A stretch of 64,000 nucleotides of DNA from Desulfurococcales archaeon (GTDB taxonomy: Archaea; Thermoproteota; Thermoprotei_A; Sulfolobales; NBVN01). The stretch covers positions 71,929-135,928 of the forward strand of contig JAGDWD010000007.1 in assembly GCA_023255955.1 (NCBI GenBank). The letters are read 5' to 3'. The position numbers and the translations under genes were made by a program. Within the stretch, counting starts at the first letter, position 1. Each line of letters starts with the position of its first letter. Of this stretch, positions 1 to 64,000 are shown one piece after another. A model generated the notes under the pieces. The model was not told the DNA's origin. It saw only the letters and a list, made by a program, of their open reading frames with translations, and did no database searches.

Positions 1-79
1 TATCCTTAACTCCTCTCTTAACTAGCTCGTAAGCTATGAAGAGACCGCTTATACCCGCCCCGACGATTAACACCTTCAT
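1..79 (-). CDS. FAD-dependent oxidoreductase, 5' end only (the gene runs off the window start). It is probably the dehydrogenase (beta-type) subunit of the adjacent proline/sarcosine-dehydrogenase-like complex.
   Basis: The reverse complement of 1-79 reads MKVLIVGAGISGLFIAYELVKRGVKD, a GxGxxG dinucleotide-binding start. Its ATG (79-77) overlaps the TGA of ORF 76-369 in an ATGA junction. Confidence 0.6.
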   Translation of the reverse strand, partial: MKVLIVGAGISGLFIAYELVKRGVKD

Positions 80-369
80 TTCTTAACACCCCTTAACACT
101 AACTTAGTGGGTATGGGGACTATCGGTGGTCTAACTTTGTAGTTAGCTAACACCTCACCCAGACTCTTCCCAGTAGCTCTAGCAAATATTCGGGCAGCTA
201 TCATTATGCAGCTCCTTCCCTGACATGGCCCGAAACCTAATCTCAGGTACCTCCTGAGGAGCTCGAAGTCGTCGATACCCATCTCTATGGCCTTCATTAG
301 ATCATCCAGTGTCACATCATTGCACCTACAGATTATTATAGTACCCTTCTTAGCTACCTCTCCACCCAT
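76..369 (-). CDS. Small BFD-like [2Fe-2S]-binding subunit
   Basis: The 97-aa product has Cys pairs CRCN and GPCQGRSC, typical of BFD-like 2Fe-2S domains. It is translationally coupled to both neighbours. Confidence 0.6.
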   Translation of the reverse strand: MGGEVAKKGTIIICRCNDVTLDDLMKAIEMGIDDFELLRRYLRLGFGPCQGRSCIMIAARIFARATGKSLGEVLANYKVRPPIVPIPTKLVLRGVKK

Positions 370-848
370 ATGGCTCTCACCTCCATACCTAAACCCTTGG
401 GGGTCTTAACTGTTACTACATAGGTCTTATTCCTCTCCCAAACCCTTGTTACTACCCCCTTCCCCACTCTCTCACCGTGTTTATTCAATAGAACAACCTC
501 CTCACCGACCTTAGGTGCTGGCAGGAACTCGTGTGGTACGGTAACGTAATCTGCGTCTTCCTTGGATAGGTCTACTACAAATGCTGCGAGACCTGGACAG
601 ACTGCTACGCATACACCACAACCGGTGCATTTATCCCAGTTTACTTTCGGGAGATCTATTAATCTCTCCATCGTTATGGCCTTGGTCGGACAATATGGGA
701 CGCATATATTACACGGTATCATCTCAGGACACTCAAGCACTACTACAGGACCTTTTCTAAGCCTCCACTCCGGTGGTAGGAGTCCTAGCGCGCTGAGATC
801 CTCTAACCCTACTACACCAGTTTTCCTAAATCCCTGAACAGCAGCCAT
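354..848 (-). CDS. 4Fe-4S dicluster ferredoxin-domain subunit
   Basis: Two CxxCxxCxxxCP-type motifs are present (CNICVPYCP, CTGCGVCVAVCP). It overlaps ORF 76-369 by 16 nt. Confidence 0.65.
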   Translation of the reverse strand: MAAVQGFRKTGVVGLEDLSALGLLPPEWRLRKGPVVVLECPEMIPCNICVPYCPTKAITMERLIDLPKVNWDKCTGCGVCVAVCPGLAAFVVDLSKEDADYVTVPHEFLPAPKVGEEVVLLNKHGERVGKGVVTRVWERNKTYVVTVKTPKGLGMEVRAIWVER

Positions 849-854
849 GTCGCA

Positions 855-2291
855 TCACCCAAACGAAATGGGAGGTGGGAACTCTACCCTAAGCTTATCC
901 ATCTCCTCCCTAGAGACAGTCACAGACTCCTTACCTTTCCTAGCTCTAGCTAGTAGTGGTGATGCTCTGTAAACATCCCAGAGGAATCTTATCAGCTTAT
1001 CCATCTCCTCACGGGCTTTCGACGCCTTCGAGGACTCAACAAGTTTAGTAGCTATTGAGAGGGCAGCTATTTTCCCCTCAATGATAGCTGTAGTCGCTTC
1101 CTCTATACCGGCGGAGTCCCCAGCTATATAGAGATTGGGTACCGAGGTTTCGAGGTCCAGAGTTCTCAGTGGTACAAGTCCACCGAGCTCCGGAGACCAC
1201 CTAGCTACAGCCCCACACTGCATAGCGAACCTGGTGTCCGGCTCTAAGCCTACAGCTAGGAGTACTAGGTCCACATCAAATTCCTTCTCAGTCCCCGGTA
1301 CCGGGTTGAATTTCTCGTCTACTTCTACGACAACAGCTTTCTCTACCCTACCGTTACCACTAACCTCCTTAACTGTGTGTCTAAGTAATATCGGTATCCC
1401 ATACCTCCTGATCTTAGCCGCATGCACGAACCAGCCTCCTATCTCTGGGAGCACCTCAACAACAGCTTCGACCTTAACCCCTGCCTGCAGTAGCTGGTAA
1501 GACACTATCAACCCAACGTTACCTGAGCCCACGACTAGAGCTCTCTCGCCCGGCTTAACCCCGTACTCGTTCATGACTGTCTGAGCCCCGCCAGCTCCTA
1601 TAACTCCAGGTAGGTCATTGTTGACGAAGTCGAGGTACCTCTCCTGAGCACCTGTAGAGGCCAACAACGCCTTGGGTTTAACAAAGTAGTGAGCCTCCTT
1701 ACTAGCTACACCCACAATACCCCCTCTAAAAGCTCCGTAAGCTACAGACTCTAGTAGAACCTTAATCCTGGGGTTACTTGAGATTCTCTTCACGTAGTCC
1801 TCAGCTATCTGAAAACCTCTCATACCACCGAAGAGGTCAACACTCCCAAAGAACTTGTGGGTCTGTTTAAGTAGTTGGCCACCTAGTTTGAAGTGCTCGT
1901 CAACTAAGACGACGTCGAGTCCGAACTCAGCAAGTGTGAGGGCTGCTGATAGACCTGCCGGACCTCCTCCAACGATTAGAACATCAGTATCAATTCTGAC
2001 CTCAGGTAGCTCTGAAAGCTCTACCGACTCGCTAGCTACAGGGGAAGCCCACCCCCTCTGTCTCTCAACCCTCATACCCTCCCTAACCGGCTCCCTACAT
2101 GTCTTAGTGTTGGGAACTCCATCGACTATCATGAAGCAGCTACTGCACTTACCGATCATGCAGAAGAGTCCTCTGGGTCTTACTAGAGACGAGCTCCAGG
2201 AGAGGGAGTCAAATCCAGCAGCGTAGAGGGCTACAGCAACACTCTCACCTTCGTATGCTTCGACTGGTTGTCCTTCGTAGTAGAAGGTCAC
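855..2291 (-). CDS. NAD/FAD pyridine-nucleotide-disulfide oxidoreductase with an N-terminal 2Fe-2S domain (alpha-type subunit, sarcosine oxidase alpha / archaeal PDH1 alpha-like)
   Basis: The N-terminus (GESVAVALYAAG...CMIGKCSSCFMIVDGVPNTKTC) is followed by two Rossmann motifs (VLIVGGGPAGLSAA, ALVVGSGNVGL). Confidence 0.7.
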   Translation of the reverse strand: MTFYYEGQPVEAYEGESVAVALYAAGFDSLSWSSSLVRPRGLFCMIGKCSSCFMIVDGVPNTKTCREPVREGMRVERQRGWASPVASESVELSELPEVRIDTDVLIVGGGPAGLSAALTLAEFGLDVVLVDEHFKLGGQLLKQTHKFFGSVDLFGGMRGFQIAEDYVKRISSNPRIKVLLESVAYGAFRGGIVGVASKEAHYFVKPKALLASTGAQERYLDFVNNDLPGVIGAGGAQTVMNEYGVKPGERALVVGSGNVGLIVSYQLLQAGVKVEAVVEVLPEIGGWFVHAAKIRRYGIPILLRHTVKEVSGNGRVEKAVVVEVDEKFNPVPGTEKEFDVDLVLLAVGLEPDTRFAMQCGAVARWSPELGGLVPLRTLDLETSVPNLYIAGDSAGIEEATTAIIEGKIAALSIATKLVESSKASKAREEMDKLIRFLWDVYRASPLLARARKGKESVTVSREEMDKLRVEFPPPISFG

Positions 2292-2490
2292 TTTTCTACC
2301 TCGATGGAAAGTTAGAATGGGATGTTCCAGTATACGTCTATCAACCGGCGATTCTAATCACCAAACTTATAATGCAGTAGCCCTAACTAAAAGTTTTAGG
2401 TGTAGTTTAGATTTAATTAAATACAGTTACACTTAAAAAAGTAAAACATATATATATCTCGGTATATATAATTAAGTGAGGTATCTATCT

Positions 2491-4285
2491 ATGACATCCA
2501 AAAACCCCTACTTCCTTAGTTGCTAAAACTGCTGAGAAGGTCTGGAGTAGCTTTGCATTATTGATGACTGCTGTTGGATGATCTGTAGGCTCCGGTAACT
2601 ATTGGAGGTTCTCCTGGAGAGCTGCTAACTACGGAGGAGGTAGCTTCCTATTGACCTACCTAATATGGCTAATAGCTAATAATAGTCGCCTTCCCACTAG
2701 CCGTGGCGGAGTACGCTATTGGGAAGCTAGGGCAGGGAGGTCCTCTACACGGCCCATACAACCTAGTTGATAGACATAAGAAGCTAGCGTCCTTCGGAGG
2801 TATGTGGATGGCTTGGGCTGACTTCATGATTATGTGCTATTACTGGGTAGTTGTCGGTTGGATATTCTACTACATGCTCCATGCTCTCGCTGCCACCTTC
2901 TTCGCCTCGGACTTCGATGCCATGTCCTTCTGGCAGTCCTTCGGCTTTACTCCACTATCTGCCGGTATCGGGATCTTAATGATGGTACTAAGCATCTTGG
3001 TCACAGCCTTCGGAGTGAAGGGTATAGGTACGGTATGCAGGTTCATGTTCCCGGTGCTGTTCATACTCACAATGATCCTAGCAATCTATGTACCTACCCT
3101 ACCCGGGGCTGAGAAGGGTTTGGAGTTCTATATGATTCCGAGAGTGGAGGCTCTGGCTGATCCTGCTACCTGGATGCAGTCCCTATCACAGGTAATATGG
3201 AGCGTGGGGATCGCTTGGGGCTTCTTCATATGCGCTGGACAGTGGATGAGACGTAATGACGATGTAACCCTAACCGCGTTCGGTAACGTTGTGAACGACA
3301 CAGCAGTAGCTTGGATGGCTGGTACTGCGATAATACCTCTAATATTCGCACTCTCAGCTACCCCATACGAGGACATAAAGAAGGCTGGTACCGGTCTAGC
3401 TTTCGTAGTACTACCGTTTGTCCCTAGATGCTCGTTGATGTGTGTCTATGTTCGTTCATCACATCTAGGGACTTCCACCTCGCTCGCATGGATCTACCTA
3501 TCCCTGCGGGTCGTGGGTGGCTGTCGAGCTCAACGGCACGCGGGACACATCTACACCTAACCCCGCAGAGCTCGGAGCACTGCTCCCATTACTCAGCGGG
3601 GTATCCAAGCTATCTACAGGAATGGAGTTAATGAGCTTAACACATAACCCCAGAGCACAGCAACCCTAAAAACCATAAACACAGAGACCACTAATCAAAA
3701 ACAGAACAGCCCCAGCTATTTAGGAAGATGGGTGCTGCCGGATATGTAGCTGCGGTGTTCTTCTTCGTAGCCTTCTGGTTTGCTGCCTTCACCTCCCTGA
3801 TAACTATACATGAGGTAGCTATGAGACCTCTCAAGGACTTCGGTTTAAAGACCTCACACGCAGCCCTCATTACCGGTATTCTTGGTATAATTGGTGGTAT
3901 TCCAACTGCATTCAGTGACGCTTGGTTAGACTACTACGACACTGTGTGGGGTGTTGCGGGGCTTGCTGTGGGGCTGATCTTCATAGCTCTGATAACTTCG
4001 TACTTCACTGACGTGACTAAGGTTAGGCGCGGGCTGATGGACATGGACATAAAGCCGTTCATAAGGCTTGGGAGATGGTGGGACTACATAGTTAAATTGA
4101 ATATTGTGATACCAGCACTGTTCTTCGGTTGGTGGATAGTTTACTGGGAATGGATAAGAGGCTGGGGTGCAGGAGCTCACACATACTACACGTTCCCAGG
4201 TATGCTAATACTTATAATAGGTGGCGCGATAATCTACTATATAACCAGCAAGTCCATAGAGAAGCAAACGACTGGAGGTAGGTGA
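2491..4285 (+). pseudogene. Sodium-dependent transporter of the NSS/SNF (LeuT) family, disrupted by several lesions
   Basis: The pieces together spell a full-length NSS protein. AEKVWSSFALLMTAVG*SVGSGNYWRF is TM1 with the GxGN motif and an in-frame TGA at 2578-2580. ATG 2491 is out of frame by one nt across an A5/C4 run. A second 1-nt frame change lies near 2675-2690. ORF 2703-3560 covers the middle of the protein. A 296-bp insertion follows, then ORF 3728-4285 (FFFVAFWFAAFTSLITIHE and onward). Confidence 0.8.
3423..3718. other. 296-bp insertion inside the NSS pseudogene; nature unknown (mobile or intron-like)
   Basis: Upstream coding ends ...GLAFVVLPFV and downstream coding resumes FRKMGAAGYVAAVFFF. 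Removing exactly 296 nt joins the two frames and reproduces the LeuT spacing ([20 protein letters not shown]). The 5' half is GC-rich with hairpins and the 3' ~100 nt is C/A-rich. Confidence 0.55.
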
Positions 4286-4404
4286 TGGACATGGCGTGGA
4301 TACTGTTCTTCGTGATAATGTGGCTCCTCGTAGCAGCATCGTTCTATACTTGGTATAGAGCAGTAGAGAATGAGAAGAAAATGAGGCAGATGGAGAAGAG
4401 GTGA
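4285..4404 (+). CDS. Small hydrophobic protein (39 aa), possible accessory peptide of the transporter locus
   Basis: The ATG overlaps the TGA of the transporter ORF. The product is MDMAWILFFVIMWLLVAASFYTWYRAVENEKKMRQMEKR, with one predicted TM helix. It is too short for the ORF track. Confidence 0.3.
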   Translation: MDMAWILFFVIMWLLVAASFYTWYRAVENEKKMRQMEKR

Positions 4405-4408
4405 GACC

Positions 4409-4525
4409 ATGCCGTCATTTCCGTTCGATCCATGGTTGGTAATAGCCATAACTCTTGGAATTACAATACTGTGGATCTACACAGTCTACTACGCCAGCTC
4501 AAAGTCTGCTAAGTCCAGTAAGTAG
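4409..4525 (+). CDS. Small hydrophobic protein (38 aa)
   Basis: The product is MPSFPFDPWLVIAITLGITILWIYTVYYASSKSAKSSK, with one TM helix. It starts 4 nt after the previous small ORF. Confidence 0.3.
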   Translation: MPSFPFDPWLVIAITLGITILWIYTVYYASSKSAKSSK

Positions 4526-4575
4526 AATCGGAAATATTTTTAGTTTTTTAAGTTTAGTCACACCTACCTCTTCCC

Positions 4576-6501
4576 TCATAGTTTCTTCCTCGCAATTTTG
4601 TAGGTAGTGTAAGTTACTAACGGAATCGTTACAGCTAGTCCAAGTAGCTCTGGTAGCCCCCTCATGAATACGGTAATCAGGGAACTCACAGCTAGTAGGA
4701 GCCTCGTTGAGAGGTCTACATACTTATTGCTGTGGAAGACTCCGTAGGCAGCTGCTTCCAGCCCCATTATCGCGATAGTTATTTCGAGGCCCGTTAGGAT
4801 CTGGAAGAGGCTGGGCTCCAGTACTAGCTCAGGCTTTAGAGGTGTTACTAATGCCAGTATAGGCATTCCTATACCTAGCTTGACTAGCTCCTTAAGAACC
4901 GATGTGAAGGATACTCTAGCTACTCTCGATATAGTGGCTGCCGATACGGACATAGGCGGGGCAAACTCTGAATGTACTCCTAGGAAGAATGCTGTATATT
5001 GTGCTGCCCAGGCTTTAACACCTAGCCTCATAAGAGCTGGCACTACTATTGGGTAGACTATCACGTAAGTCCCTAGAGGCGGTACCCCCATCCCCACTAT
5101 GTAACCAAAGAAGTAGGAGAGTAATGTAACTACGTAGAGATTCCCAGCACCGAAGCTAACTATAGCGGTACCGAGCTTCATGGAGAGCCCGGTAACTGTG
5201 AAGAGAGCTTTCAGTATCCCGAGTAGGGCTAGAAGGAGAGCGAGATTAGCTGTTTCAGCGACGAAGAATTCTAAGCTCTTAATAAGCTTCGTTCCCAGAT
5301 CCATAATTATACCCGGAGCTCCACCCCTCCTACTTACGTAGAGGCTTGCAGCTATCGCACCAGCTAACACCACAGCCGCAGCTCTGATAGCTGCTAGCGG
5401 TGCGTAGATCCAGGTAGCCATTAAAATCACCAGTATCGCTATACCGGCAACAAATAGACCGAGGTTGGTGTAGTCATACCAGCTCAGAGATCTTGTCGTC
5501 TGAGGAGTTACCTCCCTGACCTTAACAGTCCTAACGGAGATGAGGTATATGGCAAAGGCCAGCCCAGCGATGTAAGCTAGTGCTGGGACGAATCCCCTTA
5601 TCATGACGTCGAAGTATGATACCCCCAGAGCGTCCGCCATGACGAACGCGGCAGCACCCATAACGGGGGGCATTAGCTGAGCACCAATACCAGTCGCTGC
5701 GGCCATAGCTGCCGCAACCGTTAACGGCACACCTAGGCTCTGGACTATGGGCACTGTTAGACTACCTACAGTAGCTGTGGCAGCTCCTGCACTACCCGTG
5801 ACCATACCTACGGGTATTCCTACTAGGACGTTCGTTTGGGGGATCAATATGGGGGATCGAAGCTTTGAGAGTACTATTCTGTTAGTAGAGTCCACGAGGC
5901 CGAAGCCGCTCAAAATCCCGACAAAGAGCATGAAAGCGCTTATTACTGTTACAGCTAGCTGTGAGAGGCTTTCAAAGACCCCGGTAGAGAAGTCGACACT
6001 GAGCGAAGCTATGAGTCTCGTATAGGTTATACCTGGATGTCCTAGAATCCCTGGGAAATAGCGCCCGTAGAGGGCGTTGACTAGGAAAAAGAGAACGATG
6101 GCAAATATTATCGGATACTTGACGGCCCCGAACCAGAGGACTACAAGGGCTATCAAGGCCCCGGCTAGTAGGTCTGTAGAGTTATAGAAGCCCATTCTAA
6201 CGGAGACAAGGTCCCAGAAGTTACTGTATATGTAGTACCCTGAAGCAAGTGATACTAGTACGAAGACCGTGCCAGCAGCTAGGTTAGCATACCTGTTCCT
6301 GAGCCTCGGGATCAACGGATCACTCTTGTAAATAGAGTCCACTACCCAGACAGTTATCGAGAGAGGGATCATTATGATTACGAATCTCGTAGCTCCTTCC
6401 CAACCTGTTGCGAAATAGTAAAGTATTAGGATGGCGTAGACAGTCATTAGGATCGCTCTTAGAAAGTATAAAAACTTAGATCCAGTAGCTCGAGGTCTCA
6501 C
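4576..6501 (-). CDS. TRAP transporter fused permease (4TM/12TM fusion, TAXI-type system)
   Basis: It is a 641-aa polytopic membrane protein lying directly downstream of a TAXI-type binding protein gene. Confidence 0.8.
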   Translation of the reverse strand: MRPRATGSKFLYFLRAILMTVYAILILYYFATGWEGATRFVIIMIPLSITVWVVDSIYKSDPLIPRLRNRYANLAAGTVFVLVSLASGYYIYSNFWDLVSVRMGFYNSTDLLAGALIALVVLWFGAVKYPIIFAIVLFFLVNALYGRYFPGILGHPGITYTRLIASLSVDFSTGVFESLSQLAVTVISAFMLFVGILSGFGLVDSTNRIVLSKLRSPILIPQTNVLVGIPVGMVTGSAGAATATVGSLTVPIVQSLGVPLTVAAAMAAATGIGAQLMPPVMGAAAFVMADALGVSYFDVMIRGFVPALAYIAGLAFAIYLISVRTVKVREVTPQTTRSLSWYDYTNLGLFVAGIAILVILMATWIYAPLAAIRAAAVVLAGAIAASLYVSRRGGAPGIIMDLGTKLIKSLEFFVAETANLALLLALLGILKALFTVTGLSMKLGTAIVSFGAGNLYVVTLLSYFFGYIVGMGVPPLGTYVIVYPIVVPALMRLGVKAWAAQYTAFFLGVHSEFAPPMSVSAATISRVARVSFTSVLKELVKLGIGMPILALVTPLKPELVLEPSLFQILTGLEITIAIMGLEAAAYGVFHSNKYVDLSTRLLLAVSSLITVFMRGLPELLGLAVTIPLVTYTTYKIARKKL

Positions 6502-6550
6502 TGTAGACCACCTAAGTTTAGGGAGAAGTCACAGAAAAAAAGCTTGAGGT

Positions 6551-7696
6551 TTAGGTAGCTATCTTCCACTCACCCTTCCATACTCCCTTCTCTTTTAGGA
6601 ATTTAGCTAGACCGGGATGTATGGGGACCATCGAGTTGGCTTCTATACCCCTTACCTGCATTCCAACGAAGTCACTAGCTAGGAGCCTGAACATGGGGTT
6701 CAACTCTGCGAGCTCCCTTGAGTGCTCCTCTAATACTTTCAACATCTTGTAGACTATCTCCTCAGGGACTTCAGTTCCTACGTGGAACCCGTAGTAGAAT
6801 CTTACAGCAGACATCTTATCCCCGGAGCTCAACTTCACGTCAGTTGAGAACACCTCCTTAGGGCTGACGTAGTTCTCAACTACATCGAAGACCCCTAGTT
6901 GTGGGGCTTTAGCCTTCAGGATCTCCAGTTCCTCAGGACACGGGTTCAGTATGGCTAGCTGTGTACTTAGCTCAGCCTGCCTGGCCCAGTCAGGCAGCCC
7001 GTAAACAGCTGTAGTGTACATTATGGTAGCTACTATGGTACCCCTCTCGAGAGCGTCGGCCACCATACTCCAGTCCAGCTCCACGTGTTCATAGGTTATG
7101 TTGAGAGCGCTTAGAGCCGCCCTAAGGGCTACCCCCACGTCCCACCCAGCCGGTCCTGAGAATATTTTCTGACCTTTAAGGTCGGACCAGCATCTAAACT
7201 TACCGAGATTTCTTTGATGTATGGCGATCGTGATCTCCAGGGGGTAAGCCCAGAACGTCTGCACGGGCATTCTCTTCGGGGTAAACCCAGCGAATCTACC
7301 GGTACCACTATAGAGTTCGGTAAATGATGGTGTGGACGCGTAGCACCCGCCTAGCTCCCCGTTGGAGTAAGACTTTATGCTGGCTACGGCCCCAGCGGTA
7401 GGTATGACAGTAACCTCAAGTTCCGGCATATACCTATTAATTATGTCAGCTATTAGACCTAGAGCTGTGTATCCAGCACTCCCCACCGAAGCAGTTCCCC
7501 ACTGTATAGTGATCTTGGTTGGAGTAGTAACTGGGGTAGTTTTTGGTGTAGTTGCTGAGGTTGCTGGCGTGGCTGTTGGAGATGTTTGTACTGAGGTGGT
7601 AGTTGGGGTAGGTGGTAATAACACATAGTAACCTGCTACACCGACTATAATGGCTACAACTACGATAATAGCTACTACTAGGCTTTTCTGAACCAT
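6551..7696 (-). CDS. TAXI-family TRAP transporter solute-binding protein, membrane anchored with a Thr/Pro-rich linker
   Basis: An N-terminal TM helix is followed by the TPTTTSVQTSPTATPATSATTPKTTPVTTPTK linker and then a TAXI-like periplasmic-binding fold (GTASVGSAGYTALG...). Confidence 0.8.
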   Translation of the reverse strand: MVQKSLVVAIIVVVAIIVGVAGYYVLLPPTPTTTSVQTSPTATPATSATTPKTTPVTTPTKITIQWGTASVGSAGYTALGLIADIINRYMPELEVTVIPTAGAVASIKSYSNGELGGCYASTPSFTELYSGTGRFAGFTPKRMPVQTFWAYPLEITIAIHQRNLGKFRCWSDLKGQKIFSGPAGWDVGVALRAALSALNITYEHVELDWSMVADALERGTIVATIMYTTAVYGLPDWARQAELSTQLAILNPCPEELEILKAKAPQLGVFDVVENYVSPKEVFSTDVKLSSGDKMSAVRFYYGFHVGTEVPEEIVYKMLKVLEEHSRELAELNPMFRLLASDFVGMQVRGIEANSMVPIHPGLAKFLKEKGVWKGEWKIAT

Positions 7697-7780
7697 TAGG
7701 TCGCACCGGATATTACAGTTTAAGCCGGGCTATTTATCTTTTTATTCTCTACTTTAACTCTCACGGTCTATTTCATCGCT

Positions 7781-7819
7781 ACAATTGAAAGCCTCGTCCT
7801 TCAGGGCTGGGATGAAAAG
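7781..7819 (+). repeat. Dispersed hairpin element, copy a
   Basis: Sequence: ACAATTGAAAGCCTCGTCCTTCAGGGCTGGGATGAAAAG. The stem is 7792-7799/7804-7811 with loop TTCA. Confidence 0.6.
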
Positions 7820-8107
7820 TTTATGGGCCGAAGACCCGGCCCGGGACTAAACCCAGAAACGGGAATACAGCTCCAAACCTCCCCGCACTAAAGGGCGAGG
7901 GTTCCTATTAGTGCGGGGAGAAGCTCAGCTCTGTTTCGAGAAGCTCAGGTAATTTGCTTTATGGTACGGACCTCTCTTTTAATGTAGCTACGTACTTCCA
8001 CACTCTAGTAGAGTACTTCAAATACTTGAGTCTACTATGAGTTCTCAGAGTCTCCAAGGGGAAGCTATACTCGATTCGCATGTGTTCGCTAGGGAAATCC
8101 ATTGATG

Positions 8108-8185
8108 TGGTGCCGCGGCCGGGATTTGAACCCGGGTCACGGGCTCGAAAGGCCCGCATACTTGGCCGAGCTATACTACCGCGGC
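8108..8185 (-). tRNA. tRNA-Glu (anticodon UUC), CCA encoded, no intron
   Basis: The reverse complement is GCCGCGGTAGTATAGCTCGGCCAAGTATGCGGGCCTTTCGAGCCCGTGACCCGGGTTCAAATCCCGGCCGCGGCACCA. The cloverleaf is complete, with anticodon loop CTTTCGA. Confidence 0.9.
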
Positions 8186-8256
8186 ACCATTTACTTATAG
8201 ATTAGTTGAGGCTTATAAGGATAAGTAGCTGTTATTTGGGGCTTAACCACCTTTAG

Positions 8257-9540
8257 TTGGTGGTTGCTATAGGTAAGGTGCTGAGGTTTACTGGTGTTAG
8301 TGAGGCTCTGGATGCTTTATTGAGGGAGGTCTCCATACAGCTTGAAGGGGAGGTTGTGGATATACTGGATGCTGTCGGTAGGTACTCCTTCAGAGACTAT
8401 ACTTCTCGGGTGGATCTCCCTCCGTTTGATAGGTCAGCTGTTGATGGGGTAGCTACTAGGTTCTCAGATGTCGTTGGGGCCTCGGAGAGTTCTCCTATAG
8501 CTCTGAAGTTAGTAGGTAGCTTAGATACTGACAGTATGGAGATCCCTACTTTAGGGAGGTCTGAAGCCGTGCTAGTTTCTACAGGTGCTCCCATACCTAA
8601 GGGAGCTGATGTAGTTATCCCGATAGAGTACTGTGTAGTGCGTGGTGAAACAGTTCTCGTGTACAGAACATATCCGAGGCTAGCTAACATATCCCTTAAG
8701 GGTGAGGATCTCGTAGCAGGAGATCTCATAGTTAGGAGAGGTACTAAGCTGAGACCCTGGCATATAGCAGCTCTAGCAGCATCAGGATATGAGGAAGTAG
8801 AGGTCTTTAGGAAACCTAGGATAGCCGTAGTAAACACAGGAGATGAAATAGTGCGGGGAGTAATCCCAAATACGACCTACTTCATCATCAGCTCCCTAGT
8901 TAAGGAGATAGGTGGGGAGGTTTCGTACTCCACTATAGTCCCGGACAACGTGGAGAGAATCTCAGAAGCTGTTAGTGAAGCTCTACAGCTATCCGACATG
9001 GTCGTAGTTACGGGAGGTACGTCGGTAGGATCTGCTGATCTAACCTCAGAGGCTATCCTGAGACTTAGTGGGGCTCGTGAGGTCTTCCATGGGATCAGAA
9101 TCAAGCCTGGGAGGACTGCGGGAGCCTATGTAGTTGAAGGTAAACCTGTCTTAGCGGTGTCAGGACTTCCAGTAGCTGCTTTCGTATCCCTCAATCTTCT
9201 TCTAGTACCGATACTCTCAAAGCTCTACGGATCACCCCCAGAACCTAAGCCGACCACTACCGGGATACTAACGAGGAGACTAGCAAACGATGTCGGGTTT
9301 AGATCCTACTACAGAACCATCGTCTGCAGAGATAGGAATAGGAACCTAATCATTCCGCTAAAGCTGACCGGGTCCGGGATACTCTCAACTCTAATAAGGA
9401 GCAACGCTCTCCTGGAGATACCGGAGGAGATTGAGGGCTTGGAGGAAGGCTCTGAGGTAGTAGTCACACTGCTAGGCCCGATAGTAGAGTGTTCGGAGTT
9501 ACCTCAAGTGTTGTTAGATATAGGCCTTCCACATTTTTAA
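8257..9540 (+). CDS. moeA: Molybdopterin molybdenum/tungsten transferase MoeA
   Basis: The 427-aa product has MoeA N-terminal, MoCF-binding (VVVTGGTSVGSADL) and C-terminal domains. The TTG start directly follows an in-frame TAG. Confidence 0.85.
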   Translation: MVVAIGKVLRFTGVSEALDALLREVSIQLEGEVVDILDAVGRYSFRDYTSRVDLPPFDRSAVDGVATRFSDVVGASESSPIALKLVGSLDTDSMEIPTLGRSEAVLVSTGAPIPKGADVVIPIEYCVVRGETVLVYRTYPRLANISLKGEDLVAGDLIVRRGTKLRPWHIAALAASGYEEVEVFRKPRIAVVNTGDEIVRGVIPNTTYFIISSLVKEIGGEVSYSTIVPDNVERISEAVSEALQLSDMVVVTGGTSVGSADLTSEAILRLSGAREVFHGIRIKPGRTAGAYVVEGKPVLAVSGLPVAAFVSLNLLLVPILSKLYGSPPEPKPTTTGILTRRLANDVGFRSYYRTIVCRDRNRNLIIPLKLTGSGILSTLIRSNALLEIPEEIEGLEEGSEVVVTLLGPIVECSELPQVLLDIGLPHF

Positions 9541-9556
9541 GGTTGGATTACTTGTT

Positions 9557-9934
9557 GTGTGTGGACATCAGGTGGTAGAATTCGTGTCGTCGGAGGGAGG
9601 TGAGTTAGGTAAGAAAAGGGATATAAAGGCACTCCTCTCGGTAATTCCCCCAGCTGAAGCTCTGAGAAAGCAGAAGGAGGGGGGAGTCCGAGAGAGGAGG
9701 ATAAAGCTGAGGTACGGTGAGTCAGTGAAGCAGGGTACACTACACATAAATCCAGCACTCGCTAAGGAGCTATCAATCACTGACTACGCTGAGGTCAGTG
9801 TCCATGGCAGGAGAGTGAGGCTGAAGGTCGTGCTGGACGAAGGTGTTCCACCTAGTGAGATATGGGGTTCGAGCGACCTCAAAAGCTACGGTATAGCTGA
9901 TAACAGCATCGTAACGCTGAGAGCTAGCAGTTAG
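9557..9934 (+). CDS. Hypothetical protein; the C-terminal ~70 aa look like a small beta-barrel (CDC48-N / MopB-CT-like)
   Basis: The ORF is 125 aa, contains GTLHINPALAKELSITDYAEVSVHGRRVRLKVVLDEGVPPSEIW, and shows coding-like composition. The true start may be internal. Confidence 0.35.
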   Translation: MCGHQVVEFVSSEGGELGKKRDIKALLSVIPPAEALRKQKEGGVRERRIKLRYGESVKQGTLHINPALAKELSITDYAEVSVHGRRVRLKVVLDEGVPPSEIWGSSDLKSYGIADNSIVTLRASS

Positions 9935-10022
9935 TTAGGCTTAAAAGCACTGAGAGAATAAAATAGTCTTAGGTAGGTGTCCAGCATTTAGCTCCGAACA
10001 CTTAGAGATAACTAAAGATGAG

Positions 10023-11093
10023 TTGAAACAGCTGATAAAGGAGCTCAAGAAATGGAATGCTCATGCAACTACGCTCCTATCCCTCTATATCCCACCTGGT
10101 AGGCCTATAGGAGACATAGTGAACATACTTAGGCAGGAACTATCCATCACAGAGAACATCAAGCTGAAGAGGACTAGATCCAAGGTTCAGTTCGCGTTGG
10201 AGGCCGCTATAGATAGGCTACTGAAGATCCCGAAAGTCCCGAAGAACGGCCTTGTAGTGTTCGCTGGTGAGCATGACGAGACTGAAGATACCATCGTGAT
10301 AGTGTTTTCCCCTCCAGAACCTGTCAACATATTCTTCTATAGAACAGACAAGTACTTCCACACAGAGTTCCTGGAGAGTATGGTTGAGGAGAGCGATATC
10401 TACGGCCTCATAGTTATTGAGAGAGATGAAGCTACGATAGGGCTCCTCAAAGGTGGTGCCATAGTCGTACTTGATGAGCTTGAGGGATATATCCCTGGGA
10501 AGCATAGTAAGGGCGGGTGGTCCCAGAGAAGATATGATAGGATAATAGAGGAGATGGTCGAAGATTTCTACAAGAAAGTCGGGGAGAAAGCAAGTAGCTA
10601 CTTTATACCTCTCCTGGAGTCAGGTAGACTTAAGGGGATCCTAATCGGTGGTCCAGGATATTCTAAGCTTGATTTCGTAAAAGGTTCGTACCTTGACTAC
10701 CGCCTGCAGAAGTTAATAGTGGGAAGCCCTATAGACGTGAGTGCGCAGAGCGAGCCGGGACTTAGAGAGTTAGTGGAGAAAGCGAAGGACTACATCAAGG
10801 AGACGAAGTATCATAAAACTAAGGAGGTGCTCGAAGAATTCAAGTATCATCTAGCAAAGGACGATGGATTAGCAACTTACGGTGAGTCCGAGATATTGAA
10901 GGCTCTTGAACTCGGTGCGGTCGAAACCTTAATAGTAGTTGAGGATCACCCGAAGTTAGCAGAGTTGAAGAGTATTGCGGAGGCGCGGGGAGTTAAGCTA
11001 GTTGTTGTGAGTGAGGACTTCCTTGAGTACGGATGGCTTAAGAAGTCCTTTGGAGGTCTAGTAGCTATATTACGGTACCAGCTAATTAGCTAG
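10023..11093 (+). CDS. aRF1/eRF1-family protein with divergent catalytic and decoding motifs
   Basis: Architecture is aRF1 throughout (LLSLYIPPGRPIGD..., C-terminal GGLVAILRYQL). However, TENIKLKRTR replaces NIKS, FFYRTDKYF replaces YxCxxxF, and PGKHSKGGWSQRRYDR replaces GGQ. Confidence 0.8.
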   Translation: MKQLIKELKKWNAHATTLLSLYIPPGRPIGDIVNILRQELSITENIKLKRTRSKVQFALEAAIDRLLKIPKVPKNGLVVFAGEHDETEDTIVIVFSPPEPVNIFFYRTDKYFHTEFLESMVEESDIYGLIVIERDEATIGLLKGGAIVVLDELEGYIPGKHSKGGWSQRRYDRIIEEMVEDFYKKVGEKASSYFIPLLESGRLKGILIGGPGYSKLDFVKGSYLDYRLQKLIVGSPIDVSAQSEPGLRELVEKAKDYIKETKYHKTKEVLEEFKYHLAKDDGLATYGESEILKALELGAVETLIVVEDHPKLAELKSIAEARGVKLVVVSEDFLEYGWLKKSFGGLVAILRYQLIS

Positions 11094-11396
11094 TTAGCTA
11101 GGCTCCTCTCCACCCTCTCCTTCCTCACTACTCATCAGGTCTAGAAGGATCTCGTAGAACTCCTCCTTTTCTTGCTCTATCTCCTCCTGACTTCTAACTA
11201 CTCCACGACCCTCACTAACGATCGATGTGGTCTTCACCTTAGACTCAGTACTGGACTTGCCGGATAGTTTGTAGCCTGAGCCTGTCTTCGATGTTTCCTC
11301 GTAGCCACAGCTCGGACACTTATAAACATAGCCCTCATTTTTCTTCTGTGGCACCATAACCGTCCCACACTTAGGGCAAAACTTCGTGCCCACCAC
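11094..11396 (-). CDS. Zinc-ribbon protein (TFS/RpoM N-terminal-type ribbon) with an acidic C-terminal tail
   Basis: FCPKCGTVMVP...YKCPSCGYE is a C4 ribbon. The tail is EEIEQEKEEFYEILLDLMSSEEGEGGEEPS. There is no second ribbon. Confidence 0.6.
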   Translation of the reverse strand: MVGTKFCPKCGTVMVPQKKNEGYVYKCPSCGYEETSKTGSGYKLSGKSSTESKVKTTSIVSEGRGVVRSQEEIEQEKEEFYEILLDLMSSEEGEGGEEPS

Positions 11397-11536
11397 CTCA
11401 GATTTTTGGGGGTTGAAGACTTATAAACTTTACCTCAGGTTTCTGGAGGTCCAGGAAGGAGAAGCTTAGCTAGACCTTAGAAATTAGATCTAAGGGAGAG
11501 ATTTAGTTTACTGAGGGTTATTTAGAAAGGTGGTAT

Positions 11537-12427
11537 TCAGCGTTTAGAGAGCTCTATAACTAGATCAGCTATATGTTCAGCAGGGTTTATACCAGTGGCT
11601 CTCATGAAACCCTCCCATTGAGGTGTAGCATTAACCTCGTAGATCACGTAGCCATCCTCCGCCTCACCGACGTCAACCCCGGTATACAGTAGCTTCAAAG
11701 CTTTCGCTGCTCCTAACGATATCTCAACTAGTTCCGGCGTTAATTCAGCTATTTCTGTTCTAGCACCTTGAGACACGTTAGTCTTCCACGTCCCCTCAGG
11801 ACAGTACCTGTATACAGCTCCTAAGACCTTGTCCCCAACTACGAAGAGCCTGATATCTCTGTCATACTTACGTACATACTTCTGCAGGTATATTGGTAGT
11901 CCATGCATCTGAAGGAGTCTACCTACGTTGAATACTGTATCAGGGTCGTTAGCAAGTATACTACCATAGCCCATACTACCGATGAGAGGCTTTATAACTA
12001 CCTTACCCCACTTCTTCGCTATCTCCACAGCGTCGAACACATCCTCAACTACAGCTGTTTCTGGGACGCTAAGCCCAGCCTTCCTCAACTCGAGAATTGT
12101 TCGGTGCTTATCGCGTGCCATCATTATTGAGTCTACCGGATTGACGACCACGGTTCCCTGGGATTCGAGCTGCCTGAGGATATTGACCCTTCTAAGTAGG
12201 GTCTCCAACGTCGCTACACTGCCGAGACCTCGAACCACTACGGCATCTAACTCATCAAGCCTCACATCAGGTCCCGCACCAACCCAGGTATCACTACTAG
12301 AAGCATGTGATACGAGTCTTGAGAACCGTAAGTACATGACCTTCGCAGCACGCTTCATAAATGCCATCATAAGTTGCCTACTACTTGATGTCGGGACTGG
12401 GGCCTCATGTATTATGGCCACTCTCAC
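11537..12427 (-). CDS. ATP-grasp ligase of the RimK/LysX/MptN family
   Basis: The 296-aa product shows the RimK-type pattern (VVNPVDSIMMARDKHRT..., KPLIGSMGYG, YEVNATPQW). Confidence 0.75.
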   Translation of the reverse strand: MRVAIIHEAPVPTSSSRQLMMAFMKRAAKVMYLRFSRLVSHASSSDTWVGAGPDVRLDELDAVVVRGLGSVATLETLLRRVNILRQLESQGTVVVNPVDSIMMARDKHRTILELRKAGLSVPETAVVEDVFDAVEIAKKWGKVVIKPLIGSMGYGSILANDPDTVFNVGRLLQMHGLPIYLQKYVRKYDRDIRLFVVGDKVLGAVYRYCPEGTWKTNVSQGARTEIAELTPELVEISLGAAKALKLLYTGVDVGEAEDGYVIYEVNATPQWEGFMRATGINPAEHIADLVIELSKR

Positions 12428-12599
12428 TTACTATCCCCTAGCGACTAGACTAGAAAGCTTATAATTCAGACTCAACTAGCACCCAGCCATAGTCCAGGCC
12501 TAGACGTGAGTGAAATCTCGCAGGGTTTAACGGTACTGTCCTACAGTCCTCCCAAATTTATAAACCTCCGGAGGAAAACATATGGTGAGGTAGAGCCTA

Positions 12600-12815
12600 A
12601 TGGAAGCTATCCAGGGGAAGAGGAAGGCTGAGAGAGCGTTTATAGCTGCTACCGCCTTGGTCTGGATTATGCTCTCAGCAGCTCTACCCCTAGTAAATAG
12701 GGCCGACGTCCACGTCTTTGGGATACCTATACTCTGGTTCTGGGTACTGCTATGGGTTTTCATGGTTCCAGTGCTCCTTAGCGTAGCTTACTACGTACTG
12801 GAGGTGGCTCGCTGA
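12600..12815 (+). CDS. DUF3311-type small membrane protein (SSS symporter partner)
   Basis: The 71-aa product has two TM helices. Its stop overlaps the start of the SSS gene (ATGA at 12812-12815). Confidence 0.6.
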   Translation: MEAIQGKRKAERAFIAATALVWIMLSAALPLVNRADVHVFGIPILWFWVLLWVFMVPVLLSVAYYVLEVAR

Positions 12816-14242
12816 TGGAGGCGGTAATAGCTTCCTCGATAATATTAGCAGTACTCTTCGTAATGTTCGTAATAGGGGTTCTAGCTTATAGGCTGAGAGT
12901 TAAGGTTCTGAGAGTAGATACGTACATGGTTGCTGGTAGGACCCTAGGGTTCCTAGTAACCTTCCTGAACATGGCTGCTGTCATCTACAGTGGCTTCGCG
13001 TTTCTAGGTGCTGCGGGTTGGGCCTACGCCTACGGTGCTCCCGTGCTCTACATATGGATCTATGGTGCCTTAGCCTACACCCTCGCCTTCTTCTTCGCTC
13101 CGAGGATTTGGGAGACGGCTAGGGGGCAGGGCTTACTGACCCAGTCTGACTTCTTTATGTGGAGGTATGGTAGTAAGCTCCTGATGATACTCACAGCCCT
13201 CGTCGGGATAACGTTTAATATTCCCTACGGCCAGCTACAGATCCTCACAACTAAGTATGTATTAGACCTATCGACGTACGGTGCCCTACCGACACTACAC
13301 ATAGCTGTCCTAAGCTTCGTTCTCACCATGGTATACGTCCTCCTCGGAGGTATGGTTAGCGTAGCTATAACAAACGTGTTTCTAGGTATCATAATGCTAG
13401 CTGGAATGCTCGGTGGAGGACTCTCCCTAATAATCCACTACTTCGGAGGGCTTCCCGGGCTCTTTAAGGCTGTTGAGAGCGTCAAGCCTGAGCACGTGTA
13501 CCTATGGGCAGCTACTGGTAGGAACTCCGTTCAGTGGGTTATAACTGCTGCGGTGGGCAGCGGGCTCGGTTTCTGGGTATGGCCCCAACTAGCTCAGATG
13601 GTGTTCCCCGCTAAAGATGCTAAGGTACTGAGGCGCAGCATAGTCATGACCTCCTGGTACCACGTCCTCGGCATAATCTGGGCCTCCCTAACAGGGCTCG
13701 TAGCTCTAGGGTTAGGCATGAAGCTAGCCGTAGCTGATCACGCGTTCCTAGCTCTCATCAGGGATACCTTCGGGCCCGTAGCACTGGGCTTCATAGGTGC
13801 TGCCGGTATGAGTGCCTCCCTCTCCAGCGCTGCCGGTATAATACTAACCCAGGCTAGCCTACTATCTAGGAACATATACCAGGGTTGGATAAAGCCTACA
13901 GCTAGTGAGAAGGAGATAGTCCTGGTCAGTAGACTAAGCGTGGTCGTATTCACCTTAATAAGTGTTATACTAGCCTACACAGCACCTGCTCACCTAGTCT
14001 ATCTACTGCTAGTTGGCTATACGGGTATAACCCAGATGTTCCCAGGTTGGGTACTAGGGAGTATATGGAGATGGATAACTAAGGAAGGAGTACTAGCTGG
14101 ACTAGTCGTGGGACTCGTAGTCGGTGTACTGACAGTCTTCGTCTGGCCGGATTATCTAGGTATACACTCAATCATATGGGGCTTAATATTCAATCTACCG
14201 ATAACCTTACTGGTCTCCAAGCTTACCTACAAGGGTGGGTAA
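12815..14242 (+). CDS. Sodium:solute symporter (SSS family)
   Basis: It is a 475-aa polytopic membrane protein with typical SSS topology and the DUF3311 partner immediately upstream. Confidence 0.8.
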   Translation: MEAVIASSIILAVLFVMFVIGVLAYRLRVKVLRVDTYMVAGRTLGFLVTFLNMAAVIYSGFAFLGAAGWAYAYGAPVLYIWIYGALAYTLAFFFAPRIWETARGQGLLTQSDFFMWRYGSKLLMILTALVGITFNIPYGQLQILTTKYVLDLSTYGALPTLHIAVLSFVLTMVYVLLGGMVSVAITNVFLGIIMLAGMLGGGLSLIIHYFGGLPGLFKAVESVKPEHVYLWAATGRNSVQWVITAAVGSGLGFWVWPQLAQMVFPAKDAKVLRRSIVMTSWYHVLGIIWASLTGLVALGLGMKLAVADHAFLALIRDTFGPVALGFIGAAGMSASLSSAAGIILTQASLLSRNIYQGWIKPTASEKEIVLVSRLSVVVFTLISVILAYTAPAHLVYLLLVGYTGITQMFPGWVLGSIWRWITKEGVLAGLVVGLVVGVLTVFVWPDYLGIHSIIWGLIFNLPITLLVSKLTYKGG

Positions 14243-15479
14243 GGTGTCCAGGCTAGATATAGTTAGGGAGAACATCGAGTGGGGGATTAAGGTACTTAAG
14301 GACATGGTTTCAATACCTACCGTGAACCCACCTGGAGAGAAGTACGGGGACTTCGCTAAGTACTCTAAAGAGCTTCTAAAGTCTATAGGGTTCTCCGTCA
14401 GGGTATACGAGGTCCCCGCAGACTACGTTAGGAGGTACTACCCAGACTACGCGGGCTACCCTAGGTACATCGTAGTTGGTAGGTACGGTGAGGGTTCTCC
14501 GGTGGTACACTTCAACGGCCACTATGACGTGGTGCCAGCCGGTAGTGGTTGGACTAAGAAACCTTTCGACCCTGTGATTGAGGGTGGCAGGCTCTACGGT
14601 AGAGGATCCTCGGATATGAAGGGTGGCATAGCTGCCTTCATAGCGGCTGCTAAGTCTTTTGTAGAGTCTAGGAGGGGGTTCAGGGGCTCCATAGAGATTG
14701 CTCTAGTACCGGACGAGGAGATCGGTGGCGAGACGGGAGCCGGTTACCTAGTTAGGGAGCTCGGACTTAGGCCAGACTACGCTATAATTGGAGAGCCCAG
14801 CGGCTCCGGAACTATATGGATAGGACATAAGGGGGCCCTCTGGGTTGTGGTGGAGGTCCACGGTAAGCAGGCCCACGGCTCCACCCCGTGGTTGGGCTCT
14901 AACGCGTTTGAGTACATGGTTAGGGTGGCTAGCAGGCTCATGGGGGAGTACCTACCGTACCTAGAGACTAAGAGGAGCTCCTACGAGTACGACGACCCCA
15001 GGGGCGCTAGGCCTACAGCTATGCTAGGCGGGGAGGTTAAGGGAGGGGCCAAGATAAATGTGGTACCGGGCTACTACTCGTTCTCCATAGACCGTAGGGT
15101 AACCCCCGAGGAGAGGTTAGAGGACGTCGAGAAAGAGATTAGGGAGTTCGTAGGGAAGGCTGCCTCTGAGCTACCCAGTAACGTTAGGGTTGAGATCAAG
15201 GTCGTTAACAGGCTACCACCAGCCCTAACTGACCCGAACTCGGACCTCGTAATGGTAGCTAAGGAGGTAGCTAGAGTGGTCCTAGGTGCTGAGCCCAGGA
15301 CTACCGTATGTCTAGGGGGCCTTGACATGAGGTACTACACTGAAGTAGGAGTGAGCACCATAACCTACGGGCCAGGACTACTCGGTACAGCACATATAGC
15401 AGACGAGTATCTACCCGTAGATGACTTCGAGCGTATGGTCTACATATACTACCTAATGCTCGAGAAACTACTTACGTAA
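14235..15479 (+). CDS. M20 metallopeptidase (ArgE/DapE/CPG2 family deacylase)
   Basis: Motifs HFNGHYDVVP, GRGSSDMKGG and PDEEIGG are present. It overlaps the SSS gene by 8 nt. Confidence 0.8.
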   Translation: MGKVSRLDIVRENIEWGIKVLKDMVSIPTVNPPGEKYGDFAKYSKELLKSIGFSVRVYEVPADYVRRYYPDYAGYPRYIVVGRYGEGSPVVHFNGHYDVVPAGSGWTKKPFDPVIEGGRLYGRGSSDMKGGIAAFIAAAKSFVESRRGFRGSIEIALVPDEEIGGETGAGYLVRELGLRPDYAIIGEPSGSGTIWIGHKGALWVVVEVHGKQAHGSTPWLGSNAFEYMVRVASRLMGEYLPYLETKRSSYEYDDPRGARPTAMLGGEVKGGAKINVVPGYYSFSIDRRVTPEERLEDVEKEIREFVGKAASELPSNVRVEIKVVNRLPPALTDPNSDLVMVAKEVARVVLGAEPRTTVCLGGLDMRYYTEVGVSTITYGPGLLGTAHIADEYLPVDDFERMVYIYYLMLEKLLT

Positions 15480-15925
15480 GTCTAGGCTCTTTTTCCCTCC
15501 TGTTGTAACCCTTCTCCACCTGAGTAGTTAGGCTAGTCCCCGCAAGCTAATTATAGGCTAGGGTAGTTACTATACTGATAACTCCGTGAGGCCTGAGGCA
15601 TGCACCCTAGGATACGGTGGCCTAGGTACCAAGGCCTTCACTAAGCCCCTGCGGGAGTTGGATATGGAGCTCGCTATCGAGTTAGGAGGTGATGGACCAG
15701 CGGTAGAGTGCCTGAGTTCTTCGGTTCCTGCCTAGCTCGCTAGGGATGGACTACCTACGGCTTTCGGAACTGGGTGGCTGCAGGAGTTTCGGGGATGACA
15801 TCGAGGATGTGGGTATGGGTAGTTGTTTTAGATCAGAAGGTTTTAGGGTCCACACCCTACGTACTCCACTCCCGGTAGCTAGAGGTACTCTCACGAGGTT
15901 TAGGGGCTCCGTTTCGGTCGTAGAA

Positions 15926-16093
15926 CTCTACTACTATGCTGTGAGAGGGTTCTAGTTCTATCTCATAGGAAGATACTGTCAGACTAGCTCCTCTTTAGGG
16001 GTTTCAGGGTGTAACACGTAGTCCCGCTTAGGGTGTTTGAGTACAGGTTCGCCGGATATGCTGGGGTGGTAGCTGGGGAGCATAGTAGTAGAG
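15926..16093. repeat. Perfect 15-bp inverted repeat with a 138-nt spacer, inside an ORF-free tract
   Basis: CTCTACTACTATGCT (15926-15940) is the exact reverse complement of AGCATAGTAGTAGAG (16079-16093). Confidence 0.8.
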
Positions 16094-16144
16094 AACGCGC
16101 CCTTAGGTGAGGAGAGAACTATGATTTCCTCATAGCACCTCTTT

Positions 16145-16846
16145 CTACCTGCCCTTGCGGTGAAGTAACCTCTTCAGTGCTTCTACACTTACTCCCACGA
16201 ATTCCGTAAAAACCATCTTTACTGATGCTATCAGACCTTTCTCTACATATGTCTCGGCAATTTTCTTCCAATTTATCTTCATTATCGATATCGTTAAATA
16301 GATTGTGACTGCGGCTATACATAGTGCTAGTACCGGATTAAATACCAACCCCTCACCAAGATAGGCATAGATAACTTTAAAGTACGTTGAGATGATCCAC
16401 ACCATGATAACCTTACCGATGAAGACCCCAAAGAAGAAGAGATGTAGGGGGTACTTTGCTACCCCTAGAGGGACGTACACCATGTCATCGGGAGCTGGTG
16501 TTGCGGCAAACAATACGATTAGCAGGAAGGAAGCTTTCTTTGTGTACTTTACGAAGTACTTTAAGTTCTCCTTGGTGCTCTCACCTAGCTTAACCCTGAA
16601 GCTGGCGGCTGTAGCGTAAACTACTATCTTTCCTATGGTCGAACCTAGTGCTGAGGCAAGTACTAGCGCTATCTCAGCACTGAGTCCGAGCCTAACAGCC
16701 TCCCTAGCTATGTAATTAGCTACTACCAGTAAATAAGGAACCCCAACAAAAGGTATTGAATTGGAGACCAAGCTTAACGCAAATACTCCAAGGTATCCTC
16801 CATACGCCCTAGCAACATCTATTAGCGCTTTAACTACGCTCAGCAT
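16145..16846 (-). CDS. DedA/VTT (SNARE-associated) family membrane protein
   Basis: The 233-aa product begins ...LGVFALSLVSNSIPFVGVPYLLVV, typical of DedA, and has multiple TM helices. Confidence 0.65.
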   Translation of the reverse strand: MLSVVKALIDVARAYGGYLGVFALSLVSNSIPFVGVPYLLVVANYIAREAVRLGLSAEIALVLASALGSTIGKIVVYATAASFRVKLGESTKENLKYFVKYTKKASFLLIVLFAATPAPDDMVYVPLGVAKYPLHLFFFGVFIGKVIMVWIISTYFKVIYAYLGEGLVFNPVLALCIAAVTIYLTISIMKINWKKIAETYVEKGLIASVKMVFTEFVGVSVEALKRLLHRKGR

Positions 16847-16964
16847 CTCTCAGCAAGTATAATATTGGGTTAATATAATAAATAAACAGTGACTCAGCTA
16901 AGTAGCTCATCCCGATCCGTCCAGCCGGTGGTGTAGCTGAGGATAATTACTTAGTAGAGTAGCT

Positions 16965-17528
16965 TTATGGCAACTTAACTACAGAGCTTCTCCCAAGGGG
17001 GTCCTCCACTATCAGGGTAAAACCGACCTCACCTTCTATAGCTTTCGATACTTCATCGATTTTCTTGTTACACTCCTCATCTACTTCCTGGCAAAGTCTG
17101 GTAAGTAGTTCATAGACGTTTTCTAGTATACCTCGGGCTGTCGTTATGTATCCCTGTGCGGCTGGTCCTGGTGTTATTTCAATACCTAGTTCCGGGATTA
17201 TTACTGTCGCAGATGATGACTTTATTAGAAGGTAATCGCCGGCTTTTCCTGGTAGTACCTTAACCTCGAACTTCTTAGGCTCACCGTACTCAGCTAGGTA
17301 CACATCTCTGTAGAGAAAGCCGCACTTAGAGCATTTTCCTGACTCTATTACTACCTTACCGAAAAACCTTGTCTCAACAGCATACATAGATATAGTAAGC
17401 TCGTATTCTCCGCACGAAGGACACTTCACCTTCTCAGTACCAAGTAACTCAGGCATCATATAGACATCCTCCAGCGAATTTCCATACATTCGCGATATTA
17501 CCCATACAAGTAGTGGTGTGTAGAGCAT
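16965..17528 (-). CDS. ZPR1-type zinc-finger protein
   Basis: CPSCGEYELT...GKCSKCGF is a C4 motif, followed by a ZPR1-like beta domain. The true start is probably the internal MMPELLG. Confidence 0.65.
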   Translation of the reverse strand: MLYTPLLVWVISRMYGNSLEDVYMMPELLGTEKVKCPSCGEYELTISMYAVETRFFGKVVIESGKCSKCGFLYRDVYLAEYGEPKKFEVKVLPGKAGDYLLIKSSSATVIIPELGIEITPGPAAQGYITTARGILENVYELLTRLCQEVDEECNKKIDEVSKAIEGEVGFTLIVEDPLGRSSVVKLP

Positions 17529-17544
17529 TTATTACCTAGAACTT

Positions 17545-17585
17545 TACAATCGAAGGTCCTGCCTCTCCAGGGCGAGGAAGTAAAC
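17545..17585 (+). repeat. Dispersed hairpin element, copy d
   Basis: Sequence: TACAATCGAAGGTCCTGCCTCTCCAGGGCGAGGAAGTAAAC. The stem is 17558-17565/17570-17577 with loop TCCA. Confidence 0.5.
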
Positions 17586-17754
17586 TTCTATGGTGTTACT
17601 ATAATCTTAGAATGAATAGAATGATTTGAGTCTATATGTGATGTAGGGCTTAGTCCAGCTGTGGCATTGGTATGGTAAGATCGTTAACCTCAGTATAGAG
17701 GGCCTCGTACGGACTCAGGTTAAGTTTGTTATATATTTCACTTATGTGAAGTAA

Positions 17755-19068
17755 GTGTTGGTGGTGTACGTGTCCTTACCGCCTGAGCTTAAGAAGATTA
17801 TCGAGGTAACTAGGTCACACAATAGGTGGAGGAGGTTCGAGTGTGTGAACCTCATAGCTTCAGAGAACGTTATGTCCCCTCTTGCTGAGGCAGCGTACTT
17901 TACTGACATGATGCATAGATATGCTGAGGGTAAGCCTGGGAGGAGGTACTACCAGGGCAACATATACACTGACGAGATAGAGCTCTTAGTTATGGAGCTT
18001 ATGAGTAAACTCCTCAAGGTTACATATGTGGAGCCCAGGGCTATCAGCGGGACCGTAGCTAATGCAGTAGTTTTCAGGGTACTCGCCAATCCCGGTGATA
18101 AAGCTCTAATAGCACCAGTTCAGGCAGGAGCCCACGTATCCCACACTAAGTTCGGGACTCTAGGTGCTTTAGGGATAGAGCACATAGAGTTGCCCTTCGA
18201 CTTAGACCGGTGGAACGTTGATGTGGATAAGGCAGTGAAACTTATAGAGGAGGTAAAGCCGAAGTTCGTGACGCTCGGAGCCTCTGTCTACTTATTCCCC
18301 CACCCGACTAAGGAGATAGCTGAGGCAGCCCACGCAGTAGGGGCTAAGGTAGTCCATGACGTAGCCCACGTTCTAGGTCTCATAGCTGGCGGTAAATGGC
18401 CTAATCCTATACATGAGGGTGCTGATGTAGCTACATCATCGACTCATAAGACATTCCCAGGACCTCAAGGAGGTGTGATATTCACAAATAGTGAGGAAAT
18501 GTATAAGCAGGTTTCCAGGTACGTGTTCCCCTGGTTCGTAAGTAACCATCACCTACATAGACTCCCAGCTACGGCTGTGACAGCTGTTGAGATGATGTAC
18601 TTTGGTGAGCAGTACGCAGATCAGATAGTTAGGAACTCTAAGGCGTTTGCCGAGGCCCTTGCTGCGGAAGGATTTAAGGTACTGGCAGAACACCTTGGAT
18701 ATACGAAGTCCCATACTATAGTTGTCGATGTGAGGCCTCAAGGTGGAGGCGCTAAAATAGCTAAACTCCTTGAGGACGCCAACATAATAGTCAATAAGAA
18801 CCTACTACCTTGGGATCCCCCGGATGCTGTAAGAGATCCTAGCGGGATAAGACTCGGAACACAGGAAATGACGAGGTTCGGAATGAAGGAGGAGGACTTC
18901 AAGATAGTAGCACGCTTTATCCGAGAGGTAGCTATAGATGGTAGGGATCCCCAGGATGTCAAGAAGAAGGTCATAGAATTCCGCAGGAACTTCCTTGAGG
19001 TTAAGTACGGGTTCGATATACCTAGAGACCTAGAGAATAGCCTAATTAAGATCCCGATGCTACTTTAA
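17755..19068 (+). CDS. glyA: Serine hydroxymethyltransferase
   Basis: The 437-aa product has the archaeal SHMT pattern ([24 protein letters not shown] with the PLP lysine). Confidence 0.9.
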
Positions 19069-19135
19069 ATACCTTTCCCGATCCTTCACATCTTTCCACA
19101 GGACCTGAATTATTATCTTGTCTTGTTAGATGTAG

Positions 19136-19396
19136 TTATCCGCCGGAGATTATCGGGAGTAGATCGACTACGTCTTCACTGCTCAGTCTCAGACTTAGAT
19201 TAGATAGAGGTACAGGCTTCTCGTTAACCAGGACTACGAATCCTTCAGAATCTATCAACTTCGCAAGATCAGGGTAGCTGCGTTTCAGTGTACTTAGTAG
19301 AGTACCTAAACAGTCAGATTCAACAATCATCTCCGCTTTCTTCACGATCGCGCGGAAAGAGCCGTAAAGCCTGACCCTAACCACGTTATTACCCAT
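19136..19396 (-). CDS. MoaD/ThiS-type ubiquitin-like small protein ending in Gly-Gly
   Basis: Taking the internal Met (MGNNVVRVRLYGSF...) gives 86 aa ending ...LLPIISGG. The 41-codon upstream extension in the ORF track overlaps the divergent gene and looks non-coding. Confidence 0.6.
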   Translation of the reverse strand: MGNNVVRVRLYGSFRAIVKKAEMIVESDCLGTLLSTLKRSYPDLAKLIDSEGFVVLVNEKPVPLSNLSLRLSSEDVVDLLPIISGG

Positions 19397-19507
19397 AGAA
19401 AACAATGTAGCTACACTAATAAGGTCAACTAAAGGACGTGTAGCAACAGAGAGAAACTGCGAACAGCATATTAAGGTATTTGAGTCTACTAAAATCTGGG
19501 TAGCGGG

Positions 19508-19744
19508 ATGCCGAAACAAAAGAGGAGGTCTCTTCCAGGTGTTGTCGTGCTCGTAGCTCTAATAGTCTTAGCTATAGCTCTTGGAGTATATGGTAATAAG
19601 ATAGTAACCGGAGTTTCTAGCGAGACTAGAACAGGAACAGGAGTTACTCAGACTCTCACTGAGGTTCCTACAACTACTGAGATCTCTACATCTACTACGT
19701 CAGTAAGTGAACATACGAACACCACAACTACACAGGCACCGTAG
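19508..19744 (+). CDS. Small membrane-anchored Thr-rich protein
   Basis: A basic N-terminus, one TM helix (VVVLVALIVLAIALGV) and a Thr/Ser-rich tail. Confidence 0.35.
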   Translation: MPKQKRRSLPGVVVLVALIVLAIALGVYGNKIVTGVSSETRTGTGVTQTLTEVPTTTEISTSTTSVSEHTNTTTTQAP

Positions 19745-19830
19745 GTTTCAATGGTATTCACCTCAAGTTATTTAAGGTAGGCTCAAGAAGTTTCATAAAA
19801 GCTTAAATAGAAGAGTTTCATCTTAAAACT

Positions 19831-21501
19831 ATGGGGTATAAGATGGCGGAAAAAGCTAGGGCGGCATTAGTTCCGACACAGGGTATACCTGTCCTCATAT
19901 TGAAGGAGGGATCTACCAGGACAGCTGGTCAGGAAGCCCTGAGAAACAACATGATGGCTGCTATAACAGTAGCAGAGATGTTGCGAACTACGTATGGCCC
20001 GCGCGGAATGGATAAGATGTTGGTAGACACTATAGGTGATATAACCATAACTAATGACGGTGCTACAATACTTGATAAGATGGATGTTCAGCACCCAGCA
20101 GCGAAGATGCTTGTTCAGATAGCTAAAGGTCAGGATGAAGAGGTTGGTGACGGAACTAAGACGTCGGTGATATTTGCTGGAGAGCTCCTTAAGGCAGCTG
20201 AGGCACTACTAGAGAAGAACGTTCATCCAGTTGTAATAGTTAATGGTTACAAGAGGGCCCTCGAGGAAGCAGTGAGATTTGCTAATGAGAAGCTAGCGGA
20301 GGATGTGAGCATCGAGGACCTAGAAACACTCAAGAAGATAGCTGCTACTGCCCTGACAAGCAAAGCTGTTCACGGTGTTAGGGATCACTTTGCTGAAATA
20401 GCTGTTAAGGCCGTCCTGCAGGTAGTGGAGGAGAGAGGTGGTAGGAAATACGTTGATATAGACAACATACAGATAATAAAGAAGCACGGTGGGTCTCTGT
20501 TCGATACGAAGCTGGTCTACGGAATCATCCTCGATAAGGAGGTCGTCCACCCAGGTATGCCTAAGAGGGTTGAGAAGGCTAGGATAGCTTTACTAGATGC
20601 TCCACTAGAGATAGAGAAGACTGAGATAGATGCTGAGATAAGGATTAGTGACCCGGAGCAGATGAGGAGGTTCCTAGAAGAGAAGGAGAATATTTTAAGG
20701 AGCTTCGTTGATAAGATAGTTGGTGTTGGTGCTAACGTCGTTGTCTGTCAGAAGGGTATTGACGACGTCGCGCAGCACTTCCTAGCTAAGAAGGGTATAC
20801 TAGCTGTTAGGAGGGTTAAGAGGTCCGATATGGAGAAACTTGAGAGAGCTACCGGAGGAAGAATAGTCAGCAACATAGAGGATCTAACAGAGAACGACCT
20901 AGGATATGCTGAGCTAGTAGAGGAGAGGAAAGTTGGTGAGGACAAGATGGTCTTCGTAGAGGGAACCAAAAACCCGAAGGCTGTGAGCATACTTATCAGA
21001 GGAGGTCTTGAGAGGGTTGTTGACGAAGCTGAGAGAGTATTCAGAGATGCTTTGAGTGTTGTGGCAGACGTAGTTAAGGTACCTAAGGTGGTCTACGGAG
21101 CTGGTGCATTCGAGATAGAGGTAGCAAAGCACTTGAAGGACTACGCTAACAAGGTAGGGGGTAAGGAGTCACTCGCTATTGAGGCCTACGCTAAGGCACT
21201 AGAAGGTTTGGTAGCTACCTTAATCGAGAATGCCGGTCTAGACCCAATAGAGAAGCTTAGTGAGTTAAGAAAGGCTCACAGCCAGGAGGACGGTAAGTAC
21301 TACGGTATTAACGTCTACTCAGGAACCGTGGAAGACTCAAGGAAGATGGGAGTTATAGAGCCTCTAGCAGTTAAGGTCAACGCATTAAAAGCTGGGACCG
21401 AAGCCGCTACAATGATACTGAGGATAGACGACATCATAGCGGCAACTAAAGCTAAGGAGGAGAAGGAGAAGAAGGAGGAAAAGAAGAGTAGTGAGGAGTA
21501 A
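19831..21501 (+). CDS. Thermosome subunit (group II chaperonin)
   Basis: Motifs TYGPRGMDKML, ITNDGATIL, VGDGTKT and a C-terminal KEEKEKKEEKK tail are present. Confidence 0.95.
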   Translation: MGYKMAEKARAALVPTQGIPVLILKEGSTRTAGQEALRNNMMAAITVAEMLRTTYGPRGMDKMLVDTIGDITITNDGATILDKMDVQHPAAKMLVQIAKGQDEEVGDGTKTSVIFAGELLKAAEALLEKNVHPVVIVNGYKRALEEAVRFANEKLAEDVSIEDLETLKKIAATALTSKAVHGVRDHFAEIAVKAVLQVVEERGGRKYVDIDNIQIIKKHGGSLFDTKLVYGIILDKEVVHPGMPKRVEKARIALLDAPLEIEKTEIDAEIRISDPEQMRRFLEEKENILRSFVDKIVGVGANVVVCQKGIDDVAQHFLAKKGILAVRRVKRSDMEKLERATGGRIVSNIEDLTENDLGYAELVEERKVGEDKMVFVEGTKNPKAVSILIRGGLERVVDEAERVFRDALSVVADVVKVPKVVYGAGAFEIEVAKHLKDYANKVGGKESLAIEAYAKALEGLVATLIENAGLDPIEKLSELRKAHSQEDGKYYGINVYSGTVEDSRKMGVIEPLAVKVNALKAGTEAATMILRIDDIIAATKAKEEKEKKEEKKSSEE

Positions 21502-21676
21502 GCAGGTAAATAACCTACGTAATTTTTCTGTTCGGATTCAACTCTAGAATTATGTGTAGCTTACTGTAATTTACTAGTGGGATGTTTCCTGCTAAATTCA
21601 GTGAAATAATGTTTATGACTGATGGTACGAAGAAAAGAATGTTATATGTGAACTGTAACAGAAACTAAAAACGATT

Positions 21677-21961
21677 TCATACTAGGACAACAAACTCGTT
21701 AATTCCTTTCTTGTTTTTCTTACTTGGGTCAGGAACGTATTTCTGAAGACTTACCTCGATGCCCACGTTATCCTCCAGGAACTTGATGAAATCTACCACT
21801 GAGTCTCTTATGAATTCACTCTTTGATTTGCCGGTATTCTTGGCAGCTGCTGAGATTAACTCATTGAGCTCTGAGTCAACCCTGAAGGTCACGATCCGAG
21901 CACACCGCCGCTTCTGCTGTATATATCCGAGGTAAACAAAGGTATTTTTAGCATTAACCAT
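21677..21961 (-). CDS. Ribbon-helix-helix (CopG-like) DNA-binding protein
   Basis: VTFRVDSELNELISAAAKNTGKSKSEFIRDSV is an RHH signature. A TATA-like AATATATAAAT and a GAGGAAAG lie upstream. Confidence 0.6.
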   Translation of the reverse strand: MVNAKNTFVYLGYIQQKRRCARIVTFRVDSELNELISAAAKNTGKSKSEFIRDSVVDFIKFLEDNVGIEVSLQKYVPDPSKKNKKGINEFVVLV

Positions 21962-22816
21962 TTTCTTTCCTCAACTTTACTGAGTCTCGAATGGATTTAT
22001 ATATTGAGGTATAACTGTCTTACGATCTAATAAACAGGTTTCCCTATAAGACAAGCCTGGTAGTTTAATAAAAAGTTGCAGACCAGCAAACGCATTAAAA
22101 TTTATAAGAAAGGTTCTTGGTATTACGCTGAAACACATGCTAAATATGCTTCTCTACACAGCCTATATTCAAAGAATTCGATATCCCGATCTCTTAGTTT
22201 CGTTTTATCTCTAGATACTAGTTCTCGTTGGTCTACGTTTGCTTACCGCACTTAGAGACATTTATTTTACCTTCAAGGATCCATGAACCCCCATGGTATT
22301 TATGTGGTTAAGTCGGCGACACTGTTCCTATCTGCTGATACTCCACCGAGCCCAGGCTGTTGCTTTATTACCTAGGCAGACTCTGCGGGAAGATGCGGGA
22401 ACGGAACCCATAAACCTAACGCCTAGTAATCGATGAGGATACAGTCTCATAACACTATAATACTATCTATTTACGATGAATCATTTATAATTTATGCTAG
22501 CCATATCTACGCATTAGTGGAGGAATATAGCCTTCCATATCTTTATCTTGGGGTCTAGCGTTATCGTTAGGCTATCTACGACTTTAAGTAGAAGACGTTA
22601 TAAACTTGCGAGGAGATAGAGCGAAAGACACTAATGTGGGGGTAGTAAACTCAACACGAAGTTAAGCCTATGATTTATGATATGTTTAAGCATCTAGGTA
22701 ATGATTTATTCGACAACAGCTGCAGTCCGAGTTCTGAATAGGATAAGGATAATAAGCTGGAGACTAGCCAGAGCTAAACTCTAGAATTAATATCTTAGGT
22801 GTAGAAACCTGTCTGA

Positions 22817-23197
22817 GTGGGGTTAGAAGTGAGCTCTAATAAGGTAAAACTAGCTAGGTACTTTGGTTATCTGTACCTGGAGGCAGATGTTGACACGATA
22901 TTAAAGATCTTGAAGACCCTTAGAGATAAGAGAGGTTTTAGGGAGGATATAGAGGATTCTATAAGGATACTAGAAAACTTCGATGCTTATTACGAGCTCA
23001 TGCGTAAGAAATACAAAGAATATATATCTCCAAGAAAAAACGAGGCTGACATGATTTCTGGGGCTGTGACGATAGACAAGATAAAACTAGAACATGATAA
23101 GCAGAGAAAAGCGACCATAGTGTTTGACAAGAGGGTAAGACAGGAAGACATAGTAAATATAATTAAGGAACTTAACCTAGAGCTCGTAGAATCCTAG
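22817..23197 (+). CDS. Hypothetical protein
   Basis: The ORF is 126 aa, with coding-like Lys/Glu-rich composition. I recognise no motif. Confidence 0.35.
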   Translation: MGLEVSSNKVKLARYFGYLYLEADVDTILKILKTLRDKRGFREDIEDSIRILENFDAYYELMRKKYKEYISPRKNEADMISGAVTIDKIKLEHDKQRKATIVFDKRVRQEDIVNIIKELNLELVES

Positions 23198-23299
23198 AGG
23201 GAATAAACTTCTTAGTTTAGACCTCACCTAGGATCTTGAAGTTAAATTTCGGACTAGGATACACATTTCAGAGACGGATGCCCGGTAGGTGCGTGGAAA

Positions 23300-23686
23300 T
23301 TGGGTGTAACTGAAAAATCTTTCAGGTATGTTCTTAAACTGGACGAGAAAGGAAGGATAACTATTCCTCAAGTAGTTAGGGATGCTTTAGGGCTTGAACC
23401 AGGTATGTTTGTTGAGTTAGTGATTGACAGAAGTTCGAGGGTAATAGTTGTGAGGCCCGTGGCCTCGGGGATTATAGCCACGTATAAAGTTAGCTTAGAT
23501 AAAAGGAGTGATGTCGTAAGTCTAGTGTCTTCTGTGATTGAGGAGGGATCTGACTTAAGGTATCTAGAGTGCGGGGAGTCCGAATGTCTCTTGAGAGTCT
23601 TTCTGTTGGACACATTAATGGCTGAGAAACTCGCTGAAAAACTTCGGAGTAGGGGTCTTAACGTCATAGAATATTCGGTCAGATAG
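23300..23686 (+). CDS. AbrB/SpoVT-type DNA-binding protein with a C-terminal ACT-like domain
   Basis: LDEKGRITIPQVVRDALGLEPGMFVELV is a swapped-hairpin AbrB motif. It is followed by a ~70-aa beta-alpha-beta-like region. Confidence 0.6.
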   Translation: MGVTEKSFRYVLKLDEKGRITIPQVVRDALGLEPGMFVELVIDRSSRVIVVRPVASGIIATYKVSLDKRSDVVSLVSSVIEEGSDLRYLECGESECLLRVFLLDTLMAEKLAEKLRSRGLNVIEYSVR

Positions 23687-23773
23687 AGAGCATGGCAACT
23701 TCGTAACGATTAAACAAATTCGATGTATTTATGGGAATCGTCGACAGCTTGATAAAGAGTAAGTATATTATTT

Positions 23774-23902
23774 CTCTCTACGGTAGTGTAGGGCCATACC
23801 CTAAGAACAGAGAGCTCTCCAGCGTCTCGTGTCCCTGGGCCCGATACCCTGCGAGCCCACCCATAAGGTAGCTATGCTACCGGTGAGCGGGTAAGTAGAG
23901 AG
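23774..23902. ncRNA. Candidate structured RNA (GC-rich long hairpin); class unknown
   Basis: CTCTCTAC (23774-23781) pairs with GTAGAGAG (23895-23902), and GGTAG (23782-23786) with CTACC (23877-23881). The interior is ~62% GC inside a ~35-40% GC island. There is no ORF. Confidence 0.25.
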
Positions 23903-24056
23903 TTCCTAGATTCTGTAAGTAAACATAAAAGATGAGGATGAGCATCTGAAGGCAAACAGATCAGTCAAACAGAAGGAAGGTACTGGTTTATATAGAAGAA
24001 TTGAAGCTTTCGGTTGAACGATGACTTCCTAGAGGTTTCTACTTTGGTGGTAGAGT

Positions 24057-27000
24057 TCAGGGAGTTACACTATTGTAGCCGTCCTCTTGAGTAGTAACCA
24101 ACGAACTTTCCACGCTGCGTACTGATTTATCTCTGTGAACGAGGTCACTTATTTTTATCTCGGCTAAAGCTGATAGAGGTAGAAGTAGTGCTAGGTCGTA
24201 GGGGATACCCCTATCGACTTTCTCTACGAGCTTCATTAACTTAGCAGTGTATAGTGGAGTAACCAGACTGGGACACACCTTATTAACTAGTTCTAGGACA
24301 GTCATACCTCTCTTTGTGGGTATTAGGAACTGCCTATACTTGCTTATTACTATGTAACCATGTCTTCTATTGTTCTCTAAGGCCTTAGAGTACGTAGACG
24401 GCCTGCCTATACCTTCTTCTCTCATTCTCCTAATTATCTCCGACGTAGTTAGTAAACTAACCTTGGAGCCACGGTATACCTTAACTGAGCTAGGAACTAC
24501 CTTAGCAATCTCCCTAGGAAGCTCATATATCTTAATCGGCAAAATCTTAGTGAAGCCCTCATCCAGTACCTGCGTTGGGAGCTTTAGTCTAGCTATTTCC
24601 CTGCCCGATACTCTAAATGAGTACGACGTGAAGACCACCTTCGAAGGAGACATCTGGCTGGCTATGAACCTCTTGAACACCATTCTATAAGCCTCGTAGT
24701 GTTTACGGGTTAGAGCTATCCCCATCTGCAGGCATTCAGCCTCTATGTCATCTAAAGGTCTCGTCGGTCTAATAGCTTCATGAGCTCCACCTTCACCCCA
24801 GCTCCTGGGGCTGAAAAGATCTTCGAGCCCGCTTGCTTTAAGGTAGGCCTTAGCTATCTCTATTCCGTGGCTTGAGACCCTAGTTGACGCAGTTCGGTGA
24901 TACGTTATAAAACCGAGTTCGTAAAGCTCTTGAAGCACCCTCATTGTCTCGCCTGGTGTTAACCTGAGCTGCCTTCCAAGTTCCTCGAGTGCTGTATCGG
25001 TGGTGTAAGGTGGTCGTGGATTAATTGTATCAACCTCCTCAGCTACAGGCACGTACTCAATGCCTTGACTACTTACCTCGGAGGACAGCTTCTCAGCTTC
25101 TTCCCGGCTACCTACGTAAATCTTTAGGGTAAGATCGCTATAAGGTAAGGTAATTGATACTATATAACCCCTCCCGTTCCGGTACTCCTCGTACCTCTCA
25201 ACTACCCAAGAAAGCACTGGGGTCTGCACCCTACCTCCTCCTGCGTTAGGGGTGCTCAGATACTCCTTCAGAATACTACTAATACCGAAACCTACGAACC
25301 TATCGTCAACTCTTCTCACGACTTGAGATCTAACCAGACACAGGTCTATGTCCCGGAGATGTGAGAGGCCGTTGATAACTCCGTACCTAGTTATTTCATG
25401 GAACTCTGCTCTCTTGATATTGTTGTTGTACGGCTTTAAGGAAACATATATGTCATACGCTATTTTCTCTCCTTCTTCATCTGCGTCCGTAGCAATAACA
25501 ACCAGTGACGATTCTTTAGCTAACTTCCTTAGCACGTTGATTACTCTCATACTATTGTAAACTCTTAGAGAACCACACCTAGGGCAGATACGGGTGTCAT
25601 CTGTGTATTGATGCCCACACTCTCTACACCTCTTTAATGTGGTATAAACCGGTTCTACTTCTCCATCTCTACTTACCCTAACACCGTAGATCCCGGTATC
25701 AACTGATAGATCGAAGACATGGCCTAGGCTAGGTACTATCGTTGCTACATAGTATGTCTGACCTACAGGGATCACAGTCTCGTAAACAGTAACCCCTCCT
25801 ATGAATCTCTTACCCCCACCACCGAACATTTTCGCTATAGTCCTAGCTTTCGTCGGCGACTCAACTACTATTAAAGTGGGTACTATTCTAGAGAGTACAT
25901 CATTCTGTCCGCCACTACTGAGCCTACTTCTAGTTGCTTCCTCTAGAGACGTGGAGAGCTCGTTCTCACTGAGGGCTCTGAAGTTGCTTTCGAACATGTT
26001 CTTAAGTTTTCTAAGGAATACTTCATATATGTCTTCGTTCTCGTAGAGTAAGATAGAGATACCGAGGGTCATCCTGCCATTGAAAAGCCTACTTGTTCTT
26101 CCAGATGCCTGTATATATGTGTATATATCAGGTATATCAACTAAGATGTTGTTAGAACCCGAAAACCTGACGACTGAGTTCCCGAGGGCTATTCTAGATC
26201 TCTTCATCAATTCATATTTAAGTACTTCAAGGACGTAGCTTCTTAGGCTATCTGCGTATCTAACCAGCTCTTCTACGTAGTTACTTGATGGCTGTAATAT
26301 CCCCCTCAAACATAGGTCAACCACCCTAAGTTTGTATTGCGGAAGTCTTGATAGAGTTTCATAAATCCTTGAGAGCCTCTCATCATGTCTTCCGGCAGTA
26401 ATTAGGGATCTATACGCTAGGACTATATTAGAGGTTCGTGTTAGATACGCTTCGAGAGGAATAGAGAATTTCGGTACGTTGATGAATACCGAGGACTTTA
26501 TGATTTCAGGCTCATCTATACCGCGGGTCAGAACCCCATAGTATGTAGCAACACCTACAAGTACATCAACTTCACCTCTCCGAAGCTTCTCAATAGCTCT
26601 ATTTGTATGGGCTATTCCGACCTTAATACCACCTTTCTCAAGTTCCTCAACTAAGTACTTCAAATAATCCCGACCCATTTCCCGTGAGACGAAGATCAGT
26701 GTACCACGCCCTAAGGTACTAATGAGATTTACTAGCTCAACACTCCTTAACGGAGCAGAAAACTCTCTTACGTTCCTTAGGTAGTCCACTATACTCCCAA
26801 TCTCGAAGTTCAGTAGTTCTCTAAGGACTTTAATTCTCTCCTTCTTACCTCTACCAGTTGCTGTAGCTATGAGGAGCTGGCCAAGCCTTCTACTACCAAC
26901 TGCCTCAGCAAGCTGTGCCTCGAGACTCTCAACAGACTTAAGGATCTCCCCATACTGCTCAGGGTTTGAGTGTCTCGCAGTGAGAGCTACCTGCTTCAAC

Positions 27001-27578
27001 TTCGTAAGTTTCTTAGCTGTCTCTATGTCCTCCTGAGTAAAGCCTAGAGCTGTGAGTATCGAATCTAGTAACGAGGACTTCTTCAGGAGGGCGTCGAAGT
27101 CATCAACTATGACCGTAGAGAACTTCGTGGAGTTCAGCACTTCTCTTCTCCTGAAGAGGAGCATATGTGTCGCAACACTTATCCCGCCAGACTCAGGCTC
27201 TAAACCCTCTACGATCGCTACCCCAAACTTCTTACTAAGGGTTCTCAACCTCTCAGCTACCTGTTGAAGTAATGTCTTGGTAGGCACAACGTATAGAACC
27301 CTCTCTCCATTGACACCTCTATAAAGCCCATATACTTGTAGTAGAGTGGACTTCCCTACCCCGGTAGGAGCTATTAACGCGAATGACTCCCCGGCTAACA
27401 TCCTCCTAGCCCAAGCTCTCTGCATAGCCCAAAGAGAGAAACCTGTAAGGTCTGTGAAGAACTTCGAGAACTCACTGGTAGCTACATCCATAGCATCATA
27501 GATAGTAGCGCTTCCTAAGAGAAGACCGTCATCACACTCTAATAGACCGTCTAGGCATATATGTCTATATCTCAACAT
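24057..27578 (-). CDS. rgy: Reverse gyrase
   Basis: The 1173-aa product has an SF2 helicase-like N-half (APTGVGKS, VVDDFD) fused to a topoisomerase IA C-half (TOPRIM VVESPTKA, DADEEGE, a CRECGHQ...CPRCG zinc finger, and the active-site region YITYHRT). Confidence 0.95.
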   Translation of the reverse strand: MLRYRHICLDGLLECDDGLLLGSATIYDAMDVATSEFSKFFTDLTGFSLWAMQRAWARRMLAGESFALIAPTGVGKSTLLQVYGLYRGVNGERVLYVVPTKTLLQQVAERLRTLSKKFGVAIVEGLEPESGGISVATHMLLFRRREVLNSTKFSTVIVDDFDALLKKSSLLDSILTALGFTQEDIETAKKLTKLKQVALTARHSNPEQYGEILKSVESLEAQLAEAVGSRRLGQLLIATATGRGKKERIKVLRELLNFEIGSIVDYLRNVREFSAPLRSVELVNLISTLGRGTLIFVSREMGRDYLKYLVEELEKGGIKVGIAHTNRAIEKLRRGEVDVLVGVATYYGVLTRGIDEPEIIKSSVFINVPKFSIPLEAYLTRTSNIVLAYRSLITAGRHDERLSRIYETLSRLPQYKLRVVDLCLRGILQPSSNYVEELVRYADSLRSYVLEVLKYELMKRSRIALGNSVVRFSGSNNILVDIPDIYTYIQASGRTSRLFNGRMTLGISILLYENEDIYEVFLRKLKNMFESNFRALSENELSTSLEEATRSRLSSGGQNDVLSRIVPTLIVVESPTKARTIAKMFGGGGKRFIGGVTVYETVIPVGQTYYVATIVPSLGHVFDLSVDTGIYGVRVSRDGEVEPVYTTLKRCRECGHQYTDDTRICPRCGSLRVYNSMRVINVLRKLAKESSLVVIATDADEEGEKIAYDIYVSLKPYNNNIKRAEFHEITRYGVINGLSHLRDIDLCLVRSQVVRRVDDRFVGFGISSILKEYLSTPNAGGGRVQTPVLSWVVERYEEYRNGRGYIVSITLPYSDLTLKIYVGSREEAEKLSSEVSSQGIEYVPVAEEVDTINPRPPYTTDTALEELGRQLRLTPGETMRVLQELYELGFITYHRTASTRVSSHGIEIAKAYLKASGLEDLFSPRSWGEGGAHEAIRPTRPLDDIEAECLQMGIALTRKHYEAYRMVFKRFIASQMSPSKVVFTSYSFRVSGREIARLKLPTQVLDEGFTKILPIKIYELPREIAKVVPSSVKVYRGSKVSLLTTSEIIRRMREEGIGRPSTYSKALENNRRHGYIVISKYRQFLIPTKRGMTVLELVNKVCPSLVTPLYTAKLMKLVEKVDRGIPYDLALLLPLSALAEIKISDLVHRDKSVRSVESSLVTTQEDGYNSVTP

Positions 27579-27709
27579 CCTCCAGATCCTTAGGTCTTCT
27601 CATGAGTCCAAAAACTTATAAGGTTTGAGAGTCTTCAATAAGCTGTTCTCCAGGTTCTATCAAACCATCGTTATAAGGAACTACAAGCTAAACTTGTTGG
27701 TGTGGGTGA

Positions 27710-28609
27710 GTGAAAGTTACCAGCTTACCTGGAGATCCAGGCATCGGTCCTCGCTTAGCAGACTATCTCAAGCTCGAGCACGTGCAGTTCCAGCACAAGA
27801 TATTTCCAGATGGGGAGCTATATCTAAGGCTTCCTAAGATCGTGGAGGGGGAGAGAGTCCTACTCGTCCAATCCATGTACCCTAACCAGAATGACCGTGT
27901 CGTAGAGCTACTACTAGCACTTGAACTTCTCAGCCGTTACAATAATAGTGTCGTTCTCCTAGTAACATATCTTGCCTACGCCCGCCAGGACAAGGAGTTT
28001 CTGGCTGGTGAACCCATAAGCCTGCGTTCGCTAGTTAAGGCACTAAGTTCTCTAGGACTTGAAGCTCTAGTAACTGTCGATGCTCATAGCCCTCTCGCTA
28101 TCAAGGAATTCGTAGGTAGTGTAAGATATGTGAATCTCGTGCCAGACGAGGTCTTCTCAGAAGTACTCTCAAAGAAGTACAGGAGGGAGGAGCTCACAGT
28201 TATCGCTCCAGACCAAGGTGCGGAGAAGAGAGCTGCTTCCCTAGCTAAGCAGTTAGGGTGTGGGTATGTGGTTGTGAAGAAATCTAGGGACAGAGTTACC
28301 GGTAACGTAACACATGTTTTAGACTCTTTAAGCTCTGTATATGGGACGGCAGTAATTGTTGATGATATAGTGAGTACTGGGGGGACGATAGCTGGGATAG
28401 CTTCATACCTCTCAAGTCGCGGTGTCAGAGTTGTTGTTGCTGCTTCCCACGCGTTATTTGTGGGTGGGGCTTACGAGAAACTTGTGAGGTCGGGAGTGGC
28501 GGAGATCTATGCGCTACCTACTACCGGGGTTACTGTGGAGGGAGTGACCTACCTAGACATAGTTCCATATCTAGCTAGGATGCTGAGGGAGGAGAAGATA
28601 GTAGAGTAG
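27710..28609 (+). CDS. prs: Ribose-phosphate pyrophosphokinase
   Basis: It has the Prs pattern, including the PRPP-binding loop VIVDDIVSTGGT. The start is GTG. Confidence 0.85.
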   Translation: MKVTSLPGDPGIGPRLADYLKLEHVQFQHKIFPDGELYLRLPKIVEGERVLLVQSMYPNQNDRVVELLLALELLSRYNNSVVLLVTYLAYARQDKEFLAGEPISLRSLVKALSSLGLEALVTVDAHSPLAIKEFVGSVRYVNLVPDEVFSEVLSKKYRREELTVIAPDQGAEKRAASLAKQLGCGYVVVKKSRDRVTGNVTHVLDSLSSVYGTAVIVDDIVSTGGTIAGIASYLSSRGVRVVVAASHALFVGGAYEKLVRSGVAEIYALPTTGVTVEGVTYLDIVPYLARMLREEKIVE

Positions 28610-28654
28610 ATTAGTTAGCTCTAAAATGATTTCAGTGTCTTAGGTAAGGTCTAG

Positions 28655-29680
28655 ATGTTTACGAACCTAATATATGTTTACCTCTCTGGAGAGCATAAGA
28701 CCTTACCTAAAGCTGAGGTCTTAGCTATAGCTGAAGCTGAGGAGGTTGATATTAAGGTCCTACTTGATATGGACCAGCTATTGGTTCTATATTCTCCGAG
28801 TGAGCTGATAGAGCTCATAAAGCTAAGATCCGCCTACTCACGGAAGATAGGTACCGTACTCTGGCTAGGGCACTCAAAGGATCTGCTAACCGGGATAAGG
28901 GAAACTGTTGAAGTCCTTAAATACAGAGGTGCGAGCTCTATAAAGATGGATTATAGGGATCTGAGAAGCCTTTCTGAAGGACCTAAATACGATGATGTGG
29001 TCAAAGAGTTTGTGAGGTCAGGTATTAAGCTAGTGAAGAATAGTGATAGCGTAGTTGACATCATAATCTCGCAGGGAGTAGCTATTGTGGGGCTACGCAG
29101 ATATGAAATTAAGATAAAGGACTTTCTAAGTAGGTGGGCAAGTGAAAGACCTGTCTACCTACCCGGAGCTTTAAACCCGGACATATCACGGATCTTCGTG
29201 AACCTAAGCCGTGCGAGCATCAAAAAAGGTACTACCTACTACGATCCTTTCTGCGGTACCGGGAGTTTTCTACTTGAAGCATGTTATATGGGGTTAAGGT
29301 ACTTGGGGAGCGATATTGACGAGAAATACGTAGCGGCAGCATCGAGAAACCTAAGGGGCTATGGCTGCGAACCCGAGGTCCTTGTAGCCGACGCATGTAG
29401 GATGCCAGTACATGAAGTTGGTGCGATCGGGACTGACATGCCGTACGGTAGGCAGACAAAACCCCACGGAATCGACATACAGAGACTAATTGAGTGTTTC
29501 CTCGAAAACGCTGAAACTGTGCTAAAGAAGGGGTCATACCTAGTGTTTGCCCAGGATATTCGCTTCGAGAACGTGATTTACAGAGCTCTTAACAGATTGA
29601 GCTTTAAGTTAGTAGAGATCCATAGGAACTGGGTCCACGGGTCTTTAACGAGAAATATTTATGTACTCCAGAGAACGTAG
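28655..29680 (+). CDS. THUMP-domain tRNA (guanine-N2) methyltransferase, Trm11/Trm-G10-like
   Basis: The SAM motif DPFCGTGSFLLEA and catalytic DMPYG follow an N-terminal THUMP-like region. Confidence 0.7.
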   Translation: MFTNLIYVYLSGEHKTLPKAEVLAIAEAEEVDIKVLLDMDQLLVLYSPSELIELIKLRSAYSRKIGTVLWLGHSKDLLTGIRETVEVLKYRGASSIKMDYRDLRSLSEGPKYDDVVKEFVRSGIKLVKNSDSVVDIIISQGVAIVGLRRYEIKIKDFLSRWASERPVYLPGALNPDISRIFVNLSRASIKKGTTYYDPFCGTGSFLLEACYMGLRYLGSDIDEKYVAAASRNLRGYGCEPEVLVADACRMPVHEVGAIGTDMPYGRQTKPHGIDIQRLIECFLENAETVLKKGSYLVFAQDIRFENVIYRALNRLSFKLVEIHRNWVHGSLTRNIYVLQRT

Positions 29681-29930
29681 CTTGGTGAGAGAAATCAAGG
29701 CGGCTCTGATACTAGTGATATATGGGATACTGATAATGGCGTTAATACCCTTACTAGTTCTCGTAGCTGTAAACATAGAGAACTTAGCAAGGAGCTATCT
29801 AACATCTTTCGGGGCGTCCCTAACATCATTAATATTCTTTGTTTCTATCGTTGCTGGAGCTCTATATCTATGGCTAAAAATGGCGAGTCTCCTCACCCGA
29901 AGAATGTGCAGAGAAAAGACTTTAACCTAG
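29661..29930 (+). CDS. Small membrane protein
   Basis: The 89-aa product has two predicted TM helices and overlaps the upstream gene by 20 nt. Confidence 0.35.
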   Translation: MYSRERSLVREIKAALILVIYGILIMALIPLLVLVAVNIENLARSYLTSFGASLTSLIFFVSIVAGALYLWLKMASLLTRRMCREKTLT

Positions 29931-29985
29931 GGAAGCTTAAAACATTTCGAAGTTAGAGTATGGTTTAGGAGTTAAGGACGCCGCA

Positions 29986-30711
29986 TTAGGGCAGTGGAGA
30001 GGTCAGTAAAGTTGCTAGGGATGTAATTAGGTAGGATATTGTTGGTATGAACACTAAAGCATCATATATCCCGAGACCCCCTATTATAAATGTTTTCGTG
30101 TTGCTGACGACGGCCCACTTTATTGCTAACACATCACAGCCTACGAGTATGGAGATGAAGTTTAGTAGAACGGAGATGAGGACTGCAGAAGGGTCTTTAA
30201 ACAGGAGCCAGGTTGTTAAGCTAACTGCTGTAGCATAGAATGCCGACGTAATTACAGGTATAGCCACTCCCAGCGTCCTTATATGGAAGGAGATTGCTTT
30301 ATAGAAGATAATAGAGAGGACAGCAATAAATAACAGAACAGAAAGTTCTTCTACTGATAACATGAGCAGATTAAGCTTGGCTAGAGCTATAGCCAAAGTT
30401 AGTGCGAAAACTAGGGTAGTACCGGATAGTGTGATCTTCACCCACCCCTCACCCCTGATCTTTACCCGAATAACCGCTATACCTTCTCCCCACTCAACCG
30501 CTTCAGAAACCCTGAATTCCTCACTCTTTATTGACAGTTTTAACACAGGTAGCTTCAGGCTGTGCGAGAACTTGAGTACCATAAAGAAAACAAAGCCCAG
30601 GAGAGCTTCCTTAAGTCCGAGGCTACCCAAGACGGTACTCACTACAAAGAGGGACCAGTAGTAGACCGATAAATCAGCGAGTAAGTTAATAGCTTTACGC
30701 ATATCACACAC
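29986..30711 (-). CDS. Polytopic membrane protein, function unknown
   Basis: The 241-aa product has 5-6 hydrophobic helices and overlaps ORF 30704-30898 by 8 nt. Confidence 0.5.
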   Translation of the reverse strand: MCDMRKAINLLADLSVYYWSLFVVSTVLGSLGLKEALLGFVFFMVLKFSHSLKLPVLKLSIKSEEFRVSEAVEWGEGIAVIRVKIRGEGWVKITLSGTTLVFALTLAIALAKLNLLMLSVEELSVLLFIAVLSIIFYKAISFHIRTLGVAIPVITSAFYATAVSLTTWLLFKDPSAVLISVLLNFISILVGCDVLAIKWAVVSNTKTFIIGGLGIYDALVFIPTISYLITSLATLLTSPLP

Positions 30712-30898
30712 CGAGGAGCTTCGTTCTCATATTGCCTGGAGTAACCCGAACCTCTATTTCCGGTACCTTAGGATATCGTGCTGATACTCTCACAGTAGTG
30801 ACCCCTCCGTAGTTAGAAATATCATGGCTCCTACGAACTCCGAAGTCATTTGCTTCATCACTAGAAATACTAGTTCCAGCCTCATAGGCCTGGGGCAT
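30704..30898 (-). CDS. Small hypothetical protein
   Basis: The 64-aa ORF is apparently coupled to the downstream membrane protein gene. No motif is recognised. Confidence 0.3.
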   Translation of the reverse strand: MPQAYEAGTSISSDEANDFGVRRSHDISNYGGVTTVRVSARYPKVPEIEVRVTPGNMRTKLLGV

Positions 30899-31005
30899 CT
30901 CAGACCACCACGAATGGTAAGCGTGCTGTACATCTCTTTAGTAGTCTGCTTTCACTATTCTTAAAAAGACCTATTCAAATAGATGATGAGCAGATTAATG
31001 AATTT

Positions 31006-31053
31006 CCTCGCTGACCTCTTCCCCGCTTTTTTATGGTGAGGGCTTTCAATGAT
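31006..31053 (-). repeat. Dispersed hairpin element, copy i
   Basis: On the minus strand it reads ATCATTGAAAGCCCTCACCATAAAAAAGCGGGGAAGAGGTCAGCGAGG. It sits in a 69-bp segment bounded by 10-bp direct repeats ATTCAAATAG (30973-30982 and 31052-31061). Confidence 0.5.
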
Positions 31054-31073
31054 TCAAATAGGTTTAGAGCTCT

Positions 31074-32426
31074 CTACGAGATTACCAGTTCAGTGTCTTT
31101 CCTAGCTACAACGTATATGGCTACCAGAGATATTAGGGCTGAGGGAGGCAAAGCAATTACTACGGCCTCAGCTGTATATGGATCGCTAAATGCTATTGAA
31201 AACCTAAGCGTCACCGGAATTTTACTGACCATGGTTCTTCCGAGGAGTACTGAGACTTGGACCACTTCTGTCTGCATAACGCCCTCCGCTGACTTAATCA
31301 CCCCGTTTTCATCGTATATAGCCTCGAAGTAGAGGGTTACAGGTACCTTCTCACTCACGTACCTATTACCTACTTCTAATCTGATCTCCACAGTAGCTTC
31401 TAGAGGTTTATCTAGGTAAGATAAGTTCCTCCCTGATAGGCTCGGATTTACTAAAAGATTTAGCTTCGAGATTCTATATAGGATTATGTTCGTGTTATCA
31501 TAGTTGTACCCTTCGTAGCTATAGCTACCGTAAGGTGAAACCTTGAGGAGTACAGTGTCGACGTATCCATCAAAGCCTACGTTACCCACGTACACAGAGA
31601 GCGAGCTGGGTTCTATGGTTGCTGAGTAATAGATGAGGGGAGCCGTTGATAGAGCTATTAGAGCTATTAGGAGGATCTTAGCAGCTCGCCCCAGCCCACT
31701 TACGTAGACCCTCAAAACGATGTATCTAAATAAGTAGAGGGTCTCCCGAAATATTCTCAACTCCCTAGCTTTTACCCTGCCAAGGATCCATGCCAAGGCT
31801 ATGCCTGCTATGAATCCCCCAGCATGAGCAAAGAACGCTATTCCACCTAGATTCATGTAGCCATAGATAACCTGGGTTGCGAACCAGAATATCAGGTAAG
31901 CTGATGCTCTCATAGTGAAGCATGCTGGGAGGAAAAATATTGGGAAGCACGCTACGAGAGAAGTTCCAGGAAAGAACATCAGGTAAGCTCCCAGAACTCC
32001 GCTAATAGCTCCTGAGGCTCCCACAGCTGGTATCCCTATAGCTGCGAGACCAGCTACGGGAACTGCTGCGGTATGGAATAATGAAGCACCTATACCAGAC
32101 AATAAGTACAGCACTAAAAACCTCCGACTCCCCATAACGTCTTCCACACCTCTTCCGAAGATGTAGAGAAAATACATGTTGAACACGAGGTGAAGTAAGT
32201 TAGCGTGTACGAACATAGATGTGAATATCCTAGCTAGACCCTCAGGTGAAGGTAGTAGAGCTGGAATAAAGCCTAGCTTGTAGAGATAGCTTGATGACGA
32301 GCTAATCAGGTAGTTAGCTGAGGAGGTAATAAGGTAGACTACAACATTGATAACCACTATAGCTATAGTTGCTAGAGGGAATTTCCTCGGCTCGGTACCA
32401 CCGAAAACATAGCCCAACCTCGGCAC
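31074..32426 (-). CDS. Rhomboid-family intramembrane serine protease with a ~220-aa C-terminal extension
   Basis: It has FVHANLLHLVFNM (the H/N motif), GASGAISGVLGAY (catalytic GxSG) and FFAHAGGF (catalytic His). After one more TM helix comes a beta-rich domain and a terminal TM helix. Confidence 0.8.
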   Translation of the reverse strand: MPRLGYVFGGTEPRKFPLATIAIVVINVVVYLITSSANYLISSSSSYLYKLGFIPALLPSPEGLARIFTSMFVHANLLHLVFNMYFLYIFGRGVEDVMGSRRFLVLYLLSGIGASLFHTAAVPVAGLAAIGIPAVGASGAISGVLGAYLMFFPGTSLVACFPIFFLPACFTMRASAYLIFWFATQVIYGYMNLGGIAFFAHAGGFIAGIALAWILGRVKARELRIFRETLYLFRYIVLRVYVSGLGRAAKILLIALIALSTAPLIYYSATIEPSSLSVYVGNVGFDGYVDTVLLKVSPYGSYSYEGYNYDNTNIILYRISKLNLLVNPSLSGRNLSYLDKPLEATVEIRLEVGNRYVSEKVPVTLYFEAIYDENGVIKSAEGVMQTEVVQVSVLLGRTMVSKIPVTLRFSIAFSDPYTAEAVVIALPPSALISLVAIYVVARKDTELVIS

Positions 32427-32520
32427 CAGAGCTTAATTACCTTACTTAAATATATTCTAATCTTCATCTACTCAAGCATCTCTATAATGTAAGCTCCCAT
32501 TCTTAATGCTGAGTGCGGAG

Positions 32521-32784
32521 TTAAATCCTTATCATACCCTGCCGATAAGCCTCCAAGAGCTCTCTAGAGATTGTGTAGCAACCGATCCCACGCTTGAGTA
32601 AGCCCAAGGTCACGAGCCTCATTAGGACTTTAGATGGGTTTCTTACCCCGAGAGATTTTAGTTCCCTAGACGCAAGTATCTCACCGACAGATCTACACCT
32701 CAAGAAATACTTCAAAGTAGTCAACTCCTCCTCGCTGAGACTTCTGATTAAGTCCTGAAGTTTCTCCTTATTACTCTGATCCAA
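32521..32784 (-). CDS. Small winged-helix-like protein
   Basis: The 87-aa product has an HTH-like segment (GEILASRELKSLGVRNPSKVLMRLVTLGLLKR). Confidence 0.4.
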   Translation of the reverse strand: MDQSNKEKLQDLIRSLSEEELTTLKYFLRCRSVGEILASRELKSLGVRNPSKVLMRLVTLGLLKRGIGCYTISRELLEAYRQGMIRI

Positions 32785-32793
32785 CTATAGCAC

Positions 32794-33759
32794 CTAATAG
32801 AAGAAGGTATCTACGAAGTTATGCTCAGTTATGGTGCTAGCCTTACCGTAGCTAGCACAGACATGTGAGAGAGGACATATACCAGTGTTCTCGCATATAG
32901 GCTTCTCGCGGGTGCAGTACTTCCTACCAAACGTCCATAAATAGTCATCTAAGTAGTCAGGCCTTATCCCTGAGATGTGTGATAGGAGCCTATATGCTTC
33001 CCTTACTGCCATCCGTATCTCTATATCCTCACGTTCTGTGAACTCAGCTCCAGAGAGGATCTTCTGGAATAGCTCCTCCCTTATTCTTATGATTCTCAGT
33101 CTCAAGGCTATTCTAGTTAGGTGATTATCTACGGGGGTCTCTATATTATGTTCGTCTACTACCCTCAGGAGTTTCCTTCTGGTAATGAATTTAATAAAGA
33201 GAAAGAACTTCTTCTCAACAGGATCTGAGTAGGCTTTAAATACCTTAAAGAAGCTACTCAAACCTACCGAAGTAGGGCTCCTTATGTACCCATTAGATGC
33301 GTTAATCAACCTAGAGATGGAGCCCCCGAAGAACTTCAGGAGCTTTCTACCAGCATCCCGCAGTAACTCAGCTCTAACATCCGGATCCCAGATCGTCACT
33401 CCATTAGGGGTCGTCAACCACTTTTTTACATCCTCAGTTGTTATCGCCGACATCCTCTCCGGGCTAAAGAAGTCTGGATCTCGGTCATATCTAAGCTTAC
33501 CAAGTCTGTACAGCATGTCCGCCCCATGGAAGAACTCACCATCAACGTACCCCTCGAAAGGTCCGAACCTCGATGTCCTATGGTCTATAGCCACCATAAA
33601 GAAGAAGTACCTCAAGACCTTCTCAGGTTCCTCAGATTTAGAGGGATAGAAGCGAGGATCTGCAAACTCCTCTGGATCTTTCACTACCTCGCTATATGTC
33701 TCCTTTACTAACCTAGCTACCCTCACCAGTTCATTATATGATAAAACAGCACTCAACAC
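32794..33759 (-). CDS. HhH-GPD-like (DNA glycosylase superfamily-like) protein with a C-terminal 4-Cys cluster loop
   Basis: TPVDNHLTRIALRLRI resembles the EndoIII VDTHV helix-hairpin region. The C-terminus CTREKPICENTGICPLSHVC has spacing C-x6-C-x5-C-x5-C. Confidence 0.4.
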   Translation of the reverse strand: MLSAVLSYNELVRVARLVKETYSEVVKDPEEFADPRFYPSKSEEPEKVLRYFFFMVAIDHRTSRFGPFEGYVDGEFFHGADMLYRLGKLRYDRDPDFFSPERMSAITTEDVKKWLTTPNGVTIWDPDVRAELLRDAGRKLLKFFGGSISRLINASNGYIRSPTSVGLSSFFKVFKAYSDPVEKKFFLFIKFITRRKLLRVVDEHNIETPVDNHLTRIALRLRIIRIREELFQKILSGAEFTEREDIEIRMAVREAYRLLSHISGIRPDYLDDYLWTFGRKYCTREKPICENTGICPLSHVCASYGKASTITEHNFVDTFFY

Positions 33760-33840
33760 TTAGCACCCGCCAGAGCTTAAGTCTTTGAACACTATTAAAA
33801 CTTCAGTCCAACACGCCCTAATCGAGTTTAATCTTACAGT

Positions 33841-33880
33841 TGAAATCCCAGCCCTTCAAGGCAGGGAAGAGGTCATCACG
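33841..33880 (-). repeat. Dispersed hairpin element, copy b
   Basis: On the minus strand it reads CGTGATGACCTCTTCCCTGCCTTGAAGGGCTGGGATTTCA. The stem is CCCTGCCT/GGGCTGGG with loop TGAA. Confidence 0.5.
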
Positions 33881-33887
33881 TACCTCA

Positions 33888-34469
33888 CTACCTAAGCTTC
33901 TCCAGTAAATGAAGTACTAGACTCCGTTTAAACGAGTTTTCTACAGCTTCAACTATCTCTATGGCTTCACCTAAGCTCCTCCCGACGCCAACTATTCCAT
34001 GGTTCTTTAAGACGACACCTAAACACCCCTTAGCGATGACCTCCCCAACGGAGTCAGCAAGTTCTTTAGATCCAGGTGGTAGCTCACCTACGTAGCACGT
34101 TCTCATGTCGAATACCCTGAACTCCATATCTAGATATGGATCTAGAACCCCTGCTAGTACTGGTGCGAAGAGGCCGTGGACGTGAACTACAGATTTACAT
34201 TCAGAGCAGACTCTGTATATAGTTAAATGCATCTGGATTTCAGTTGAGGGTCTTGGTCCAGCTAGGTGAGTTCCGTCTATAGCTACTATTGATATGTCCT
34301 CTGGTTTAAGTAGAAACTTCTCTATCCTCGATGGGGTTATAGCTACCCTTTCCTCACTTAACTTAATGCTCGCGTTCCCGCTGAGAGCTGTTATAAGTCC
34401 CTTTAGATAGAGGTACCTCATAGCCTGACATAGCTTCTCTATGGATTCATCTGGCAGGGCTATCCCCAC
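33888..34469 (-). CDS. Class II aldolase/adducin-family protein (fuculose-phosphate aldolase-like)
   Basis: The 193-aa product has the pattern GNASIK...PSTEIQMH...VVHVH. Confidence 0.75.
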   Translation of the reverse strand: MGIALPDESIEKLCQAMRYLYLKGLITALSGNASIKLSEERVAITPSRIEKFLLKPEDISIVAIDGTHLAGPRPSTEIQMHLTIYRVCSECKSVVHVHGLFAPVLAGVLDPYLDMEFRVFDMRTCYVGELPPGSKELADSVGEVIAKGCLGVVLKNHGIVGVGRSLGEAIEIVEAVENSFKRSLVLHLLEKLR

Positions 34470-34476
34470 AGGGTAG

Positions 34477-35184
34477 TTAGGTAGCTAACATTTTTCTAGC
34501 TTCCTCAGCTATCTCCACTCCATAGCTAGTACCGATCACATGGGCACCGAGGTAGAGCATGAGTGCGGCATCGATAGCCGTCCTTATACCTCCAGATGCT
34601 TTAATCTTTATCTTCCCACTAGTAGCAGATTTAATTGTCAGTATATCAGAAGGAAGAACTCCTCTGGAGCCAAACCCGGTATTTGTCTTTATGAAGTCAG
34701 CACCTGAGAGCTCAACCAACTTAGAGACACTTCTCACCTCCTCATGTGTGAGTCCGGATGTCTCAATTATTATCTTTATGATTAATCCCAGCTCATGCGA
34801 TCTTTTGACTAGTTCTGAAACCTCCCTTGAGACTTCACTCCACTTACCGCTTTTAATAGGGATTAGGTTAAGTACGACATCAACCTCACGTGCTCCGCAG
34901 GTTGCCGCATAATCTATCTCACGAAGCTTAATGTCGACAGGGCTGTAGCCATTCGGAAATCCTATAACCGTCCCTACCCTGTACTTAGTTAGAGGTGTAA
35001 CTAAGGGGAGTATTACCTGCGGAACCACTACTGCTCTGAAACTATATTTTTCAGATCTTTCGATGAACTCCAGGTACTCCCTCTCAGATGCGTTAACTTT
35101 CAGCATCGTCTGATCTATCGATCCTTCAACAGCTTTGACGTAGCCTATCAATGTGTTTAAGTCCATGCTAGACAATCCAGTCAC
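34477..35184 (-). CDS. deoC: Deoxyribose-phosphate aldolase
   Basis: It is a DeoC-type TIM barrel (IDQTMLK, REVDVVLN, FIKTNTGF with the Schiff-base Lys, KASGGIRT). Confidence 0.8.
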   Translation of the reverse strand: MTGLSSMDLNTLIGYVKAVEGSIDQTMLKVNASEREYLEFIERSEKYSFRAVVVPQVILPLVTPLTKYRVGTVIGFPNGYSPVDIKLREIDYAATCGAREVDVVLNLIPIKSGKWSEVSREVSELVKRSHELGLIIKIIIETSGLTHEEVRSVSKLVELSGADFIKTNTGFGSRGVLPSDILTIKSATSGKIKIKASGGIRTAIDAALMLYLGAHVIGTSYGVEIAEEARKMLAT

Positions 35185-36340
35185 CTACCTCAATCTTCTC
35201 TGGTATATATCGATCCGATAGAAACTTCAGCCCCTTACCGGCTAAAGCCTCTATTTCCAACTTAACTTTCCTCGTCAAGAACTCATCTATCTCCAGCTGC
35301 CACCTATCAGACTTAAACCACGGATATTCTCTGAGCTCCTTAGCTCTCTTTATGTCTCTCTCCTTTGCCTTTATTATGAAGTTCTTTCTTTCCTCCTCAG
35401 TTAGGTACGGCTTCTTTCTAAGCTTATCGCTCCCAAATATATCTGTCATCATAACCCCGAGGAACCTAGCTTGTGGAGTAGCTAATCTCTCACTTTCATA
35501 AGATAAAGTTATAGAACCTGTCTTGAACACGCTGTATATGTAGTATCCGTAGGGATCGGAATCCGAGATCACGTAAACTGGTAGCTTCAGTTCCTCATTG
35601 AGTCGCCTAACGAATCTGCGAGTAGCTCTGTCTGGCTGGCCGGCACTTGTTACTAATATAGCACGGTACTTCTTCCAGAACCCTATTCTATGTAGTTGCT
35701 GGAAAACAGCGTCTTTCTCGATAACCAGAACAAACTCCGCGTTCACATCAACGAACTCTATGAGATCCGGGGTAGGTTCAATCGCGTACGCTCCGTGACC
35801 CATCTTACTTAAATCAATGACATCGTCACCAGAACGTATTTTCAGTTCTCCAACCACCTTACCTTTCTCTTTACTCAGTATCAACATCTCCTCTCTGAGA
35901 ACATTCGTAAACACCTCTATGTCTCTAATAACGGAATCAGACTCCGACTGCTCCTCCCAGGTGTTCTCCTCCCCAATAGCCTTTGAGGGTAGCTTCCTAT
36001 AACGGATAGTGTGCTTACCTCTGTAATAGAGGTCTCTTATTGTTGGGTATTCTCCGTTTGTCAGAGATTCATATATTATGCTCGCCATTAGTAGGGTCTG
36101 CATGAACTTCCTAGCCTCGCGGAGATCTAGGAACGATCTCTCGAACGTAGCATCTCCTAGGAGTAGAAGCTTCTTCTCAGGGTCATATACGGTATTACTG
36201 AGGGTTCTCTTTTTGATGACTAACTTAGGTGGGTTCCCGTCCATTATACTCTTCAGAACCTCTCTGAACTTCTCGTAGAGTATCTTGAGGGCTTTCTCGC
36301 GTGCTTGAAGGTCTACTTTAGAGGAGTATACTGCGGTCAT
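35168..36340 (-). CDS. top6A: DNA topoisomerase VI subunit A
   Basis: It has a Spo11/Top6A 5Y-CAP and TOPRIM pattern (IRDLYYRG, VLVIEKDAVF, SDSDPYGYYI). Confidence 0.9.
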   Translation of the reverse strand: MTAVYSSKVDLQAREKALKILYEKFREVLKSIMDGNPPKLVIKKRTLSNTVYDPEKKLLLLGDATFERSFLDLREARKFMQTLLMASIIYESLTNGEYPTIRDLYYRGKHTIRYRKLPSKAIGEENTWEEQSESDSVIRDIEVFTNVLREEMLILSKEKGKVVGELKIRSGDDVIDLSKMGHGAYAIEPTPDLIEFVDVNAEFVLVIEKDAVFQQLHRIGFWKKYRAILVTSAGQPDRATRRFVRRLNEELKLPVYVISDSDPYGYYIYSVFKTGSITLSYESERLATPQARFLGVMMTDIFGSDKLRKKPYLTEEERKNFIIKAKERDIKRAKELREYPWFKSDRWQLEIDEFLTRKVKLEIEALAGKGLKFLSDRYIPEKIEVGDWIV

Positions 36341-36342
36341 CG

Positions 36343-37905
36343 CTATACCACCACGTTACTTAAGTCATCTATCTTGAACGTCTTAAGCCTGGAGTTAAGT
36401 ATCTCCAAGAGCTTCACAGATATTTCGCGAGGGTCTACCTTGTATATCTTCGATAGTGAGTTAGCAACTTCAGGTATGTACTTAGCTATAGTTACTGCTT
36501 TCTCTATCTCCTCCATTTCCTTTCTTTTTCTTAGTATATAGGACCTTAGCTCCCGCAGTGAGTCTCTGATAGCGTTCTCAAGCTCTTTCTCTATTTCCGG
36601 TACGTCAGCAACAGCTTCTTTACCCACACCCTTGTACGGGATTTTAGTGCTACATATGTGGGTAAGTATGACGAGAGGTGCTGGAAACTCTATCTCGTAT
36701 ACACTGAAGTCTATACTCTCGTTTAATACCTTAATAACTACGTCACTACCTTCATCATAGAGTAGCGGTATTTTGTTGGCGTATCTAAGGACGAGAGGTT
36801 TTTCAACTAGGGGGACCTTTCCCCCATAAGCTAAACCAACTTCAACTATGAATGCGTGACCCTCGTATACGGATGGCTTCCTCGTGGTGGCATAAACAAA
36901 CTCAGGCTCGAATACTTTGTTGAGACCTGCAGTTATTATCTCATTACCTAAGTACGAAAGGTAGTCAGCCCTGGGGGGTTTCACGTCCTTAAAGTTCTTC
37001 ATGGTTTTTACTAAGACCTCCACCTCCATATCAGTAAGCTCACCTGACTTCTTGCCCGGATCTATCTTCGCTTCTTCGAGTATTCTTCGTGCAGTAGTCT
37101 CGCCAACTCCTTGGAAACTCTCTTTCAATGTCTCAACTATCGGTTTACTGGCTTTCGCTCTGATTATGTCCTTCAATGTCTCGATATCAACTCCGTGGGG
37201 GTGTGGGAGGATCTCCCTAGCTGGAGGCGGGAGCTTATCTATGACTCTCTCAAACAATATATAGTTACCTTCAGGGTCTCTGAACCCTATCTCAGCATAT
37301 GGAGCTATAATAGCTGTCCTCTTAATGTATTCATATATTCTCTGTTTTGCTCTAGACCAGTCTCCCAGAGTTACTAACCGGACCAACGTGCCGTGCTTAC
37401 CGTGAAGGTTAGATGTAACTGAGAAACTTAGTATAACCGGCTTATTCTCCTTTATATCTATCTTCAGCTTAAAGCTATAGATGTGCTTAGACTTTATGGG
37501 TGCTACTATCACATCGGCCGGCTGGCCGGTAGTGATCTGAGCATACAGTACAGCCATCTTAGCTCCTAAACCGAACATACCCCTAGACTGTCTCAACACG
37601 TATTTCGAGCTGAACAACAACTGCGCGAAAGCTTGAGGAACATACTTAGGAGGTATCCCCACCCCATTATCCTCTACTACGACCTCGTAATACCCTCCCT
37701 CCGGGATTTTCTCCAGCTCTCTTATTGAGACCTTTACAGTTGGGAGAATACCGTAGTTCTCTGTAGCGTCGAGGGAGTTCTCAATAAGCTCTCTTATAGT
37801 TTGATAAAGAGCTCTAGCAGGGTTTGAGAAACCTGCTAACTCCTTGTTCTTGTAGAAGAACTCAGCAGGTGATATAGCCTTAAAGCCCTCCTCCACCGCG
37901 GTCAC
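36343..37905 (-). CDS. top6B: DNA topoisomerase VI subunit B
   Basis: It has a GHKL ATPase (ELIENSLDA, DNGVGIP, GMFGLGAKM) plus a transducer domain. It lies directly upstream of top6A. Confidence 0.9.
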   Translation of the reverse strand: MTAVEEGFKAISPAEFFYKNKELAGFSNPARALYQTIRELIENSLDATENYGILPTVKVSIRELEKIPEGGYYEVVVEDNGVGIPPKYVPQAFAQLLFSSKYVLRQSRGMFGLGAKMAVLYAQITTGQPADVIVAPIKSKHIYSFKLKIDIKENKPVILSFSVTSNLHGKHGTLVRLVTLGDWSRAKQRIYEYIKRTAIIAPYAEIGFRDPEGNYILFERVIDKLPPPAREILPHPHGVDIETLKDIIRAKASKPIVETLKESFQGVGETTARRILEEAKIDPGKKSGELTDMEVEVLVKTMKNFKDVKPPRADYLSYLGNEIITAGLNKVFEPEFVYATTRKPSVYEGHAFIVEVGLAYGGKVPLVEKPLVLRYANKIPLLYDEGSDVVIKVLNESIDFSVYEIEFPAPLVILTHICSTKIPYKGVGKEAVADVPEIEKELENAIRDSLRELRSYILRKRKEMEEIEKAVTIAKYIPEVANSLSKIYKVDPREISVKLLEILNSRLKTFKIDDLSNVVV

Positions 37906-38043
37906 TCACTCCACACCTGAATAAATACTATAATCTCCCTCCTTTAAAGCCCGTTAGTATATCAGAGAAGAGAAGACACATCAACCATCAGGAGACCGTC
38001 ATCTCATCACTACCGAAGGTTAAACTCTACAATCCTAATAAGC

Positions 38044-38475
38044 TCACACCTTAAGTTCCCGACTAACGTAACGCCTCTGGCTTAGTACTTGAAGTAAGTA
38101 CCTTGTTAGAAGGGAGCACTTTGTCGGGTCGTAGTAGCCTCCCATACCGCACTTACCTATGTTCCGGCAGGTAAAGCACGGTATCTCAATTACTGGGTTA
38201 AGGTCTACATGGATAACTATAGGTGCTCTTGTAGTATCCGTATACCTCAGGATATAAGTCTTCTTCCCCTTATGGGTTACTGCTTCCCTACTTACAAGGC
38301 CCTTCCTCATTAATCTAGCTATCAGCTTACTACCTTCCCTGCTGTCAATACCGAGTAAATGCCATAACTCACTCTGTACTATACCACCATTTTTCTTTGT
38401 CTCCTCCCTGATTATCTCGAGGACCTTATCCTCAAGGCTTTCTTTTTCTATTATCTCAGGATCCCGAATATATTT
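38044..38475 (-). CDS. RPC34 (RNA polymerase III subunit C34/RPC6)-like winged-helix protein with a C-terminal 4-Cys motif; start codon unresolved
   Basis: The open frame 38475-38044 encodes a wHTH (EIIREETKKNGGIVQSELWHLLGIDSREGSKLIARLMRKGLV) and then CFTCRNIGKCGMGGYYDPTKC (C-x2-C-x5-C-x10-C). The first ATG/GTG/TTG is at 38310, inside the wHTH. Confidence 0.55.
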   Translation of the reverse strand, partial: KYIRDPEIIEKESLEDKVLEIIREETKKNGGIVQSELWHLLGIDSREGSKLIARLMRKGLVSREAVTHKGKKTYILRYTDTTRAPIVIHVDLNPVIEIPCFTCRNIGKCGMGGYYDPTKCSLLTRYLLQVLSQRRYVSRELKV

Positions 38476-38478
38476 TTA
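38467..38478 (-). promoter_or_regulatory. TATA-like box for the RPC34-like gene
   Basis: The minus strand reads TAAAAATATATT. This would place a transcription start near 38450, at in-frame ATA ATA codons (38454-38449). Confidence 0.3.
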
Positions 38479-38904
38479 GTTACAGAGCAAATATAGCTCT
38501 ATATCCCCCAGTATATTAAATTATTTAAGTGAAGCCCTCCCACTGGGAATGTTTTATGTGTCCTCCATGCTCACGAATGCGGCAGTAATACTGCATCATC
38601 TTTCAAGAACTTTATCTAGAACTTTCCAAGTATTTGTAGGTAGTTTTAGTTCTGTTGGCCGGGCAGTCCTTAGTGAGTACTACTAGCTCCAACCCCACCA
38701 CTTAGGACCTCATCGAGGTTGGTACTATAGATCTACATCTATTGATGAGAATTTCACCTTCTCAACCTCTCTCACCACAGTACGAACCACAGAGGAGCAA
38801 ACGTCTCAAGTACCTAAAACAAATAGACAAGTATTAAATCTATCATTACCCTGGTGGCCACTCCGACCGCCCCCGCAGATGAGAGATATATCCCCAGAAT
38901 AGAT

Positions 38905-38940
38905 GCGGAAATCCTTATTCTTCAGGGCGAGGAGGTCAGA
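38905..38940 (+). repeat. Dispersed hairpin element, copy c
   Basis: Sequence: GCGGAAATCCTTATTCTTCAGGGCGAGGAGGTCAGA. The stem is 38913-38920/38925-38932 with loop TTCA. Confidence 0.5.
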
Positions 38941-38993
38941 ATGTTAGGATTTTTCCCTAGATAACAAGCTTAATTCCGAGTCGCAGAAACTTA

Positions 38994-39521
38994 GTGGTGG
39001 GACTTACGTCCAGTATCAATAAGGTTGTTCTAGCTGAGCTTCTAGATGAGGAACTATCGAAACTAGACCTCGAAGAAGTATCGAATATCGCTAAGGAAGT
39101 AAGACAGGGCCTTGCTTTCTGCCTCAGTAGGATGTTGCCGTGTTCAGAGCTGGTTAGACTCCTCCTAGATCTAGCAACCTCGATATCTCAAACCAGGTTA
39201 ACAAAGGTGGTTTCAGGTAAGATCCCGAAAGAAGCAAGTGGTGAAGCGTTTATCGACATAGAGTTCCTGAGGGGTTTAGTACGTGAGGTACTTATGTATT
39301 ACCTCGTAATAGTTCTCGGTTTAGTGGATCATGAGCTGAGGATTCCAGTAAAATTTGAGGAGGAAGTATCTATTGCTGGACGTAAGTACAGACCCTTCGC
39401 ATCCAAATTACTCCCAGCATCTGAAGTCATGTCATTACAACATGCGGGAGCTAAGATCAAGATCATATTACCTAGGGACATCTATAAGTGTCTAGACGTA
39501 GCACTCAATATTAAGAAGTAA
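38994..39521 (+). CDS. Hypothetical protein (helical N-terminus; any GINS-like resemblance is weak)
   Basis: The ORF is 175 aa with a GTG start and coding-like composition. No diagnostic motif was found. Confidence 0.4.
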   Translation: MVGLTSSINKVVLAELLDEELSKLDLEEVSNIAKEVRQGLAFCLSRMLPCSELVRLLLDLATSISQTRLTKVVSGKIPKEASGEAFIDIEFLRGLVREVLMYYLVIVLGLVDHELRIPVKFEEEVSIAGRKYRPFASKLLPASEVMSLQHAGAKIKIILPRDIYKCLDVALNIKK

Positions 39522-39563
39522 TATGTAGGCTAATGACTTAAGAACCAGTAAATTAGGTTGTCC

Positions 39564-40772
39564 CTATCCTAGTAACGCCCCCTGAGCCTTCAGCTCGTTT
39601 CTTACTTTCTCTAATATTTCCTTATCAGGAACCTCAAACACTATGTCGACCAGCGCGTATCCTGAGGGTATCTCAAGCCCTATTCTCTCATGTCTTATCT
39701 CTATAATGTTGCACCTATACTTAGCTAGAACGGATAAGGCTCTGTGGAGGGATCCAGGAACATCCTCTAGGAGTACGGACAGCTTAGCTACGCGCCCACC
39801 CGCACTTAGACCTTTCAGGATTACTCTGTAAATCGTAGTTAGGTCAGCATTACCTCCACTTATTACTGCTACTACATTTTTCCCGTAACCGCTGAGGTAG
39901 CCACTTAGTAAAGCAGCAAGGGGTAGTGCCCCAGCACCTTCAGCTACTAGTTTAGATCTCTCCATGAGTAGGAACATTGCCTGAGCTATAGAGTCCTCAT
40001 CTACCAAGACAACATCATCGACTACCTCACTCATCACTCTATACGTAAGCTCTCCTACGGATTTCGTTATAACTCCATCTGCTATGCTGGGCTTGACCGT
40101 CACAGTAATAGGCTTCCCCGAGTTTCTGGCTTCATAGTATTTAGGAGCGTTCTTAGGTTCGACAGCTACGACCTTAACCTTACTACCGAGTAGCTTTTTT
40201 ACAGCTATGCCTATACCTGAGATAAGCCCTCCTCCACCTACAGGAACTAAAACGTAGTCAGCGTCTCTCAGGTTCGTCGCTATCTCCACACCTATCGTTC
40301 CCTGCCCAGCAATAACGTAAGGATCGTCGAAGGGGTGTACCAGGATCGAACCCGTCTCCCTAGATATATCGAGGGCTCTCTCGTAAGCCTCATCATATAT
40401 TCTCCCAAAAAGCACTACATTAGCTCCATACGACCTCGTCGCGTTAACTTTATATGGAGGAGTCGTCTCGGGCATGACTATAGTAGCCTTAACACCTAAC
40501 TCTGACGCTGAGTAAGCAACTCCCTGGGCATGGTTACCTGAAGAAGCTGCTACTACACCGAACTTTCTACACCTATCGAGCTCTGATAGTATCTTAAAGT
40601 AAGCACCTCGAACTTTGAAAGCACCTGTTTTCTGCAGGTTCTCAAGCTTTAGGAAGACGTTATTCCCTGAGAGCCTGGAAAAGAACAGTGAGCTTACGAG
40701 GGGTGTTCTGTGGATAGCACCATCAATAGCCTCATTAGCTCTTCTTATTAAGTCCCAGATGCTGTCAGTTAT
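39564..40772 (-). CDS. Threonine ammonia-lyase (threonine dehydratase, PLP-dependent, C-terminal ACT domain); 5' end unresolved
   Basis: The frame reads continuously ...ITDSIWDLIRRANEAIDGAIHRTPLVSS...LKLENLQKTGAFKVRGA (PLP lysine)...SSGNHAQGVAY...VMPETTP... but contains no ATG/GTG/TTG upstream of 40475. The listed 5' end is the in-frame ATA at 40772-40770. Confidence 0.8.
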   Translation of the reverse strand: MTDSIWDLIRRANEAIDGAIHRTPLVSSLFFSRLSGNNVFLKLENLQKTGAFKVRGAYFKILSELDRCRKFGVVAASSGNHAQGVAYSASELGVKATIVMPETTPPYKVNATRSYGANVVLFGRIYDEAYERALDISRETGSILVHPFDDPYVIAGQGTIGVEIATNLRDADYVLVPVGGGGLISGIGIAVKKLLGSKVKVVAVEPKNAPKYYEARNSGKPITVTVKPSIADGVITKSVGELTYRVMSEVVDDVVLVDEDSIAQAMFLLMERSKLVAEGAGALPLAALLSGYLSGYGKNVVAVISGGNADLTTIYRVILKGLSAGGRVAKLSVLLEDVPGSLHRALSVLAKYRCNIIEIRHERIGLEIPSGYALVDIVFEVPDKEILEKVRNELKAQGALLG

Positions 40773-40808
40773 GCTCAGAGTCCGGCACCAATATATCGCT
40801 ACCTGCGG

Positions 40809-40817
40809 TATATTAAA
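40809..40817. promoter_or_regulatory. Shared TATA-like box between divergent genes
   Basis: TATATTAAA on the plus strand reads TTTAATATA on the minus strand. It lies 14-35 nt upstream of the aglH-like ATGs (40831, 40844) and about 25 nt upstream of the GTG at 40788 on the minus strand. Confidence 0.35.
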
Positions 40818-40830
40818 GCTGAGGTGGAAT

Positions 40831-41841
40831 ATGTTTAATTTGATGGTAATGGCAGTAGATCTAGCGATACTAATGGCAACTACTATAACTGTGATCGCAA
40901 GTTACAGCATATCATACCTAGTTTCGAAAATAGAGAAGAAGTTCGGGCTTGTTGCTGTAGATATACATAAGCCCGGTAAGGTCGTCGTGGCCCGTACGGG
41001 AGGGATAGCCCTCATACTCTCACTATCACTTGCTCTAGCAGTATGGGGTACTCTGGGGAGAGTAAACTCGGTAGCCCTCATATACGTTCTCTCAGCAATA
41101 ATAGCTGGATTAATGGGGTTATTTGACGACTTTAAACACCTTAATGTCAGGACGAAGCTGATTCTATTCAGCTTACCGGCACTTCTACCAGTTGTACTAG
41201 GTCTGTACGTTCCACATCCATTCATCCCGCTGATAGGTCATCTCAGGTTGACTATAGTTTATCCTATATTAGTTATAGTAGCGTTCGATGTTTTAGCTAA
41301 TGCCTTCAACATGAGCGATACACATAACGGTGTGATAGTCTCAGCATTCCTCATATTCTCTATCTCCCTCTATATCTCCACCTTCCTCCCAGGACCCAGA
41401 CCTATGGAGGGTTTCGAAATTCTACTAGCTATAGCAACCCTAGTGGTTGTGGGGTATCTCCCGCTTAATGCCTACCCAGCTAAGATGTTGAATGGTAATT
41501 CAGGGTCCCACCTAATAGGAACCCTCGTAGCTGCCCTGACTATAGCCTCTCGACGGGAGTTTCTAGCTATCATGCTTTTAATACCTCAAATACTTAATGG
41601 CTATCTCGTACTCCTAACTGCTGGGCTTAGAAGCAAGGAGAGTATTGAGAGACCTACTAAGCTATCTAGAGATGGTATAATACTTCCTAATTGCAGTCCT
41701 AATGCTCCGATAACCTTCGTTAAGTTAATGGTTATAGATCGAGGACTGAGAGAGAAAGAATTGGTGATACGCTACATAATGCTTCAGGTGATAGCTAGCA
41801 CCACATCATTACTACTTTACTTCGTTATGACTTCACTATGA
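40831..41841 (+). CDS. Glycosyltransferase family 4 (UDP-GlcNAc:dolichyl-phosphate GlcNAc-1-P transferase, AglH/WecA-like)
   Basis: It is a polytopic membrane protein with GLFDDFKHL and NAFNMSDTHNG motifs. The first 72 codons of track ORF 40615-41841 are antisense to the threonine dehydratase gene and were discarded. Confidence 0.75.
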   Translation: MFNLMVMAVDLAILMATTITVIASYSISYLVSKIEKKFGLVAVDIHKPGKVVVARTGGIALILSLSLALAVWGTLGRVNSVALIYVLSAIIAGLMGLFDDFKHLNVRTKLILFSLPALLPVVLGLYVPHPFIPLIGHLRLTIVYPILVIVAFDVLANAFNMSDTHNGVIVSAFLIFSISLYISTFLPGPRPMEGFEILLAIATLVVVGYLPLNAYPAKMLNGNSGSHLIGTLVAALTIASRREFLAIMLLIPQILNGYLVLLTAGLRSKESIERPTKLSRDGIILPNCSPNAPITFVKLMVIDRGLREKELVIRYIMLQVIASTTSLLLYFVMTSL

Positions 41842-42822
41842 TCTTAGGACTTTACTAGTGGAGTAGACAGTATATCCCAGGTCAGATATCCTACTTATCC
41901 AGACATCGCAGTGAGTTCCTATCCTACTTAGGTTGCTCAGGATATTTCTTTTAGCTTGCTCAGCTACAACGTAATTATCTGTAAACCCAAAGATGGTCGG
42001 GCCCCAACTGCTCTGGCCTATCCCTCTAAGCCCGCTCTCAAGCATTATCTTTGATATTAAGTCCCCGTAAGGGCTGCTGAAGAACCCGCCCTGCGCTTTA
42101 CTGAAATACCTGCCCGCAACTCTCTGTACTGTCTCGATAGCTCGGGTAAACATATCTATTCTCTCTAGCTTAACACCTGTAAGTAACTCTACCAGAGCCC
42201 TGTAGAGATCTCTCTGGTGTTCTACAGCGGTAGGACTATCCATATACGGTTTCTCCTCACTCTCGCTTAGCCCCCTACCCTCGGGAACAGCTACAACTAC
42301 GTACCAGCTACGGGGCACTCTCAGGAGAGCTAGAGGTTTAGGAATTTCCCTCCCGCTAAGATCAGTTACACCGGAATCTACGGCTAGTCCTCCAAAGATG
42401 AACGTATAGTATCCGACACAACTATACCTGCAACGACCTAAACTCAGCAACAGGCTCTCGAAATCCAGGTCTGTTTTATTGAGAAGCGTGGATGTCGCTA
42501 CTGCTGTAGATAGATATATTCGGGTTATCGACCCTAGACCTGAGTGATGCTTCAAATACCCGTCCAACTCAATAACTCCAGATGTGAGACCCAGGTGCTT
42601 AGCCACCCTGAGTATGGCCTCCTTAGACTCCTCTGTAGGTGTCCTCAGCTTTAGGCCATTACTATCACTACTTGATGTTATTCTCAGCTCTAGGTAGGGC
42701 TCCTCTAGAGCTATGCCGATAGATCCGTAATAGACTCCCTCATCTAGGTACCTATAAAAGCCTAGGTGGAGCCTATATCCAGCTCTTACAGCCACCCTCC
42801 AAGCACTCAATCCTGTACCCAC
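41836..42822 (-). CDS. mptG: Beta-ribofuranosylaminobenzene 5'-phosphate synthase (GHMP-kinase fold, MptG-like)
   Basis: The N-terminus is ...RAGYRLHLGFYRY...GSIGIALEEP, with GHMP-like motifs. The start is uncertain (GTG 42822, TTG 42810 or GTG 42795). Confidence 0.7.
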   Translation of the reverse strand: MGTGLSAWRVAVRAGYRLHLGFYRYLDEGVYYGSIGIALEEPYLELRITSSSDSNGLKLRTPTEESKEAILRVAKHLGLTSGVIELDGYLKHHSGLGSITRIYLSTAVATSTLLNKTDLDFESLLLSLGRCRYSCVGYYTFIFGGLAVDSGVTDLSGREIPKPLALLRVPRSWYVVVAVPEGRGLSESEEKPYMDSPTAVEHQRDLYRALVELLTGVKLERIDMFTRAIETVQRVAGRYFSKAQGGFFSSPYGDLISKIMLESGLRGIGQSSWGPTIFGFTDNYVVAEQAKRNILSNLSRIGTHCDVWISRISDLGYTVYSTSKVLRS

Positions 42823-43534
42823 TATATTTGAGCAACTGAAGTAAAAGTTTCGCCCATGCTAACTTAGCTAGCTTATTCTTGATATTAATTAATGTGCCTG
42901 AAGGTTTTTCTAGCCTAGAGACTCTACCGAAGTCGAAGCCGTAAAGGTATACCCTACTAGCACCATAACTGAAGGCAAGATAGACTCCTCTATCCCCATC
43001 TGTAAAACCACCTGGGACATCTACCCTATGCGAACACCCGCACTGAGCAGTTCCGATAAGAAAACCCCGAACTTCAGGTACTAGCGATACTATCTTGTCG
43101 ATATTGTCCCCATGAGCGTGAACTACGTAGACTACGTCTCTATAGCCCAACATATCCCGAGTAATCCCATCTAGATCTGTAACCACGACATCGGGGATTA
43201 TACCCTCCCTCAAACACACCCCAAACGCGGCGTCTGCTGCTATTAAAACCTTCCCGGACTTGCTCGGACATCCCGATGTGAAAGCATCCCCAACGACGAT
43301 AGCGTCCCCACCTTCGAGGAGTTTAGATAGGTACCTACGTGACTCAAACACTAGTTCCATCCTAGTCGACAGTATAATGTCAAGAATTCGGCAAGAATAG
43401 TGATCCCTTTCCCTATCAAATCCTAGGTTAGCAATTATAGAGTCATAGAAGATCTCCCAGAAGAATCTATCCCTAACAGACACTACCCACCCCCAGGTCC
43501 TTAAGGTCCTTACATACAGTCTCAGCACACTCAA
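42773..43534 (-). CDS. mptE: 6-hydroxymethyl-7,8-dihydropterin pyrophosphokinase, MptE-like (DUF115)
   Basis: Motifs VVVTDLDGI, VVHAHGDNIDK and GGFTDGDRG are present. The true start is probably the GTG at 43483. Confidence 0.7.
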   Translation of the reverse strand: MSVLRLYVRTLRTWGWVVSVRDRFFWEIFYDSIIANLGFDRERDHYSCRILDIILSTRMELVFESRRYLSKLLEGGDAIVVGDAFTSGCPSKSGKVLIAADAAFGVCLREGIIPDVVVTDLDGITRDMLGYRDVVYVVHAHGDNIDKIVSLVPEVRGFLIGTAQCGCSHRVDVPGGFTDGDRGVYLAFSYGASRVYLYGFDFGRVSRLEKPSGTLINIKNKLAKLAWAKLLLQLLKYSGYRIECLEGGCKSWI

Positions 43535-44177
43535 CTAAATCACTGGATCCAAGTCTCCTAACCAATGAAATACTGTAGCTAAGCATCTCAATCCACCTTG
43601 AGAGCTCGGGGATTTCTCGGTAACCCGATGAAATGAAGTACCTTATCTTTGTGAGGTAAACTAAAGCCTCGATAAGCATGGAGTTAGCTCTACTATATGA
43701 GAAGTAACGACCTCTACCTTCATAAACACCGAGTACGGAGAGAATCACGGAGGCTCTCTGACCCTCTTCTACAATAAGTTTCGGGACTGCCTCAACATGC
43801 ATATCTACGTCAGCATCCAATACGTAGAAACCACTATTCCGACCACTTACGTATCTAAGCTTAAACGGTCTTAAAACAACGTCGCAGAATATTAATGCGT
43901 TATGGGTGAACAGCAGAGAAACTGGGGAACCCGCCTTTATGTTTCTGTATGTTCGGCTATCGATATAGGGGAATATAGCGAGGCCCTCATTGAGTAAGCG
44001 GACTCCCATAGCCGCAGCATGAGGTTTTTCAGCCTCATCTACAGTGATCACTATAGCTTCATGATGCCCATATCTTAGGGCATCCCTTAGCTTACTGAGA
44101 TATTCTGTATCCACATCCACAACGCGTTCTCGGTTGTCAGTAGATATTTCAACCACCAGCCGCGTAGAGGATCCCAC
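43473..44177 (-). CDS. DUF447-family protein (FMN-binding split-barrel-like, found in pterin biosynthesis neighbourhoods)
   Basis: The frame was trimmed to GTG 44177 because the upstream part of track ORF 43473-44333 is antisense to tRNA-Arg. The remaining ~234 aa look coding. Confidence 0.55.
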   Translation of the reverse strand: MGSSTRLVVEISTDNRERVVDVDTEYLSKLRDALRYGHHEAIVITVDEAEKPHAAAMGVRLLNEGLAIFPYIDSRTYRNIKAGSPVSLLFTHNALIFCDVVLRPFKLRYVSGRNSGFYVLDADVDMHVEAVPKLIVEEGQRASVILSVLGVYEGRGRYFSYSRANSMLIEALVYLTKIRYFISSGYREIPELSRWIEMLSYSISLVRRLGSSDLVECAETVCKDLKDLGVGSVC

Positions 44178-44218
44178 TAAATCACTTAAAAACTCTTTCT
44201 GAGTATAGCTCTTGGAGT

Positions 44219-44327
<109 letters not shown>

Positions 44328-44329
44328 CA

Positions 44330-44773
44330 TCATTTATAAAGTAGTTTCCTCAAAGTCGGTGAGTCATCCTGCAGTAGCAGCTCGAGAGCTACTGCCTCAA
44401 TAAGTTCACAGTCTACTTCCTCACTTCTGAGTTTTCCTTGGGATATAGCTAAGTCGAGAGCTACTAGGTGGTAACAAGTTCCCTTACTTCTCCTCATTAC
44501 TACCCCTATCTCAAAGTCTTTACAGCTACAGAAGGTCCTCGGTAGCATGATGTAGCACCTACTCTTCCCGAGGAATACGTAGAGCTCTGAAACTATCCTC
44601 CCACTGCTTCTGCAGTATAACCTCAGTAACCGATTCTCTTTTAAAGCCTCTAAAGCTTTCTCAGGAGGTTTCTCGAGGCTGGTGACAACGCTTTTATCTA
44701 CTGACCTCTTATCTAACCTCTCTATCTGCTCCCTATCTGCAACTCCTACTACCATAGCTCGAAACTTCTCCAT
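44330..44773 (-). CDS. SWIM zinc-finger-like protein
   Basis: CSCKDFEIGVVMRRSKGTCYHLVAL fits the SWIM signature CxCxnCxH. The product is 147 aa. Confidence 0.5.
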   Translation of the reverse strand: MEKFRAMVVGVADREQIERLDKRSVDKSVVTSLEKPPEKALEALKENRLLRLYCRSSGRIVSELYVFLGKSRCYIMLPRTFCSCKDFEIGVVMRRSKGTCYHLVALDLAISQGKLRSEEVDCELIEAVALELLLQDDSPTLRKLLYK

Positions 44774-44841
44774 AGTATAGTGCTACTTGAATTCATTAAA
44801 TAGTTGAAGCTTTCTCGGGGTTCTAGTAATCTATATCTAAA

Positions 44842-46488
44842 ATGGCTCCTTATCTTTATAGGTTGAACGTAGAGAAACCCTCTAAAGCTTATAATCTCCT
44901 AGACGTAGTCTTCAACAGGCACACAGAAATCATGGCAGACGACTCCATGAAGGGTTTCGTAAGGACGGTTGGAGAGGAGGTCCTGGTTCCAGATAGTACT
45001 GTAGTATATAATGGTGTTTTAAGGAGGCTCATACTAGATAATAGCATTAGCGGGACCATAGTAATACCGAGAGAGCTCGTGCAGTACTTCGATGCTCTGA
45101 GTAAAGAGGGTAAGTCTCTTGGAATAGTAGCAATAGAGGAGCTTAGACTCATAAGAAGCCTCGCCGAGAAACGAGGTATCGAGATAAGGATTTCTACTCT
45201 TGGAAGAAGATACGACGACATAGATGTAGCTATTAGGGAGTACGCTCACGAGAATGGCTACACCCTCATAACTTCCTCTAGAACACAGAAGCTCTCCGCA
45301 GAGATAATTGGTGTTAAGGTGCTCTTTAGGGAACCGGAGAGGATTCAGCTCAAGGAGCTCGAGAAGTACTTTACTAAGGACGTAATGAGTGTGCACCTTA
45401 AGGAGGGTGCCCCACCTCAAGTTAAGAGGGGGCGTCCCGGTAGATGGGTATTAGAAAAAGTATCTGATATTCCGATCACCAGGGAGGAGTTAGAGGCTCT
45501 AGCAGAGGAAATTCTGGAGGCTGCTAAGACCTTACCTGATGCTGTAGTGGAGATAGAGAGGCCTGGATCGACAATAATCCAGCTAGGTGACTACAGGATA
45601 ATAATTACTAGGCCCCCAATGAGTAGCGGCTGGGAAATAACAGCTGTCAGGCCATTGGTTAGACCTAAACTCGAAGATTACGGTCTACCTGAAAAGCTCT
45701 TAGCAAGACTCGAGGAGAGAGCTGAAGGTATAGTAATAGCTGGAGCTCCAGGTATGGGTAAGACGACGTTTGCTCAGGCGCTAGCAGAGTACTACTCGCG
45801 AAAGGGTAAGATAGTCAAGACTGTTGAGTCTCCGAGAGATATGAAGCTACCTCCAACTGTAACTCAGTACTCTAAAGTGTATGCGTCTCCCGAGGAACTC
45901 CACGATATTCTCTTACTGAGTAGACCTGACTACACTATCTTCGATGAGATGCGTAATGATGAGGACTTCAAGCTCTACGTAGATCTAAGGTTAGCAGGCA
46001 TCGGGATGGTTGGTGTAGTCCACGCGTCCTCACCTATTGACGCTATACAGAGATTCATTGGGAGAGTAGATGTTGGTATGTTACCGTCAGTCGTAGATAC
46101 ATTAATATTCATAGATTCCGGTGAGGTTAAGAAGGTATACGGACTCGATATCACAGTCAAGTTACCGACTGGGCTGAGGGAAGCCGACCTAGCTAGACCT
46201 GTAGTTGAGGTGAGGGATGCTCTTACCGGAGAACTTGAGTATGAGATATACACGTTTGGTGAGCAGACAACCGTGGTGCCGGTTAAGAAGGTCTTCACCA
46301 CTCACATCAAGAAGAGTGTTGAGGCGGTGGTGAGGGCTTACATCCCTTCAGCTAAAGTAGTTTACGAAGGTAATAACGTGGTTATCAGTATTCCTAGGGA
46401 GGAAGCTAAAAGCTTGAGTAAGCTGAGGAGGAGGATTAAAAAACTGAGAGACGAGTTAGGTGTCGATGTTTCAATAGAGATAACTTAG
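44842..46488 (+). CDS. PIN-domain / P-loop ATPase / KH-domain protein (PINA-type ATPase)
   Basis: An N-terminal PIN-like region, Walker A (IAGAPGMGKTT), Walker B (YTIFDEMR) and a C-terminal KH-like region are present. Confidence 0.75.
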   Translation: MAPYLYRLNVEKPSKAYNLLDVVFNRHTEIMADDSMKGFVRTVGEEVLVPDSTVVYNGVLRRLILDNSISGTIVIPRELVQYFDALSKEGKSLGIVAIEELRLIRSLAEKRGIEIRISTLGRRYDDIDVAIREYAHENGYTLITSSRTQKLSAEIIGVKVLFREPERIQLKELEKYFTKDVMSVHLKEGAPPQVKRGRPGRWVLEKVSDIPITREELEALAEEILEAAKTLPDAVVEIERPGSTIIQLGDYRIIITRPPMSSGWEITAVRPLVRPKLEDYGLPEKLLARLEERAEGIVIAGAPGMGKTTFAQALAEYYSRKGKIVKTVESPRDMKLPPTVTQYSKVYASPEELHDILLLSRPDYTIFDEMRNDEDFKLYVDLRLAGIGMVGVVHASSPIDAIQRFIGRVDVGMLPSVVDTLIFIDSGEVKKVYGLDITVKLPTGLREADLARPVVEVRDALTGELEYEIYTFGEQTTVVPVKKVFTTHIKKSVEAVVRAYIPSAKVVYEGNNVVISIPREEAKSLSKLRRRIKKLRDELGVDVSIEIT

Positions 46489-46511
46489 GGAGTTTACTTC
46501 AGAACCCTCCT

Positions 46512-47339
46512 CTAAATGTAGTTCGATATGAGTATTGCGAGAGTTAGGGGAGCCACTACATAGGATAGATCTACCCCCCTACTAGTAAGCTCCTTATCGA
46601 GTTCGTAGAGAATCTTCTGGTTAGTGTCAGTCAATGTGCTCAATTTGTTGTAGTCAGCTGCTGCTAGTTTAAGAAAAGTCTTAACGGCAGCTTCGTTAGG
46701 TTCGAGACCACCTGAGATCAGTCTCCCAAAGAAGGTTCCGGCTTCTAGTATACTATCAATTCTTTTGAGGAAGTAGCCTAGCTCTCTAATTCTAGTTCCT
46801 AGTGCGGACATTATGTCGCCCACGGTAATCCTCTCCGATACCACCTTACCTGGGGTTATTCCGGTTTCTGAGAGTATGAGGGAAGCCTCCCCATAGAACT
46901 GGCGGACTCCTTCAACAATCATCGATACGTCCTTAGAGTTATCTATTTCAAGGATAGATAGGAGAATTCTCCTATAGCTATTTGCGAAGGGCTTATTCCG
47001 GGAGGCGTATGCTATAGCTATACTTGACGGCACTAAAACTAGGTTAAGAGCTTGGTATGCTCTAGCCCCAAGACGTCTGTAGGATTTAGCTAGGGAGTTA
47101 TGGATTAGGCGGCCTATACCCGATGTTAACAGGGTTTCTTTCCCCGCACTCACGCTGAGACCTGCATCAAAAGCCTGGCTATACACCTCGAGAGAGGACG
47201 TCACAGTGAAGATGATGTGGTCTAGGTCTTTGAATCTAGTAGAGAATCTATGGGGAGCAGCAGGTTTAACATATGAGTATGTAGCTATGTTGACGGCCTC
47301 TACCAGCTTTGCTACGTAGTCGAGCGACAGAGTGATCAT
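46512..47339 (-). CDS. CitG/MdcB-like (triphosphoribosyl-dephospho-CoA synthase family-like) protein
   Basis: The product is a 275-aa helical protein with weak family resemblance only. Confidence 0.4.
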   Translation of the reverse strand: MITLSLDYVAKLVEAVNIATYSYVKPAAPHRFSTRFKDLDHIIFTVTSSLEVYSQAFDAGLSVSAGKETLLTSGIGRLIHNSLAKSYRRLGARAYQALNLVLVPSSIAIAYASRNKPFANSYRRILLSILEIDNSKDVSMIVEGVRQFYGEASLILSETGITPGKVVSERITVGDIMSALGTRIRELGYFLKRIDSILEAGTFFGRLISGGLEPNEAAVKTFLKLAAADYNKLSTLTDTNQKILYELDKELTSRGVDLSYVVAPLTLAILISNYI

Positions 47340-47435
47340 CCAAGTGTTTATAGTACCCAGCTAAATTAGCCCAAATAGCTGGTTAAGTGCTGTTTGATCT
47401 ATGTTAGAAGTCGGGTATCCCATACCTACCCTAAG

Positions 47436-47480
47436 TTCATAGCTGAAAGCCCGGTCTTTGGGGTGGGATGAGGTTACTAA
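47436..47480 (+). repeat. Dispersed hairpin element, copy e
   Basis: Sequence: TTCATAGCTGAAAGCCCGGTCTTTGGGGTGGGATGAGGTTACTAA. The stem is 47450-47456/47461-47467. Its 3' end overlaps the stop codon of the opposite-strand gene. Confidence 0.5.
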
Positions 47481-49051
47481 CCTTCTAGTTCGAGGCTAGC
47501 CTTCATCTTTCCAACGAGCTTGGATATGAATAACGCTCTGACCGAGTTATATATTTTTTCTGATATCTCCTCAACACTTGACACATCAACCTCTATGAAT
47601 AACCTGATTATACTGTTGACTGGTACAATACCTATGAGACCGTTTAGTGAGATTCCCCACATTTCCCTATAAGCTACGCGGAAGTACACCACAGCCTCAC
47701 GATCCCAGCGTTTATCGCTGATGTTCTCAACCTCGAAGAACTCGTTGGTTTCGATGGCTTTCTTAATTACCTCTATCAACCTCGTTAAATCTCCAGCTTT
47801 CTGAGTTGGTAAAACCATCTCATACCTGTCTGGTGCTGGTGTGTAGGCTCCGTAGCTAAGGGTCCCGGTTCCCACCTCCCTTATTAGGATGATTGCTGCT
47901 ACAGCTATTGACAGCAAGCTAACTACTACTGTTACAGCAACTTGTTTTGCTGGCAGTATGAAGTATGCTAGTGTAGCAGACACTACTGTACTAAGGAGAG
48001 CTGAGACCATCATATGCATTGTTAGGGTTGCTACTATACCCCACTGGGGTAGACCTACATAACGGAGTTTATCATTTATTGCCTTAAATTCAGGTATGAG
48101 TGATCTGTAGGATATTGTTACTAGAACAGCGCAGGAGAAAATCGTGAGTAGGGCTGAGATCACCGCGTTTACTGTGACAATCTTAGCTGAACCTATTATT
48201 AGAACTGTTGATGCGTGGTAGTAGTAAATCACATCAACGCTTAACACCTCTATTACCACATTTATCACATCCCTACTCAGGGATAGGTTCTCTATCAAGA
48301 CGTCGGTAACGGGGGTCTCATCCAAGTTCAAAATCTTAACTATGGTTTCAAGATCTGAGATAAGTACCATGTCCAGTGAAGGGGTTATAGGTTCAGTCCC
48401 TATGTACCCTAAGACAGGTAGTAAGGTCTCGAGAGGCGCTATCTTCATTTTTTGTAGTGAAGGATCAGCACACTCTATCTCTAGGCTAGATATGTTTTTA
48501 GGGGGTTCTCCTTGCCCAACACAGCCGGTTATCAACGTATTTGGTTTAATATTTAACTTGCGGGCTAGAGGTCCTTCAATACCTATGACAACCCATTTAA
48601 TACCTGGTACCCCCTCTATGCGTAAGCCTCTCTCTAATGACGTTCTATATAGATATGTGATCGACGTCTCACCCTCAACTATTAAAGGTTTTAGAACTGA
48701 TTCAACCGCATGTTTATCTGCATGATCGCTCAGCTTTACTAGGACTAGGTGACCTGGTACAGCTTCACCTACCTCCTTCACAAGTTCTGTTCTTGTTTCA
48801 CCGTAAGCCATAGTAGCCATGAGAGATGCGGTTACGATGCTTGCTAGAATGAGGAACGTTGTTAAGTTTATTATCGATACCTTCAATATTCTTCCGAATA
48901 GACTTAATAGGGTCGCACTGTGTTTAACTCTCCGGATAAGAGCCTCAGGAGGTAGCTCAACAGCACCTACTCTAGATTTCAGTACATTTACGAGAGCATA
49001 GATAACTGTTATGATGTATATAGCTACGAATATGTAGAGCTCCAGGTTCAT
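47477..49051 (-). CDS. Membrane protein with FtsX-like topology (N-terminal TM helices, ~200-aa outside domain, 3-4 TM helices, soluble C-terminus)
   Basis: The call for this 524-aa product rests on its hydrophobicity pattern only. Confidence 0.5.
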   Translation of the reverse strand: MNLELYIFVAIYIITVIYALVNVLKSRVGAVELPPEALIRRVKHSATLLSLFGRILKVSIINLTTFLILASIVTASLMATMAYGETRTELVKEVGEAVPGHLVLVKLSDHADKHAVESVLKPLIVEGETSITYLYRTSLERGLRIEGVPGIKWVVIGIEGPLARKLNIKPNTLITGCVGQGEPPKNISSLEIECADPSLQKMKIAPLETLLPVLGYIGTEPITPSLDMVLISDLETIVKILNLDETPVTDVLIENLSLSRDVINVVIEVLSVDVIYYYHASTVLIIGSAKIVTVNAVISALLTIFSCAVLVTISYRSLIPEFKAINDKLRYVGLPQWGIVATLTMHMMVSALLSTVVSATLAYFILPAKQVAVTVVVSLLSIAVAAIILIREVGTGTLSYGAYTPAPDRYEMVLPTQKAGDLTRLIEVIKKAIETNEFFEVENISDKRWDREAVVYFRVAYREMWGISLNGLIGIVPVNSIIRLFIEVDVSSVEEISEKIYNSVRALFISKLVGKMKASLELEG

Positions 49052-49054
49052 AAC

Positions 49055-50791
49055 TTAGACCCCCGAAATTAGTAGATCGCTTAGGGAACATGTTATTACG
49101 GCTAGAGTGCTGCCGAAGAGGCTTAGGGAGGAGTAGATCACTAAGGACTCGTAGGTGTCCGGTCCTATACGTAGAGCTAGATATTTTAGTACGGCAGCTA
49201 CTAGGAACAGTATCCCTATGTCGGGTGTTACAGTTATCCCTACTAGTACGGCGAACGGTGAGAGACCGCTGAAGCCTGTGAACTTTATTATGATGAGTAT
49301 AAGCGCTGCTAGTACGGTACCCACGATGAGGGATTGGAGGGGGAGTGCGGTTATGTTACCGCTATACACCGAGTTCATCCAGACTATGATGGGGAGCCAC
49401 CTAACTAGCGGGAACTTCGGGGAGGTGGTCCCGTAAACTCTTAGAAGCATGTTTCCGTATGTTAGAGTGAGGGGAGCGCCTATGAGAATTCCCAACATCA
49501 TTAAGAAACCAGTGAAGGTTTGCCTAACACCTGAGTGCTTACTAAGTCTAATTACGTTCATAGATGTAGCAGCTACAAATTGTGGCATTGGTGTGCCTGT
49601 GTATGGATCTAGTAGGACGTAGGGCATAGCCTCCCTTATTCCAGAGGCAAACATTAGACCTGTAACTGCTGGTAAGGTAGATTGAGACACTATTCCGACC
49701 TCACCTACTACACGGCAAGTTAGCAGCATTATGATTATGTAGAGGAGAGCTAGAGCAGGCATGATTAAGAGGATCTTGAGCGGCTCCCTAGCTAATAACA
49801 GCGCCGGTATTATCGGGGAGAGTATGAATAGCATCCCAAGTAGAAATAGAGCTCTATGCTCCTTTATTTCCCTAATAAGAGCCAGGGAACGCGCAAGTGT
49901 TTTCCTGTACTTAGCTAGATAATACGATGCTGTAAGAACTAGGTACCCTATCAACATAGATGCTATAGATGGTGAGGCTGAGGTTGCTAGATCGTATAAG
50001 GTCATAGTTGGGAGAGGGATAACTAGCTTCAGCAGTGCTAGTAGAGGTAGAATAAACACGAACGTAATCAGACTCCCAATGCTTACACCTAGTGATGAAC
50101 CTATAGGGAGGAGCATTGCCAGGAAGAGTATGAGGGGGTCAAGTGCTAAGGCTAGGGCTGAGCCGGGAGCTAGTAGATATAACGTTCGTGTGAAGTCTAC
50201 CGAGAGGGTTTGTTGAAGTGCCACCATCTCTAGAATGAAGCCGAAGAACATTGCTAGCAATATTTTCCCAGCTTTGATCTCCCTTATCACGTTTATAACC
50301 CTCCAAGCACCTCCCCCCACTGGAAAGGTCAGCCTCTCCTCCTCAATGAAGTGATCACTGAGTGCTAAAGCTATTAAAACACCACCCGATGAAACGGCAC
50401 ATGCGAATAGGTAGAAGGTTATCGATTCAATACTTAAACCTTCGTAAACCCAGGGAGCCATGTGAACAGCTCCTGGATCTCCCCTCTCAGCAAACATTCT
50501 GTAGGTAATTAACATACCGGACGTTAGTGTGGTAGTTATGTCTATCCCAACGGAGAAAGCTACAGCAGCTATATGGGTAGCTATATCGTCGACTCGTAGG
50601 ACGAACTTCATTAGGATGAATGTTAAAACTCCGGCTACTATGGGTGAGAGCTCTGAGGTAGTGTAGCCGCTAACGGCGTAGCCGTAGCTATTAGAGAAAC
50701 TAGTTAAAGCACCAACTACACCACCAGCTACCAGAGCCTTAGCCAAATTAACTCTCTTACTGTTCATCCTATCGACCTGAGAGTCCACCAT
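49055..50791 (-). CDS. Polytopic transporter, OPT (oligopeptide transporter) superfamily-like
   Basis: The 578-aa product has about 14-16 TM helices and an OPT-like N-terminus (GGVVGALTSFSNSYGYAVSGYTTS). Confidence 0.5.
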   Translation of the reverse strand: MVDSQVDRMNSKRVNLAKALVAGGVVGALTSFSNSYGYAVSGYTTSELSPIVAGVLTFILMKFVLRVDDIATHIAAVAFSVGIDITTTLTSGMLITYRMFAERGDPGAVHMAPWVYEGLSIESITFYLFACAVSSGGVLIALALSDHFIEEERLTFPVGGGAWRVINVIREIKAGKILLAMFFGFILEMVALQQTLSVDFTRTLYLLAPGSALALALDPLILFLAMLLPIGSSLGVSIGSLITFVFILPLLALLKLVIPLPTMTLYDLATSASPSIASMLIGYLVLTASYYLAKYRKTLARSLALIREIKEHRALFLLGMLFILSPIIPALLLAREPLKILLIMPALALLYIIIMLLTCRVVGEVGIVSQSTLPAVTGLMFASGIREAMPYVLLDPYTGTPMPQFVAATSMNVIRLSKHSGVRQTFTGFLMMLGILIGAPLTLTYGNMLLRVYGTTSPKFPLVRWLPIIVWMNSVYSGNITALPLQSLIVGTVLAALILIIIKFTGFSGLSPFAVLVGITVTPDIGILFLVAAVLKYLALRIGPDTYESLVIYSSLSLFGSTLAVITCSLSDLLISGV

Positions 50792-50875
50792 AAGAATTTA
50801 GAGTAGCATTTATCTATCTTTGAGATCCTTATTACGCCTTACCAGAGCCTTAAATGATGTTTATGTATTTCTACT

Positions 50876-50889
50876 AAAAACTTAAAAGG
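50876..50889 (+). promoter_or_regulatory. TATA-like box upstream of tRNA-Pro
   Basis: AAAAACTTAAAAGG lies about 25-38 nt upstream of the tRNA 5' end. Confidence 0.35.
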
Positions 50890-50913
50890 TAGATCTAAGA
50901 ACATTAGATTTGA

Positions 50914-51004
50914 GGGGCCGTCGTCTAGCTTGGCTAGGATGCCAGCCTGGGGACAACCCCCGCCAGTACGCTGGTGGTCCCGGGTTCAAATCCCGGCGGC
51001 CCCA
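50914..51004 (+). tRNA. tRNA-Pro (anticodon GGG) with a 16-nt intron after position 37; no encoded CCA
   Basis: GGGGCCGTCGTCTAGCTTGGCTAGGATGCCAGCCTGGGG, then the intron ACAACCCCCGCCAGTA, then CGCTGGTGGTCCCGGGTTCAAATCCCGGCGGCCCCA. Confidence 0.9.
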
Positions 51005-51037
51005 CTAATACTGGTAACTATGGGTAGGGGCTAGGAT

Positions 51038-51826
51038 ATGGTGATAGTAAGTCCGGCTCTTGTAAGAAAGTTCATTGAGTCCTCAGCAACTCTAAGAAGA
51101 GCCTACGAGTTCTTGGAGGCGGATGAGGAGGTGCAGAGCTTACTGGAGATGTCAAACATAATGGCTGTTGGGAGGTTAAGATATAACGATCACGGAGTCG
51201 TTCACTCGAGGATTGTTAGCGGTGCTGCTCTTGAGATACTGGACCTACTGGTTAAAGCAGGTGTAAAACCTTCGTCTATGGAGGTCGGCATCTCCAGGAA
51301 TCTCGAGGAGAGCATGATCATAGTCCTTACCTCAGCGTACTTACATGACATAGGTAACGCGATTCACCGGGTTAACCATGAATACCTAGGTTCGTTACTT
51401 GCTAAGGACATAGTTGATAGGATGCTCTCCGATGTGATACCTCACGTTGATAGTAGGAGAAGGAGAATGATTAGACAGGAAATTCTCCACTCAATTTATG
51501 CTACCGAGACAAACACTCAGGCTTTAACTGTTGAGGCAGGGATAGTTAAGGTTGCTGACGGGACAGATATGGCTGAGGGTAGAGCACGCATTCCATACAA
51601 ACTAGGTAAAATTGATATGCACTCCGTATCAGCACTCAGTGTAAAGAGGGTTGATATATCTCCAGGTACGTCTAGGCCGGTCCTAATAGGTATCGCAATG
51701 GATAACTTCGCCGGATTATTCCAGGTAGAGGCTGTACTTAGACCTAAGATAGTGAGCACTAGGATAGCTGATTATTTTGAGGTAACTATTAGGATCGGTG
51801 ATAGAGAACTAAAGGTATTTCCTTAG
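51038..51826 (+). CDS. HD-domain metal-dependent phosphohydrolase
   Basis: HSRIV...AYLHDIGNAIHRVNHE is an H...HD signature. The product is 262 aa. Confidence 0.65.
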   Translation: MVIVSPALVRKFIESSATLRRAYEFLEADEEVQSLLEMSNIMAVGRLRYNDHGVVHSRIVSGAALEILDLLVKAGVKPSSMEVGISRNLEESMIIVLTSAYLHDIGNAIHRVNHEYLGSLLAKDIVDRMLSDVIPHVDSRRRRMIRQEILHSIYATETNTQALTVEAGIVKVADGTDMAEGRARIPYKLGKIDMHSVSALSVKRVDISPGTSRPVLIGIAMDNFAGLFQVEAVLRPKIVSTRIADYFEVTIRIGDRELKVFP

Positions 51827-51835
51827 GGGTGGCAC

Positions 51836-52597
51836 ATGAAGCCGTATCTCGTGCGGTTTATATCCAGTAGATCAGGTGCTGGTAAGACCCTAGTAGCTTC
51901 GGGAGTTGTTAAGAACTTAATAAAGAGGGGTTTCCCAGTCGGTGTCATCAAGCATGCTGCTTCTGGGATTAGCCTCGAGGAGAAGGATAGTGAGAGGTAT
52001 CTACGAAGTGGGGCGTTAGAGGTTATTGTCTCTAGTAAGGAGCTTACATTGATCTACAGCAAGGAGTTAGTTGACGATCTAGGTGAGTTAGTAAGCATAC
52101 TATCTAAGCCTCTAATCATAGCTGAAGGTTTTAAAGAGGGGAACATAGGTGATGTAGTCGTAGTAGTAAGGGAAGTTGAGGACGCTATAGGTCTGGTATC
52201 TCCAAACACCATAGCCGTGGTTGTTACGGGGAGTTATGTTATGGGTGAAGAAAGCAGGATAAGCAATATTCCGATTCTTCGAGTAGATCAGGTAGACACC
52301 TTGACAGACCTCATATTGGAGAAGGCTGTGAGACATATAGTAAGCCAGCTACCCGGCCTAAACTGCGGGCATTGCGGTTTAAGCACCTGTGAGGCCCTCG
52401 CCTTAAAGATCCTGAAAGGAGAAAAAGCATTCTGCCCCCTATTAGCGCAGGTCAGGTTAGTTGTAAATGATGTTGAAGTAGATCTAAACCCATTCGTAAG
52501 AAACTTGATAATATCGGTAATGGAGGGGCTACTCTCAGCTTTAAAGAGGGTCCCAAAAGACATAAAGAAGGTTGAGCTAAGAATAGATAAGAACTAG
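51836..52597 (+). CDS. mobB: MobB-like (molybdopterin-guanine dinucleotide biosynthesis adapter) P-loop protein fused to a Cys-rich Fe-S-type domain
   Basis: The N-terminus has SSRSGAGKTLVASGV (P-loop) and GVIKHA. The C-terminal half has NCGHCGLSTCEALA...FCP. Confidence 0.7.
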   Translation: MKPYLVRFISSRSGAGKTLVASGVVKNLIKRGFPVGVIKHAASGISLEEKDSERYLRSGALEVIVSSKELTLIYSKELVDDLGELVSILSKPLIIAEGFKEGNIGDVVVVVREVEDAIGLVSPNTIAVVVTGSYVMGEESRISNIPILRVDQVDTLTDLILEKAVRHIVSQLPGLNCGHCGLSTCEALALKILKGEKAFCPLLAQVRLVVNDVEVDLNPFVRNLIISVMEGLLSALKRVPKDIKKVELRIDKN

Positions 52598-52613
52598 AGG
52601 AATTCATCACGTT

Positions 52614-54071
52614 TTATGTAAGATCCTTAACCATGTAAGGACCGGTACCTAGCTTTACATATCCATACTTTCGGTAGTACTCCCTGGCACCAACCCCTGC
52701 TAGCACGAGAATCCTGGAGTAGTGAAACTCGTACCTAGCTATTTCCTCTGCTTCTCTGAGGAGTCTCGCTCCCCAGCCTTTATGTTGCCAGGAACGGTCT
52801 TCATGTTCTCCTACCGGAACCTGAGGACCGTACACATGGAGTTCCCTCACTATAGCTACTCTCCCCCTAACCTCAGGTCTATGTGCCCGGTCTGACGGTA
52901 TTCTAAGTCTTAATATTCCTACGACGGCTCCGAGACCGATATCCTCAGCTGATATGAATACCTCGATCCCACCACCTGCTTCATAGTACTCTTTCCGGAT
53001 CTCGATCTTCGATGGACTTACCCCACGATAGAAGGTCTGGCGACCAATCTCTCTAAACCTTATTTCCTGTATCCTTATCCCTTTAGATAGAGCTCTAGCT
53101 TCAACAAGTTCACGTAAATTACCTTTCTTAGGTCCAGCAACTATGTACTGGGCGGGAACATCTCTCTGTATCCTCATTATCCTAACCCAGCTAGGTATGT
53201 ACCTATACGCCTCCGATACCAGCTCAACTACCTCATCATCGCTGTAGGGCCTATACCGCCCCTCCTTCCACCAACCATAGAGCTCTGTATCGGGGACTAC
53301 GAGAGTTGGATATATCTTAAGCATGTCCGGCCTGAAATCCGGGTTTTCAAAGAGCTCTCTAATCATTTCTAGGTCCCTACTAGGGTCCGAGCCCGGGAGC
53401 CCTAACATTATGTGGTACCCTACTTTAAACCCACAATCCCTGAGTATTCTTGTTGCTTCGATAGTATCACGTACTGTGTGCCCCCTCCTAACGAGAGCTA
53501 GGACATCATCATATATCGATTGAACACCTATTTCAACCCTTGTAGCCCCCAGATAGAGCATCCTATCACACTGTCTCTCCTTAGCTAGGTCAGGCCTGGT
53601 CTCAAGGGTTAGAGCAACAATTCTTACCCTAGCCGTCTCATTTCTTTCCTGAGCTTCAACTACGTTAGGTGTGTGCGAGGTCTTAGGCTCAGGATACCTG
53701 TTAGCAGCATCAAATACGTTAGCTATAAACCAGTCCTGATAGTCCTCCGGTAGTGCTGTGAAAGTTCCACCCATAACGACTACCTCGACCTTACTCGGTA
53801 TCTGTCCAAGAGCTTCGTACTGTCTTAGCCTAGCTCTTACCTGCTCATACGGATCGAAGCTAGCTCTAAGCGCCCTCATCAGGGCAGGCTCCTCACCTAT
53901 GTAACTCTGAGGAGTGCCCTTATCCGGACCTCCGGGGCAGTAAATACATTTACCGTGTGGACACGGGTAAGGCTTTGTCATAACTGCTACTACGGACACT
54001 CCGGACAGCATCCTAGTAGGTTTCCTAACCGGCATCTGATAGGTTATTGCCTCACTCACCGTGTTTATCAC
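52614..54071 (-). CDS. elp3: Elp3-family radical SAM / GNAT acetyltransferase (tRNA U34 modification)
   Basis: CPHGKCIYCPGG is the radical SAM cluster motif. The C-terminus is GNAT-like (QHKGWGARLLREAE). Confidence 0.9.
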   Translation of the reverse strand: MINTVSEAITYQMPVRKPTRMLSGVSVVAVMTKPYPCPHGKCIYCPGGPDKGTPQSYIGEEPALMRALRASFDPYEQVRARLRQYEALGQIPSKVEVVVMGGTFTALPEDYQDWFIANVFDAANRYPEPKTSHTPNVVEAQERNETARVRIVALTLETRPDLAKERQCDRMLYLGATRVEIGVQSIYDDVLALVRRGHTVRDTIEATRILRDCGFKVGYHIMLGLPGSDPSRDLEMIRELFENPDFRPDMLKIYPTLVVPDTELYGWWKEGRYRPYSDDEVVELVSEAYRYIPSWVRIMRIQRDVPAQYIVAGPKKGNLRELVEARALSKGIRIQEIRFREIGRQTFYRGVSPSKIEIRKEYYEAGGGIEVFISAEDIGLGAVVGILRLRIPSDRAHRPEVRGRVAIVRELHVYGPQVPVGEHEDRSWQHKGWGARLLREAEEIARYEFHYSRILVLAGVGAREYYRKYGYVKLGTGPYMVKDLT

Positions 54072-54166
54072 GAATAACCAGCTATTTTAAGTACCTAGTA
54101 GAATTAAACAACACACTTCTGCTCGCTTCCCGGGACGGAAACCCTCAATTCATAGATATCGTAGAG

Positions 54167-54409
54167 CTACCTCCCGAACTTTACGACAGAGACACAGTTA
54201 GCACTGGAGCTCAGCACAACGTCCACCATGTCCGGGTCAATGGAGGATATAAGTATCAGTTCCTCAAGCACGTCCTTACTTAACTTAGAGACCTGCTCCA
54301 ACTGTAGCACATCTCCGCCTCCTTCGCGGCAGGTACCTACATCTATTACGAACATCCACCTAGTCCTTATGTATGTCCCTAGAGGACCTACAGCATGGGC
54401 GAACCACAT
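54167..54409 (-). CDS. Hypothetical small protein (weak call)
   Basis: The ORF is 80 aa, and overlapping ORFs exist on both strands. No motif was found. It was chosen only for its slightly more protein-like sequence. Confidence 0.2.
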   Translation of the reverse strand: MWFAHAVGPLGTYIRTRWMFVIDVGTCREGGGDVLQLEQVSKLSKDVLEELILISSIDPDMVDVVLSSSANCVSVVKFGR

Positions 54410-54525
54410 CTAATGCTTCCATAGATTAACTAGTGATAATCTTAAATAGATATCATCGTAGCTGACCTACTTAGCTTAGAGATTTGAAGTCTTAATATCG
54501 GGAATCTCAGTGAGATTCGCTAATA

Positions 54526-54641
54526 TGGTGCGGGGGGTGGGATTCGAACCCACGCAGGCCTACGCCATCGGGTCTCTCACCGCGTATCTGCTGGAAGCAG
54601 TCTTAAGCCCGACCCCTTTGACCTGGCTCGGGCACCCCCGC
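54526..54641 (-). tRNA. tRNA-Leu (anticodon UAA) with a 28-nt intron after position 37; CCA encoded
   Basis: The reverse complement is GCGGGGGTGCCCGAGCCAGGTCAAAGGGGTCGGGCTTAAG, then the intron ACTGCTTCCAGCAGATACGCGGTGAGAG, then ACCCGATGGCGTAGGCCTGCGTGGGTTCGAATCCCACCCCCCGCACCA. Confidence 0.9.
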
Positions 54642-54692
54642 ACCGTATTAGTGTTTAGATTAGGCAACTTAAAAGCGTTGAAAGAGGGCTGA

Positions 54693-54733
54693 CTATAACC
54701 GAAAGCCTCAATCTTTAGGGCTAGGATGAATTG
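54693..54733 (+). repeat. Dispersed hairpin element, copy g (preceded by a hairpin-less partial copy at 54678-54692)
   Basis: CTATAACCGAAAGCCTCAATCTTTAGGGCTAGGATGAATTG is 28/37 identical to copy a. The partial copy TTGAAAGAGGGCTGA lies just upstream. Confidence 0.55.
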
Positions 54734-54821
54734 AAGAATCATAAACTCTTTTGTTCATGGCTGTTGGTGGTGGGTTAGGAGAGCGTGGTTAAGCCCCTAG
54801 GAGGGGGTGCAGTATCGAATT

Positions 54822-54867
54822 CTCAAGGAATCCTCACCATTAATTGTGAGGAGGAGGTTAAATCAGC
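54822..54867 (+). repeat. Dispersed hairpin element, copy f
   Basis: CTCAAGGAATCCTCACCATTAATTGTGAGGAGGAGGTTAAATCAGC has stem CCTCAC/GTGAGG. It shares CCTCACCAT(A/T)AA with copy i. Confidence 0.45.
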
Positions 54868-54978
54868 CGGGGTTAGCATCTACATAATCTAGAGGTAACT
54901 AAACTAAAGTTGCTGAGAATCACTAGGTAATTTAGATCTATATTAGATGATACAGCTTAACGTAATTATGGTAATATT

Positions 54979-56034
54979 ATGAGTCAAGTAGCTATTAGAA
55001 GGATTGAGTTAGGGGAGGTCTCTCTATGTTTTAGGCACTTGGTTAGGGGTAGTCGGAAGGCTGCTGTCCTCATACATGGAAACCTCTCTTCGTCTCTAAT
55101 ATGGGATCATTTTATAGAGAGAATTCCAGCGGAGTTTGATGTCGTAGCTCCAGATCTGCGAGGATTCGGTGAGAGTAGTAAGGTACCTATTAACGCAACT
55201 AAAGGGGTAGCCGATTTCTCTGATGACATACTTAAGTTACTTAACTTCCTGAGCTACGATAGCTATGTTTTAGTAGGTCATAGCATGGGTGGTGGGGTAG
55301 CTATTCAGGTTCTTATCGATGCTCCTAGCTCTGTAAAGATTGATAGAATAGTGTTAGTGGATCCTATGTCTCCTTATGGATTTGGCGGTACCAAGGACGA
55401 GGTAGGTACTCCTGTCTATGATGATTATGCTGGGTCTGGAGCCGGGCTCGTACTTAGGTATAACCCGGAGTTCGTTAAGTTGCTGAAAGCTAGGTATCGA
55501 GGTGTAGACCACCCTTCAGCACCAGCTAATGTAGTGAGAGCTCTCTTTGCTGAGGACTTCATGATCCCTGAACCCGTTATGGATAGACTTCTCACAATGT
55601 TGTTTAGTGTAGAGGTAAGTGAGGACGTCTATCCAGGTGACTACGTGGAGAGTGTTAACTGGCCGTATGTAGCTCCAGGTACTAAAGGTGTGTTAAACGC
55701 GATAAGCCCTAAGTACCTGAAGCTTAGGAAGGCTCTTAAAGTCAGAAACAAACCCCCAATTCTCTGGGTGCACGGAGCTAAGGACATGATAGTGTCGGAC
55801 ATGTCCCCACTAGATATCGCAGTACTTGGAGCTGCTAGATACATACCTGGCTATCCTGGAGTAGAAAAATTCCCACCACAGCCTATGCTAAAGCAGATTC
55901 AGGTGTTCCTGGAGGAATACTCAGAGAAGGGAGGTACCTACGTGAAGAAGATGATGGAAGGTGTCGGCCACACACCTTTCATAGAGGCCCCAGAGGAATT
56001 CGCTGGAATACTGTCAAAATTCCTTCAGGACTAA
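54979..56034 (+). CDS. Alpha/beta-fold hydrolase
   Basis: It has HG (LIHGN), the nucleophile elbow GHSMGG, and a C-terminal GVGHTPF (catalytic His). Confidence 0.75.
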   Translation: MSQVAIRRIELGEVSLCFRHLVRGSRKAAVLIHGNLSSSLIWDHFIERIPAEFDVVAPDLRGFGESSKVPINATKGVADFSDDILKLLNFLSYDSYVLVGHSMGGGVAIQVLIDAPSSVKIDRIVLVDPMSPYGFGGTKDEVGTPVYDDYAGSGAGLVLRYNPEFVKLLKARYRGVDHPSAPANVVRALFAEDFMIPEPVMDRLLTMLFSVEVSEDVYPGDYVESVNWPYVAPGTKGVLNAISPKYLKLRKALKVRNKPPILWVHGAKDMIVSDMSPLDIAVLGAARYIPGYPGVEKFPPQPMLKQIQVFLEEYSEKGGTYVKKMMEGVGHTPFIEAPEEFAGILSKFLQD

Positions 56035-56265
56035 ACATTACTGCTTTTAGCAGACAAGCAGCTCATAACTGAATGTTCCATGGCCCAAGAATGAGACAGA
56101 AACTATCGAGTGAGGTTCAAACTATTAATTTTAACTCATCCACCAAGAGAAACCCGCGAACAACTTGAATTCTAAGTCATTAAAGCGGGAAGATCGCACA
56201 TGGAGTAAATTACAAGTTTTCAGTAGCTTTATGTGGTTTAACTTCGTAAATTTATCGGTGGTAGC

Positions 56266-56844
56266 GTGATTAGACTCTTTGTCGCGATTGAGATAGAGGA
56301 CGTTGAGACATGGAGGAGGATCTTAGATTTCAGGAATTCCTTAGCATCGTGCAGCATCAATGGAGGTATCAAACCAGTGGAAGACGAGAATATACACCTA
56401 ACTTTGAGGTTTATTGGTGAGGTACCCGATAACTACGTTGGGAGAATAATAGAGTACCTACGTGTGGTTGAGAACTTCAAAAAGTTTTCTATTACTGTCC
56501 AAGGTGTGGGGGCCTTCCCCAGCGTTGCTAGACCTAGGGTGTTGTGGGTTGGTATTACTAGTGGAGTAGATATTTTAAGACGTATTCGAAGCTCCTTTGA
56601 GGGTCAGCTAAAGTCTTTAGTTGGGGAAGATAGGGAGGAGTTCGTACCTCACATTACTGTAGCTAGGATTAAGGGTCGGTATAAGGTGGAATGCTTATCG
56701 GAGAACCTGAGGAGGTATGAGGCAACTATTTTCGGGGTTAGCCCAGTAACACAGGTCAAGCTAAAGAGAAGTCAGCTAACTCCGAAGGGCCCTATATACA
56801 CAGATATAGCAACGTTTAGGCTGAAAGATGATGTCCCAACTTGA
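56266..56844 (+). CDS. thpR: RNA 2',3'-cyclic phosphodiesterase (2H family, ThpR/LigT)
   Basis: Two HxTx motifs are present (HLTLRFIG and HITVARI). The start is GTG. Confidence 0.8.
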   Translation: MIRLFVAIEIEDVETWRRILDFRNSLASCSINGGIKPVEDENIHLTLRFIGEVPDNYVGRIIEYLRVVENFKKFSITVQGVGAFPSVARPRVLWVGITSGVDILRRIRSSFEGQLKSLVGEDREEFVPHITVARIKGRYKVECLSENLRRYEATIFGVSPVTQVKLKRSQLTPKGPIYTDIATFRLKDDVPT

Positions 56845-58240
56845 TGTGGTTTTGAATGAAGTTCTTGCTAAGGTGAGACCTACAGAACGTGAGAGAGAGC
56901 AAGCAATAGATATATACGAGAATATTAAGAGGGTAGTAGAGAAATCCCTCAACATCCCATATGACTTTAAAGTAGAGCTCCACGGCTCTGTAGCTAAGGG
57001 TACTGAGCTCAGAGGAGACATAGATCTCGACATATTCATACTTATAAGAAATGATGAGATCAGCCGGGAATGGCTCGAAGAAACTGTTATCAGACCTCTC
57101 TTTGAGGTACTTAGAGGTCTCTACAGTAATGTGAGGCTAAACTATGCTACACATCCATACATACATATCGACCTTAAGACCTTCGAAGTGGATATAGTGC
57201 CAGCATATTGGGCCCGCGACATATCCGAGATAAAGACCGCGGTAGATAGGACCCCTTTCCACACTAAATATGTAGTAAGTAAGCTAAGTGAGAAATCCAA
57301 AGATGAAGTAAGACTATTAAAGGCTTTCTTCAAAGGAGTAGGTGTCTACGGAGCTGAGATAAAAACCGAGGGATTCTCAGGGTACCTGACAGAGTTACTG
57401 ATAATTAAGTATGGGGAATTCGTCAAGGCCCTGGAGGCAATAACTTCCTGGCGTGTCGGGGAGGTAGTCGTAGTAGATAGGGAGCTAGTTAAAGAAGATA
57501 GTAGCTACTTGAGGAAAGTCTTTAGATCAGCTCTAATAGTGCCAGACCCTGTCGACCCCAGAAGAAACGCGGCTTCAGCTGTCTCATTGGAAACCCTAGC
57601 CAGGGTAGTGCTAGCTTCACACATCTTCCTCCTCAAGCCATCTCAGAAGTTCTTTAATCTTGAACGTAAGATTCCTCAGAAGGAGGACATAGAGAGGTTT
57701 GCTACCGCGATTAAGGAATCTGGTAGGGAGGCTGTAGGCATAGTCTTCAATATCTCTGAGGACATCTCACCGGAGGTTATATGGGGTAAGCTGAAGTCTA
57801 TAGCTAGGTCTTTCATGAACTACATGAGGAATGCTGGGTTTACTGTAGTTAGTTACACTACTTGGAGTAATGAGACTTCGGAGGCTGCTATTCTCATGAC
57901 TTTACTACCTAGAGAATTAACGCTGTATGAGCTACATCTGGGGCCTCCCTTAGGTAAAGTACTAGATCTTAAAGCTTTCATCTCTAAGTACTGGCTAAGT
58001 AGCGAGAATTTCGGACCCTACGTCACTCCAGACGGTAGGGTATTCACCCTCAGACGGAGAAGAAGTGTCCTACCAAATCAGCTTGCCGAGGAGTATGTCT
58101 CCACATTAAAGAGCGAGGCCGGCATCTCAGTTAGTAGGGTCTTGAAGAACCTTAACGAAGTCTACGAATTTATTGTTTCCAGGGAGGATCCCGAGCTCGT
58201 TGAAGCTTTCAGGAAGATTGCTCTCTTAGATGTTAACTGA
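56828..58240 (+). CDS. cca: CCA-adding tRNA nucleotidyltransferase (archaeal class I)
   Basis: HGSVAKGTELRGDIDLDIF is the catalytic motif. Tail-domain similarity holds throughout. It overlaps thpR by 17 nt. Confidence 0.9.
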   Translation: MMSQLDVVLNEVLAKVRPTEREREQAIDIYENIKRVVEKSLNIPYDFKVELHGSVAKGTELRGDIDLDIFILIRNDEISREWLEETVIRPLFEVLRGLYSNVRLNYATHPYIHIDLKTFEVDIVPAYWARDISEIKTAVDRTPFHTKYVVSKLSEKSKDEVRLLKAFFKGVGVYGAEIKTEGFSGYLTELLIIKYGEFVKALEAITSWRVGEVVVVDRELVKEDSSYLRKVFRSALIVPDPVDPRRNAASAVSLETLARVVLASHIFLLKPSQKFFNLERKIPQKEDIERFATAIKESGREAVGIVFNISEDISPEVIWGKLKSIARSFMNYMRNAGFTVVSYTTWSNETSEAAILMTLLPRELTLYELHLGPPLGKVLDLKAFISKYWLSSENFGPYVTPDGRVFTLRRRRSVLPNQLAEEYVSTLKSEAGISVSRVLKNLNEVYEFIVSREDPELVEAFRKIALLDVN

Positions 58241-58294
58241 ATTTAGAGTCTCCCAGGTTTACTAATACTGAAGCCTAACTTTATCGTAGATGTT

Positions 58295-60079
58295 TTAGGT
58301 GCTTCTAGACTTACTTATATATTCCTTAACGAGCTTAGAGTAGTACGATATTATCGCCTTCAGGTAGCTCTCCGTAACATGTCCGAGCGGGGTCGGGGTT
58401 TCAGTTACCCTTTTAGGTATCCTAACCTTTTCAGGATCGAAACCTTCTAAGAACTTTATAGCGTGTTTCTCTAGGTAGATAGCTCGACCTAGCTCTGTAA
58501 GTTGGGCTCCGTCTATGGTGTAACCTAAAGCTCTTAGAGCTTTCTCAACTATCTGTTTACTGTAGACACCTCGGGCGAATAAGCATATGACTAAGGAGTT
58601 CAACACCTGCCTCCACGATTCCTCATCAATTATGAGCTTAGCGGCTTCTTCCGGAGGTGGAAGTGTGCTACCTGAAGATACTAACTTCTCATCCATCGAG
58701 TAAGCTCCAGCATCAAGATGGGAATGTCGTGCTCCTATAACTAGAGAAGCATGGAAGAGCGGTCCAGTGTGGTAGCCCGCTGGCTCCACATTATTGTAGG
58801 CTAGGGCGAAGTCGAGACCCCCATACTTAGAGGCAGCATATTCAACTCCCATAGCTAGAGACCTATAGAATTCATTGGGTTGCTTTACTATGTAGCCGAT
58901 AGCCTCAACATAGCTTCTCCAGTCACCCCACTTAAGCTCTACTATGGTTTCCTTCAAGCTAATCACACCTTTCTCTAGAGCCTCAGTAGCCCATGCTAGA
59001 ACTACACCCGTGGAGATAGAGTCCAGCCCCTCATCTTCGACGGCCTTTATAACCTTAAGTAAGCCGTAGCTATCGTTAATACCTAAATTACTCCCTAGTG
59101 AGTATATAGGCTCATAGTCATATGGGACGTTCTCCACCTTATAGAAGTATTTCTCATCTTCATATTCCTCCCTTATAGCAGCTAGATGTATGCAGGCTAC
59201 TGGACATGCTAAACATGCCACCCTCCTCGATAAATGTTTCTCTGCGAGGCTCTCTCCACTTATATTTTCAGCCCCTTCAAACCTCCCACTACTGAAGTTC
59301 CTAGTGGGGAGAGCTTTAATAGCGTTCAGAGGATTCACGTTCGCTGCTGTGCCAAGGTCGTGGTACTTCCTTGTTGCTGCTCCCTTAGTCAGATCGTAGA
59401 TTTCCTTGTAGATCTCGCGATATGCTCTAACGTCCGGTAACCTAAATCCTTTCCTACCTATAACTACGAGTGCCTTAAGCTTCTTCGACCCAAATACAGC
59501 TCCTAGACCCATCCTCCCGAAGTGTCTGTAGGTCTCGACAGTGACGTTAGCGTATCTTACTAACCTCTCTCCAGCTCTTCCTATCCTCATTATTGTTCTA
59601 TAGCCAGCAGCTGGTAAAGCCTCCCTCAAAACCTTCCCGACAGTCTCAGAGCTCTTCATACCCCACAACGCTCCAGCATCTCTGAACCTAACCCTTTCCT
59701 CGTCGACGACGAGGTAGACAGGTCTATCGCTAGCACCTCTAATGACTATAGATCCGTACCCAGCAAACCTCATTACTGCAGCTGCCCTCCCACCTGCATG
59801 TGACTCCGCTATGAATCCATTAAGAGGTGACTTGAAAACTGCTACTACCTTAGATGCCATTGGGAAGACTCCGGTGAGCGGACCTATGGAGAGTATTATC
59901 GCGTTCTCCGGGCTTAGTGGATCCGCATCCTTTCCTACCTCCTCCTTATACAGTTGAACAGCTACTCCTACACCCCCAAGCCACTTACTGAAGAGGTCCT
60001 CCCTTTCTTCAGTCCAGAACAACTTTCTGGATAGATCTACATAGAGAACTCGACTAAGAGACTTAACCCAGTCAACCAA
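58295..60079 (-). CDS. aor: Aldehyde:ferredoxin oxidoreductase family (tungstopterin enzyme)
   Basis: The 594-aa product has the AOR N-terminal domain and the Cys motif region (CLACPVACIH). The start is TTG. Confidence 0.9.
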   Translation of the reverse strand: MVDWVKSLSRVLYVDLSRKLFWTEEREDLFSKWLGGVGVAVQLYKEEVGKDADPLSPENAIILSIGPLTGVFPMASKVVAVFKSPLNGFIAESHAGGRAAAVMRFAGYGSIVIRGASDRPVYLVVDEERVRFRDAGALWGMKSSETVGKVLREALPAAGYRTIMRIGRAGERLVRYANVTVETYRHFGRMGLGAVFGSKKLKALVVIGRKGFRLPDVRAYREIYKEIYDLTKGAATRKYHDLGTAANVNPLNAIKALPTRNFSSGRFEGAENISGESLAEKHLSRRVACLACPVACIHLAAIREEYEDEKYFYKVENVPYDYEPIYSLGSNLGINDSYGLLKVIKAVEDEGLDSISTGVVLAWATEALEKGVISLKETIVELKWGDWRSYVEAIGYIVKQPNEFYRSLAMGVEYAASKYGGLDFALAYNNVEPAGYHTGPLFHASLVIGARHSHLDAGAYSMDEKLVSSGSTLPPPEEAAKLIIDEESWRQVLNSLVICLFARGVYSKQIVEKALRALGYTIDGAQLTELGRAIYLEKHAIKFLEGFDPEKVRIPKRVTETPTPLGHVTESYLKAIISYYSKLVKEYISKSRST

Positions 60080-60080
60080 G

Positions 60081-60509
60081 TTAAACCACCTCCTCTAGGG
60101 CTATCACACCATGTGGGCAGAAACTAACACAATACCCGCAATGGGTGCATATCACAGGCTTCATAGACTCATGATCCCACATTACAGCCCCTATATCACA
60201 AGCTGATACACAGAAACCGCAGCCAATACACTTGTTAGGATTCAGGACTACCCCACCTCCAGACCTTAAAGCCAGCGCGTCAACTGGACAGGCCCTAGCA
60301 CACGGAGGATCCTTACACGCTCTGCAGACAATAACTGTAAAGCCTCTCTCAACACCTCCAGCAGATCTAACGGCTATCGCTGACTTACTGACCCCGACAA
60401 ACCCGAATCTATTTGTGCAAGCATAAACACATAGGTTACAGCCAACACATCTATTAGCATCAACTACTACAAGCCTCCTCAAATGTCTCACCTCCCCTAA
60501 TTCACTCAC
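60081..60509 (-). CDS. Poly-ferredoxin-type 4Fe-4S protein (likely electron partner of the AOR)
   Basis: Four CxxCxxCxxxC(P) motifs are present (CVGCNLCVYAC, CRACKDPPCARACP, CIGCGFCVSAC, CTHCGYCVSFCP). It lies 1 nt upstream of the aor start. Confidence 0.75.
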   Translation of the reverse strand: MSELGEVRHLRRLVVVDANRCVGCNLCVYACTNRFGFVGVSKSAIAVRSAGGVERGFTVIVCRACKDPPCARACPVDALALRSGGGVVLNPNKCIGCGFCVSACDIGAVMWDHESMKPVICTHCGYCVSFCPHGVIALEEVV

Positions 60510-60651
60510 TGTTGGATATATATATTAGATATGTAAGTACCAGAATTTGAAGTCCCTATACGTCACGTTTAGAGAATAAACTTTCCTACTTTTTAGCTAA
60601 AGAGTGAGATTGGTGTAGGGAACGGTTACGGGTAGGGAGGAGATATTTAGG

Positions 60652-63387
60652 GTGCGCATGTTCCGTGAGAGGAACTATCAGCGCCAGAAGTGCGGTACAT
60701 GCGGAGCCCACTTCTGGAGTTTAAAGCAGAGACCTGATTGTGGTGATACGCCCTGCACTGACTACTATTTCGACTCTATTTCTCTGAGGAGCCCACCTCT
60801 AACTGTCTTTGAAGCTAGGGAGAAGTTTCTGAGGTTTTTCCAGGAGAGAGGTCACGAAGTCATCGAGCCTTACCCTATTGTTGCTAGGTGGAGGGAGGAT
60901 CTATATCTAACTATAGCTTCCATAGCTGTATTTCAACCACATGTCACCAAGATGGTAGTACCACCCCCAGCTAATCCACTAGTCATAGCACAGCCATGTA
61001 TTAGATTGGAGGATCTAGGTAGTGTAGGTTACACTCTCGGGAGACACTTAACGAACTTCATTATGGGGGGACACCACGCGTTCAACTACCCAGATAAGTA
61101 CGTCTACTTCACTAACGAAACGGTGGAGCTGGCTATAGAGTTCTTTAGTAAGATTATTGGGGTACCTGAAGAAGAGATAGTGCTGAAAGAATCTTGGTGG
61201 GAGGGAGGAGGTAACGCAGGACCGTGCTTTGAGGTAGCAGTTGGTGGGTTAGAAGTAGCAACTCTAGTATTCATGATGTACGAAGTTAACGACGGTAACT
61301 ACGTGGAGATGCCTCTTAAGATAGTTGATACAGGTTACGGTATTGAGAGGATAGCCTGGCTCACACAGAAATCACCTACAGCTTTCCACGCAATCTATGG
61401 GGACCTCGTCGGGGCATACCATAAGATACTTGGAATCGAAGAACCTCCTCAGAAACTACTGTGGGCACTCTTCAAGCGCTCAGGGAGGCTAGATCTCAGA
61501 AATGTAGAGCAGTTCGAACTAGTTAAAAACTCTCTAAGTAGGGATGTCGGACTCCCGGTAGATGAGGTCTCTAGGTATTTAGATGGTGCGGTTCAGGTCT
61601 ACACAATCTTAGACCACATAAAGACAGCTATCCTAATGCTCTCAGACGGTGTTGTACCATCAAATAGTGGTGAGGGCTACTTAGCTAGGCTGGTGTTGAG
61701 GAGGGTCTTCAGGATCTTAGCTAAGCTTGGTGTTGGGCTGGGCGACATATATAAACTCGTAGATCTCCAGGTACGTACCTGGAGAACATTATTCCCAAGA
61801 CTTGAAGCTTCGGAGAACTACATTCACGAAGTTCTAGATATAGAGTACGGAAAATTCCGGGAGTTACTGGATAAAGCACCGTCTATTGTGAAGAGATATG
61901 TAAGTAAAAGCTCGCCAGGGCTGAGCCTCGATGAGTATATAGAACTATACGAAAGCCACGGTATTCCCCCGGAGCTAGCTGCTGAAATATCTAGTAAGCT
62001 CGGCTTCGCGACCTCAGTTCCAAGGGAGTTTTACTCGGTATTAGCATCTAGACGTACACGCGCACCCATAAAAAAAGTTGAGAAGGTATCTCTTTCAGAT
62101 GATGTTTATGAGAGAATTAAGAAGTTACCTCCTACACGAAGACTCTTCCATGAGGATCCTTATATGAAGTTGTTTAGGGCTAGAGTGATAGATGTTGTAG
62201 ATGAATACGTAGTTCTAGATCAGACAGCTTTCTACCCCGAAGGTGGTGGTCAGAAGGCTGATAAGGGTAAGCTAAGGATAGGGAACTCTGTTTACGAGGT
62301 CGAGCATGTGCTGAAAGTAGGTGATGTAGTACTTCATAGGGTTAAACCGGCATCATCAGGTAAGGATATAGTTGGTCAAGAAGTTCTGGGAGAGATAGAT
62401 TGGGATAATAGATACTCCCTTATGAGGCACCATACAGCAACCCACATATTGCTCGGTGTTCTTAGGAGGCTCTACGGCGACCATGTGTGGCAGGCTGGTG
62501 CCGAGAAGGATATCTCTAAGGGTAGATTAGATGTTACACACTTTAAGGTACCAACGCCCGACGAGTTGAGGATTATTGAGAGGGAGGTGAATAGGATCAT
62601 AAATGAGGCAAGACCTGTTCTCGTGAGATACTTACCTAAGTACGATGCCGAGAGGACGTACGGTTTTAGGATCTACCAAGGCGGTGTGCCTATGGAGTCC
62701 ACGATAAGAATAGTTGAGGTACCGGGTCTTGATGCTGAAGCATGTTACGGGACGCACCTGAGGAGTACAGCAGAGGTTGGAGGCTTTAAGTTGATTAACG
62801 TAGAGAAAATACAGGACGGTGTAATAAGATTCGAGTACGTAGCTGGCCCACAGCTAGTTGAGTATGCAAGCAAGTTAGAGAACGTAATCAGAGAAGCAGA
62901 AAACATGCTTGGTGGGGATATCCTTGAGAAAGTACCGAAGATCTTGAAGGAATTAAGTGATGTGAGGAAGGCGTTATCCACGTATAGAGACCTATACAAG
63001 AAGCTTGTTTTAGATAACATAGAAAGAAATAGGGTAGCAGTGTCAGACCGTTGCGGACTCTCCCTAATAGTTGTTGAGATCCCTGACGAAAAACTACTTA
63101 CGGAGCTTCTGAGAGACTATATAAAGAGAAAGACCAGCGACATTGTAGTAATTATATCTAGAGACCATGATAGGTCCCGCATCGAGATATCCGAGGGTGC
63201 CGACGTTTCGGAGAAGGTCAGAGCTACAGATCTAATCAATATGGTAGCAGAGAAAACAGGAGGTAAGGGAGGTGGTAAACACGATCATGCAGTGCTGACA
63301 GTGCTAAGATATCTTGAAGACGGTGAAATACAGGATATTAAGAAAGCTATCTACGATAAAGTGAAGGAACTTTGCAGCAACCCTTAA
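60652..63387 (+). CDS. alaS: Alanyl-tRNA synthetase
   Basis: The 911-aa archaeal-type AlaRS has an N-terminal Cys motif (CGTCGAHFW...CGDTPC), the editing-domain HxxxH (HHTATH) and a C-terminal DHHA1-like GGKGGGK. Confidence 0.95.
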   Translation: MRMFRERNYQRQKCGTCGAHFWSLKQRPDCGDTPCTDYYFDSISLRSPPLTVFEAREKFLRFFQERGHEVIEPYPIVARWREDLYLTIASIAVFQPHVTKMVVPPPANPLVIAQPCIRLEDLGSVGYTLGRHLTNFIMGGHHAFNYPDKYVYFTNETVELAIEFFSKIIGVPEEEIVLKESWWEGGGNAGPCFEVAVGGLEVATLVFMMYEVNDGNYVEMPLKIVDTGYGIERIAWLTQKSPTAFHAIYGDLVGAYHKILGIEEPPQKLLWALFKRSGRLDLRNVEQFELVKNSLSRDVGLPVDEVSRYLDGAVQVYTILDHIKTAILMLSDGVVPSNSGEGYLARLVLRRVFRILAKLGVGLGDIYKLVDLQVRTWRTLFPRLEASENYIHEVLDIEYGKFRELLDKAPSIVKRYVSKSSPGLSLDEYIELYESHGIPPELAAEISSKLGFATSVPREFYSVLASRRTRAPIKKVEKVSLSDDVYERIKKLPPTRRLFHEDPYMKLFRARVIDVVDEYVVLDQTAFYPEGGGQKADKGKLRIGNSVYEVEHVLKVGDVVLHRVKPASSGKDIVGQEVLGEIDWDNRYSLMRHHTATHILLGVLRRLYGDHVWQAGAEKDISKGRLDVTHFKVPTPDELRIIEREVNRIINEARPVLVRYLPKYDAERTYGFRIYQGGVPMESTIRIVEVPGLDAEACYGTHLRSTAEVGGFKLINVEKIQDGVIRFEYVAGPQLVEYASKLENVIREAENMLGGDILEKVPKILKELSDVRKALSTYRDLYKKLVLDNIERNRVAVSDRCGLSLIVVEIPDEKLLTELLRDYIKRKTSDIVVIISRDHDRSRIEISEGADVSEKVRATDLINMVAEKTGGKGGGKHDHAVLTVLRYLEDGEIQDIKKAIYDKVKELCSNP

Positions 63388-63389
63388 GG

Positions 63390-64000
63390 ATGGAAGTTAT
63401 AGAGGCTGCTAAGGACTATAAATACTTACTTAACCGTGGGTTTCCCCAGAAGGCTTCTCTGGACTTTGTTTCAGCTAGGTACAGACTCTCAAGAAGTGAG
63501 AGAAATCTCCTAATGAGGTGTGTCCATAGAGACATCGACTTAGAGGTAATAAAAAGAAGAACTGTAAGTAATGTAAGAGGGGTTGACTTAGTTATCGACG
63601 GCTACAACGTCTTTCTAACCGTAGCTTCAGCTATCGAGAAACTACCTCTTTTCCTCTGTGATGACGGATTTATAAGAGATATCAGGAGCACTTACACAAA
63701 AGACTTTAGTTCCCCAACCATTAAGGAAGCTATAGAAAACGTCATTAAAGCTATCGAGCTCTTAGGTGTGGGAAGCGCTCTCGTAGTTCTAGATAAGAAC
63801 ATCAGCTGGAGTGCTAGACATGCTGAGTTCTTAGCTCAGACCTATGGGGTCCCAACAGTAACAGCAACTAAGGCTGACATAGCTGTGATAGGCTCAGGGA
63901 GAGTTGTCTGTAGCAGTGACTTCGTAATTCTCTTACGCTCAGACAAGGTATACGACCTAGCTCAATTCGTAATTAGAAACATCTTACGTGATGTAAACAC
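63390..64000 (+). CDS. Hypothetical protein, 3' end beyond the window (DUF434-like resemblance, low certainty)
   Basis: The ATG lies 2 nt after the alaS stop. The open frame runs to the window end (MEVIEAAKDYKYLLNRGFPQKASLDFVSARYRLSRSERNLLMRCV...). It is absent from the ORF track because no stop falls in the window. Confidence 0.5.
   Translation, partial: MEVIEAAKDYKYLLNRGFPQKASLDFVSARYRLSRSERNLLMRCVHRDIDLEVIKRRTVSNVRGVDLVIDGYNVFLTVASAIEKLPLFLCDDGFIRDIRSTYTKDFSSPTIKEAIENVIKAIELLGVGSALVVLDKNISWSARHAEFLAQTYGVPTVTATKADIAVIGSGRVVCSSDFVILLRSDKVYDLAQFVIRNILRDVN

Follow-up and report, generated by a model that had tools for sequence, protein, structure and literature searches.

The window, the whole 64,000-nt stretch of DNA analysed here, carries near its start the remains of a transporter gene, in which the following features can be placed:

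2491 to 4285, plus strand: pseudogene of a sodium-dependent transporter of the NSS/LeuT family (PF00209), from its intact homologues P0001-P0021 and alignment to L001
2505 to 2508, plus strand: +1 nt frameshift in a run of C, CCCC here and CTC in the L001 orthologue
2578 to 2580, plus strand: in-frame TGA (TGG to TGA, W30stop) in the region of the TM1 G-x-G-N motif, from the L001 alignment and the repair of the gene
2668 to 2681, plus strand: 7-bp tandem duplication GCTAATA/GCTAATA (2668 to 2674 and 2675 to 2681), causing a frameshift, from the L001 alignment
3414 to 3711, minus strand: probable miniature IS607-family element, from the empty site in L001 and at least 12 full-length copies with matching ends

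The homologues P0001-P0021 are intact proteins of 490-501 amino acids, all carrying PF00209, and one of them (P0001, 496 aa) is the syntenic orthologue encoded on L001, with 97% amino acid identity to the pseudogene. The broken LeuT-type gene described in an earlier, sequence-only reading of this DNA is therefore real. Four disabling lesions are seen in the alignment to L001, the 296-nt insert included. Two of the others, a +1 shift in the A5/C run and the in-frame TGA, are as first described, L001 having CTC and TGG at these positions; the third was rightly recognised as a frameshift near position 2680, but it is the 7-bp tandem duplication and not a 1-nt shift. Once the three indels are taken out, the gene is colinear with its L001 orthologue (1491 nt), and the repaired gene differs from it by 36 synonymous and 14 non-synonymous codons. 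The transporter gene is dead without any help from the insert, through the frameshift, the stop codon and the duplication, and this makes the insertion just one among several recent lesions of a gene that is dispensable, rather than an interruption that could be spliced out. It had been claimed that deletion of the block restores the protein. Exact removal of 296 nt does restore the frame, but because of the three further independent lesions, removal of the insert alone would leave the protein unrestored.

The insert can be delimited exactly because an empty site exists in the syntenic intact orthologue on L001, thus providing the unoccupied site in a relative that had been suggested as a check. 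The empty site reads GTACTA-CCCC-AGC, and the filled site here GTACTA-CC[294 nt]CC-CC-AGC. The element body is 294 nt (3416-3709) with CC at each junction (GG on the top strand of the element), and the net insertion is 296 nt, exactly the length first deduced. Owing to the 2-nt CC ambiguity, the insert can be placed at 3414-3709, 3415-3710 or 3416-3711, that is 7-9 nt to the left of the coordinates initially proposed for it (3423-3718). The peptide LPFVFRKMG, predicted earlier for the join, must likewise be replaced: the repaired gene reads ...VVLPQLFRKMGAAG... (VVLPQLFRKMG), as do all orthologues, and the split falls between the LP and QL codons. The insert is antisense to the transporter gene; its top strand, defined by the tnpA to tnpB direction of its full-length relatives, is the minus strand of the window, which beyond position 3414, outside the element, continues TAGTACTACGAAAGC.... 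An independent assembly (L022, Logan SRR6311223) is 100% identical over window positions 1-3439 and reproduces the lesions and the left junction, so that the insert is not an assembly artefact. That assembly stops 26 nt into the element, as assemblers do at repeats.

Copies of the insert were first recovered by a 20-mer scan with its central hairpin, in contigs of ERZ1669249 and ERZ1669248, which are hot-spring-type assemblies in ENA. BLAST and nhmmer identify at least 12 full-length copies there, 77-91% identical, plus fragments, and their ends coincide with those of the insert; metagenome matches of 22-27 nt only (L008, L012 and L014) were left out as copies. Most copies sit between open reading frames; where neighbouring frames were run against Pfam, they proved to be host genes of ordinary kinds (MFS, GTPase, GHMP kinase and others). 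Local density is high in one genome, where ~100 kb contain 15 copies or fragments, a figure that is biased upward, as the DNA was chosen around matches. A BLAST search for further copies, which had been recommended within the same genome, finds none in the 64-kb window. Two diverged relics in the window surfaced in profile searches only, not by BLAST:

22204 to 22444, minus strand: second diverged relative of the element, with right-end module at 22204 to 22261 (nhmmer E = 6e-8 and E = 4e-5)
23824 to 23957, plus strand: diverged relic of the right-end module (nhmmer E = 2.5e-10; E = 7e-4 with the whole-element profile)

No match to the insert was found in phage and plasmid collections (BLASTN, distant mode) or in exact-pattern scans of viral contigs with its core, hairpin, left end and right end, and a pattern scan of genome contigs with CCCTGCGGGTCGTGGGTGGC returned chance matches only, in Actinobacteria and other bacteria.

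A repeat family with ends that coincide with the insertion boundaries bears out the suggestion that the insert is a mobile element. It also bears on the simplest alternative, in which a decaying pseudogene has received a unique random or filler sequence, or in which the locus is an assembly chimera. The three other lesions that kill the gene and the lack of a second full copy in the 64-kb window are what this explanation would predict, but many copies with identical ends are found elsewhere, the junction recurs in an independent assembly, and the insert has right-end homology to IS607-family elements, as described below. We consider this alternative refuted on these three grounds, and give it virtually no credence. 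Of the earlier proposal of decay of a dispensable gene with a random insertion, the decay stands and the randomness does not, the insert being a multi-copy IS607-type element.

The copies follow a common junction rule. They read (A)CC/GTTTG...AACAG/CCC (slashes indicate junctions), or GGG/CTGTT...CAAACGG on the other strand, with CC at 13 of 13 left junctions, A at position -3 in ten of these 13, and CCC at all 14 right junctions. The top-strand equivalent is GGG/...ACGG/, with (T/G)GGG as the target, and the ends of the element family on this strand are GGG/CTGTTCTG... on the left and ...CTAGGGACAAACGG on the right. Comparison of the empty and filled sites reveals no target duplication beyond the common dinucleotide. 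The initial impression that there is no clear target-site duplication is therefore correct with respect to a true duplication, but it had overlooked the CC dinucleotide at both junctions. Terminal inverted repeats are absent, as previously noted: the left end does not match the reverse complement of the right end, and the best inverted match between the two lies inward of the termini and is weak, scoring 11 against 7.7±1.5, with 22 of 500 shuffles as good. Lacking terminal inverted repeats, the element is not a classical MITE, and is MITE-like only in that it is small, gene-less and multi-copy.

Elements of the IS607 family have neither terminal inverted repeats nor target duplications; they terminate in GG and insert preferentially at (G)GG (PMC6188088), and CboIStron, also of this family, inserts at 5'-TGGG-3' via a circular double-stranded DNA intermediate (bioRxiv 10.1101/2023.11.20.567912). 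The insert resembles the family (IS607, IS1535 and ISC1904/ISC1913/ISC1926, which carry a serine TnpA and TnpB) in its lack of inverted repeats, its GG termini and target, its (G)GG/TGGG preference, the single dinucleotide at each junction, a homologous right end (with ...ACAAACGG) and a remnant of the TnpB C-terminus. It differs in its size of ~300 bp, in having neither tnpA nor tnpB, and in a nearly invariant central hairpin that was not found in the full-length copies compared, as well as in its high local density in one genome. The internal parts of the insert are as follows:

3414 to 3559, minus strand: right-end module, homologous (nhmmer) to the right end and tnpB 3' region of autonomous IS607-family elements; the minus strand ends ...CATCTAGGGACAAACGG
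3420 to 3472, minus strand: terminal hairpin (predicted fold; all copies), 11-bp stem GTCCCTAGATG/CATCTAGGGAC with arms at 3420 to 3430 and 3462 to 3472, 6 nt from the element end
3526 to 3546, minus strand: second hairpin, with invariant loop AACGGCACG (plus strand); five of its six pairs covary across the miniatures and the full-length elements
3561 to 3601, no strand assigned: central hairpin CCCCGCAGAGCTCGGAGCACTGCTCC...GCGGGG, nearly invariant among copies (copy alignment and fold)
3620 to 3711, minus strand: left-end module, C/A-rich on the plus strand and G/T-rich on the top strand, which starts GGG/CTGTTCTGTTTTTGATTAGTGG

The right-end module is homologous to full-length tnpA-tnpB elements at six loci from four sources. 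The best match is to positions 5769-5907 of L023, from a MAG named Desulfurococcaceae archaeon (nhmmer E values of 1.6e-17 to 8.7e-18), followed by L024 and L025 (~1e-13), L028 and L029 of Thermocladium (1.7e-12) and L026 of Caldisphaera (1.3e-8). These elements have genes called as tnpA (PF12728/PF00239, with Resolvase and MerR-type HTH domains) and tnpB (PF07282, Cas12f1-like_TNB); they come from other lineages, and the homology spans ~130-145 nt of the miniature. Their right ends all finish ...TAGGGACAAACGG, with the tnpB stop codon inside the hairpin. A relic of the TnpB C-terminus survives in several copies of the miniature, and the minus-strand translation of the window copy, read by hand as ARWKSLDVMNEH..TSI*, matches the TnpB C-terminus ARRKSLDAINKH..MSI*. 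In CboIStron, the omega-RNA scaffold and the right end finish ...UCGG (bioRxiv 10.1101/2023.11.20.567912). At the other end, the last 25 nt of the left-end module are conserved in all copies, and the module resembles the left ends of L024 (AGG/CTGTTTTGTAGTTGATGG) and L023, though only weakly in a shuffle test (100/1000 and 24/1000). For the central hairpin, the full-length elements compared offer no clear counterpart.

Taken with the junctions and the copies, this homology leads us to identify the block, with a probability of roughly 0.85, as a copy of a non-autonomous ("miniature") insertion sequence of the IS607 family, derived from a tnpA-tnpB element and gene-less. The element, proposed earlier to be novel, belongs to a known transposon family, while the repeat family itself was previously unannotated.

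A different family of transposons deserves consideration here, since the insert could be a PATE of IS200/IS605 type, mobilised by a Y1/HUH TnpA through single-stranded DNA, with sub-terminal hairpins and insertion 3' of a short motif. Among small Sulfolobus elements, the MITEs SM1-SM4 carry terminal inverted repeats and are flanked by target duplications. By their descriptions they and SMN1 (320 bp) are, like the element here, small and non-autonomous, occur in Sulfolobales, have a similar size and interrupt genes, but SMN1 relies on ISC1733, an element catalogued as IS200/605 (PMC3718332). A PATE similar to SMN1 would also account for the absence of terminal inverted repeats and of an obvious target duplication, and for the strong sub-terminal hairpin. 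Nevertheless, the hairpin is present at one end only, the other end being C/A-rich and hairpin-free in predicted folds; the matching right ends belong to elements with a serine recombinase and MerR-type HTH (PF00239 and PF12728), not Y1; and GG at both junctions with a GGG target fits a serine-recombinase crossover. The right-end homology to tnpA-tnpB elements has already largely refuted this reading, and we regard it as very unlikely.

An IS607-type miniature would have originated when a tnpA (serine recombinase)-tnpB element lost both of its genes, keeping ~90 nt from its left end and ~200 nt from its right end, the last tnpB codons included. Such an element was probably moved in trans. Going by the published mechanism of the family, a serine transposase supplied in trans would bind sub-terminal sequences and excise the element as a double-stranded circle, the GG core of which would recombine with the GG of a (T/G)GGG target. 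This would leave a single GG (CC on the plus strand) per junction, without true target duplication or terminal inverted repeats; the 2-bp repeat at the junctions would be there because it is the core dinucleotide of the serine recombinase. In the present case the element would have landed, antisense, in the ...CTA-CCCC-AGC... of the NSS transporter gene. Neither a serine transposase gene nor a TnpB gene turned up in the 64-kb window, or in ~115 kb of the multi-copy genome, in searches with motif regular expressions and with tblastn using the TnpA proteins of ISC1926, ISC1904 and MJ0014 and the TnpB of L023; for these genomes we therefore infer the mobilising enzyme and do not see it. At the start of L005, a weak HTH-like match (E = 0.57, with a stop codon inside) adjoins a diverged left end.

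A dinucleotide common to both ends, together with a lack of terminal inverted repeats and a structured core, would also be expected of an IS110-type element with its own bridge RNA pairing with target and donor. In its favour, the internal motifs AACGG (the invariant loop) and GGCTGT match the two ends of the element by base complementarity. The bridge-RNA targets of IS110/IS621 are 11-14 nt long. The targets here have only (A)CCC in common, without a longer recognition sequence, and the second subfamily does not keep GGCTGT, though it keeps the end. In addition, it is with tnpA(serine)-tnpB elements that the right end shares homology, and no element with a DEDD recombinase and both ends was seen. 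The idea was rejected, as the conserved target is not extended and covariation with the ends is lacking, and is highly improbable.

The left hairpin of the sequence-only reading is real, although its stem has 11 bp (3420-3430/3462-3472) and not 9, and the nested stems CCCCGC...GGAGC/GCTCC...GCGGGG noticed there correspond to the nearly invariant hairpin at 3561-3601. A three-hairpin layout is common to full-length and miniature elements. Two helices show compensatory changes across both kinds of element, with 92.7% of cells paired and 10 pairs changed on both sides; none of 500 shuffles is as good, and slid controls have 26-43% paired. The terminal-hairpin stem of L028, a Thermocladium insertion sequence, for example, reads GTCCCTACGCT/AGCGTAGGGAC, where both partners have changed in four pairs. 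The helices with these compensatory changes are close to palindromes; the plus-strand fold of the element is rich in G-U pairs, and the consensus folds at -73 kcal/mol on the minus strand versus -49 kcal/mol on the plus strand. In the window copy the stem of the second hairpin is broken, combining the 5' arm of one subfamily (GAGCTC) with the 3' arm of the other (CGGGAC), and the folding z is -2.2 versus -4 to -4.75 in intact copies. The window copy may be inert. An Rfam scan, proposed earlier for the insert, placed it in no family: at gathering and permissive thresholds (E<=10) only tRNAs are found in the window.

These tRNAs are relevant to the possibility that the block is an archaeal intron, of bulge-helix-bulge (BHB) or IStron-like self-splicing type, whose removal from the mRNA would allow the transporter to be produced all the same. 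Archaeal tRNA splicing requires a splicing endonuclease, and as intron-containing tRNAs are present the organism has this enzyme; introns in archaeal protein genes are rare, and one at this place would have been of note. The BHB motif consists of two 3-nt bulges with a 4-bp helix between them. No such motif is formed at any of the three possible placements of the junctions, where the central helix has 0-3 of its 4 pairs and the two flanking helices are never both present, and there is no in-frame alternative BHB junction within ±20 nt. Self-splicing has a precedent within the family, as IS607-family IStrons exist in bacteria (bioRxiv 10.1101/2023.11.20.567912). IStrons (IS605/IS607 elements with a group I intron, such as CboIStron) share with the miniature IS607-type ends, a TGGG target, a right end in ...CGG and a location inside genes, but the miniature has no group I intron, or group II intron or other Rfam match at E<=10, and is antisense to its host gene. 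Although the exact 296-nt removal restores the frame, the other copies are mostly intergenic and three other lesions disable the gene. We therefore drop the suggestion of an intron-like element, which has a vanishingly small probability.

The suggestion of a captured small RNA gene fares better, in part. There is no Rfam match, but the structured part of the miniature is homologous to the omega-RNA-encoding right end of IS607 elements, with two covarying helices. In the full-length relatives the right-end module overlaps the 3' end of tnpB, where the guide (omega) RNAs of TnpB are encoded, and so the miniatures may continue to give rise to a scaffold transcript; the right-end region is also coding in full-length elements. 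IS605 derivatives that have lost their genes often still specify omega RNAs, which act in trans (PMC10055086). The PATEs and gene-less IS605 derivatives of Geobacillus stearothermophilus described there are like the miniature in having a left end and a right end with the guide-RNA scaffold region kept, and the miniature would, like them, depend on a transposase and TnpB in trans. They differ in being Y1/HUH elements that use single-stranded DNA and have hairpins at both ends, whereas IS607-type ends and a GG crossover are found here. By analogy, it is conceivable, though we hold the idea only tentatively, that the miniatures are working guide-RNA cassettes: the top strand would encode an omega-RNA scaffold, the DNA just beyond the right end would serve as the guide, and TnpB encoded elsewhere would re-cut emptied (T/G)GGG sites, with recombination restoring the miniature. 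If this is so, a hyperthermophilic archaeon would harbour orphan guide RNAs by the dozen, parasites of a nuclease acting in trans, in an archaeal IS607 counterpart of the proposal made for IS605 PATEs, and the central hairpin, absent from the full-length elements compared, would be what adapts the element to expression, or to stability, where tnpB mRNA is missing.

With the insert assigned to the IS607 family, an exactly excisable insertion in an archaeal gene is settled as transposon biology and not as a new class of intron. The previously unannotated repeat family to which it belongs is defined by its consensus, boundaries and (T/G)GGG target, and is tied to IS607 tnpA-tnpB elements of the Thermoproteota; a limited literature search found no described IS607-derived miniature element in archaea. 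For genome annotation, the element accounts for contig breaks and split genes in these MAGs. For the study of TnpB and omega RNA, natural "scaffold-only" variants from hyperthermophiles, with visible covariation, could help to delimit the RNA.

The 296-nt block that splits the NSS/LeuT transporter gene of the window is, with a probability of roughly 85%, a non-autonomous IS607-type element. The window is a piece of the 291-kb JGI metagenome contig Ga0199148_1000009. The gene is broken, as the sequence-only reading had described, and translation of 2491-4285 gives transporter pieces spread over three frames, while intact orthologues found by protein search are 490-501 aa long. The best-scoring named homologues belong to “Sulfolobales archaeon” and “Desulfurococcaceae archaeon” MAGs, and the window, from a hyperthermophilic archaeon, carries a reverse-gyrase-like ORF and a thermosome. 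Rfam also finds three tRNA genes of 91-113 nt (44219-44324, 50914-51004 and 54529-54641) where ARAGORN finds none; these are presumably intron-containing archaeal tRNAs. The closest orthologue, P0001, is 97% identical, and the neighbours of its contig, L001, match those of the window. Aligned at the DNA level, the window departs from L001 at these points:

A5/C-run of the transporter gene: +1 nt change
2578-2580: TGG to TGA, in-frame stop codon
2668-2681: 7-bp tandem duplication GCTAATA
3414-3709, 3415-3710 or 3416-3711: insertion of exactly 296 nt
2391-2461: 71 extra nt, upstream of the transporter gene

The first two lesions had been recognized from the sequence alone, and the third had been taken for a 1-nt shift near 2680. 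Once the three indels are taken out, the gene and its L001 counterpart line up along 1491 nt, differing by 36 synonymous and 14 non-synonymous codons, stop included. The death of the gene is recent. Deleting the block does heal the protein at VVLPQLFRKMG, identical in all orthologues, but would not alone rescue the transporter, as the frameshift, the stop codon and the 7-bp duplication remain. The 71 extra nt lie directly upstream of the promoter/ATG, are A/T-rich and partially repeat the promoter's ATATATA. They are present in the window and in L022 (Logan contig SRR6311223, an independent assembly of the same strain) and absent in L001, reflecting either an insertion in the window or a deletion in L001.

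The empty site in L001 is an uninterrupted GTACTA-CCCC-AGCTATTT, and the filled site in the window reads GTACTA-CC-GTTTGTCCC...AGAACAG-CC-CC-AGCTATTT. The insert can therefore be placed in three equivalent registers, all 7-9 nt to the left of the 3423-3718 first proposed, the length of 296 nt being exact. As the filled site equals the empty site plus two C, one CC stands at each junction; the absence of terminal inverted repeats was read correctly, and beyond this dinucleotide nothing is duplicated at the target. An assembly artefact is excluded because L022 reproduces the left junction, with 100% identity over window 1-3439, and the junction is therefore real. L022 (its position 1 is window 3439) stops 26 nt inside the insert, exactly where the copies described below start diverging. 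A contig break is the expected effect of a repeat, and this one argues indirectly that the sample contains the element's end in two or more contexts.

A local BLAST search of the 64-kb window gave no second copy, and the insert matched nothing in Rfam or in phage, plasmid or viral collections. Public metagenome contigs were scanned with a 20-mer of the central hairpin, which matched several contigs of ENA assemblies ERZ1669249 and ERZ1669248. BLAST and profile searches of these gave at least 12 full-length copies with the same ends as the insert (77-91% identity), plus truncated ones. Several loci carry two or three copies within 13 kb, a density biased upward as loci were chosen around matches. 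Most copies lie between ORFs, and the adjoining ORFs checked with Pfam are ordinary host genes. Many copies with coinciding ends, mainly between host ORFs, rule out unique random filler and an intron; decay with a random insertion had been the plain alternative, and of this only the decay stands, in the further lesions of the gene. For an intron-like element, the test for a bulge-helix-bulge motif was also negative. The suggestion of a small mobile element thus held, although not of a novel kind.

All copies start CC|GTTTGTCCCTAGATG and finish CAAAAACAGAACAG|CCC. The left junction has CC in 13/13 cases, preceded by A in 10, and the right junction CCC in 14/14. On the opposite strand the sequence runs (T/G)GGG|CTGTTCTG...CTAGGGACAAACGG|T, and its only inverted similarity is weak and sub-terminal. 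The published IS607-family pattern is the same: no inverted repeats or target duplication, GG termini, insertion at GG with a preference for (G)GG, and exchange by a serine recombinase across a 2-bp identical core (PMC6188088). In the IS607-family CboIStron, the intermediate is circular dsDNA, the target 5'-TGGG-3' doubles as the TnpB TAM, and the right end and the omega-RNA scaffold end in ...UCGG (bioRxiv 10.1101/2023.11.20.567912). An IS110/bridge-RNA element fails, as the copies share no extended target.

No serine recombinase or TnpB gene was found in the 64-kb window or in about 115 kb of the multi-copy genome. TnpA homologues were therefore sought with the ISC1926 catalytic domain, taken from a PDB alignment, and the DNA around five of them was examined. 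Each element examined carries tnpA (MerR-type HTH and Resolvase) followed by tnpB (Cas12f1-like_TNB). The miniature-element profile matches the right (tnpB-side) ends of 5/6 loci, in the orientation opposite to the window plus strand:

L023, MAG named Desulfurococcaceae archaeon: E = 1.6e-17 to 8.7e-18
L024/L025, JGI contigs: E = about 1e-13
L028/L029, Thermocladium: E = 1.7e-12
L026, Caldisphaera, contig ending inside the module: E = 1.3e-8

At L027 the right-end profile reached only E=0.69, which is not significant. In the full-length elements the right end has the sequence ...GGAAGTCCCTAGATG(31 nt)CATCTAGGGACAAACGG, and the tnpB stop codon falls within the hairpin. Translation of the miniature copies still gives (W)ARWKSLDVMNEH...TSI*, where the C-terminus of TnpB has WARRKSLDAINKH...MSI*. 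At its other end the miniature element is similar to the left ends of L024 and L023 (GG|CTGTT(T/C)TGT..TTGAT...), a similarity that is weak by shuffle test. By these similarities the miniature element is evidently a deletion derivative that has lost both genes and kept the left end and about 200 nt of the right end. Its top strand (the tnpA to tnpB direction) is the window minus strand, and so antisense to the transporter gene. A PATE of the IS200/IS605 type, like SMN1, which depends on ISC1733 (listed with IS200/605; PMC3718332), would also be small and gene-less, but here there is a hairpin at one end only and the homologous full-length elements encode a serine recombinase.

A solo right-end-like module (256-391, E=1.4e-15) lies 3.6 kb from the complete IS607 copy on the same JGI contigs (L024/L025), so miniature or truncated derivatives also occur beside autonomous elements. 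In L023 (3925-3945, 5900-5925), what immediately follows the right end, ..ACGG|AGGTTAGTAGG, looks like that element's own left-end start, ..GGGG|AGGTTAGTGTT, perhaps left over from a tandem or circle-junction arrangement. In the multi-copy genome, L005 1-166 has a diverged left end (GGGG|CTGTTTTATTTTTGGTTGG) and then a weak, stop-interrupted TnpA HTH match (E=0.57), possibly a decayed full-length element. The window itself holds two older, diverged relatives of the right-end/hairpin module (nhmmer):

22204-22444: E=6e-8
23824-23957, plus strand: E=2.5e-10

They face outward around small ORFs 22817-23197 and 23300-23686 (the latter AbrB/SpoVT-like by eye), with no tnpA or tnpB remnant between them, and the second is closer to the full-length version (..ATGAGGATGAGCATCT..) than to the miniature element. 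The lineage has thus met such elements repeatedly.

The miniature copies hardly vary in the left 67 nt (window plus strand) and in the central hairpin (3561-3601). One helix is found either as GAGCCC/GGGCTC or, with compensating changes, as GTCCCG/CGGGAC; in the window copy (3526-3546) the 5' arm GAGCTC belongs to one subfamily and the 3' arm CGGGAC to the other, a broken stem that points to recombination or gene conversion between the subfamilies. An alignment of 16 miniature and full-length right ends shows two covarying helices, the one with the invariant CGUGCCGUU loop and the terminal 12-bp hairpin, in which the Thermocladium copy has four stem pairs exchanged. Over the two helices 92.7% of cells are paired and 10/18 pairs are altered on both sides; none of 500 shuffles was as good, and slid registers were 26-43% paired. 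Individual folds give the same three-hairpin layout in full-length and miniature right ends. L023 and the intact miniature copies have z-scores of -4 to -4.75; that of L024 is -2.3 and that of the window copy -2.2. The region is also coding in full-length elements, and G-U pairs favour neither strand decisively. By position, the module lies where TnpB omega RNAs are encoded, and gene-less IS605 derivatives are thought to provide TnpB with omega RNAs in trans (PMC10055086). The miniature right end might act as an omega RNA, which we consider possible but less likely than not.

The new part of the finding is the repeat family, defined by a consensus, boundaries and a (T/G)GGG target, abundant in at least one related community genome, and retaining a covarying right-end module in the miniature element.

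Follow-up and report, generated by a model that had tools for sequence, protein, structure and literature searches.

The window, a stretch of 64,000 nucleotides from a Desulfurococcales archaeon, carries short, similar hairpins scattered between its genes, and the question is what they are. A first-pass annotation of the sequence listed eight of them as a dispersed family and offered three identities: a REP/MITE-like repeat, a family of small RNAs, or a leader hairpin that sequesters a Shine–Dalgarno-like sequence. Our analysis indicates that they are very probably subterminal hairpin modules of transposons of the IS200/IS605 family, of the tnpB-only (IS1341) type, together with gene-less derivatives of such transposons (PATEs).

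The eight listed sequences occur in the 64-kb window as exact strings at their coordinates. A covariance model trained on these eight copies (R1) recovers a ninth that was outside the training set, copy j, and finds almost nothing in unrelated DNA, its maximum over 984 kb of archaeal and bacterial loci being 21.1 bits, so that the proposed repeat family holds. A second covariance model, run with filters off (R2), returns exactly nine copies in the window, all at 24.8 bits or more, with the next match at 16 bits. The pattern GAAAGCC-N8-30-GGATGA occurs three times against 0.01 expected. The 9-mer AGGGCGAGG, counted three times in the first-pass annotation, is also enriched (three observed, 0.41 expected), but its instance at 7892 is the complement side of the minus-strand copy j. 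That the family lies outside coding sequence is confirmed: all nine copies are intergenic, and intergenic DNA makes up about 13–14% of the window on the ORF map, a restriction that probably reflects selection against insertions in genes. Similarity between window copies ends at about 40 nt in short-word blastn, with the exception of g-f and c, which have longer homology to elements in relatives; the possibility that the copies are recent duplicates of one long element was rejected because blastn finds no homology beyond that limit. Density varies, from nine copies per 64 kb here to six or seven per 21 kb in loci L084 and L133 (L-numbers denote comparison loci and related metagenome contigs fetched for the analysis) and up to one copy per 3–7 kb in some related hot-spring Crenarchaeota contigs.

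Table 1 Copies of the hairpin family in the window. Types are putative; a slash marks the 5′ boundary of the module.
Copy	Positions	Strand	Putative type	R1 (bits)	R2 (bits)	Sequence and features
a	7781–7819	+	Class-1 (left-end type) hairpin module, relic	43.7	42.7	(c)TAC/AATTGAAAGCC-TCGTCC-TTCA-GGGCTGGG-ATGAAAAG; tail GGGATGA, of left-end type
j	7873–7911	−	Class-2 (right-end type) hairpin; new, unlisted earlier	28.9	35.5	CTAATAGGAACC-CTCGCCC-TTTA-GTGCGGGG-AGGTTTGG; near-identical to the Rfam HgcC 3′ consensus
d	17546–17585	+	Degenerate left-end-type relic (class-1)	33.2	25.3	(TT)ACAATCGAAGGTCC-TGCCTC-TCCA-GGGCGAGG-AAGTAAAC; intact TTAC before the module
i	31013–31053	−	Degenerate terminal-only unit	34.9	26.5	Class-1 5′ motif TTGAAAGCC, enlarged A-rich loop, right-end tail GGGGAAGAGGTCAG
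b	33836–33874	+	Terminal-only single-hairpin unit	44.8		TTAC/AGTTGAAATCC-CAGCCC-TTCA-AGGCAGGG-AAGAGGTCAT
c with upstream scaffold	38840–38943	+	Class-2 right end (hairpin 38902–38940) with omega-RNA-scaffold-like sequence	33.7		Hairpin terminates in GAGGAGGTCAGA; scaffold of ~60–70 nt (GCAGATGAGAGATATATCCCCAGAATAGATG) with a ~24-nt internal deletion relative to relatives
e	47439–47475	+	Class-1 or terminal-only unit (probably terminal-only)	37.1	30.7	ATAGCTGAAAGCC-CGGTC-TTTG-GGGTGGG-ATGAGGTTAC
g-f	54693–54868	+	Composite gene-less element (PATE), ~175 nt	40.5 (g), 33.6 (f)		g (54695–54733) left end, then omega-RNA-scaffold-like core, then f (54822–54859) right end, terminating in GGAGGAGGTTAAATCAG

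From their sequences, the nine copies divide into the composite PATE g-f, the putative terminal-only units b, i and probably e, the apparent left-end relics a and d, and the apparent right-end or omega-RNA-scaffold relics c and j (Table 1). In a, d and e, only the short tail helps to tell a left end from a decayed terminal-only unit. Copy a has the 5′ motif and sharp 5′ boundary of class-1 copies in relatives, and is read as a relic because no same-strand right end lies downstream. Copies a and j are convergent, 53 nt apart and of different classes, and form the sole convergent pair in the window. The 3′ arm of j can alternatively pair with the upstream sequence CTCCCCGCACTAA, giving a hairpin of 12–13 bp at about 7877–7918. 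Copy i sits 20 nt past the stop codon of a rhomboid gene, and its tail agrees with the right-end terminus consensus. Copy b, annotated at first on the minus strand, reads on the plus strand (R1 gives 9 bits on the minus strand), antisense and between two minus-strand genes. Copy e is likewise antisense to the minus-strand genes on either side and directly adjoins the stop codon of the gene at 47477–49051; its spacer is 137 nt long, compared with 77–82 nt for the orthologous spacer in L003 and L004, and the extra ~55 nt hold e. Copy c aligns with L084 11560–11690 and, at L133 15195–15335, with a stretch where a tnpB element has its right end. The g-f composite is homologous over its full length to L084 2381–2545, located at another genomic site; it contains no ORF, and it and the 37–45-nt units are too short for a protein. 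An intact TTAC is found only at b and d, and scaffold-like sequence, of about 70–110 nt, only at f (within g-f) and c.

The family hairpin has an 8-bp stem and a tetraloop and forms a subterminal imperfect palindrome in elements that have no terminal inverted repeats. Within the window the hairpins are weak, with minimum free energies no better than those of shuffles (z from 0.4 to −1.5), a stem that is 78% paired compared with 74% in shuffles, and covariation that is not significant. Across 49 members, relatives included, 88% of stem cells are paired compared with 80% in shuffles, and 27 cells carry double changes against 7.6 expected, a count reached by none of 500 shuffles. The third stem pair is U–G in 20 of 48 sequences, in a strand-specific manner (U–G or T–G). 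Top-strand single-stranded DNA is the substrate of Y1 transposases. The T-opposite-G bias had been taken as a sign of an RNA-level hairpin of defined polarity; the polarity stands, but the bias does not separate RNA from top-strand single-stranded DNA. A pairing between CTGA in the 5′ linker and TCAG in the 3′ terminus, present in the consensus DNA fold, was dropped because the two sites do not covary among copies.

Larger elements with such hairpins at their ends occur in other genomes. The top R1 match in the 984 kb of unrelated DNA, L027 12814–12852, coincides with the 3′ end of the sole tnpB that tblastn detects in the control loci, a gene with the Pfam domains OrfB_IS605, HTH_OrfB and Cas12f1-like_TNB. 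At the left end of that element, TTAC and the GGGGATGAG motif are present with no matching hairpin, which gives weak support to the left-end assignment. In crenarchaeal relatives, the hairpin is found at the ends of tnpB remnants (L133 4347–5683; L148, L149 and L152 at about 745–1100; L131 11356–11451), and L133 14012–15320 is a whole element, with TTAC, a class-1 hairpin, a split tnpB (TNB domain E = 2.5e-16) and a class-2 hairpin in this order. One complete element runs from TTAC through a hairpin (left end), tnpB and a second hairpin to AGGAGGTCAG (right end). Class-1 copies always form the 5′ end in five composites and one insertion sequence; the composites, namely g-f in the window, L084 2381–2545, L084 11396–11676, L131 11365–11583 and L124 4047–4288, all have class-1 and then class-2 in the same orientation. 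Across 18 copies, information content drops to zero directly outside TTAC...GGTCAG, and TTAC precedes 12 of 18 class-1 copies.

No tnpB or tnpA, nor a remnant of either, was found in the window, where tblastn with four TnpB queries gave noise, and the ~14 kb beyond the window ends contain no tnpB, no tnpA and no further family copies. The faintest TnpB hint from tblastn (E = 0.6–0.8) falls at 38215–38824, upstream of copy c. A Y1 TnpA was not found in 2.4 Mb of fetched loci by a weak search, which used tblastn with an IS608 TnpA sequence and a Y1 motif regular expression.

A right-end hairpin of this kind is known from RNA families. When Rfam is scanned at E-value thresholds, no family other than HgcC (RF00062) matches members repeatedly, and its scores always stay below threshold: the gathering score of this ~130-nt model is 50 bits, whereas the window matches reach 20.3 bits at copy b (33773–33889, plus strand) and 21.0 bits at g-f (54753–54868), and nine matches in relatives reach 22–33 bits, with only the 3′ hairpin module aligned at high posterior probability. 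This module, GGaaC-CccCGccc-UUuA-gggCGggG-AGGAGGUCAG, was aligned to copies f and b, and the region of b also matches the 3′ end of sot0042. The HgcC-type 3′ module has been identified as the ‘RE-like tetraloop’ that IS1341-type tnpB genes and PATE-derived RNAs carry at their 3′ ends (PMC4615843). Our family shares with HgcC and the sotRNAs (RF02656/RF02657) the GGAAC/GAAAGCC 5′ motif, an 8-bp G+C stem, a UUCA/UUUA tetraloop and a GGAGGAGGUCA tail (PMC4615843), and some copies, as in HgcC, are intergenic with no tnpB. It differs in its far lower scores, in a convincing alignment that covers only the last ~40–45 nt, in its upstream scaffolds and in that most copies in the window consist of the hairpin alone and lack any scaffold. 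The suggestion of a small-RNA family was thus half right, in that the right-end hairpin appears to be the 3′ module of the tnpB-associated RNAs HgcC, sotRNA and omega RNA (PMC4615843).

Likeness to omega RNA (reRNA), as known from ISDra2, AmaTnpB and SisTnpB1, lies in the place of the right-end hairpin, which sits at the tnpB stop codon or spans it and forms the end of the transposon (PMC8612924; bioRxiv 10.1101/2023.03.06.531077). The hairpin is placed as the last scaffold stem before the guide, and TTAC by the left end would be the TAM, in place of the published TTGAT, TCAC and TTTAA (PMC8612924; bioRxiv 10.1101/2023.03.06.531077). The window differs in having no tnpB, and most of its copies have no 100–200-nt scaffold. 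The full omega-RNA arrangement of a tnpB 3′ end, a 100–250-nt scaffold and a guide is absent from the window and present at class-2 copies in relatives.

Evidence that such units come and go as discrete pieces of DNA is provided by three related loci, L124 compared with L128 and L131, which are ~92% identical in nucleotide sequence and share ~72% TopoVI-A identity with the window; these pairs of filled and empty sites come from the relatives' own copies, not from those in the window. At L124 7236–7273 and 13939–13975, units of 39 and 37 nt stand directly after TTAC and are exactly absent from L128 and L131, and a 219-nt composite after TGAC(A) at L131 11365–11583 is absent from L124 and L128. 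There is no target duplication at these indels. Single-hairpin copies that are nearly identical also stand at several places of a single genome (L133 12009 and 11378). The exact indels fit three routes alike: a mini-unit may have inserted, a longer element may have inserted and then lost its core deterministically, or a unit may have been excised precisely. Copies are not conserved in position. The sites of i, b and c fall in unalignable gaps relative to the fully syntenic L084, with no family match reported there, and L084 has copies at sites where the window has none. The search for relatives by the Elp3-like protein found a nearest match only ~74% identical; L003 and L004, with partial synteny, are informative only for copy e, and L011 (190 kb) has one family match. 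Among the identities first offered, the REP/MITE-like repeat is essentially right, these being non-autonomous end modules of IS200/IS605 type with exact TTAC insertion polymorphisms in relatives.

The three other explanations fit parts of these data. A cis-acting leader, in which the CCUC arm of the RNA hairpin sequesters an SD-like GGAGG tail and so controls translation of the downstream gene, would account for the Shine–Dalgarno-like tail GGAGGAGGT, the CCUC-rich 5′ arm and the RNA-compatible U–G pairs in the stem, and c, f, d and g do lie 54–246 nt upstream of a same-strand gene by the ORF map and coordinates. The earlier count of six in eight copies at 50–250 nt from such a gene holds poorly, with b and e antisense to both neighbours and a cut off from MoeA by an opposite-strand tRNA. 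The window copies do not recur ahead of the orthologous genes in the syntenic L084, where no match is reported at the i, b and c sites, the unit is exactly present or absent at TTAC sites in 92%-identical genomes, and the window hairpins are no stabler than shuffles. The GGAGGAGGTCAG tail, moreover, is the conserved right-end terminus of the transposon, kept whatever the distance to a start codon. Lacking positional conservation, the leader explanation is largely refuted and highly improbable. C/D-box sRNAs carry C (RUGAUGA) and D (CUGA) boxes with guides of ~12 nt. Independent small RNA genes built on a YYGA...GAUGA frame, whether K-turn, C/D-box-like or other structured sRNAs, are barely conceivable here: copies a, e and g do have (C/U)UGA on the 5′ side and GGAUGA on the 3′ side of the hairpin, superficially like D′/C′ boxes, and TATA-like AT-rich stretches are visible by eye ~25–30 nt upstream of a, d and g, but inspection finds no C/D boxes at canonical spacing and flanks that cannot form canonical or non-canonical K-turn stems. 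Threading both K-turn topologies through a and e by hand showed that the required stems cannot form, and the K-turn or C′/D′-box reading was rejected. Rfam snoRNA and C/D-box matches are noise (E = 2–8), GGGGATGA and GGGGAGGA tails interchange inside one family, and the TTAC...GGTCAG boundaries are those of the transposon.

In bacteria, REPINs are made up of inverted doublets and are linked to a RAYT gene, which is present in single copy and encodes a Y1 transposase. The family resembles REPs and REPINs: its repeats are very short, have one hairpin each and a conserved oligonucleotide on the 5′ side, lie densely between genes and are related to IS200/IS605 ends. An archaeal system of this kind, with short hairpins kept and spread by a domesticated single-copy RAYT-like Y1 transposase in place of decaying tnpB insertion-sequence ends, would suit the one-hairpin units of 37–39 nt with their 5′ tetranucleotide context, the near-identical copies at several L133 sites, the exact presence/absence polymorphism and the convergent a/j pair. 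PATEs and REPs are also grouped together as products of IS605-like Y1 transposases (PMC4810608). We nevertheless find this improbable: elements with tnpB in the same lineages demonstrably have these hairpins as their left and right ends; the copies, which trace back to such ends, mostly stand alone or follow one another in direct tandem and are not inverted doublets; and the weak search described above found no Y1 gene in the fetched 2.4 Mb. A single-hairpin unit is also the expected product of repeat-mediated deletion, as in Haloquadratum (PMC3119063).

The reading as ends of tnpB-only elements and their PATE derivatives suggests how the different forms could be related. In this lineage a full element has the order TTAC (the target, outside the element)/AACTGAAAGCC-hairpin-GGGGATG...-tnpB-...GGAA(G/C)CC-hairpin-AGGAGGTCAG, and its two hairpins repeat each other almost identically in the same direction (CCTCGCCC, a loop of TTCA or TTTA, GGGCGGGG). 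Deletion of the core between them would leave a 37–39-nt terminal-only unit with the 5′ flank of the left end and the 3′ tail of the right end, and partial core deletions would leave composites of 165–240 nt. In established IS200/IS605 biology, the single-stranded hairpin of the top strand is bound by a Y1 (HUH) TnpA; here this enzyme would be supplied in trans, and would excise the unit precisely and insert it 3′ of TTAC with no target duplication. As RNA, the right-end hairpin would form the final stem-loop in the guide RNA of TnpB (omega RNA or reRNA), and the sequence just past GGTCAG would be the guide. The mechanistic model for the family is IS608 from Helicobacter pylori. It inserts 3′ of TTAC with no duplication and carries tnpA and tnpB; close to each end it has a similar imperfect hairpin, both on one strand, with AAAG as left guide sequence and a left-end cleavage site 19 nt from the hairpin. 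The AAAG at the 5′ foot of our hairpin and the TTAC resemble these, although here a mere 9 nt separate TTAC from the stem and there is no known tnpA.

Elements of this general shape have been described in archaea, contrary to the first-pass annotation: RE-like UUCA/UUUA tetraloops with an 8-bp stem (PMC4615843), HgcC, and haloarchaeal PATEs with 52-bp versions (PMC3119063). Y1 elements insert 3′ of a 4–5-bp target with no duplication, and their protein-less derivatives are called PATEs and REPs (PMC4810608). PATEs of Haloquadratum walsbyi and other haloarchaea are gene-less IS605/IS1341-type derivatives, as here (PMC3119063; PMC4615843, PMC10055086), and the likeness goes further. Neither has terminal inverted repeats or duplicates its target, the near-terminal palindromes repeat each other directly, a short oligonucleotide on the 5′ side specifies the target, loss of the core leaves one palindrome with both termini, insertions are exact and strain-specific, and heterogeneous, decayed copies are frequent. 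The 52-bp terminal-only PATEs arise by repeat-mediated core deletion between two near-terminal palindromes (PMC3119063). In contrast, the host here is an uncultured thermophilic crenarchaeote, closest to Ignisphaera/Desulfurococcales-like MAGs, the terminal-only unit has only 37–39 nt, the target is TTAC, the hairpin is of HgcC type (CCUCGCCC-UUCA-GGGCGGGG), and the copies in the window are old relics rather than a homogeneous recent set.

The window copies are mutated, for the most part fragments, and probably inactive, a reading that follows from their mismatched stems, degenerate TTAC sites and the lack of tnpB and tnpA within ~78 kb. A more tentative idea, which we regard as possible but doubtful, is that the 37–39-nt units (TTAC/A(A/G)C(C/T)GAAAGCC-hairpin-A(G/T)GAGGTCAG) are themselves mobile in thermophilic Crenarchaeota via a trans-acting Y1 transposase, and, relatedly, that the scaffold-bearing orphans g-f and c are expressed as orphan omega RNAs that program a distant TnpB. 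If this were true, the terminal-only units would be among the smallest mobile DNA units described.

As a relic of mobile DNA, the family belongs to a kind already known; it is no novel RNA regulator and opens no new mechanism. For annotation, the nine intergenic hairpins here, and many more in related hot-spring Crenarchaeota, are relics of transposon ends, and labelling them as riboregulators, sRNA genes or SD elements would be a mistake. HgcC, an Rfam family so far unexplained, is tied to left- and right-end modules with a defined TTAC target, and studies of TnpB gain, for a thermophilic crenarchaeal clade, a predicted TAM (TTAC), the terminus of the right end (...AGGAGGTCAG) and pieces of scaffold. 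The phenomenon of PATEs and terminal-only PATEs, documented in haloarchaea, extends to an uncultured Desulfurococcales/Ignisphaera-like lineage.

The observation of a dispersed family of ~40-nt hairpins in the window is confirmed, with corrections. All eight strings listed by the first-pass annotation (copies a–g and i) are present at their coordinates, the 9-mer AGGGCGAGG occurs three times against 0.41 expected, and the core pattern GAAAGCC-N8-30-GGATGA occurs three times against 0.01 expected. A covariance model built from alignment A1 of the eight copies (R1) recovers all of them plus a ninth outside the training set, copy j (28.9 bits), and in 984 kb of unrelated loci, archaeal and bacterial, its scores do not exceed 21.1 bits. 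A second model (R2), built mainly from relatives' copies and run filters-off, finds exactly nine copies in the window, each scoring at least 24.8 bits, with the next match at 16 bits. All nine are intergenic on an ORF map that leaves ~13–14% of the window intergenic. The strand assigned to copy b was wrong: R1 gives the plus strand 44.8 bits versus 9 bits for the other. Similarity between window copies stops at ~40 nt, and within the window the hairpins are not more stable than shuffles (z 0.4 to -1.5) and show no covariation (78% paired versus 74% in shuffles).

The genomes nearest by Elp3-like protein are 'Sulfolobales archaeon', Ignisphaera and Desulfurococcaceae MAGs (65–74% identity), which together with long-intron tRNAs indicate that the host is an uncultured crenarchaeote. 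The three tRNA genes of 91–113 nt identified with Rfam, 44219-44324(+), 50914-51004(+) and 54529-54641(-), presumably contain introns; they are absent from the ARAGORN output, which has tRNA-Glu 8108-8185(-) alone. A mechanical ORF, 43473-44333(-), overlaps the first of them, and because its match in L084 (L-numbers denote loci fetched for comparison) starts only at residue 69, its start is probably over-extended. A TopoVI-A metagenome scan gave closer relatives, L083 and L084 at 94% amino-acid identity, L085–L090 at 84–88% and many further loci at about 72%; L084 is syntenic with the window at 24–46 kb.

Across 1.15 Mb of relatives, R1 finds ~21 matches of at least 26 bits, many of them near-perfect copies of a 'master', TT-ACAACTGAAAGCC-TCGCCC-TTCA-GGGCGGGG-A(G/T)GAGGTCAG. 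The element boundaries are sharp, with information content falling to zero directly outside TTAC...GGTCAG in 18 copies. The proposed stem is supported once relatives are included: among 49 members, in an alignment fitted to the model and hence favouring structure, 88% of positions are paired versus 80% when shuffled, double-change cells number 27 against 7.6 expected, and the covariation score is matched by 0 of 500 shuffles. The third stem pair is U-G in 20 of these sequences, so the structure is strand-specific. Class 1 hairpins have the 5′ motif (TTAC)AACTGAAAGCC, no conserved upstream sequence, and a tail of GGGGATGA... or the right-end tail GGGGAGGAGGTCAG; class 2 hairpins have GGAA(C/G)CC and homology extending upstream.

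The sole tnpB that tblastn detected in the control DNA has the top R1 match of that DNA, L027 12814-12852, at its 3′ end and carries the Pfam domains OrfB_IS605, HTH_OrfB_IS605 and Cas12f1-like_TNB. In crenarchaeal relatives, class-2 hairpins likewise terminate tnpB pseudogenes or remnants, and L133 14012-15320 is a whole element in which TTAC is followed by a class-1 hairpin, a split tnpB and a class-2 hairpin. This order, with class 2 at tnpB ends, makes class 1 the left end and class 2 the right end. Five gene-less composites also carry class 1 then class 2 on the same strand.

Hairpin copies, tnpB-associated ends, gene-less composites and insertion sites
Feature	Position	Detail
Window g-f	54693-54868	one ~175-nt composite PATE; gene-less composite
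Window c		right end plus ~70 nt scaffold homologous to L133 right end; 24-nt deletion (alignment A5)
Window j	7873-7911(-)	right-end hairpin almost identical to HgcC consensus
Window b		terminal-only unit; TTAC kept
Window i		terminal-only unit
Window a, d		left-end-type relics
L133 element, class-1 hairpin	14014-14052	directly after TTAC
L133 element, split tnpB part 1	14329-14907	weak OrfB_IS605
L133 element, split tnpB part 2	14961-15239	TNB domain, E = 2.5e-16
L133 element, class-2 hairpin	15279-15318	ends AGGAGGTCAG
L133 tnpB remnant ending in class-2 hairpin	4347-5683	TNB domain
L148, L149, L152 tnpB remnants ending in class-2 hairpin	~745-1100	
L131 tnpB remnant ending in class-2 hairpin	11356-11451	
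L084 gene-less composite	2381-2545	
L084 gene-less composite	11396-11676	
L131 gene-less composite	11365-11583	
L124 gene-less composite	4047-4288	
Site 1		empty (L128) GTGTTAC / ACCTATC; filled (L124) GTCAC / AACCGAAAGCCTCGCCCTTCAGGGCGGGGATGAGGTCAG / ACCTATC; insert 39 nt
Site 2		empty (L128) CTTTTAC / ATATGTTAGT; filled (L124) CTTTTAC / AGCCGAAAGCC...GGGGGTCAG / CTATGTTAGT; insert 37 nt

L124 is ~92% identical to L128 and L131, and the points where blastn alignment is interrupted coincide exactly with the elements. Immediately 3′ of TGAC(A), L124 and L128 lack the 219-nt L131 composite, which includes the last ~30 tnpB codons. Neither target duplication nor terminal inverted repeats were found at this site or the two L124 sites. 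Insertion 3′ of a 4–5-nt target without duplication characterizes Y1-transposase elements, whose protein-less derivatives are named PATEs (palindrome-associated transposable elements) and REPs (PMC4810608); the subterminal hairpins and no-duplication insertion in relatives are the signature of this family. The modules are shown to be the ends of transposons that target TTAC, and in relatives they behave as exact indels. Single-hairpin (terminal-only) units combine the 5′ flank of a left end with the 3′ tail of a right end and would be the expected product of deletion between two directly repeated hairpins. Such deletion yields the 52-bp 'terminal-only' PATEs of Haloquadratum, whose mobility was raised as a question (Dyall-Smith et al., PMC3119063). 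L124 16626-17558 (933 nt) is replaced by ~125 nt in L128 (16584-16708) and L131 (16805-16929), the shorter version holding a terminal-only unit (L128 16634-16672).

At the copy sites every Rfam family stays below its gathering score; in the window only four tRNAs attain theirs. With E-value thresholds, HgcC (RF00062) matches 54753-54868(+), covering f, and 33773-33889(+), covering b on the plus strand; the 3′ end of its model, GGaaC-CccCGccc-UUuA-gggCGggG-AGGAGGUCAG, is the common hairpin plan of the first-pass annotation, and the sot0042 3′ end likewise gives a match. Gomes-Filho et al. (PMC4615843) described this module, a UUCA/UUUA loop on an 8-bp stem, as the 'RE-like tetraloop' that closes IS1341-type tnpB genes on their 3′ side (the IS200/IS605 right end) and also occurs in HgcC RNAs and PATE-derived intergenic RNAs. 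The tnpB-3′ RNAs are now named omega RNAs (PMC12558985). A sub-threshold RAGATH-18 (RF03064) match at L027 12843-12920(-), 30.1 bits versus a gathering score of 44.9, ends where the tnpB-3′ hairpin starts. Rfam thus seems to cover the scaffold of the tnpB guide RNA piecemeal, with HgcC, sot0042, RAGATH-18 and perhaps RAGATH-32 each modelling a different part.

The g-f composite is homologous over its full length to L084 2381-2545, situated at a different locus (alignment A4). Unalignable gaps relative to L084 contain copies i, b and c, with no match reported at those L084 sites, and L084 has copies at sites empty in the window (one of them, 16745-16783, faces a window spacer of 60 nt). The L084 orthologue of the 235-aa gene 34477-35184 retains the first 64 codons only (L084 11157-11680 region), and a class-1/class-2 composite PATE (L084 11396-11676) occupies the remainder, which looks like transposon-associated gene truncation or replacement. 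Copy e, probably a terminal-only unit, sits in ~55 nt missing from the orthologous spacer of L003 and L004. Gene 47477-49051(-) seems ~24 nt longer than its orthologues, into e-bearing sequence (window 47477-47520 compared with L003 4340-4390 and L004 4432-4480), and insertion of e may have altered its C terminus and stop codon.

Neither tnpB nor tnpA was found in the window or ~14 kb beyond. The 683-nt spacer upstream of c holds the window's only faint tblastn TnpB hints (38215-38824, E = 0.6–0.8, not significant) and has ~454 unaligned nt versus ~105 in L084; it may be a fully decayed tnpB. Between j and tRNA-Glu lie ~200 unannotated non-coding nt (7912-8107) that would be the place for an omega-RNA scaffold or tnpB remnant of j, if any remained; neither Rfam nor protein matches were found there. 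The 3′ arm of j (GUGCGGGGAG) has two possible partners, its local 5′ arm and an upstream CUCCCCGCACUAA; the latter pairing gives a 12–13-bp hairpin (window 7877-7918, both strands), and a G-to-U change in this arm is matched by an A in the upstream segment. Several class-2 copies of relatives also have CCCCGC/CCCCAC immediately before the 5′ motif; besides the window site, the loci noted are L084 2490-2545 and L089 6160-6211. This could be a pairing of alternative or pseudoknot type in the 3′ region of the omega RNA. Two other stretches, 21962-22816 (855 nt) and 15480-16144 (665 nt), have no ORF of at least 80 aa, family copy or Rfam match.

The interpretation of the first-pass annotation is partly supported: among its readings, the REP/MITE-like repeat holds, in the form of IS200/IS605 end relics. 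A leader hairpin sequestering a Shine–Dalgarno (SD) sequence is contradicted: some copies are antisense, copies are not conserved at orthologous sites, and the SD-like tail is a transposon terminus. A domesticated REP/RAYT-like system is a less parsimonious alternative, since the hairpins are shown to form the ends of tnpB elements. A C/D-box or K-turn sRNA is rejected both on inspection and by the Rfam search.

The family is of a kind already known, PATE/IS200-IS605 end relics whose right-end tetraloop is of the HgcC type. By established IS200/IS605 biology, a Y1 TnpA acting in trans would bind the hairpin on the top DNA strand; by established TnpB biology, the right-end hairpin, if transcribed, would form the terminal stem of the RNA that guides TnpB, with TTAC as the predicted TAM. 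Stems in the window copies are mismatched and their TTAC sites degenerate; the copies are most likely inactive relics, whose confinement to intergenic sequence would be due to selection.

What the first reader, a model, noticed from the sequence alone, without database searches (positions are those of the whole stretch)
10023..11093. aRF1-type release factor homologue with GGQ, NIKS and YxCxxxF all altered
The protein is unmistakably aRF1/eRF1-like over its whole length. However, the three motifs that define class I release-factor function are all changed. The peptidyl-tRNA hydrolysis motif reads KHSKGGWSQRRYDR, so GGQ becomes GGW (codon TGG at 10519-10521). The stop-codon recognition motif reads TENIKLKRTR, so NIKS becomes NIKL. 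The third motif reads FFYRTDKYF, so the Cys of YxCxxxF becomes Thr. The glutamine of GGQ is universally conserved in RF1/RF2/eRF1/aRF1 and is required for peptide release. This protein is therefore either a release-inactive paralogue or an unprecedented catalytic variant. A paralogue might bind the ribosome in rescue or quality control, analogous to Pelota/Dom34, which derive from the same fold. The reading frame also stays open and aRF1-like (SSEHLEITKDE) for 23 codons upstream of the TTG start, with no canonical start codon there. The gene ends 0 nt from the convergent zinc-ribbon gene (stops at 11091-11093 and 11094-11096).
Basis: partly seen in the sequence, partly recalled or inferred. 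Interest (0 to 1): 0.68.

Follow-up and report, generated by a model that had tools for sequence, protein, structure and literature searches.

The report
Archaeal release factor: GGW, frameshifted start
This is the organism's ordinary-looking translation termination factor (aRF1), except that the supposedly universal catalytic glutamine (GGQ) is a tryptophan in a whole clade of hot-spring archaea, and the gene seems to need a +1 ribosomal frameshift at an early stop codon to be expressed, as bacterial RF2 does.

Summary
The GGW is real. The same codon is present in 14 species genomes, in Zestosphaera tikiterensis and in 39 database protein clusters. NIKL and YxT are not alterations: every Desulfurococcales/Sulfolobales aRF1 examined has them, including the crystallised Aeropyrum pernix protein. 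The GGW proteins form one clade inside Desulfurococcaceae aRF1 and sit at the same chromosomal position as GGQ genes of sister lineages. They differ from 81 GGQ relatives at only one clade-wide diagnostic column, and dN/dS is 0.03-0.06. No second copy was found, but whole genomes could not be scanned. The best reading is an orthologous, working release factor with a natural Q-to-W replacement, not a Pelota-like paralogue. Among 150 diverse aRF1 representatives, 24 have W, F, M, A or E at this position, scattered over the tree. The open frame upstream of the TTG is explained by a mini-ORF, GTG TCC AGC ATT TAG C (9977-9992), with aRF1 in the +1 frame. The same ATG/GTG-N-NUU-UAG/UGA layout occurs in 54 of 64 aRF1 loci, including Saccharolobus islandicus (CTT TGA C). 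It occurs upstream of the first in-frame start in none of 236 control frames. I found no literature on either feature.

The parts
9941..9946 (+). TTAAAA, a candidate archaeal TATA box (tentative)
   Evidence: The same CTTAAAAG is conserved upstream in L001-L004, L006 and L008. There it begins 29 nt before the mini-ORF GTG, the usual TATA-to-start distance. In the window the distance is 36 nt, and a second AT-rich box lies at 9958-9964. Inference only; no transcript data.
9977..9991 (+). Mini-ORF GTG TCC AGC ATT TAG (M-S-S-I-stop), in the frame one base upstream of aRF1 (aRF1 is its +1 frame)
   Evidence: It is preceded by an in-frame TAG at 9974-9976, so GTG is its only possible start. The same 3-4 codon ORF ending in NTT TAG/TGA occurs in 54 of 64 aRF1 loci.
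9986..9992 (+). Proposed +1 shift site A_TTT_AGC / ATT_TAG_C. The P-site tRNA would slip from AUU to UUU, and AGC (Ser) would then be read.
   Evidence: TTT and the stop codon are conserved, third positions included, across loci that are otherwise saturated at synonymous sites. The heptamers are NTT TAG Y or CTT TGA N. None of 236 control frames has the motif upstream of the first in-frame start.
9990..11093 (+). aRF1 coding frame after the proposed shift. The restored product is MSSI+SSEHLEITKDEL..., 371 aa.
   Evidence: Restored residues 6-151 align with residues 7-152 of the 373-aa A. pernix aRF1 (3agk). Over 22 codons downstream of the shift site, variable sites by codon position 1/2/3 are 11/8/18, the pattern of coding sequence.
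10023..10025 (+). TTG, the first canonical in-frame start (mechanical ORF start). It is probably an internal Leu codon.
   Evidence: In orthologues the first in-frame canonical start lies 5 to 90 codons downstream of the shift site; at 90 codons it is beyond the NIKL motif. Database annotations of the N-terminus disagree with one another.
10155..10166 (+). NIKL, the crenarchaeal form of the NIKS stop-codon recognition motif
   Evidence: It is identical in GGQ relatives, including A. pernix 3agk.
10338..10358 (+). YRTDKYF, the crenarchaeal form (Y-x-T-x-x-x-F) of YxCxxxF
   Evidence: It is present in all 54 related loci, whether GGQ or GGW.
10512..10520 (+). GGC GGG TGG = G164 G165 W166, in place of the GGQ peptidyl-tRNA hydrolysis motif
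   Evidence: It is the only column that separates 40 GGW sequences from 81 GGQ/GGK sequences at the 90%/15% threshold.

Best explanation
The gene is the genome's orthologous class I release factor aRF1, very probably its only one. It belongs to a Desulfurococcaceae lineage (Zestosphaera, Ca. Zestomicrobium and uncultured relatives) in which the glutamine of the GGQ loop was replaced by tryptophan.

I propose that it still terminates translation. Stop codons are read by the unchanged N domain (NIKL, YxT). The M-domain loop enters the peptidyl-transferase centre. Hydrolysis is promoted by the loop backbone, as established for bacterial RFs. The indole fills the hydrophobic pocket (A2451/A2452/U2506 in E. 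coli numbering) that normally packs the N5-methylated Gln side chain. If so, Mtq2 methylation would be unnecessary.

Expression is proposed to start at the mini-ORF GTG (9977). It would need a +1 ribosomal frameshift at AUU UAG C (9986-9992). Frameshifting competes with aRF1-dependent termination at that UAG, so this would be an autoregulatory loop like the one in bacterial prfB.

Shown here: conservation, orthology, purifying selection and the conserved recoding architecture. Inferred: catalytic competence, the packing role of Trp, loss of the need for methylation, and the frameshift and its regulatory role.
For: GGW is real and ancient.
- TGG is present in 14 GTDB species genomes plus Z. tikiterensis.
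- It is present in 39 of the top 120 protein clusters, drawn from NCBI, JGI, ENA and Logan.
- With the Q/W column removed, GGW plus one GGQ sequence (P0031) form a clade in 174 of 200 NJ bootstraps.

Orthology.
- GGW loci L009 and L013 share their flanking gene families with GGQ loci L012, L015 and L020.
- The order FeoB-aRF1-aIF5B is the same in GGW genomes (L059, L064) and in the GGQ contig L058.

Constraint.
- Q166W is the only diagnostic column at the 90%/15% threshold.
- 87 of 97 columns that are at least 97% conserved among GGQ proteins are kept in the GGW clade; the rest are conservative changes in subsets.
- dN/dS is 0.03-0.06, against a median of 0.10 for GGQ pairs.

Need for a release factor and absence of a second copy.
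- All three stop codons are used in the window: TAG 22, TAA 19, TGA 9.
- No genome gave two aRF1 loci.
- There is no second aRF1 or Pelota in the window or in any fetched flank.
- Among hits of at least 57% identity there is no set of GGQ sequences mirroring the GGW clade.

Plausibility of catalysis.
- The Gln backbone amide is the catalytic element, and only Pro abolishes release; the side chain provides packing (PMC6742477 and PMC4691834).
- Methylation adds van der Waals contacts with U2506, A2451 and A2452 (PMC5799190).
- Gln substitutions in human eRF1 do not abolish activity (Seit-Nebi 2000, as cited in PMC12440015).
- Q to W, F or M recurs independently in other aRF1 lineages.

Frameshift.
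-, as set out in the full report.
Against: - No whole genome of a GGW organism could be scanned. A divergent second aRF1 (below about 57% identity) or another GGQ-bearing hydrolase is therefore not excluded. The genome scan relied on six peptide patterns and is not exhaustive.
- In yeast and E. coli, changes to the GGQ glutamine are reported as lethal or destabilising (PMC12440015).
- No biochemical data exist for Trp at this position.
- P0031 (GGQ) falls at the base of, or inside, the GGW clade. The history therefore involves either a reversal or more than one gain, and the NJ trees cannot resolve which.
- For the frameshift there are no transcript, proteomic or ribosome-profiling data.
- The G-rich tract abuts or overlaps the mini-ORF start, which is atypical spacing for Shine-Dalgarno-led initiation.
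- Four GGW genomes (L010, L011, L014, L049) have an in-frame GTG instead and need no frameshift.
Confidence: 0.68

Rival explanations
1. It is a release-inactive aRF1 paralogue. It would bind ribosomes at stop codons or stalls without hydrolysing peptidyl-tRNA (rescue, quality control or regulation), while a canonical GGQ aRF1 elsewhere in the genome does the termination.
For: The Gln of GGQ is described as universally conserved and is methylated in all three domains (PMC6144793). GGQ changes are poorly tolerated in yeast. Whole genomes of GGW organisms could not be searched, and the scan is limited to six peptide patterns.
Against: - The gene occupies the ancestral aRF1 position, between the same neighbours as GGQ orthologues.
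- The clade-wide differences are limited to one column, with no relaxation of selection and no long branch.
- The stop-codon recognition motifs and the C domain are intact.
- No genome yielded two loci, and no parallel GGQ clade exists among the top hits.
- The pelota model is far below its cutoff.
- The window's subclade and Z. tikiterensis keep the same stop-codon-dependent mini-ORF as sole-copy GGQ genes in complete genomes.
Confidence: 0.15
2. The TGG is a sequencing or assembly error, or this is a decaying pseudogene.
For: None beyond the prior expectation of CAG or CAA at this position.
Against: The same codon occurs in 15 or more independent assemblies and 39 protein clusters from different sources. 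TGG is two substitutions away from CAG. The full-length frame is intact, and dN/dS is about 0.05.
Confidence: 0.01
3. There is no frameshift. Translation starts at the in-frame TTG (10023) or at a non-canonical in-frame codon such as ATA 10008 (the codon NCBI annotates as an ATT start in orthologues). The upstream conservation would then reflect a promoter or leader element.
For: Database annotations use such starts. The window does have a TTG only 12 codons after the site. The exact transcription start is unknown. Four Zestosphaera-like genomes use an in-frame GTG.
Against: - The region between the site and the TTG evolves as coding sequence in the aRF1 frame: variable sites 11/8/18 by codon position.
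- It aligns with the N-terminal residues of A. pernix, Halobacterium and eukaryotic factors.
- In orthologues the first canonical in-frame start can be 42-90 codons downstream, which would delete part of the N domain, including NIKL.
- A start codon is always in frame with the stop two to four codons later, and NTT-stop is invariant.
- The motif lies upstream of the first in-frame start in 0 of 236 control frames, against 53 of 64 aRF1 frames that carry it.
- Relatives with ordinary starts (Acidilobales MEGESAFSEY..., P0044 MFSEY...) encode the same N-terminal peptide.
Confidence: 0.12
4. The frame is restored by transcriptional slippage (loss of one U in a U-run), not by ribosomal frameshifting.
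For: Many Desulfurococcaceae sites contain five consecutive T (GGT TTT TAG C).
Against: The window (ATT TAG C), Ignisphaera (CCT ATT TAG T), D. amylolyticus (CTT TAG C) and the Sulfolobaceae (CTT TGA C) have only three T. What is conserved is NUU followed by a stop codon, in phase with a start codon.
Confidence: 0.04

Closest known systems
Canonical crenarchaeal aRF1 (Aeropyrum pernix aRF1, PDB 3agk/3vmf)
   Same: There is a full-length, gap-free alignment (E 3e-123). It has the same three domains, the same NIKL and Y-x-T-x-x-x-F motifs, the same KxxKGG-SQRR loop context and the same C-terminal GILRY-like tail.
   Different: The loop has Trp instead of Gln. A. pernix-like and Pyrodictiaceae genes have an ordinary in-frame start, not the mini-ORF plus stop codon.
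Bacterial prfB (RF2) programmed +1 frameshift, CUU UGA C with an upstream Shine-Dalgarno-like element
   Same: A release-factor gene is interrupted near its 5' end by an in-frame stop codon directly after an NUU codon, so the P-site tRNA can re-pair with UUU. The main frame is at +1. There is a G-rich, SD-like tract upstream and no downstream RNA structure. Sulfolobaceae use the identical heptamer CTT TGA C.
   Different: The protein family is unrelated (aRF1/eRF1 fold). ORF0 is only 3-4 codons, against about 25 in E. coli. The stop is mostly UAG. The G-rich tract lies 6 nt, not 3 nt, from the shift codon and abuts the start codon. aRF1 reads all three stop codons, so the choice of stop is not factor-specific. 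The frameshift is untested experimentally.
Mimivirus R726 / Megavirus mg280 eRF1-type release factors (frameshift plus readthrough)
   Same: An eRF1/aRF1-family gene whose expression needs recoding at internal stop codons, interpreted as autoregulation (PMC3521657).
   Different: The viral genes need two recoding events deep inside the coding region. That paper states that such signals are absent from archaeal and eukaryotic homologues, which the present loci appear to contradict.
Pelota / Dom34
   Same: The overall eRF1-like fold of the M and C domains is shared (weak matches).
   Different: Pelota lacks NIKS and GGQ-type loops altogether and has a different N domain. The query scores 89 bits against the pelota cutoff of 178, but 434 bits against the aRF1 cutoff of 235.
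Laboratory mutants of the GGQ glutamine (RF1/RF2 Q-to-X, human eRF1 Q185X)
   Same: They support the view that the side chain is not the catalytic group: only Pro abolishes release, and other residues keep partial activity.
   Different: Those are engineered and usually deleterious in vivo. Here Trp is fixed and conserved in a natural clade, and W, F or M recurs in other lineages.

Membership tests
aRF1 (archaeal class I release factor, TIGR03676 equivalog) | Whole-protein score above the curated equivalog cutoff | tested here: met
   434 bits against a cutoff of 234.7.
aRF1 (archaeal class I release factor, TIGR03676 equivalog) | Three-domain architecture eRF1_1 / eRF1_2 / eRF1_3 | tested here: met
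   All three Pfam domains are above their cutoffs and cover residues 3-354. The alignment to 3agk is collinear.
aRF1 (archaeal class I release factor, TIGR03676 equivalog) | NIKS-type stop-codon recognition loop | tested here: met
   NIKL, identical to the crenarchaeal norm, including the crystallised A. pernix aRF1.
aRF1 (archaeal class I release factor, TIGR03676 equivalog) | YxCxxxF motif | tested here: met
   It is present in the lineage form Y-R-T-D-K-Y-F. Thr replaces Cys in all 54 related loci and in 3agk, so this is not specific to this protein.
aRF1 (archaeal class I release factor, TIGR03676 equivalog) | GGQ tripeptide at the tip of the M domain | tested here: not met
   GGW (TGG 10518-10520), conserved in the whole clade. 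For this reason I file it as a variant of aRF1, not as a canonical member.
aRF1 (archaeal class I release factor, TIGR03676 equivalog) | Orthology: same genomic position and same phylogenetic place as canonical aRF1 | tested here: met
   Shared flanking gene families and the FeoB-aRF1-aIF5B order are found in both GGQ and GGW genomes. The clade is nested in Desulfurococcaceae aRF1.
aRF1 (archaeal class I release factor, TIGR03676 equivalog) | Only class I release factor of the genome | tested here: inconclusive
   No genome gave two loci, and there is no second copy in the window or flanks. Complete genomes could not be scanned.
aRF1 (archaeal class I release factor, TIGR03676 equivalog) | Stop-codon-dependent peptidyl-tRNA hydrolysis with aEF1-alpha | not testable with these tools
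   This needs an in vitro release assay.
prfB-type autoregulatory +1 programmed frameshift | In-frame stop codon early in ORF0, with the main ORF in the +1 frame and no in-frame start of its own | tested here: met
   GTG TCC AGC ATT TAG, with aRF1 at +1. There is no ATG, GTG or TTG in the aRF1 frame between TGA 9951 and TTG 10023.
prfB-type autoregulatory +1 programmed frameshift | Slippery NUU U directly before the stop, allowing P-site re-pairing | tested here: met
   ATT T in the window; TTT T, CTT T and GTT T in relatives. This is invariant in 54 of 64 loci.
prfB-type autoregulatory +1 programmed frameshift | Phylogenetic conservation of the signal beyond chance | tested here: met
   53 of 64 aRF1 frames carry the motif. 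Among 236 control frames, 3 carry it within the first 50 codons, and none carries it upstream of the first in-frame start.
prfB-type autoregulatory +1 programmed frameshift | Upstream Shine-Dalgarno-like stimulator at short spacing | tested here: inconclusive
   A G-rich GGTG / GAGG(T/G) tract lies 6 nt upstream of the shift codon in both mini-ORF types. It overlaps or abuts the start codon, so its role is unclear.
prfB-type autoregulatory +1 programmed frameshift | Trans-frame protein product, and dependence of its yield on release-factor level | not testable with these tools
   This needs proteomics, ribosome profiling or reporters.
Pelota / Dom34 (TIGR00111) | Score above the curated cutoff; Pelota-type N domain; no NIKS or GGQ loops | tested here: not met
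   89.3 bits against a cutoff of 177.65, matching only the M and C domains. The N domain is eRF1_1 with NIKL.

The most novel reading that the evidence does not exclude
Two linked claims. (1) The 'universally conserved' catalytic-loop glutamine of class I release factors is dispensable in nature. In several archaeal lineages the sole aRF1 carries Trp, Phe or Met instead. These bulky hydrophobic side chains would mimic N5-methyl-glutamine packing in the peptidyl-transferase centre and would make the Mtq2 methyltransferase unnecessary. (2) Many Thermoprotei, including the genetic model Saccharolobus islandicus, express aRF1 through a +1 ribosomal frameshift at a stop codon three or four codons into the message. 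That would be an autoregulatory circuit that evolved convergently with bacterial prfB and has so far been thought absent from archaea.
Probability: 0.5. Interest if true: 0.9.

Novelty: new variant of a known kind. Interest (0 to 1): 0.82.

Why it matters
GGQ is the one motif shared by all class I release factors, and reviews treat its glutamine and that residue's methylation as universal. A natural, conserved GGW in an orthologous aRF1 would be a ready-made test of what the side chain does: water selection, packing or methyl-dependent positioning. The recurrence of GGW, GGF and GGM elsewhere strengthens this. There is a representative in co-culture (Zestosphaera tikiterensis).

The apparent +1 frameshift would be the first cellular +1 programmed frameshift in Archaea. 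It would also be a striking convergence with prfB, down to the CUU UGA C heptamer in Sulfolobaceae, and it is directly testable in S. islandicus.

In practice, it also means that aRF1 N-termini are mis-annotated in dozens of archaeal genomes.

Tried and rejected
- **Sequencing error:** rejected by conservation.
- **Recoding of TGG:** rejected. The conserved Trp residues of aRF1 (KKW, GWLKK) are also encoded by TGG.
- **Intramolecular compensation:** none found. No other clade-wide diagnostic column exists; the next best candidates (E177, K189) are also common in GGQ sequences.
- **Synteny using the window's own neighbours** (MoeA, small Mo-binding-like protein, RPB9-type zinc ribbon, RimK): this is conserved only in the window's subclade, L001-L008. 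I therefore switched to all-against-all gene families.
- **Downstream RNA structure as a frameshift stimulator:** RNAalifold predicts no pairs.
- **Mtq2 (NPPY methyltransferase) in the window or loci:** none present, so co-loss could not be tested.
- **rRNA in the window, to inspect peptidyl-transferase-centre nucleotides:** none, only tRNAs.
- **Taxonomy of the other non-Q representatives:** The listing of cluster members returned no organism names.
- **Second aRF1 or Pelota:** none in the window or in any flank.
- **Literature:** ten full-text searches and the main recoding reviews found no report of natural GGW, GGF or GGM aRF1, or of aRF1 frameshifting. Subscription-only papers were not searchable.
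- **Structure prediction:** not run. The 65%-identical crystal structure already fixes the fold, and the tool returns no coordinates.
Full report
**Observation**

The ORF at 10023-11093 (+) encodes a 356-aa protein from a TTG. It is a full-length aRF1. NCBIfam TIGR03676 scores 434 bits against a cutoff of 234.7, and Pfam finds eRF1_1, eRF1_2 and eRF1_3. The best solved relative is Aeropyrum pernix aRF1, 3agk, with E 3e-123 and a gap-free alignment.

The loop reads KHSKGGWSQRRYDR. NIKL (10155-10166) and YRTDKYF (10338-10358) are present.

These two motifs are not alterations. The canonical, crystallised A. pernix protein reads TDNIKLKRTR and YYRTDKRF. All 54 related species genomes have Y-R-T-D-K, and NIKL is found wherever the motif was matched. 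So one of the three claimed changes is real.

**GGW is a clade character**

A search of 5.8 billion proteins gave 120 top hits. Of these, 39 have GGW, 80 have GGQ and one has GGK. The GGW hits range from 91% down to about 61% identity to the window protein. They come from NCBI MAGs, JGI, ENA and Logan assemblies.

A scan of one genome per GTDB species returned 54 loci. Fourteen have GGW, always as TGG. Zestosphaera tikiterensis, which grows in co-culture, has it too, as does Candidatus Zestomicrobium (L049). NCBI places both genera in Desulfurococcaceae.

In NJ trees the GGW sequences form one group inside the Desulfurococcaceae aRF1. With the Q/W column removed, GGW plus one GGQ sequence (P0031) form a clade in 174 of 200 bootstraps. 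GGW alone forms a clade in only 9. P0031 is 75% identical to its nearest GGW sequence and 71% to its nearest GGQ sequence, so it sits at or near the base. Whether this means a reversal or more than one gain is unresolved.

**Orthologue or paralogue**

*Position.* GGW loci L009 and L013 share their immediate neighbours with GGQ loci L012, L015 and L020. In Z. tikiterensis (L059) and in P0021's contig (L064), both GGW, the order is FeoB-aRF1-aIF5B followed by L24e, S28e and L7Ae. The GGQ contig of P0031 (L058) has the same FeoB-aRF1-aIF5B-NDK order, and its FeoB fragment is 64% identical.

*Constraint.* Q166W is the only alignment column in which the 40 GGW sequences agree (at least 90%) and the 81 others differ (at most 15%). 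Of 97 columns that are at least 97% conserved among GGQ proteins, 87 are kept in the GGW clade. The remaining ones are D/E, V/T, G/S, A/S or K/N changes in subsets. dN/dS within the GGW clade is 0.03-0.06; the median for GGQ pairs is 0.10.

*Copy number.* No assembly appears twice among the 54 loci. No second aRF1 or Pelota lies in the 64-kb window or in any fetched flank. Among hits of at least about 57% identity there is no second set of GGQ sequences that mirrors the GGW clade, which a retained paralogue would produce.

*Need.* The window uses all three stop codons: TAG 22, TAA 19, TGA 9.

Together these results make a Pelota-like inactive paralogue unlikely. A divergent second factor is not excluded, because I could not scan whole genomes.

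**Could GGW work?**

From the literature: peptidyl-tRNA hydrolysis is promoted by the backbone amide of the Gln, and only Pro abolishes release. The side chain contributes packing and selection of the nucleophile (PMC6742477 and PMC4691834). N5-methylation increases van der Waals contacts with U2506, A2451 and A2452 and raises kcat about tenfold (PMC5799190 and PMC4691834). [quoted passage not shown] Archaeal aRF1 is methylated by Mtq2, which is said to be present in all archaea (PMC6144793).

My inference is that a Trp side chain can occupy the same hydrophobic pocket without methylation.

An exhaustive phmmer search of 1.84 billion cluster representatives supports the idea that bulky hydrophobic residues are acceptable. 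Among the best 150 aRF1-like representatives, the residue at this position is Q in 123, W in 11, F in 6, M in 4, A in 2 and E in 1. The ranking is slightly biased towards W, because the query itself has W.

In a tree of the representatives of ordinary length, the non-Q sequences are scattered, each next to GGQ sequences. Most keep NIKS and YxCxxxF. One of them (P0254, GGW) lies between diphthamide synthase and TruD in an unrelated MAG. W, F and M need two or three nucleotide changes from CAA or CAG, so this is selection, not noise. I could not test whether those other lineages have a second GGQ copy.

**The missing start codon**

The aRF1 frame is open from 9954, after TGA 9951-9953, and has no ATG, GTG or TTG before the TTG at 10023. 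This stretch is conserved at the protein level in relatives (FSSEHLEITKDEL against FSSENLEISKEEL, FSEYRVSKEEL and AFSYSEEKIEAL). It evolves like coding sequence: variable sites by codon position are 11, 8 and 18.

In the frame from which aRF1 is +1 there is a mini-ORF, GTG TCC AGC ATT TAG (9977-9991). It is bounded upstream by TAG 9974-9976. The aRF1 frame reads A TTT AGC across its end. A +1 slip of the P-site tRNA from AUU to UUU would bring AGC into the A site. The product would be MSSI-SSEHLEITKDEL..., 371 aa. Its residues 6-151 align with residues 7-152 of the 373-aa A. pernix protein.

A systematic search for [ATG/GTG/TTG]-(1 to 3 codons)-NTT-[stop], with an aRF1 frame of more than 300 codons at +1, found the layout in 54 of 64 sequences:

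| Site | Organisms |
|---|---|
| ATG GGY TTT TAG C | Thermogladius complete genomes |
| ATG GGT TTT TAG C | Staphylothermus MAGs |
| ATG AGC CTT TAG C | Desulfurococcus amylolyticus |
| ATG CCT ATT TAG T | Ignisphaera |
| GTG GGT CAT ATT TAG C | Z. tikiterensis |
| ATG AGT CTT TGA C | Saccharolobus islandicus, Metallosphaera, Ca. Aramenus |
| ATG AGT CTT TGA G | Sulfodiicoccus |

In many of these genes the first canonical in-frame start lies 40-90 codons downstream. That would delete part of the N domain and, in L007, the NIKL motif. Database N-termini are accordingly inconsistent.

As a control I examined 236 other open frames of at least 300 codons in the same DNA. Three have the motif within the first 50 codons, and none has it upstream of the first in-frame start. 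Among the 64 aRF1 frames, 53 carry it.

The exceptions are informative:
- Pyrodictiaceae-like loci and Hyperthermus have ordinary starts.
- Four Zestosphaera-like genomes have an in-frame GTG three codons before TTT AGC.
- Acidilobales and some others encode the same peptide (…AFSEY…, MFSEY…) from a normal ATG.

This is how prfB behaves in bacteria that have lost the frameshift.

No conserved RNA structure follows the site. A G-rich GGTG/GAGG tract lies 6 nt upstream of the shift codon. U-runs are too short in most lineages for transcriptional slippage.

**Known or new?**

A 2012 paper on giant-virus release factors states that such autoregulatory recoding is absent from archaeal and eukaryotic homologues (PMC3521657). 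The 2016 frameshifting compendium and a 2021 review of archaeal recoding list only fucA1 (-1), some viral cases and magnesium chelatase (PMC5009743 and PMC8211752). A 2025 survey of prfB does not mention archaea. Searches for GGW, GGF or GGM together with release factor or aRF1 returned nothing relevant. Searches for aRF1 frameshifting in Sulfolobales and for Zestosphaera with release factor also returned nothing relevant. The searchable library excludes most subscription journals, so I cannot claim certainty.

**Link between the two features**

The window's subclade and Z. tikiterensis have both GGW and the stop-codon-dependent mini-ORF. If the circuit works as in prfB, it senses termination efficiency at UAG. 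Its retention in GGW genomes fits GGW aRF1 being the factor that terminates there. This is inference.

**Verdict**

It is mistaken for NIKL and YxT. The best-supported reading is an orthologous, functional aRF1 variant. The paralogue reading remains possible at roughly 15%. Both the GGW variant (with the wider W/F/M pattern) and the proposed +1 frameshift are new variants of known kinds, and both are experimentally tractable.

Noticed in passing
window 9977-9992; also L001-L064 (e.g. L060:1464-1476 S. islandicus, L057:2964-2976 D. amylolyticus, L059:5976-5991 Z. tikiterensis): A conserved mini-ORF that ends in NUU-UAG/UGA, with aRF1 in the +1 frame. This looks like a prfB-like programmed +1 frameshift. 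It is present in 54 of 64 Desulfurococcales/Sulfolobales aRF1 loci and upstream of the first in-frame start in none of 236 control frames.
   Followed up: yes
proteins P0209-P0357, e.g. P0254 = L065:8001-9197: Among 150 diverse aRF1 representatives, the GGQ glutamine is replaced by W (11), F (6), M (4), A (2) or E (1). In a tree of the ordinary-length sequences these are scattered, and most keep NIKS and YxCxxxF. Whether these genomes also hold a GGQ copy is unknown.
   Followed up: partly
proteins P0246, P0256, P0259, P0273, P0305 and about 30 further representatives: Inteins (Intein_splicing plus LAGLIDADG, some with an HTH domain) are inserted in aRF1 exactly after GG(Q/W/F/M), before the Ser of GGQS. 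They are common in metagenomic aRF1 sequences of 500-970 aa.
   Followed up: partly
L058:899-1945 (P0031): A GGQ aRF1 that groups with, or inside, the GGW clade and has the same FeoB-aRF1-aIF5B synteny. This implies either a W-to-Q reversal (two nucleotide changes) or several independent gains of W.
   Followed up: partly
protein P0068: A single GGK variant (one nucleotide from CAG) lies within a cluster of near-identical GGQ sequences. It may be a sequencing error or a rare allele.
   Followed up: no
window 10521-10523 and the same codon in L001-L054: The Ser after GG(Q/W) is encoded by TCN in the GGW clade and in its nearest GGQ sisters, among a few others, but by AGY in most other Desulfurococcaceae. 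That is a switch between the two Ser codon families next to the changed residue.
   Followed up: no
window 44219-44324, 50914-51004, 54529-54641: Three tRNA matches of 91-113 nt were found by Rfam but not by ARAGORN. They are probably intron-containing crenarchaeal tRNAs. One (44219-44324) overlaps the mechanical ORF 43473-44333.
   Followed up: no
L059:7173-9995: In Z. tikiterensis the aIF5B gene directly downstream of aRF1 carries an intein (940 aa, against about 610 aa in L058 and L064).
   Followed up: no
database entries P0002, P0009, P0116, P0118, P0130, P0143: Public annotations start aRF1 at different downstream codons, including an ATT called as Met. N-termini differ by up to about 25 residues between close relatives, which is consistent with a mis-modelled recoded start.
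   Followed up: partly
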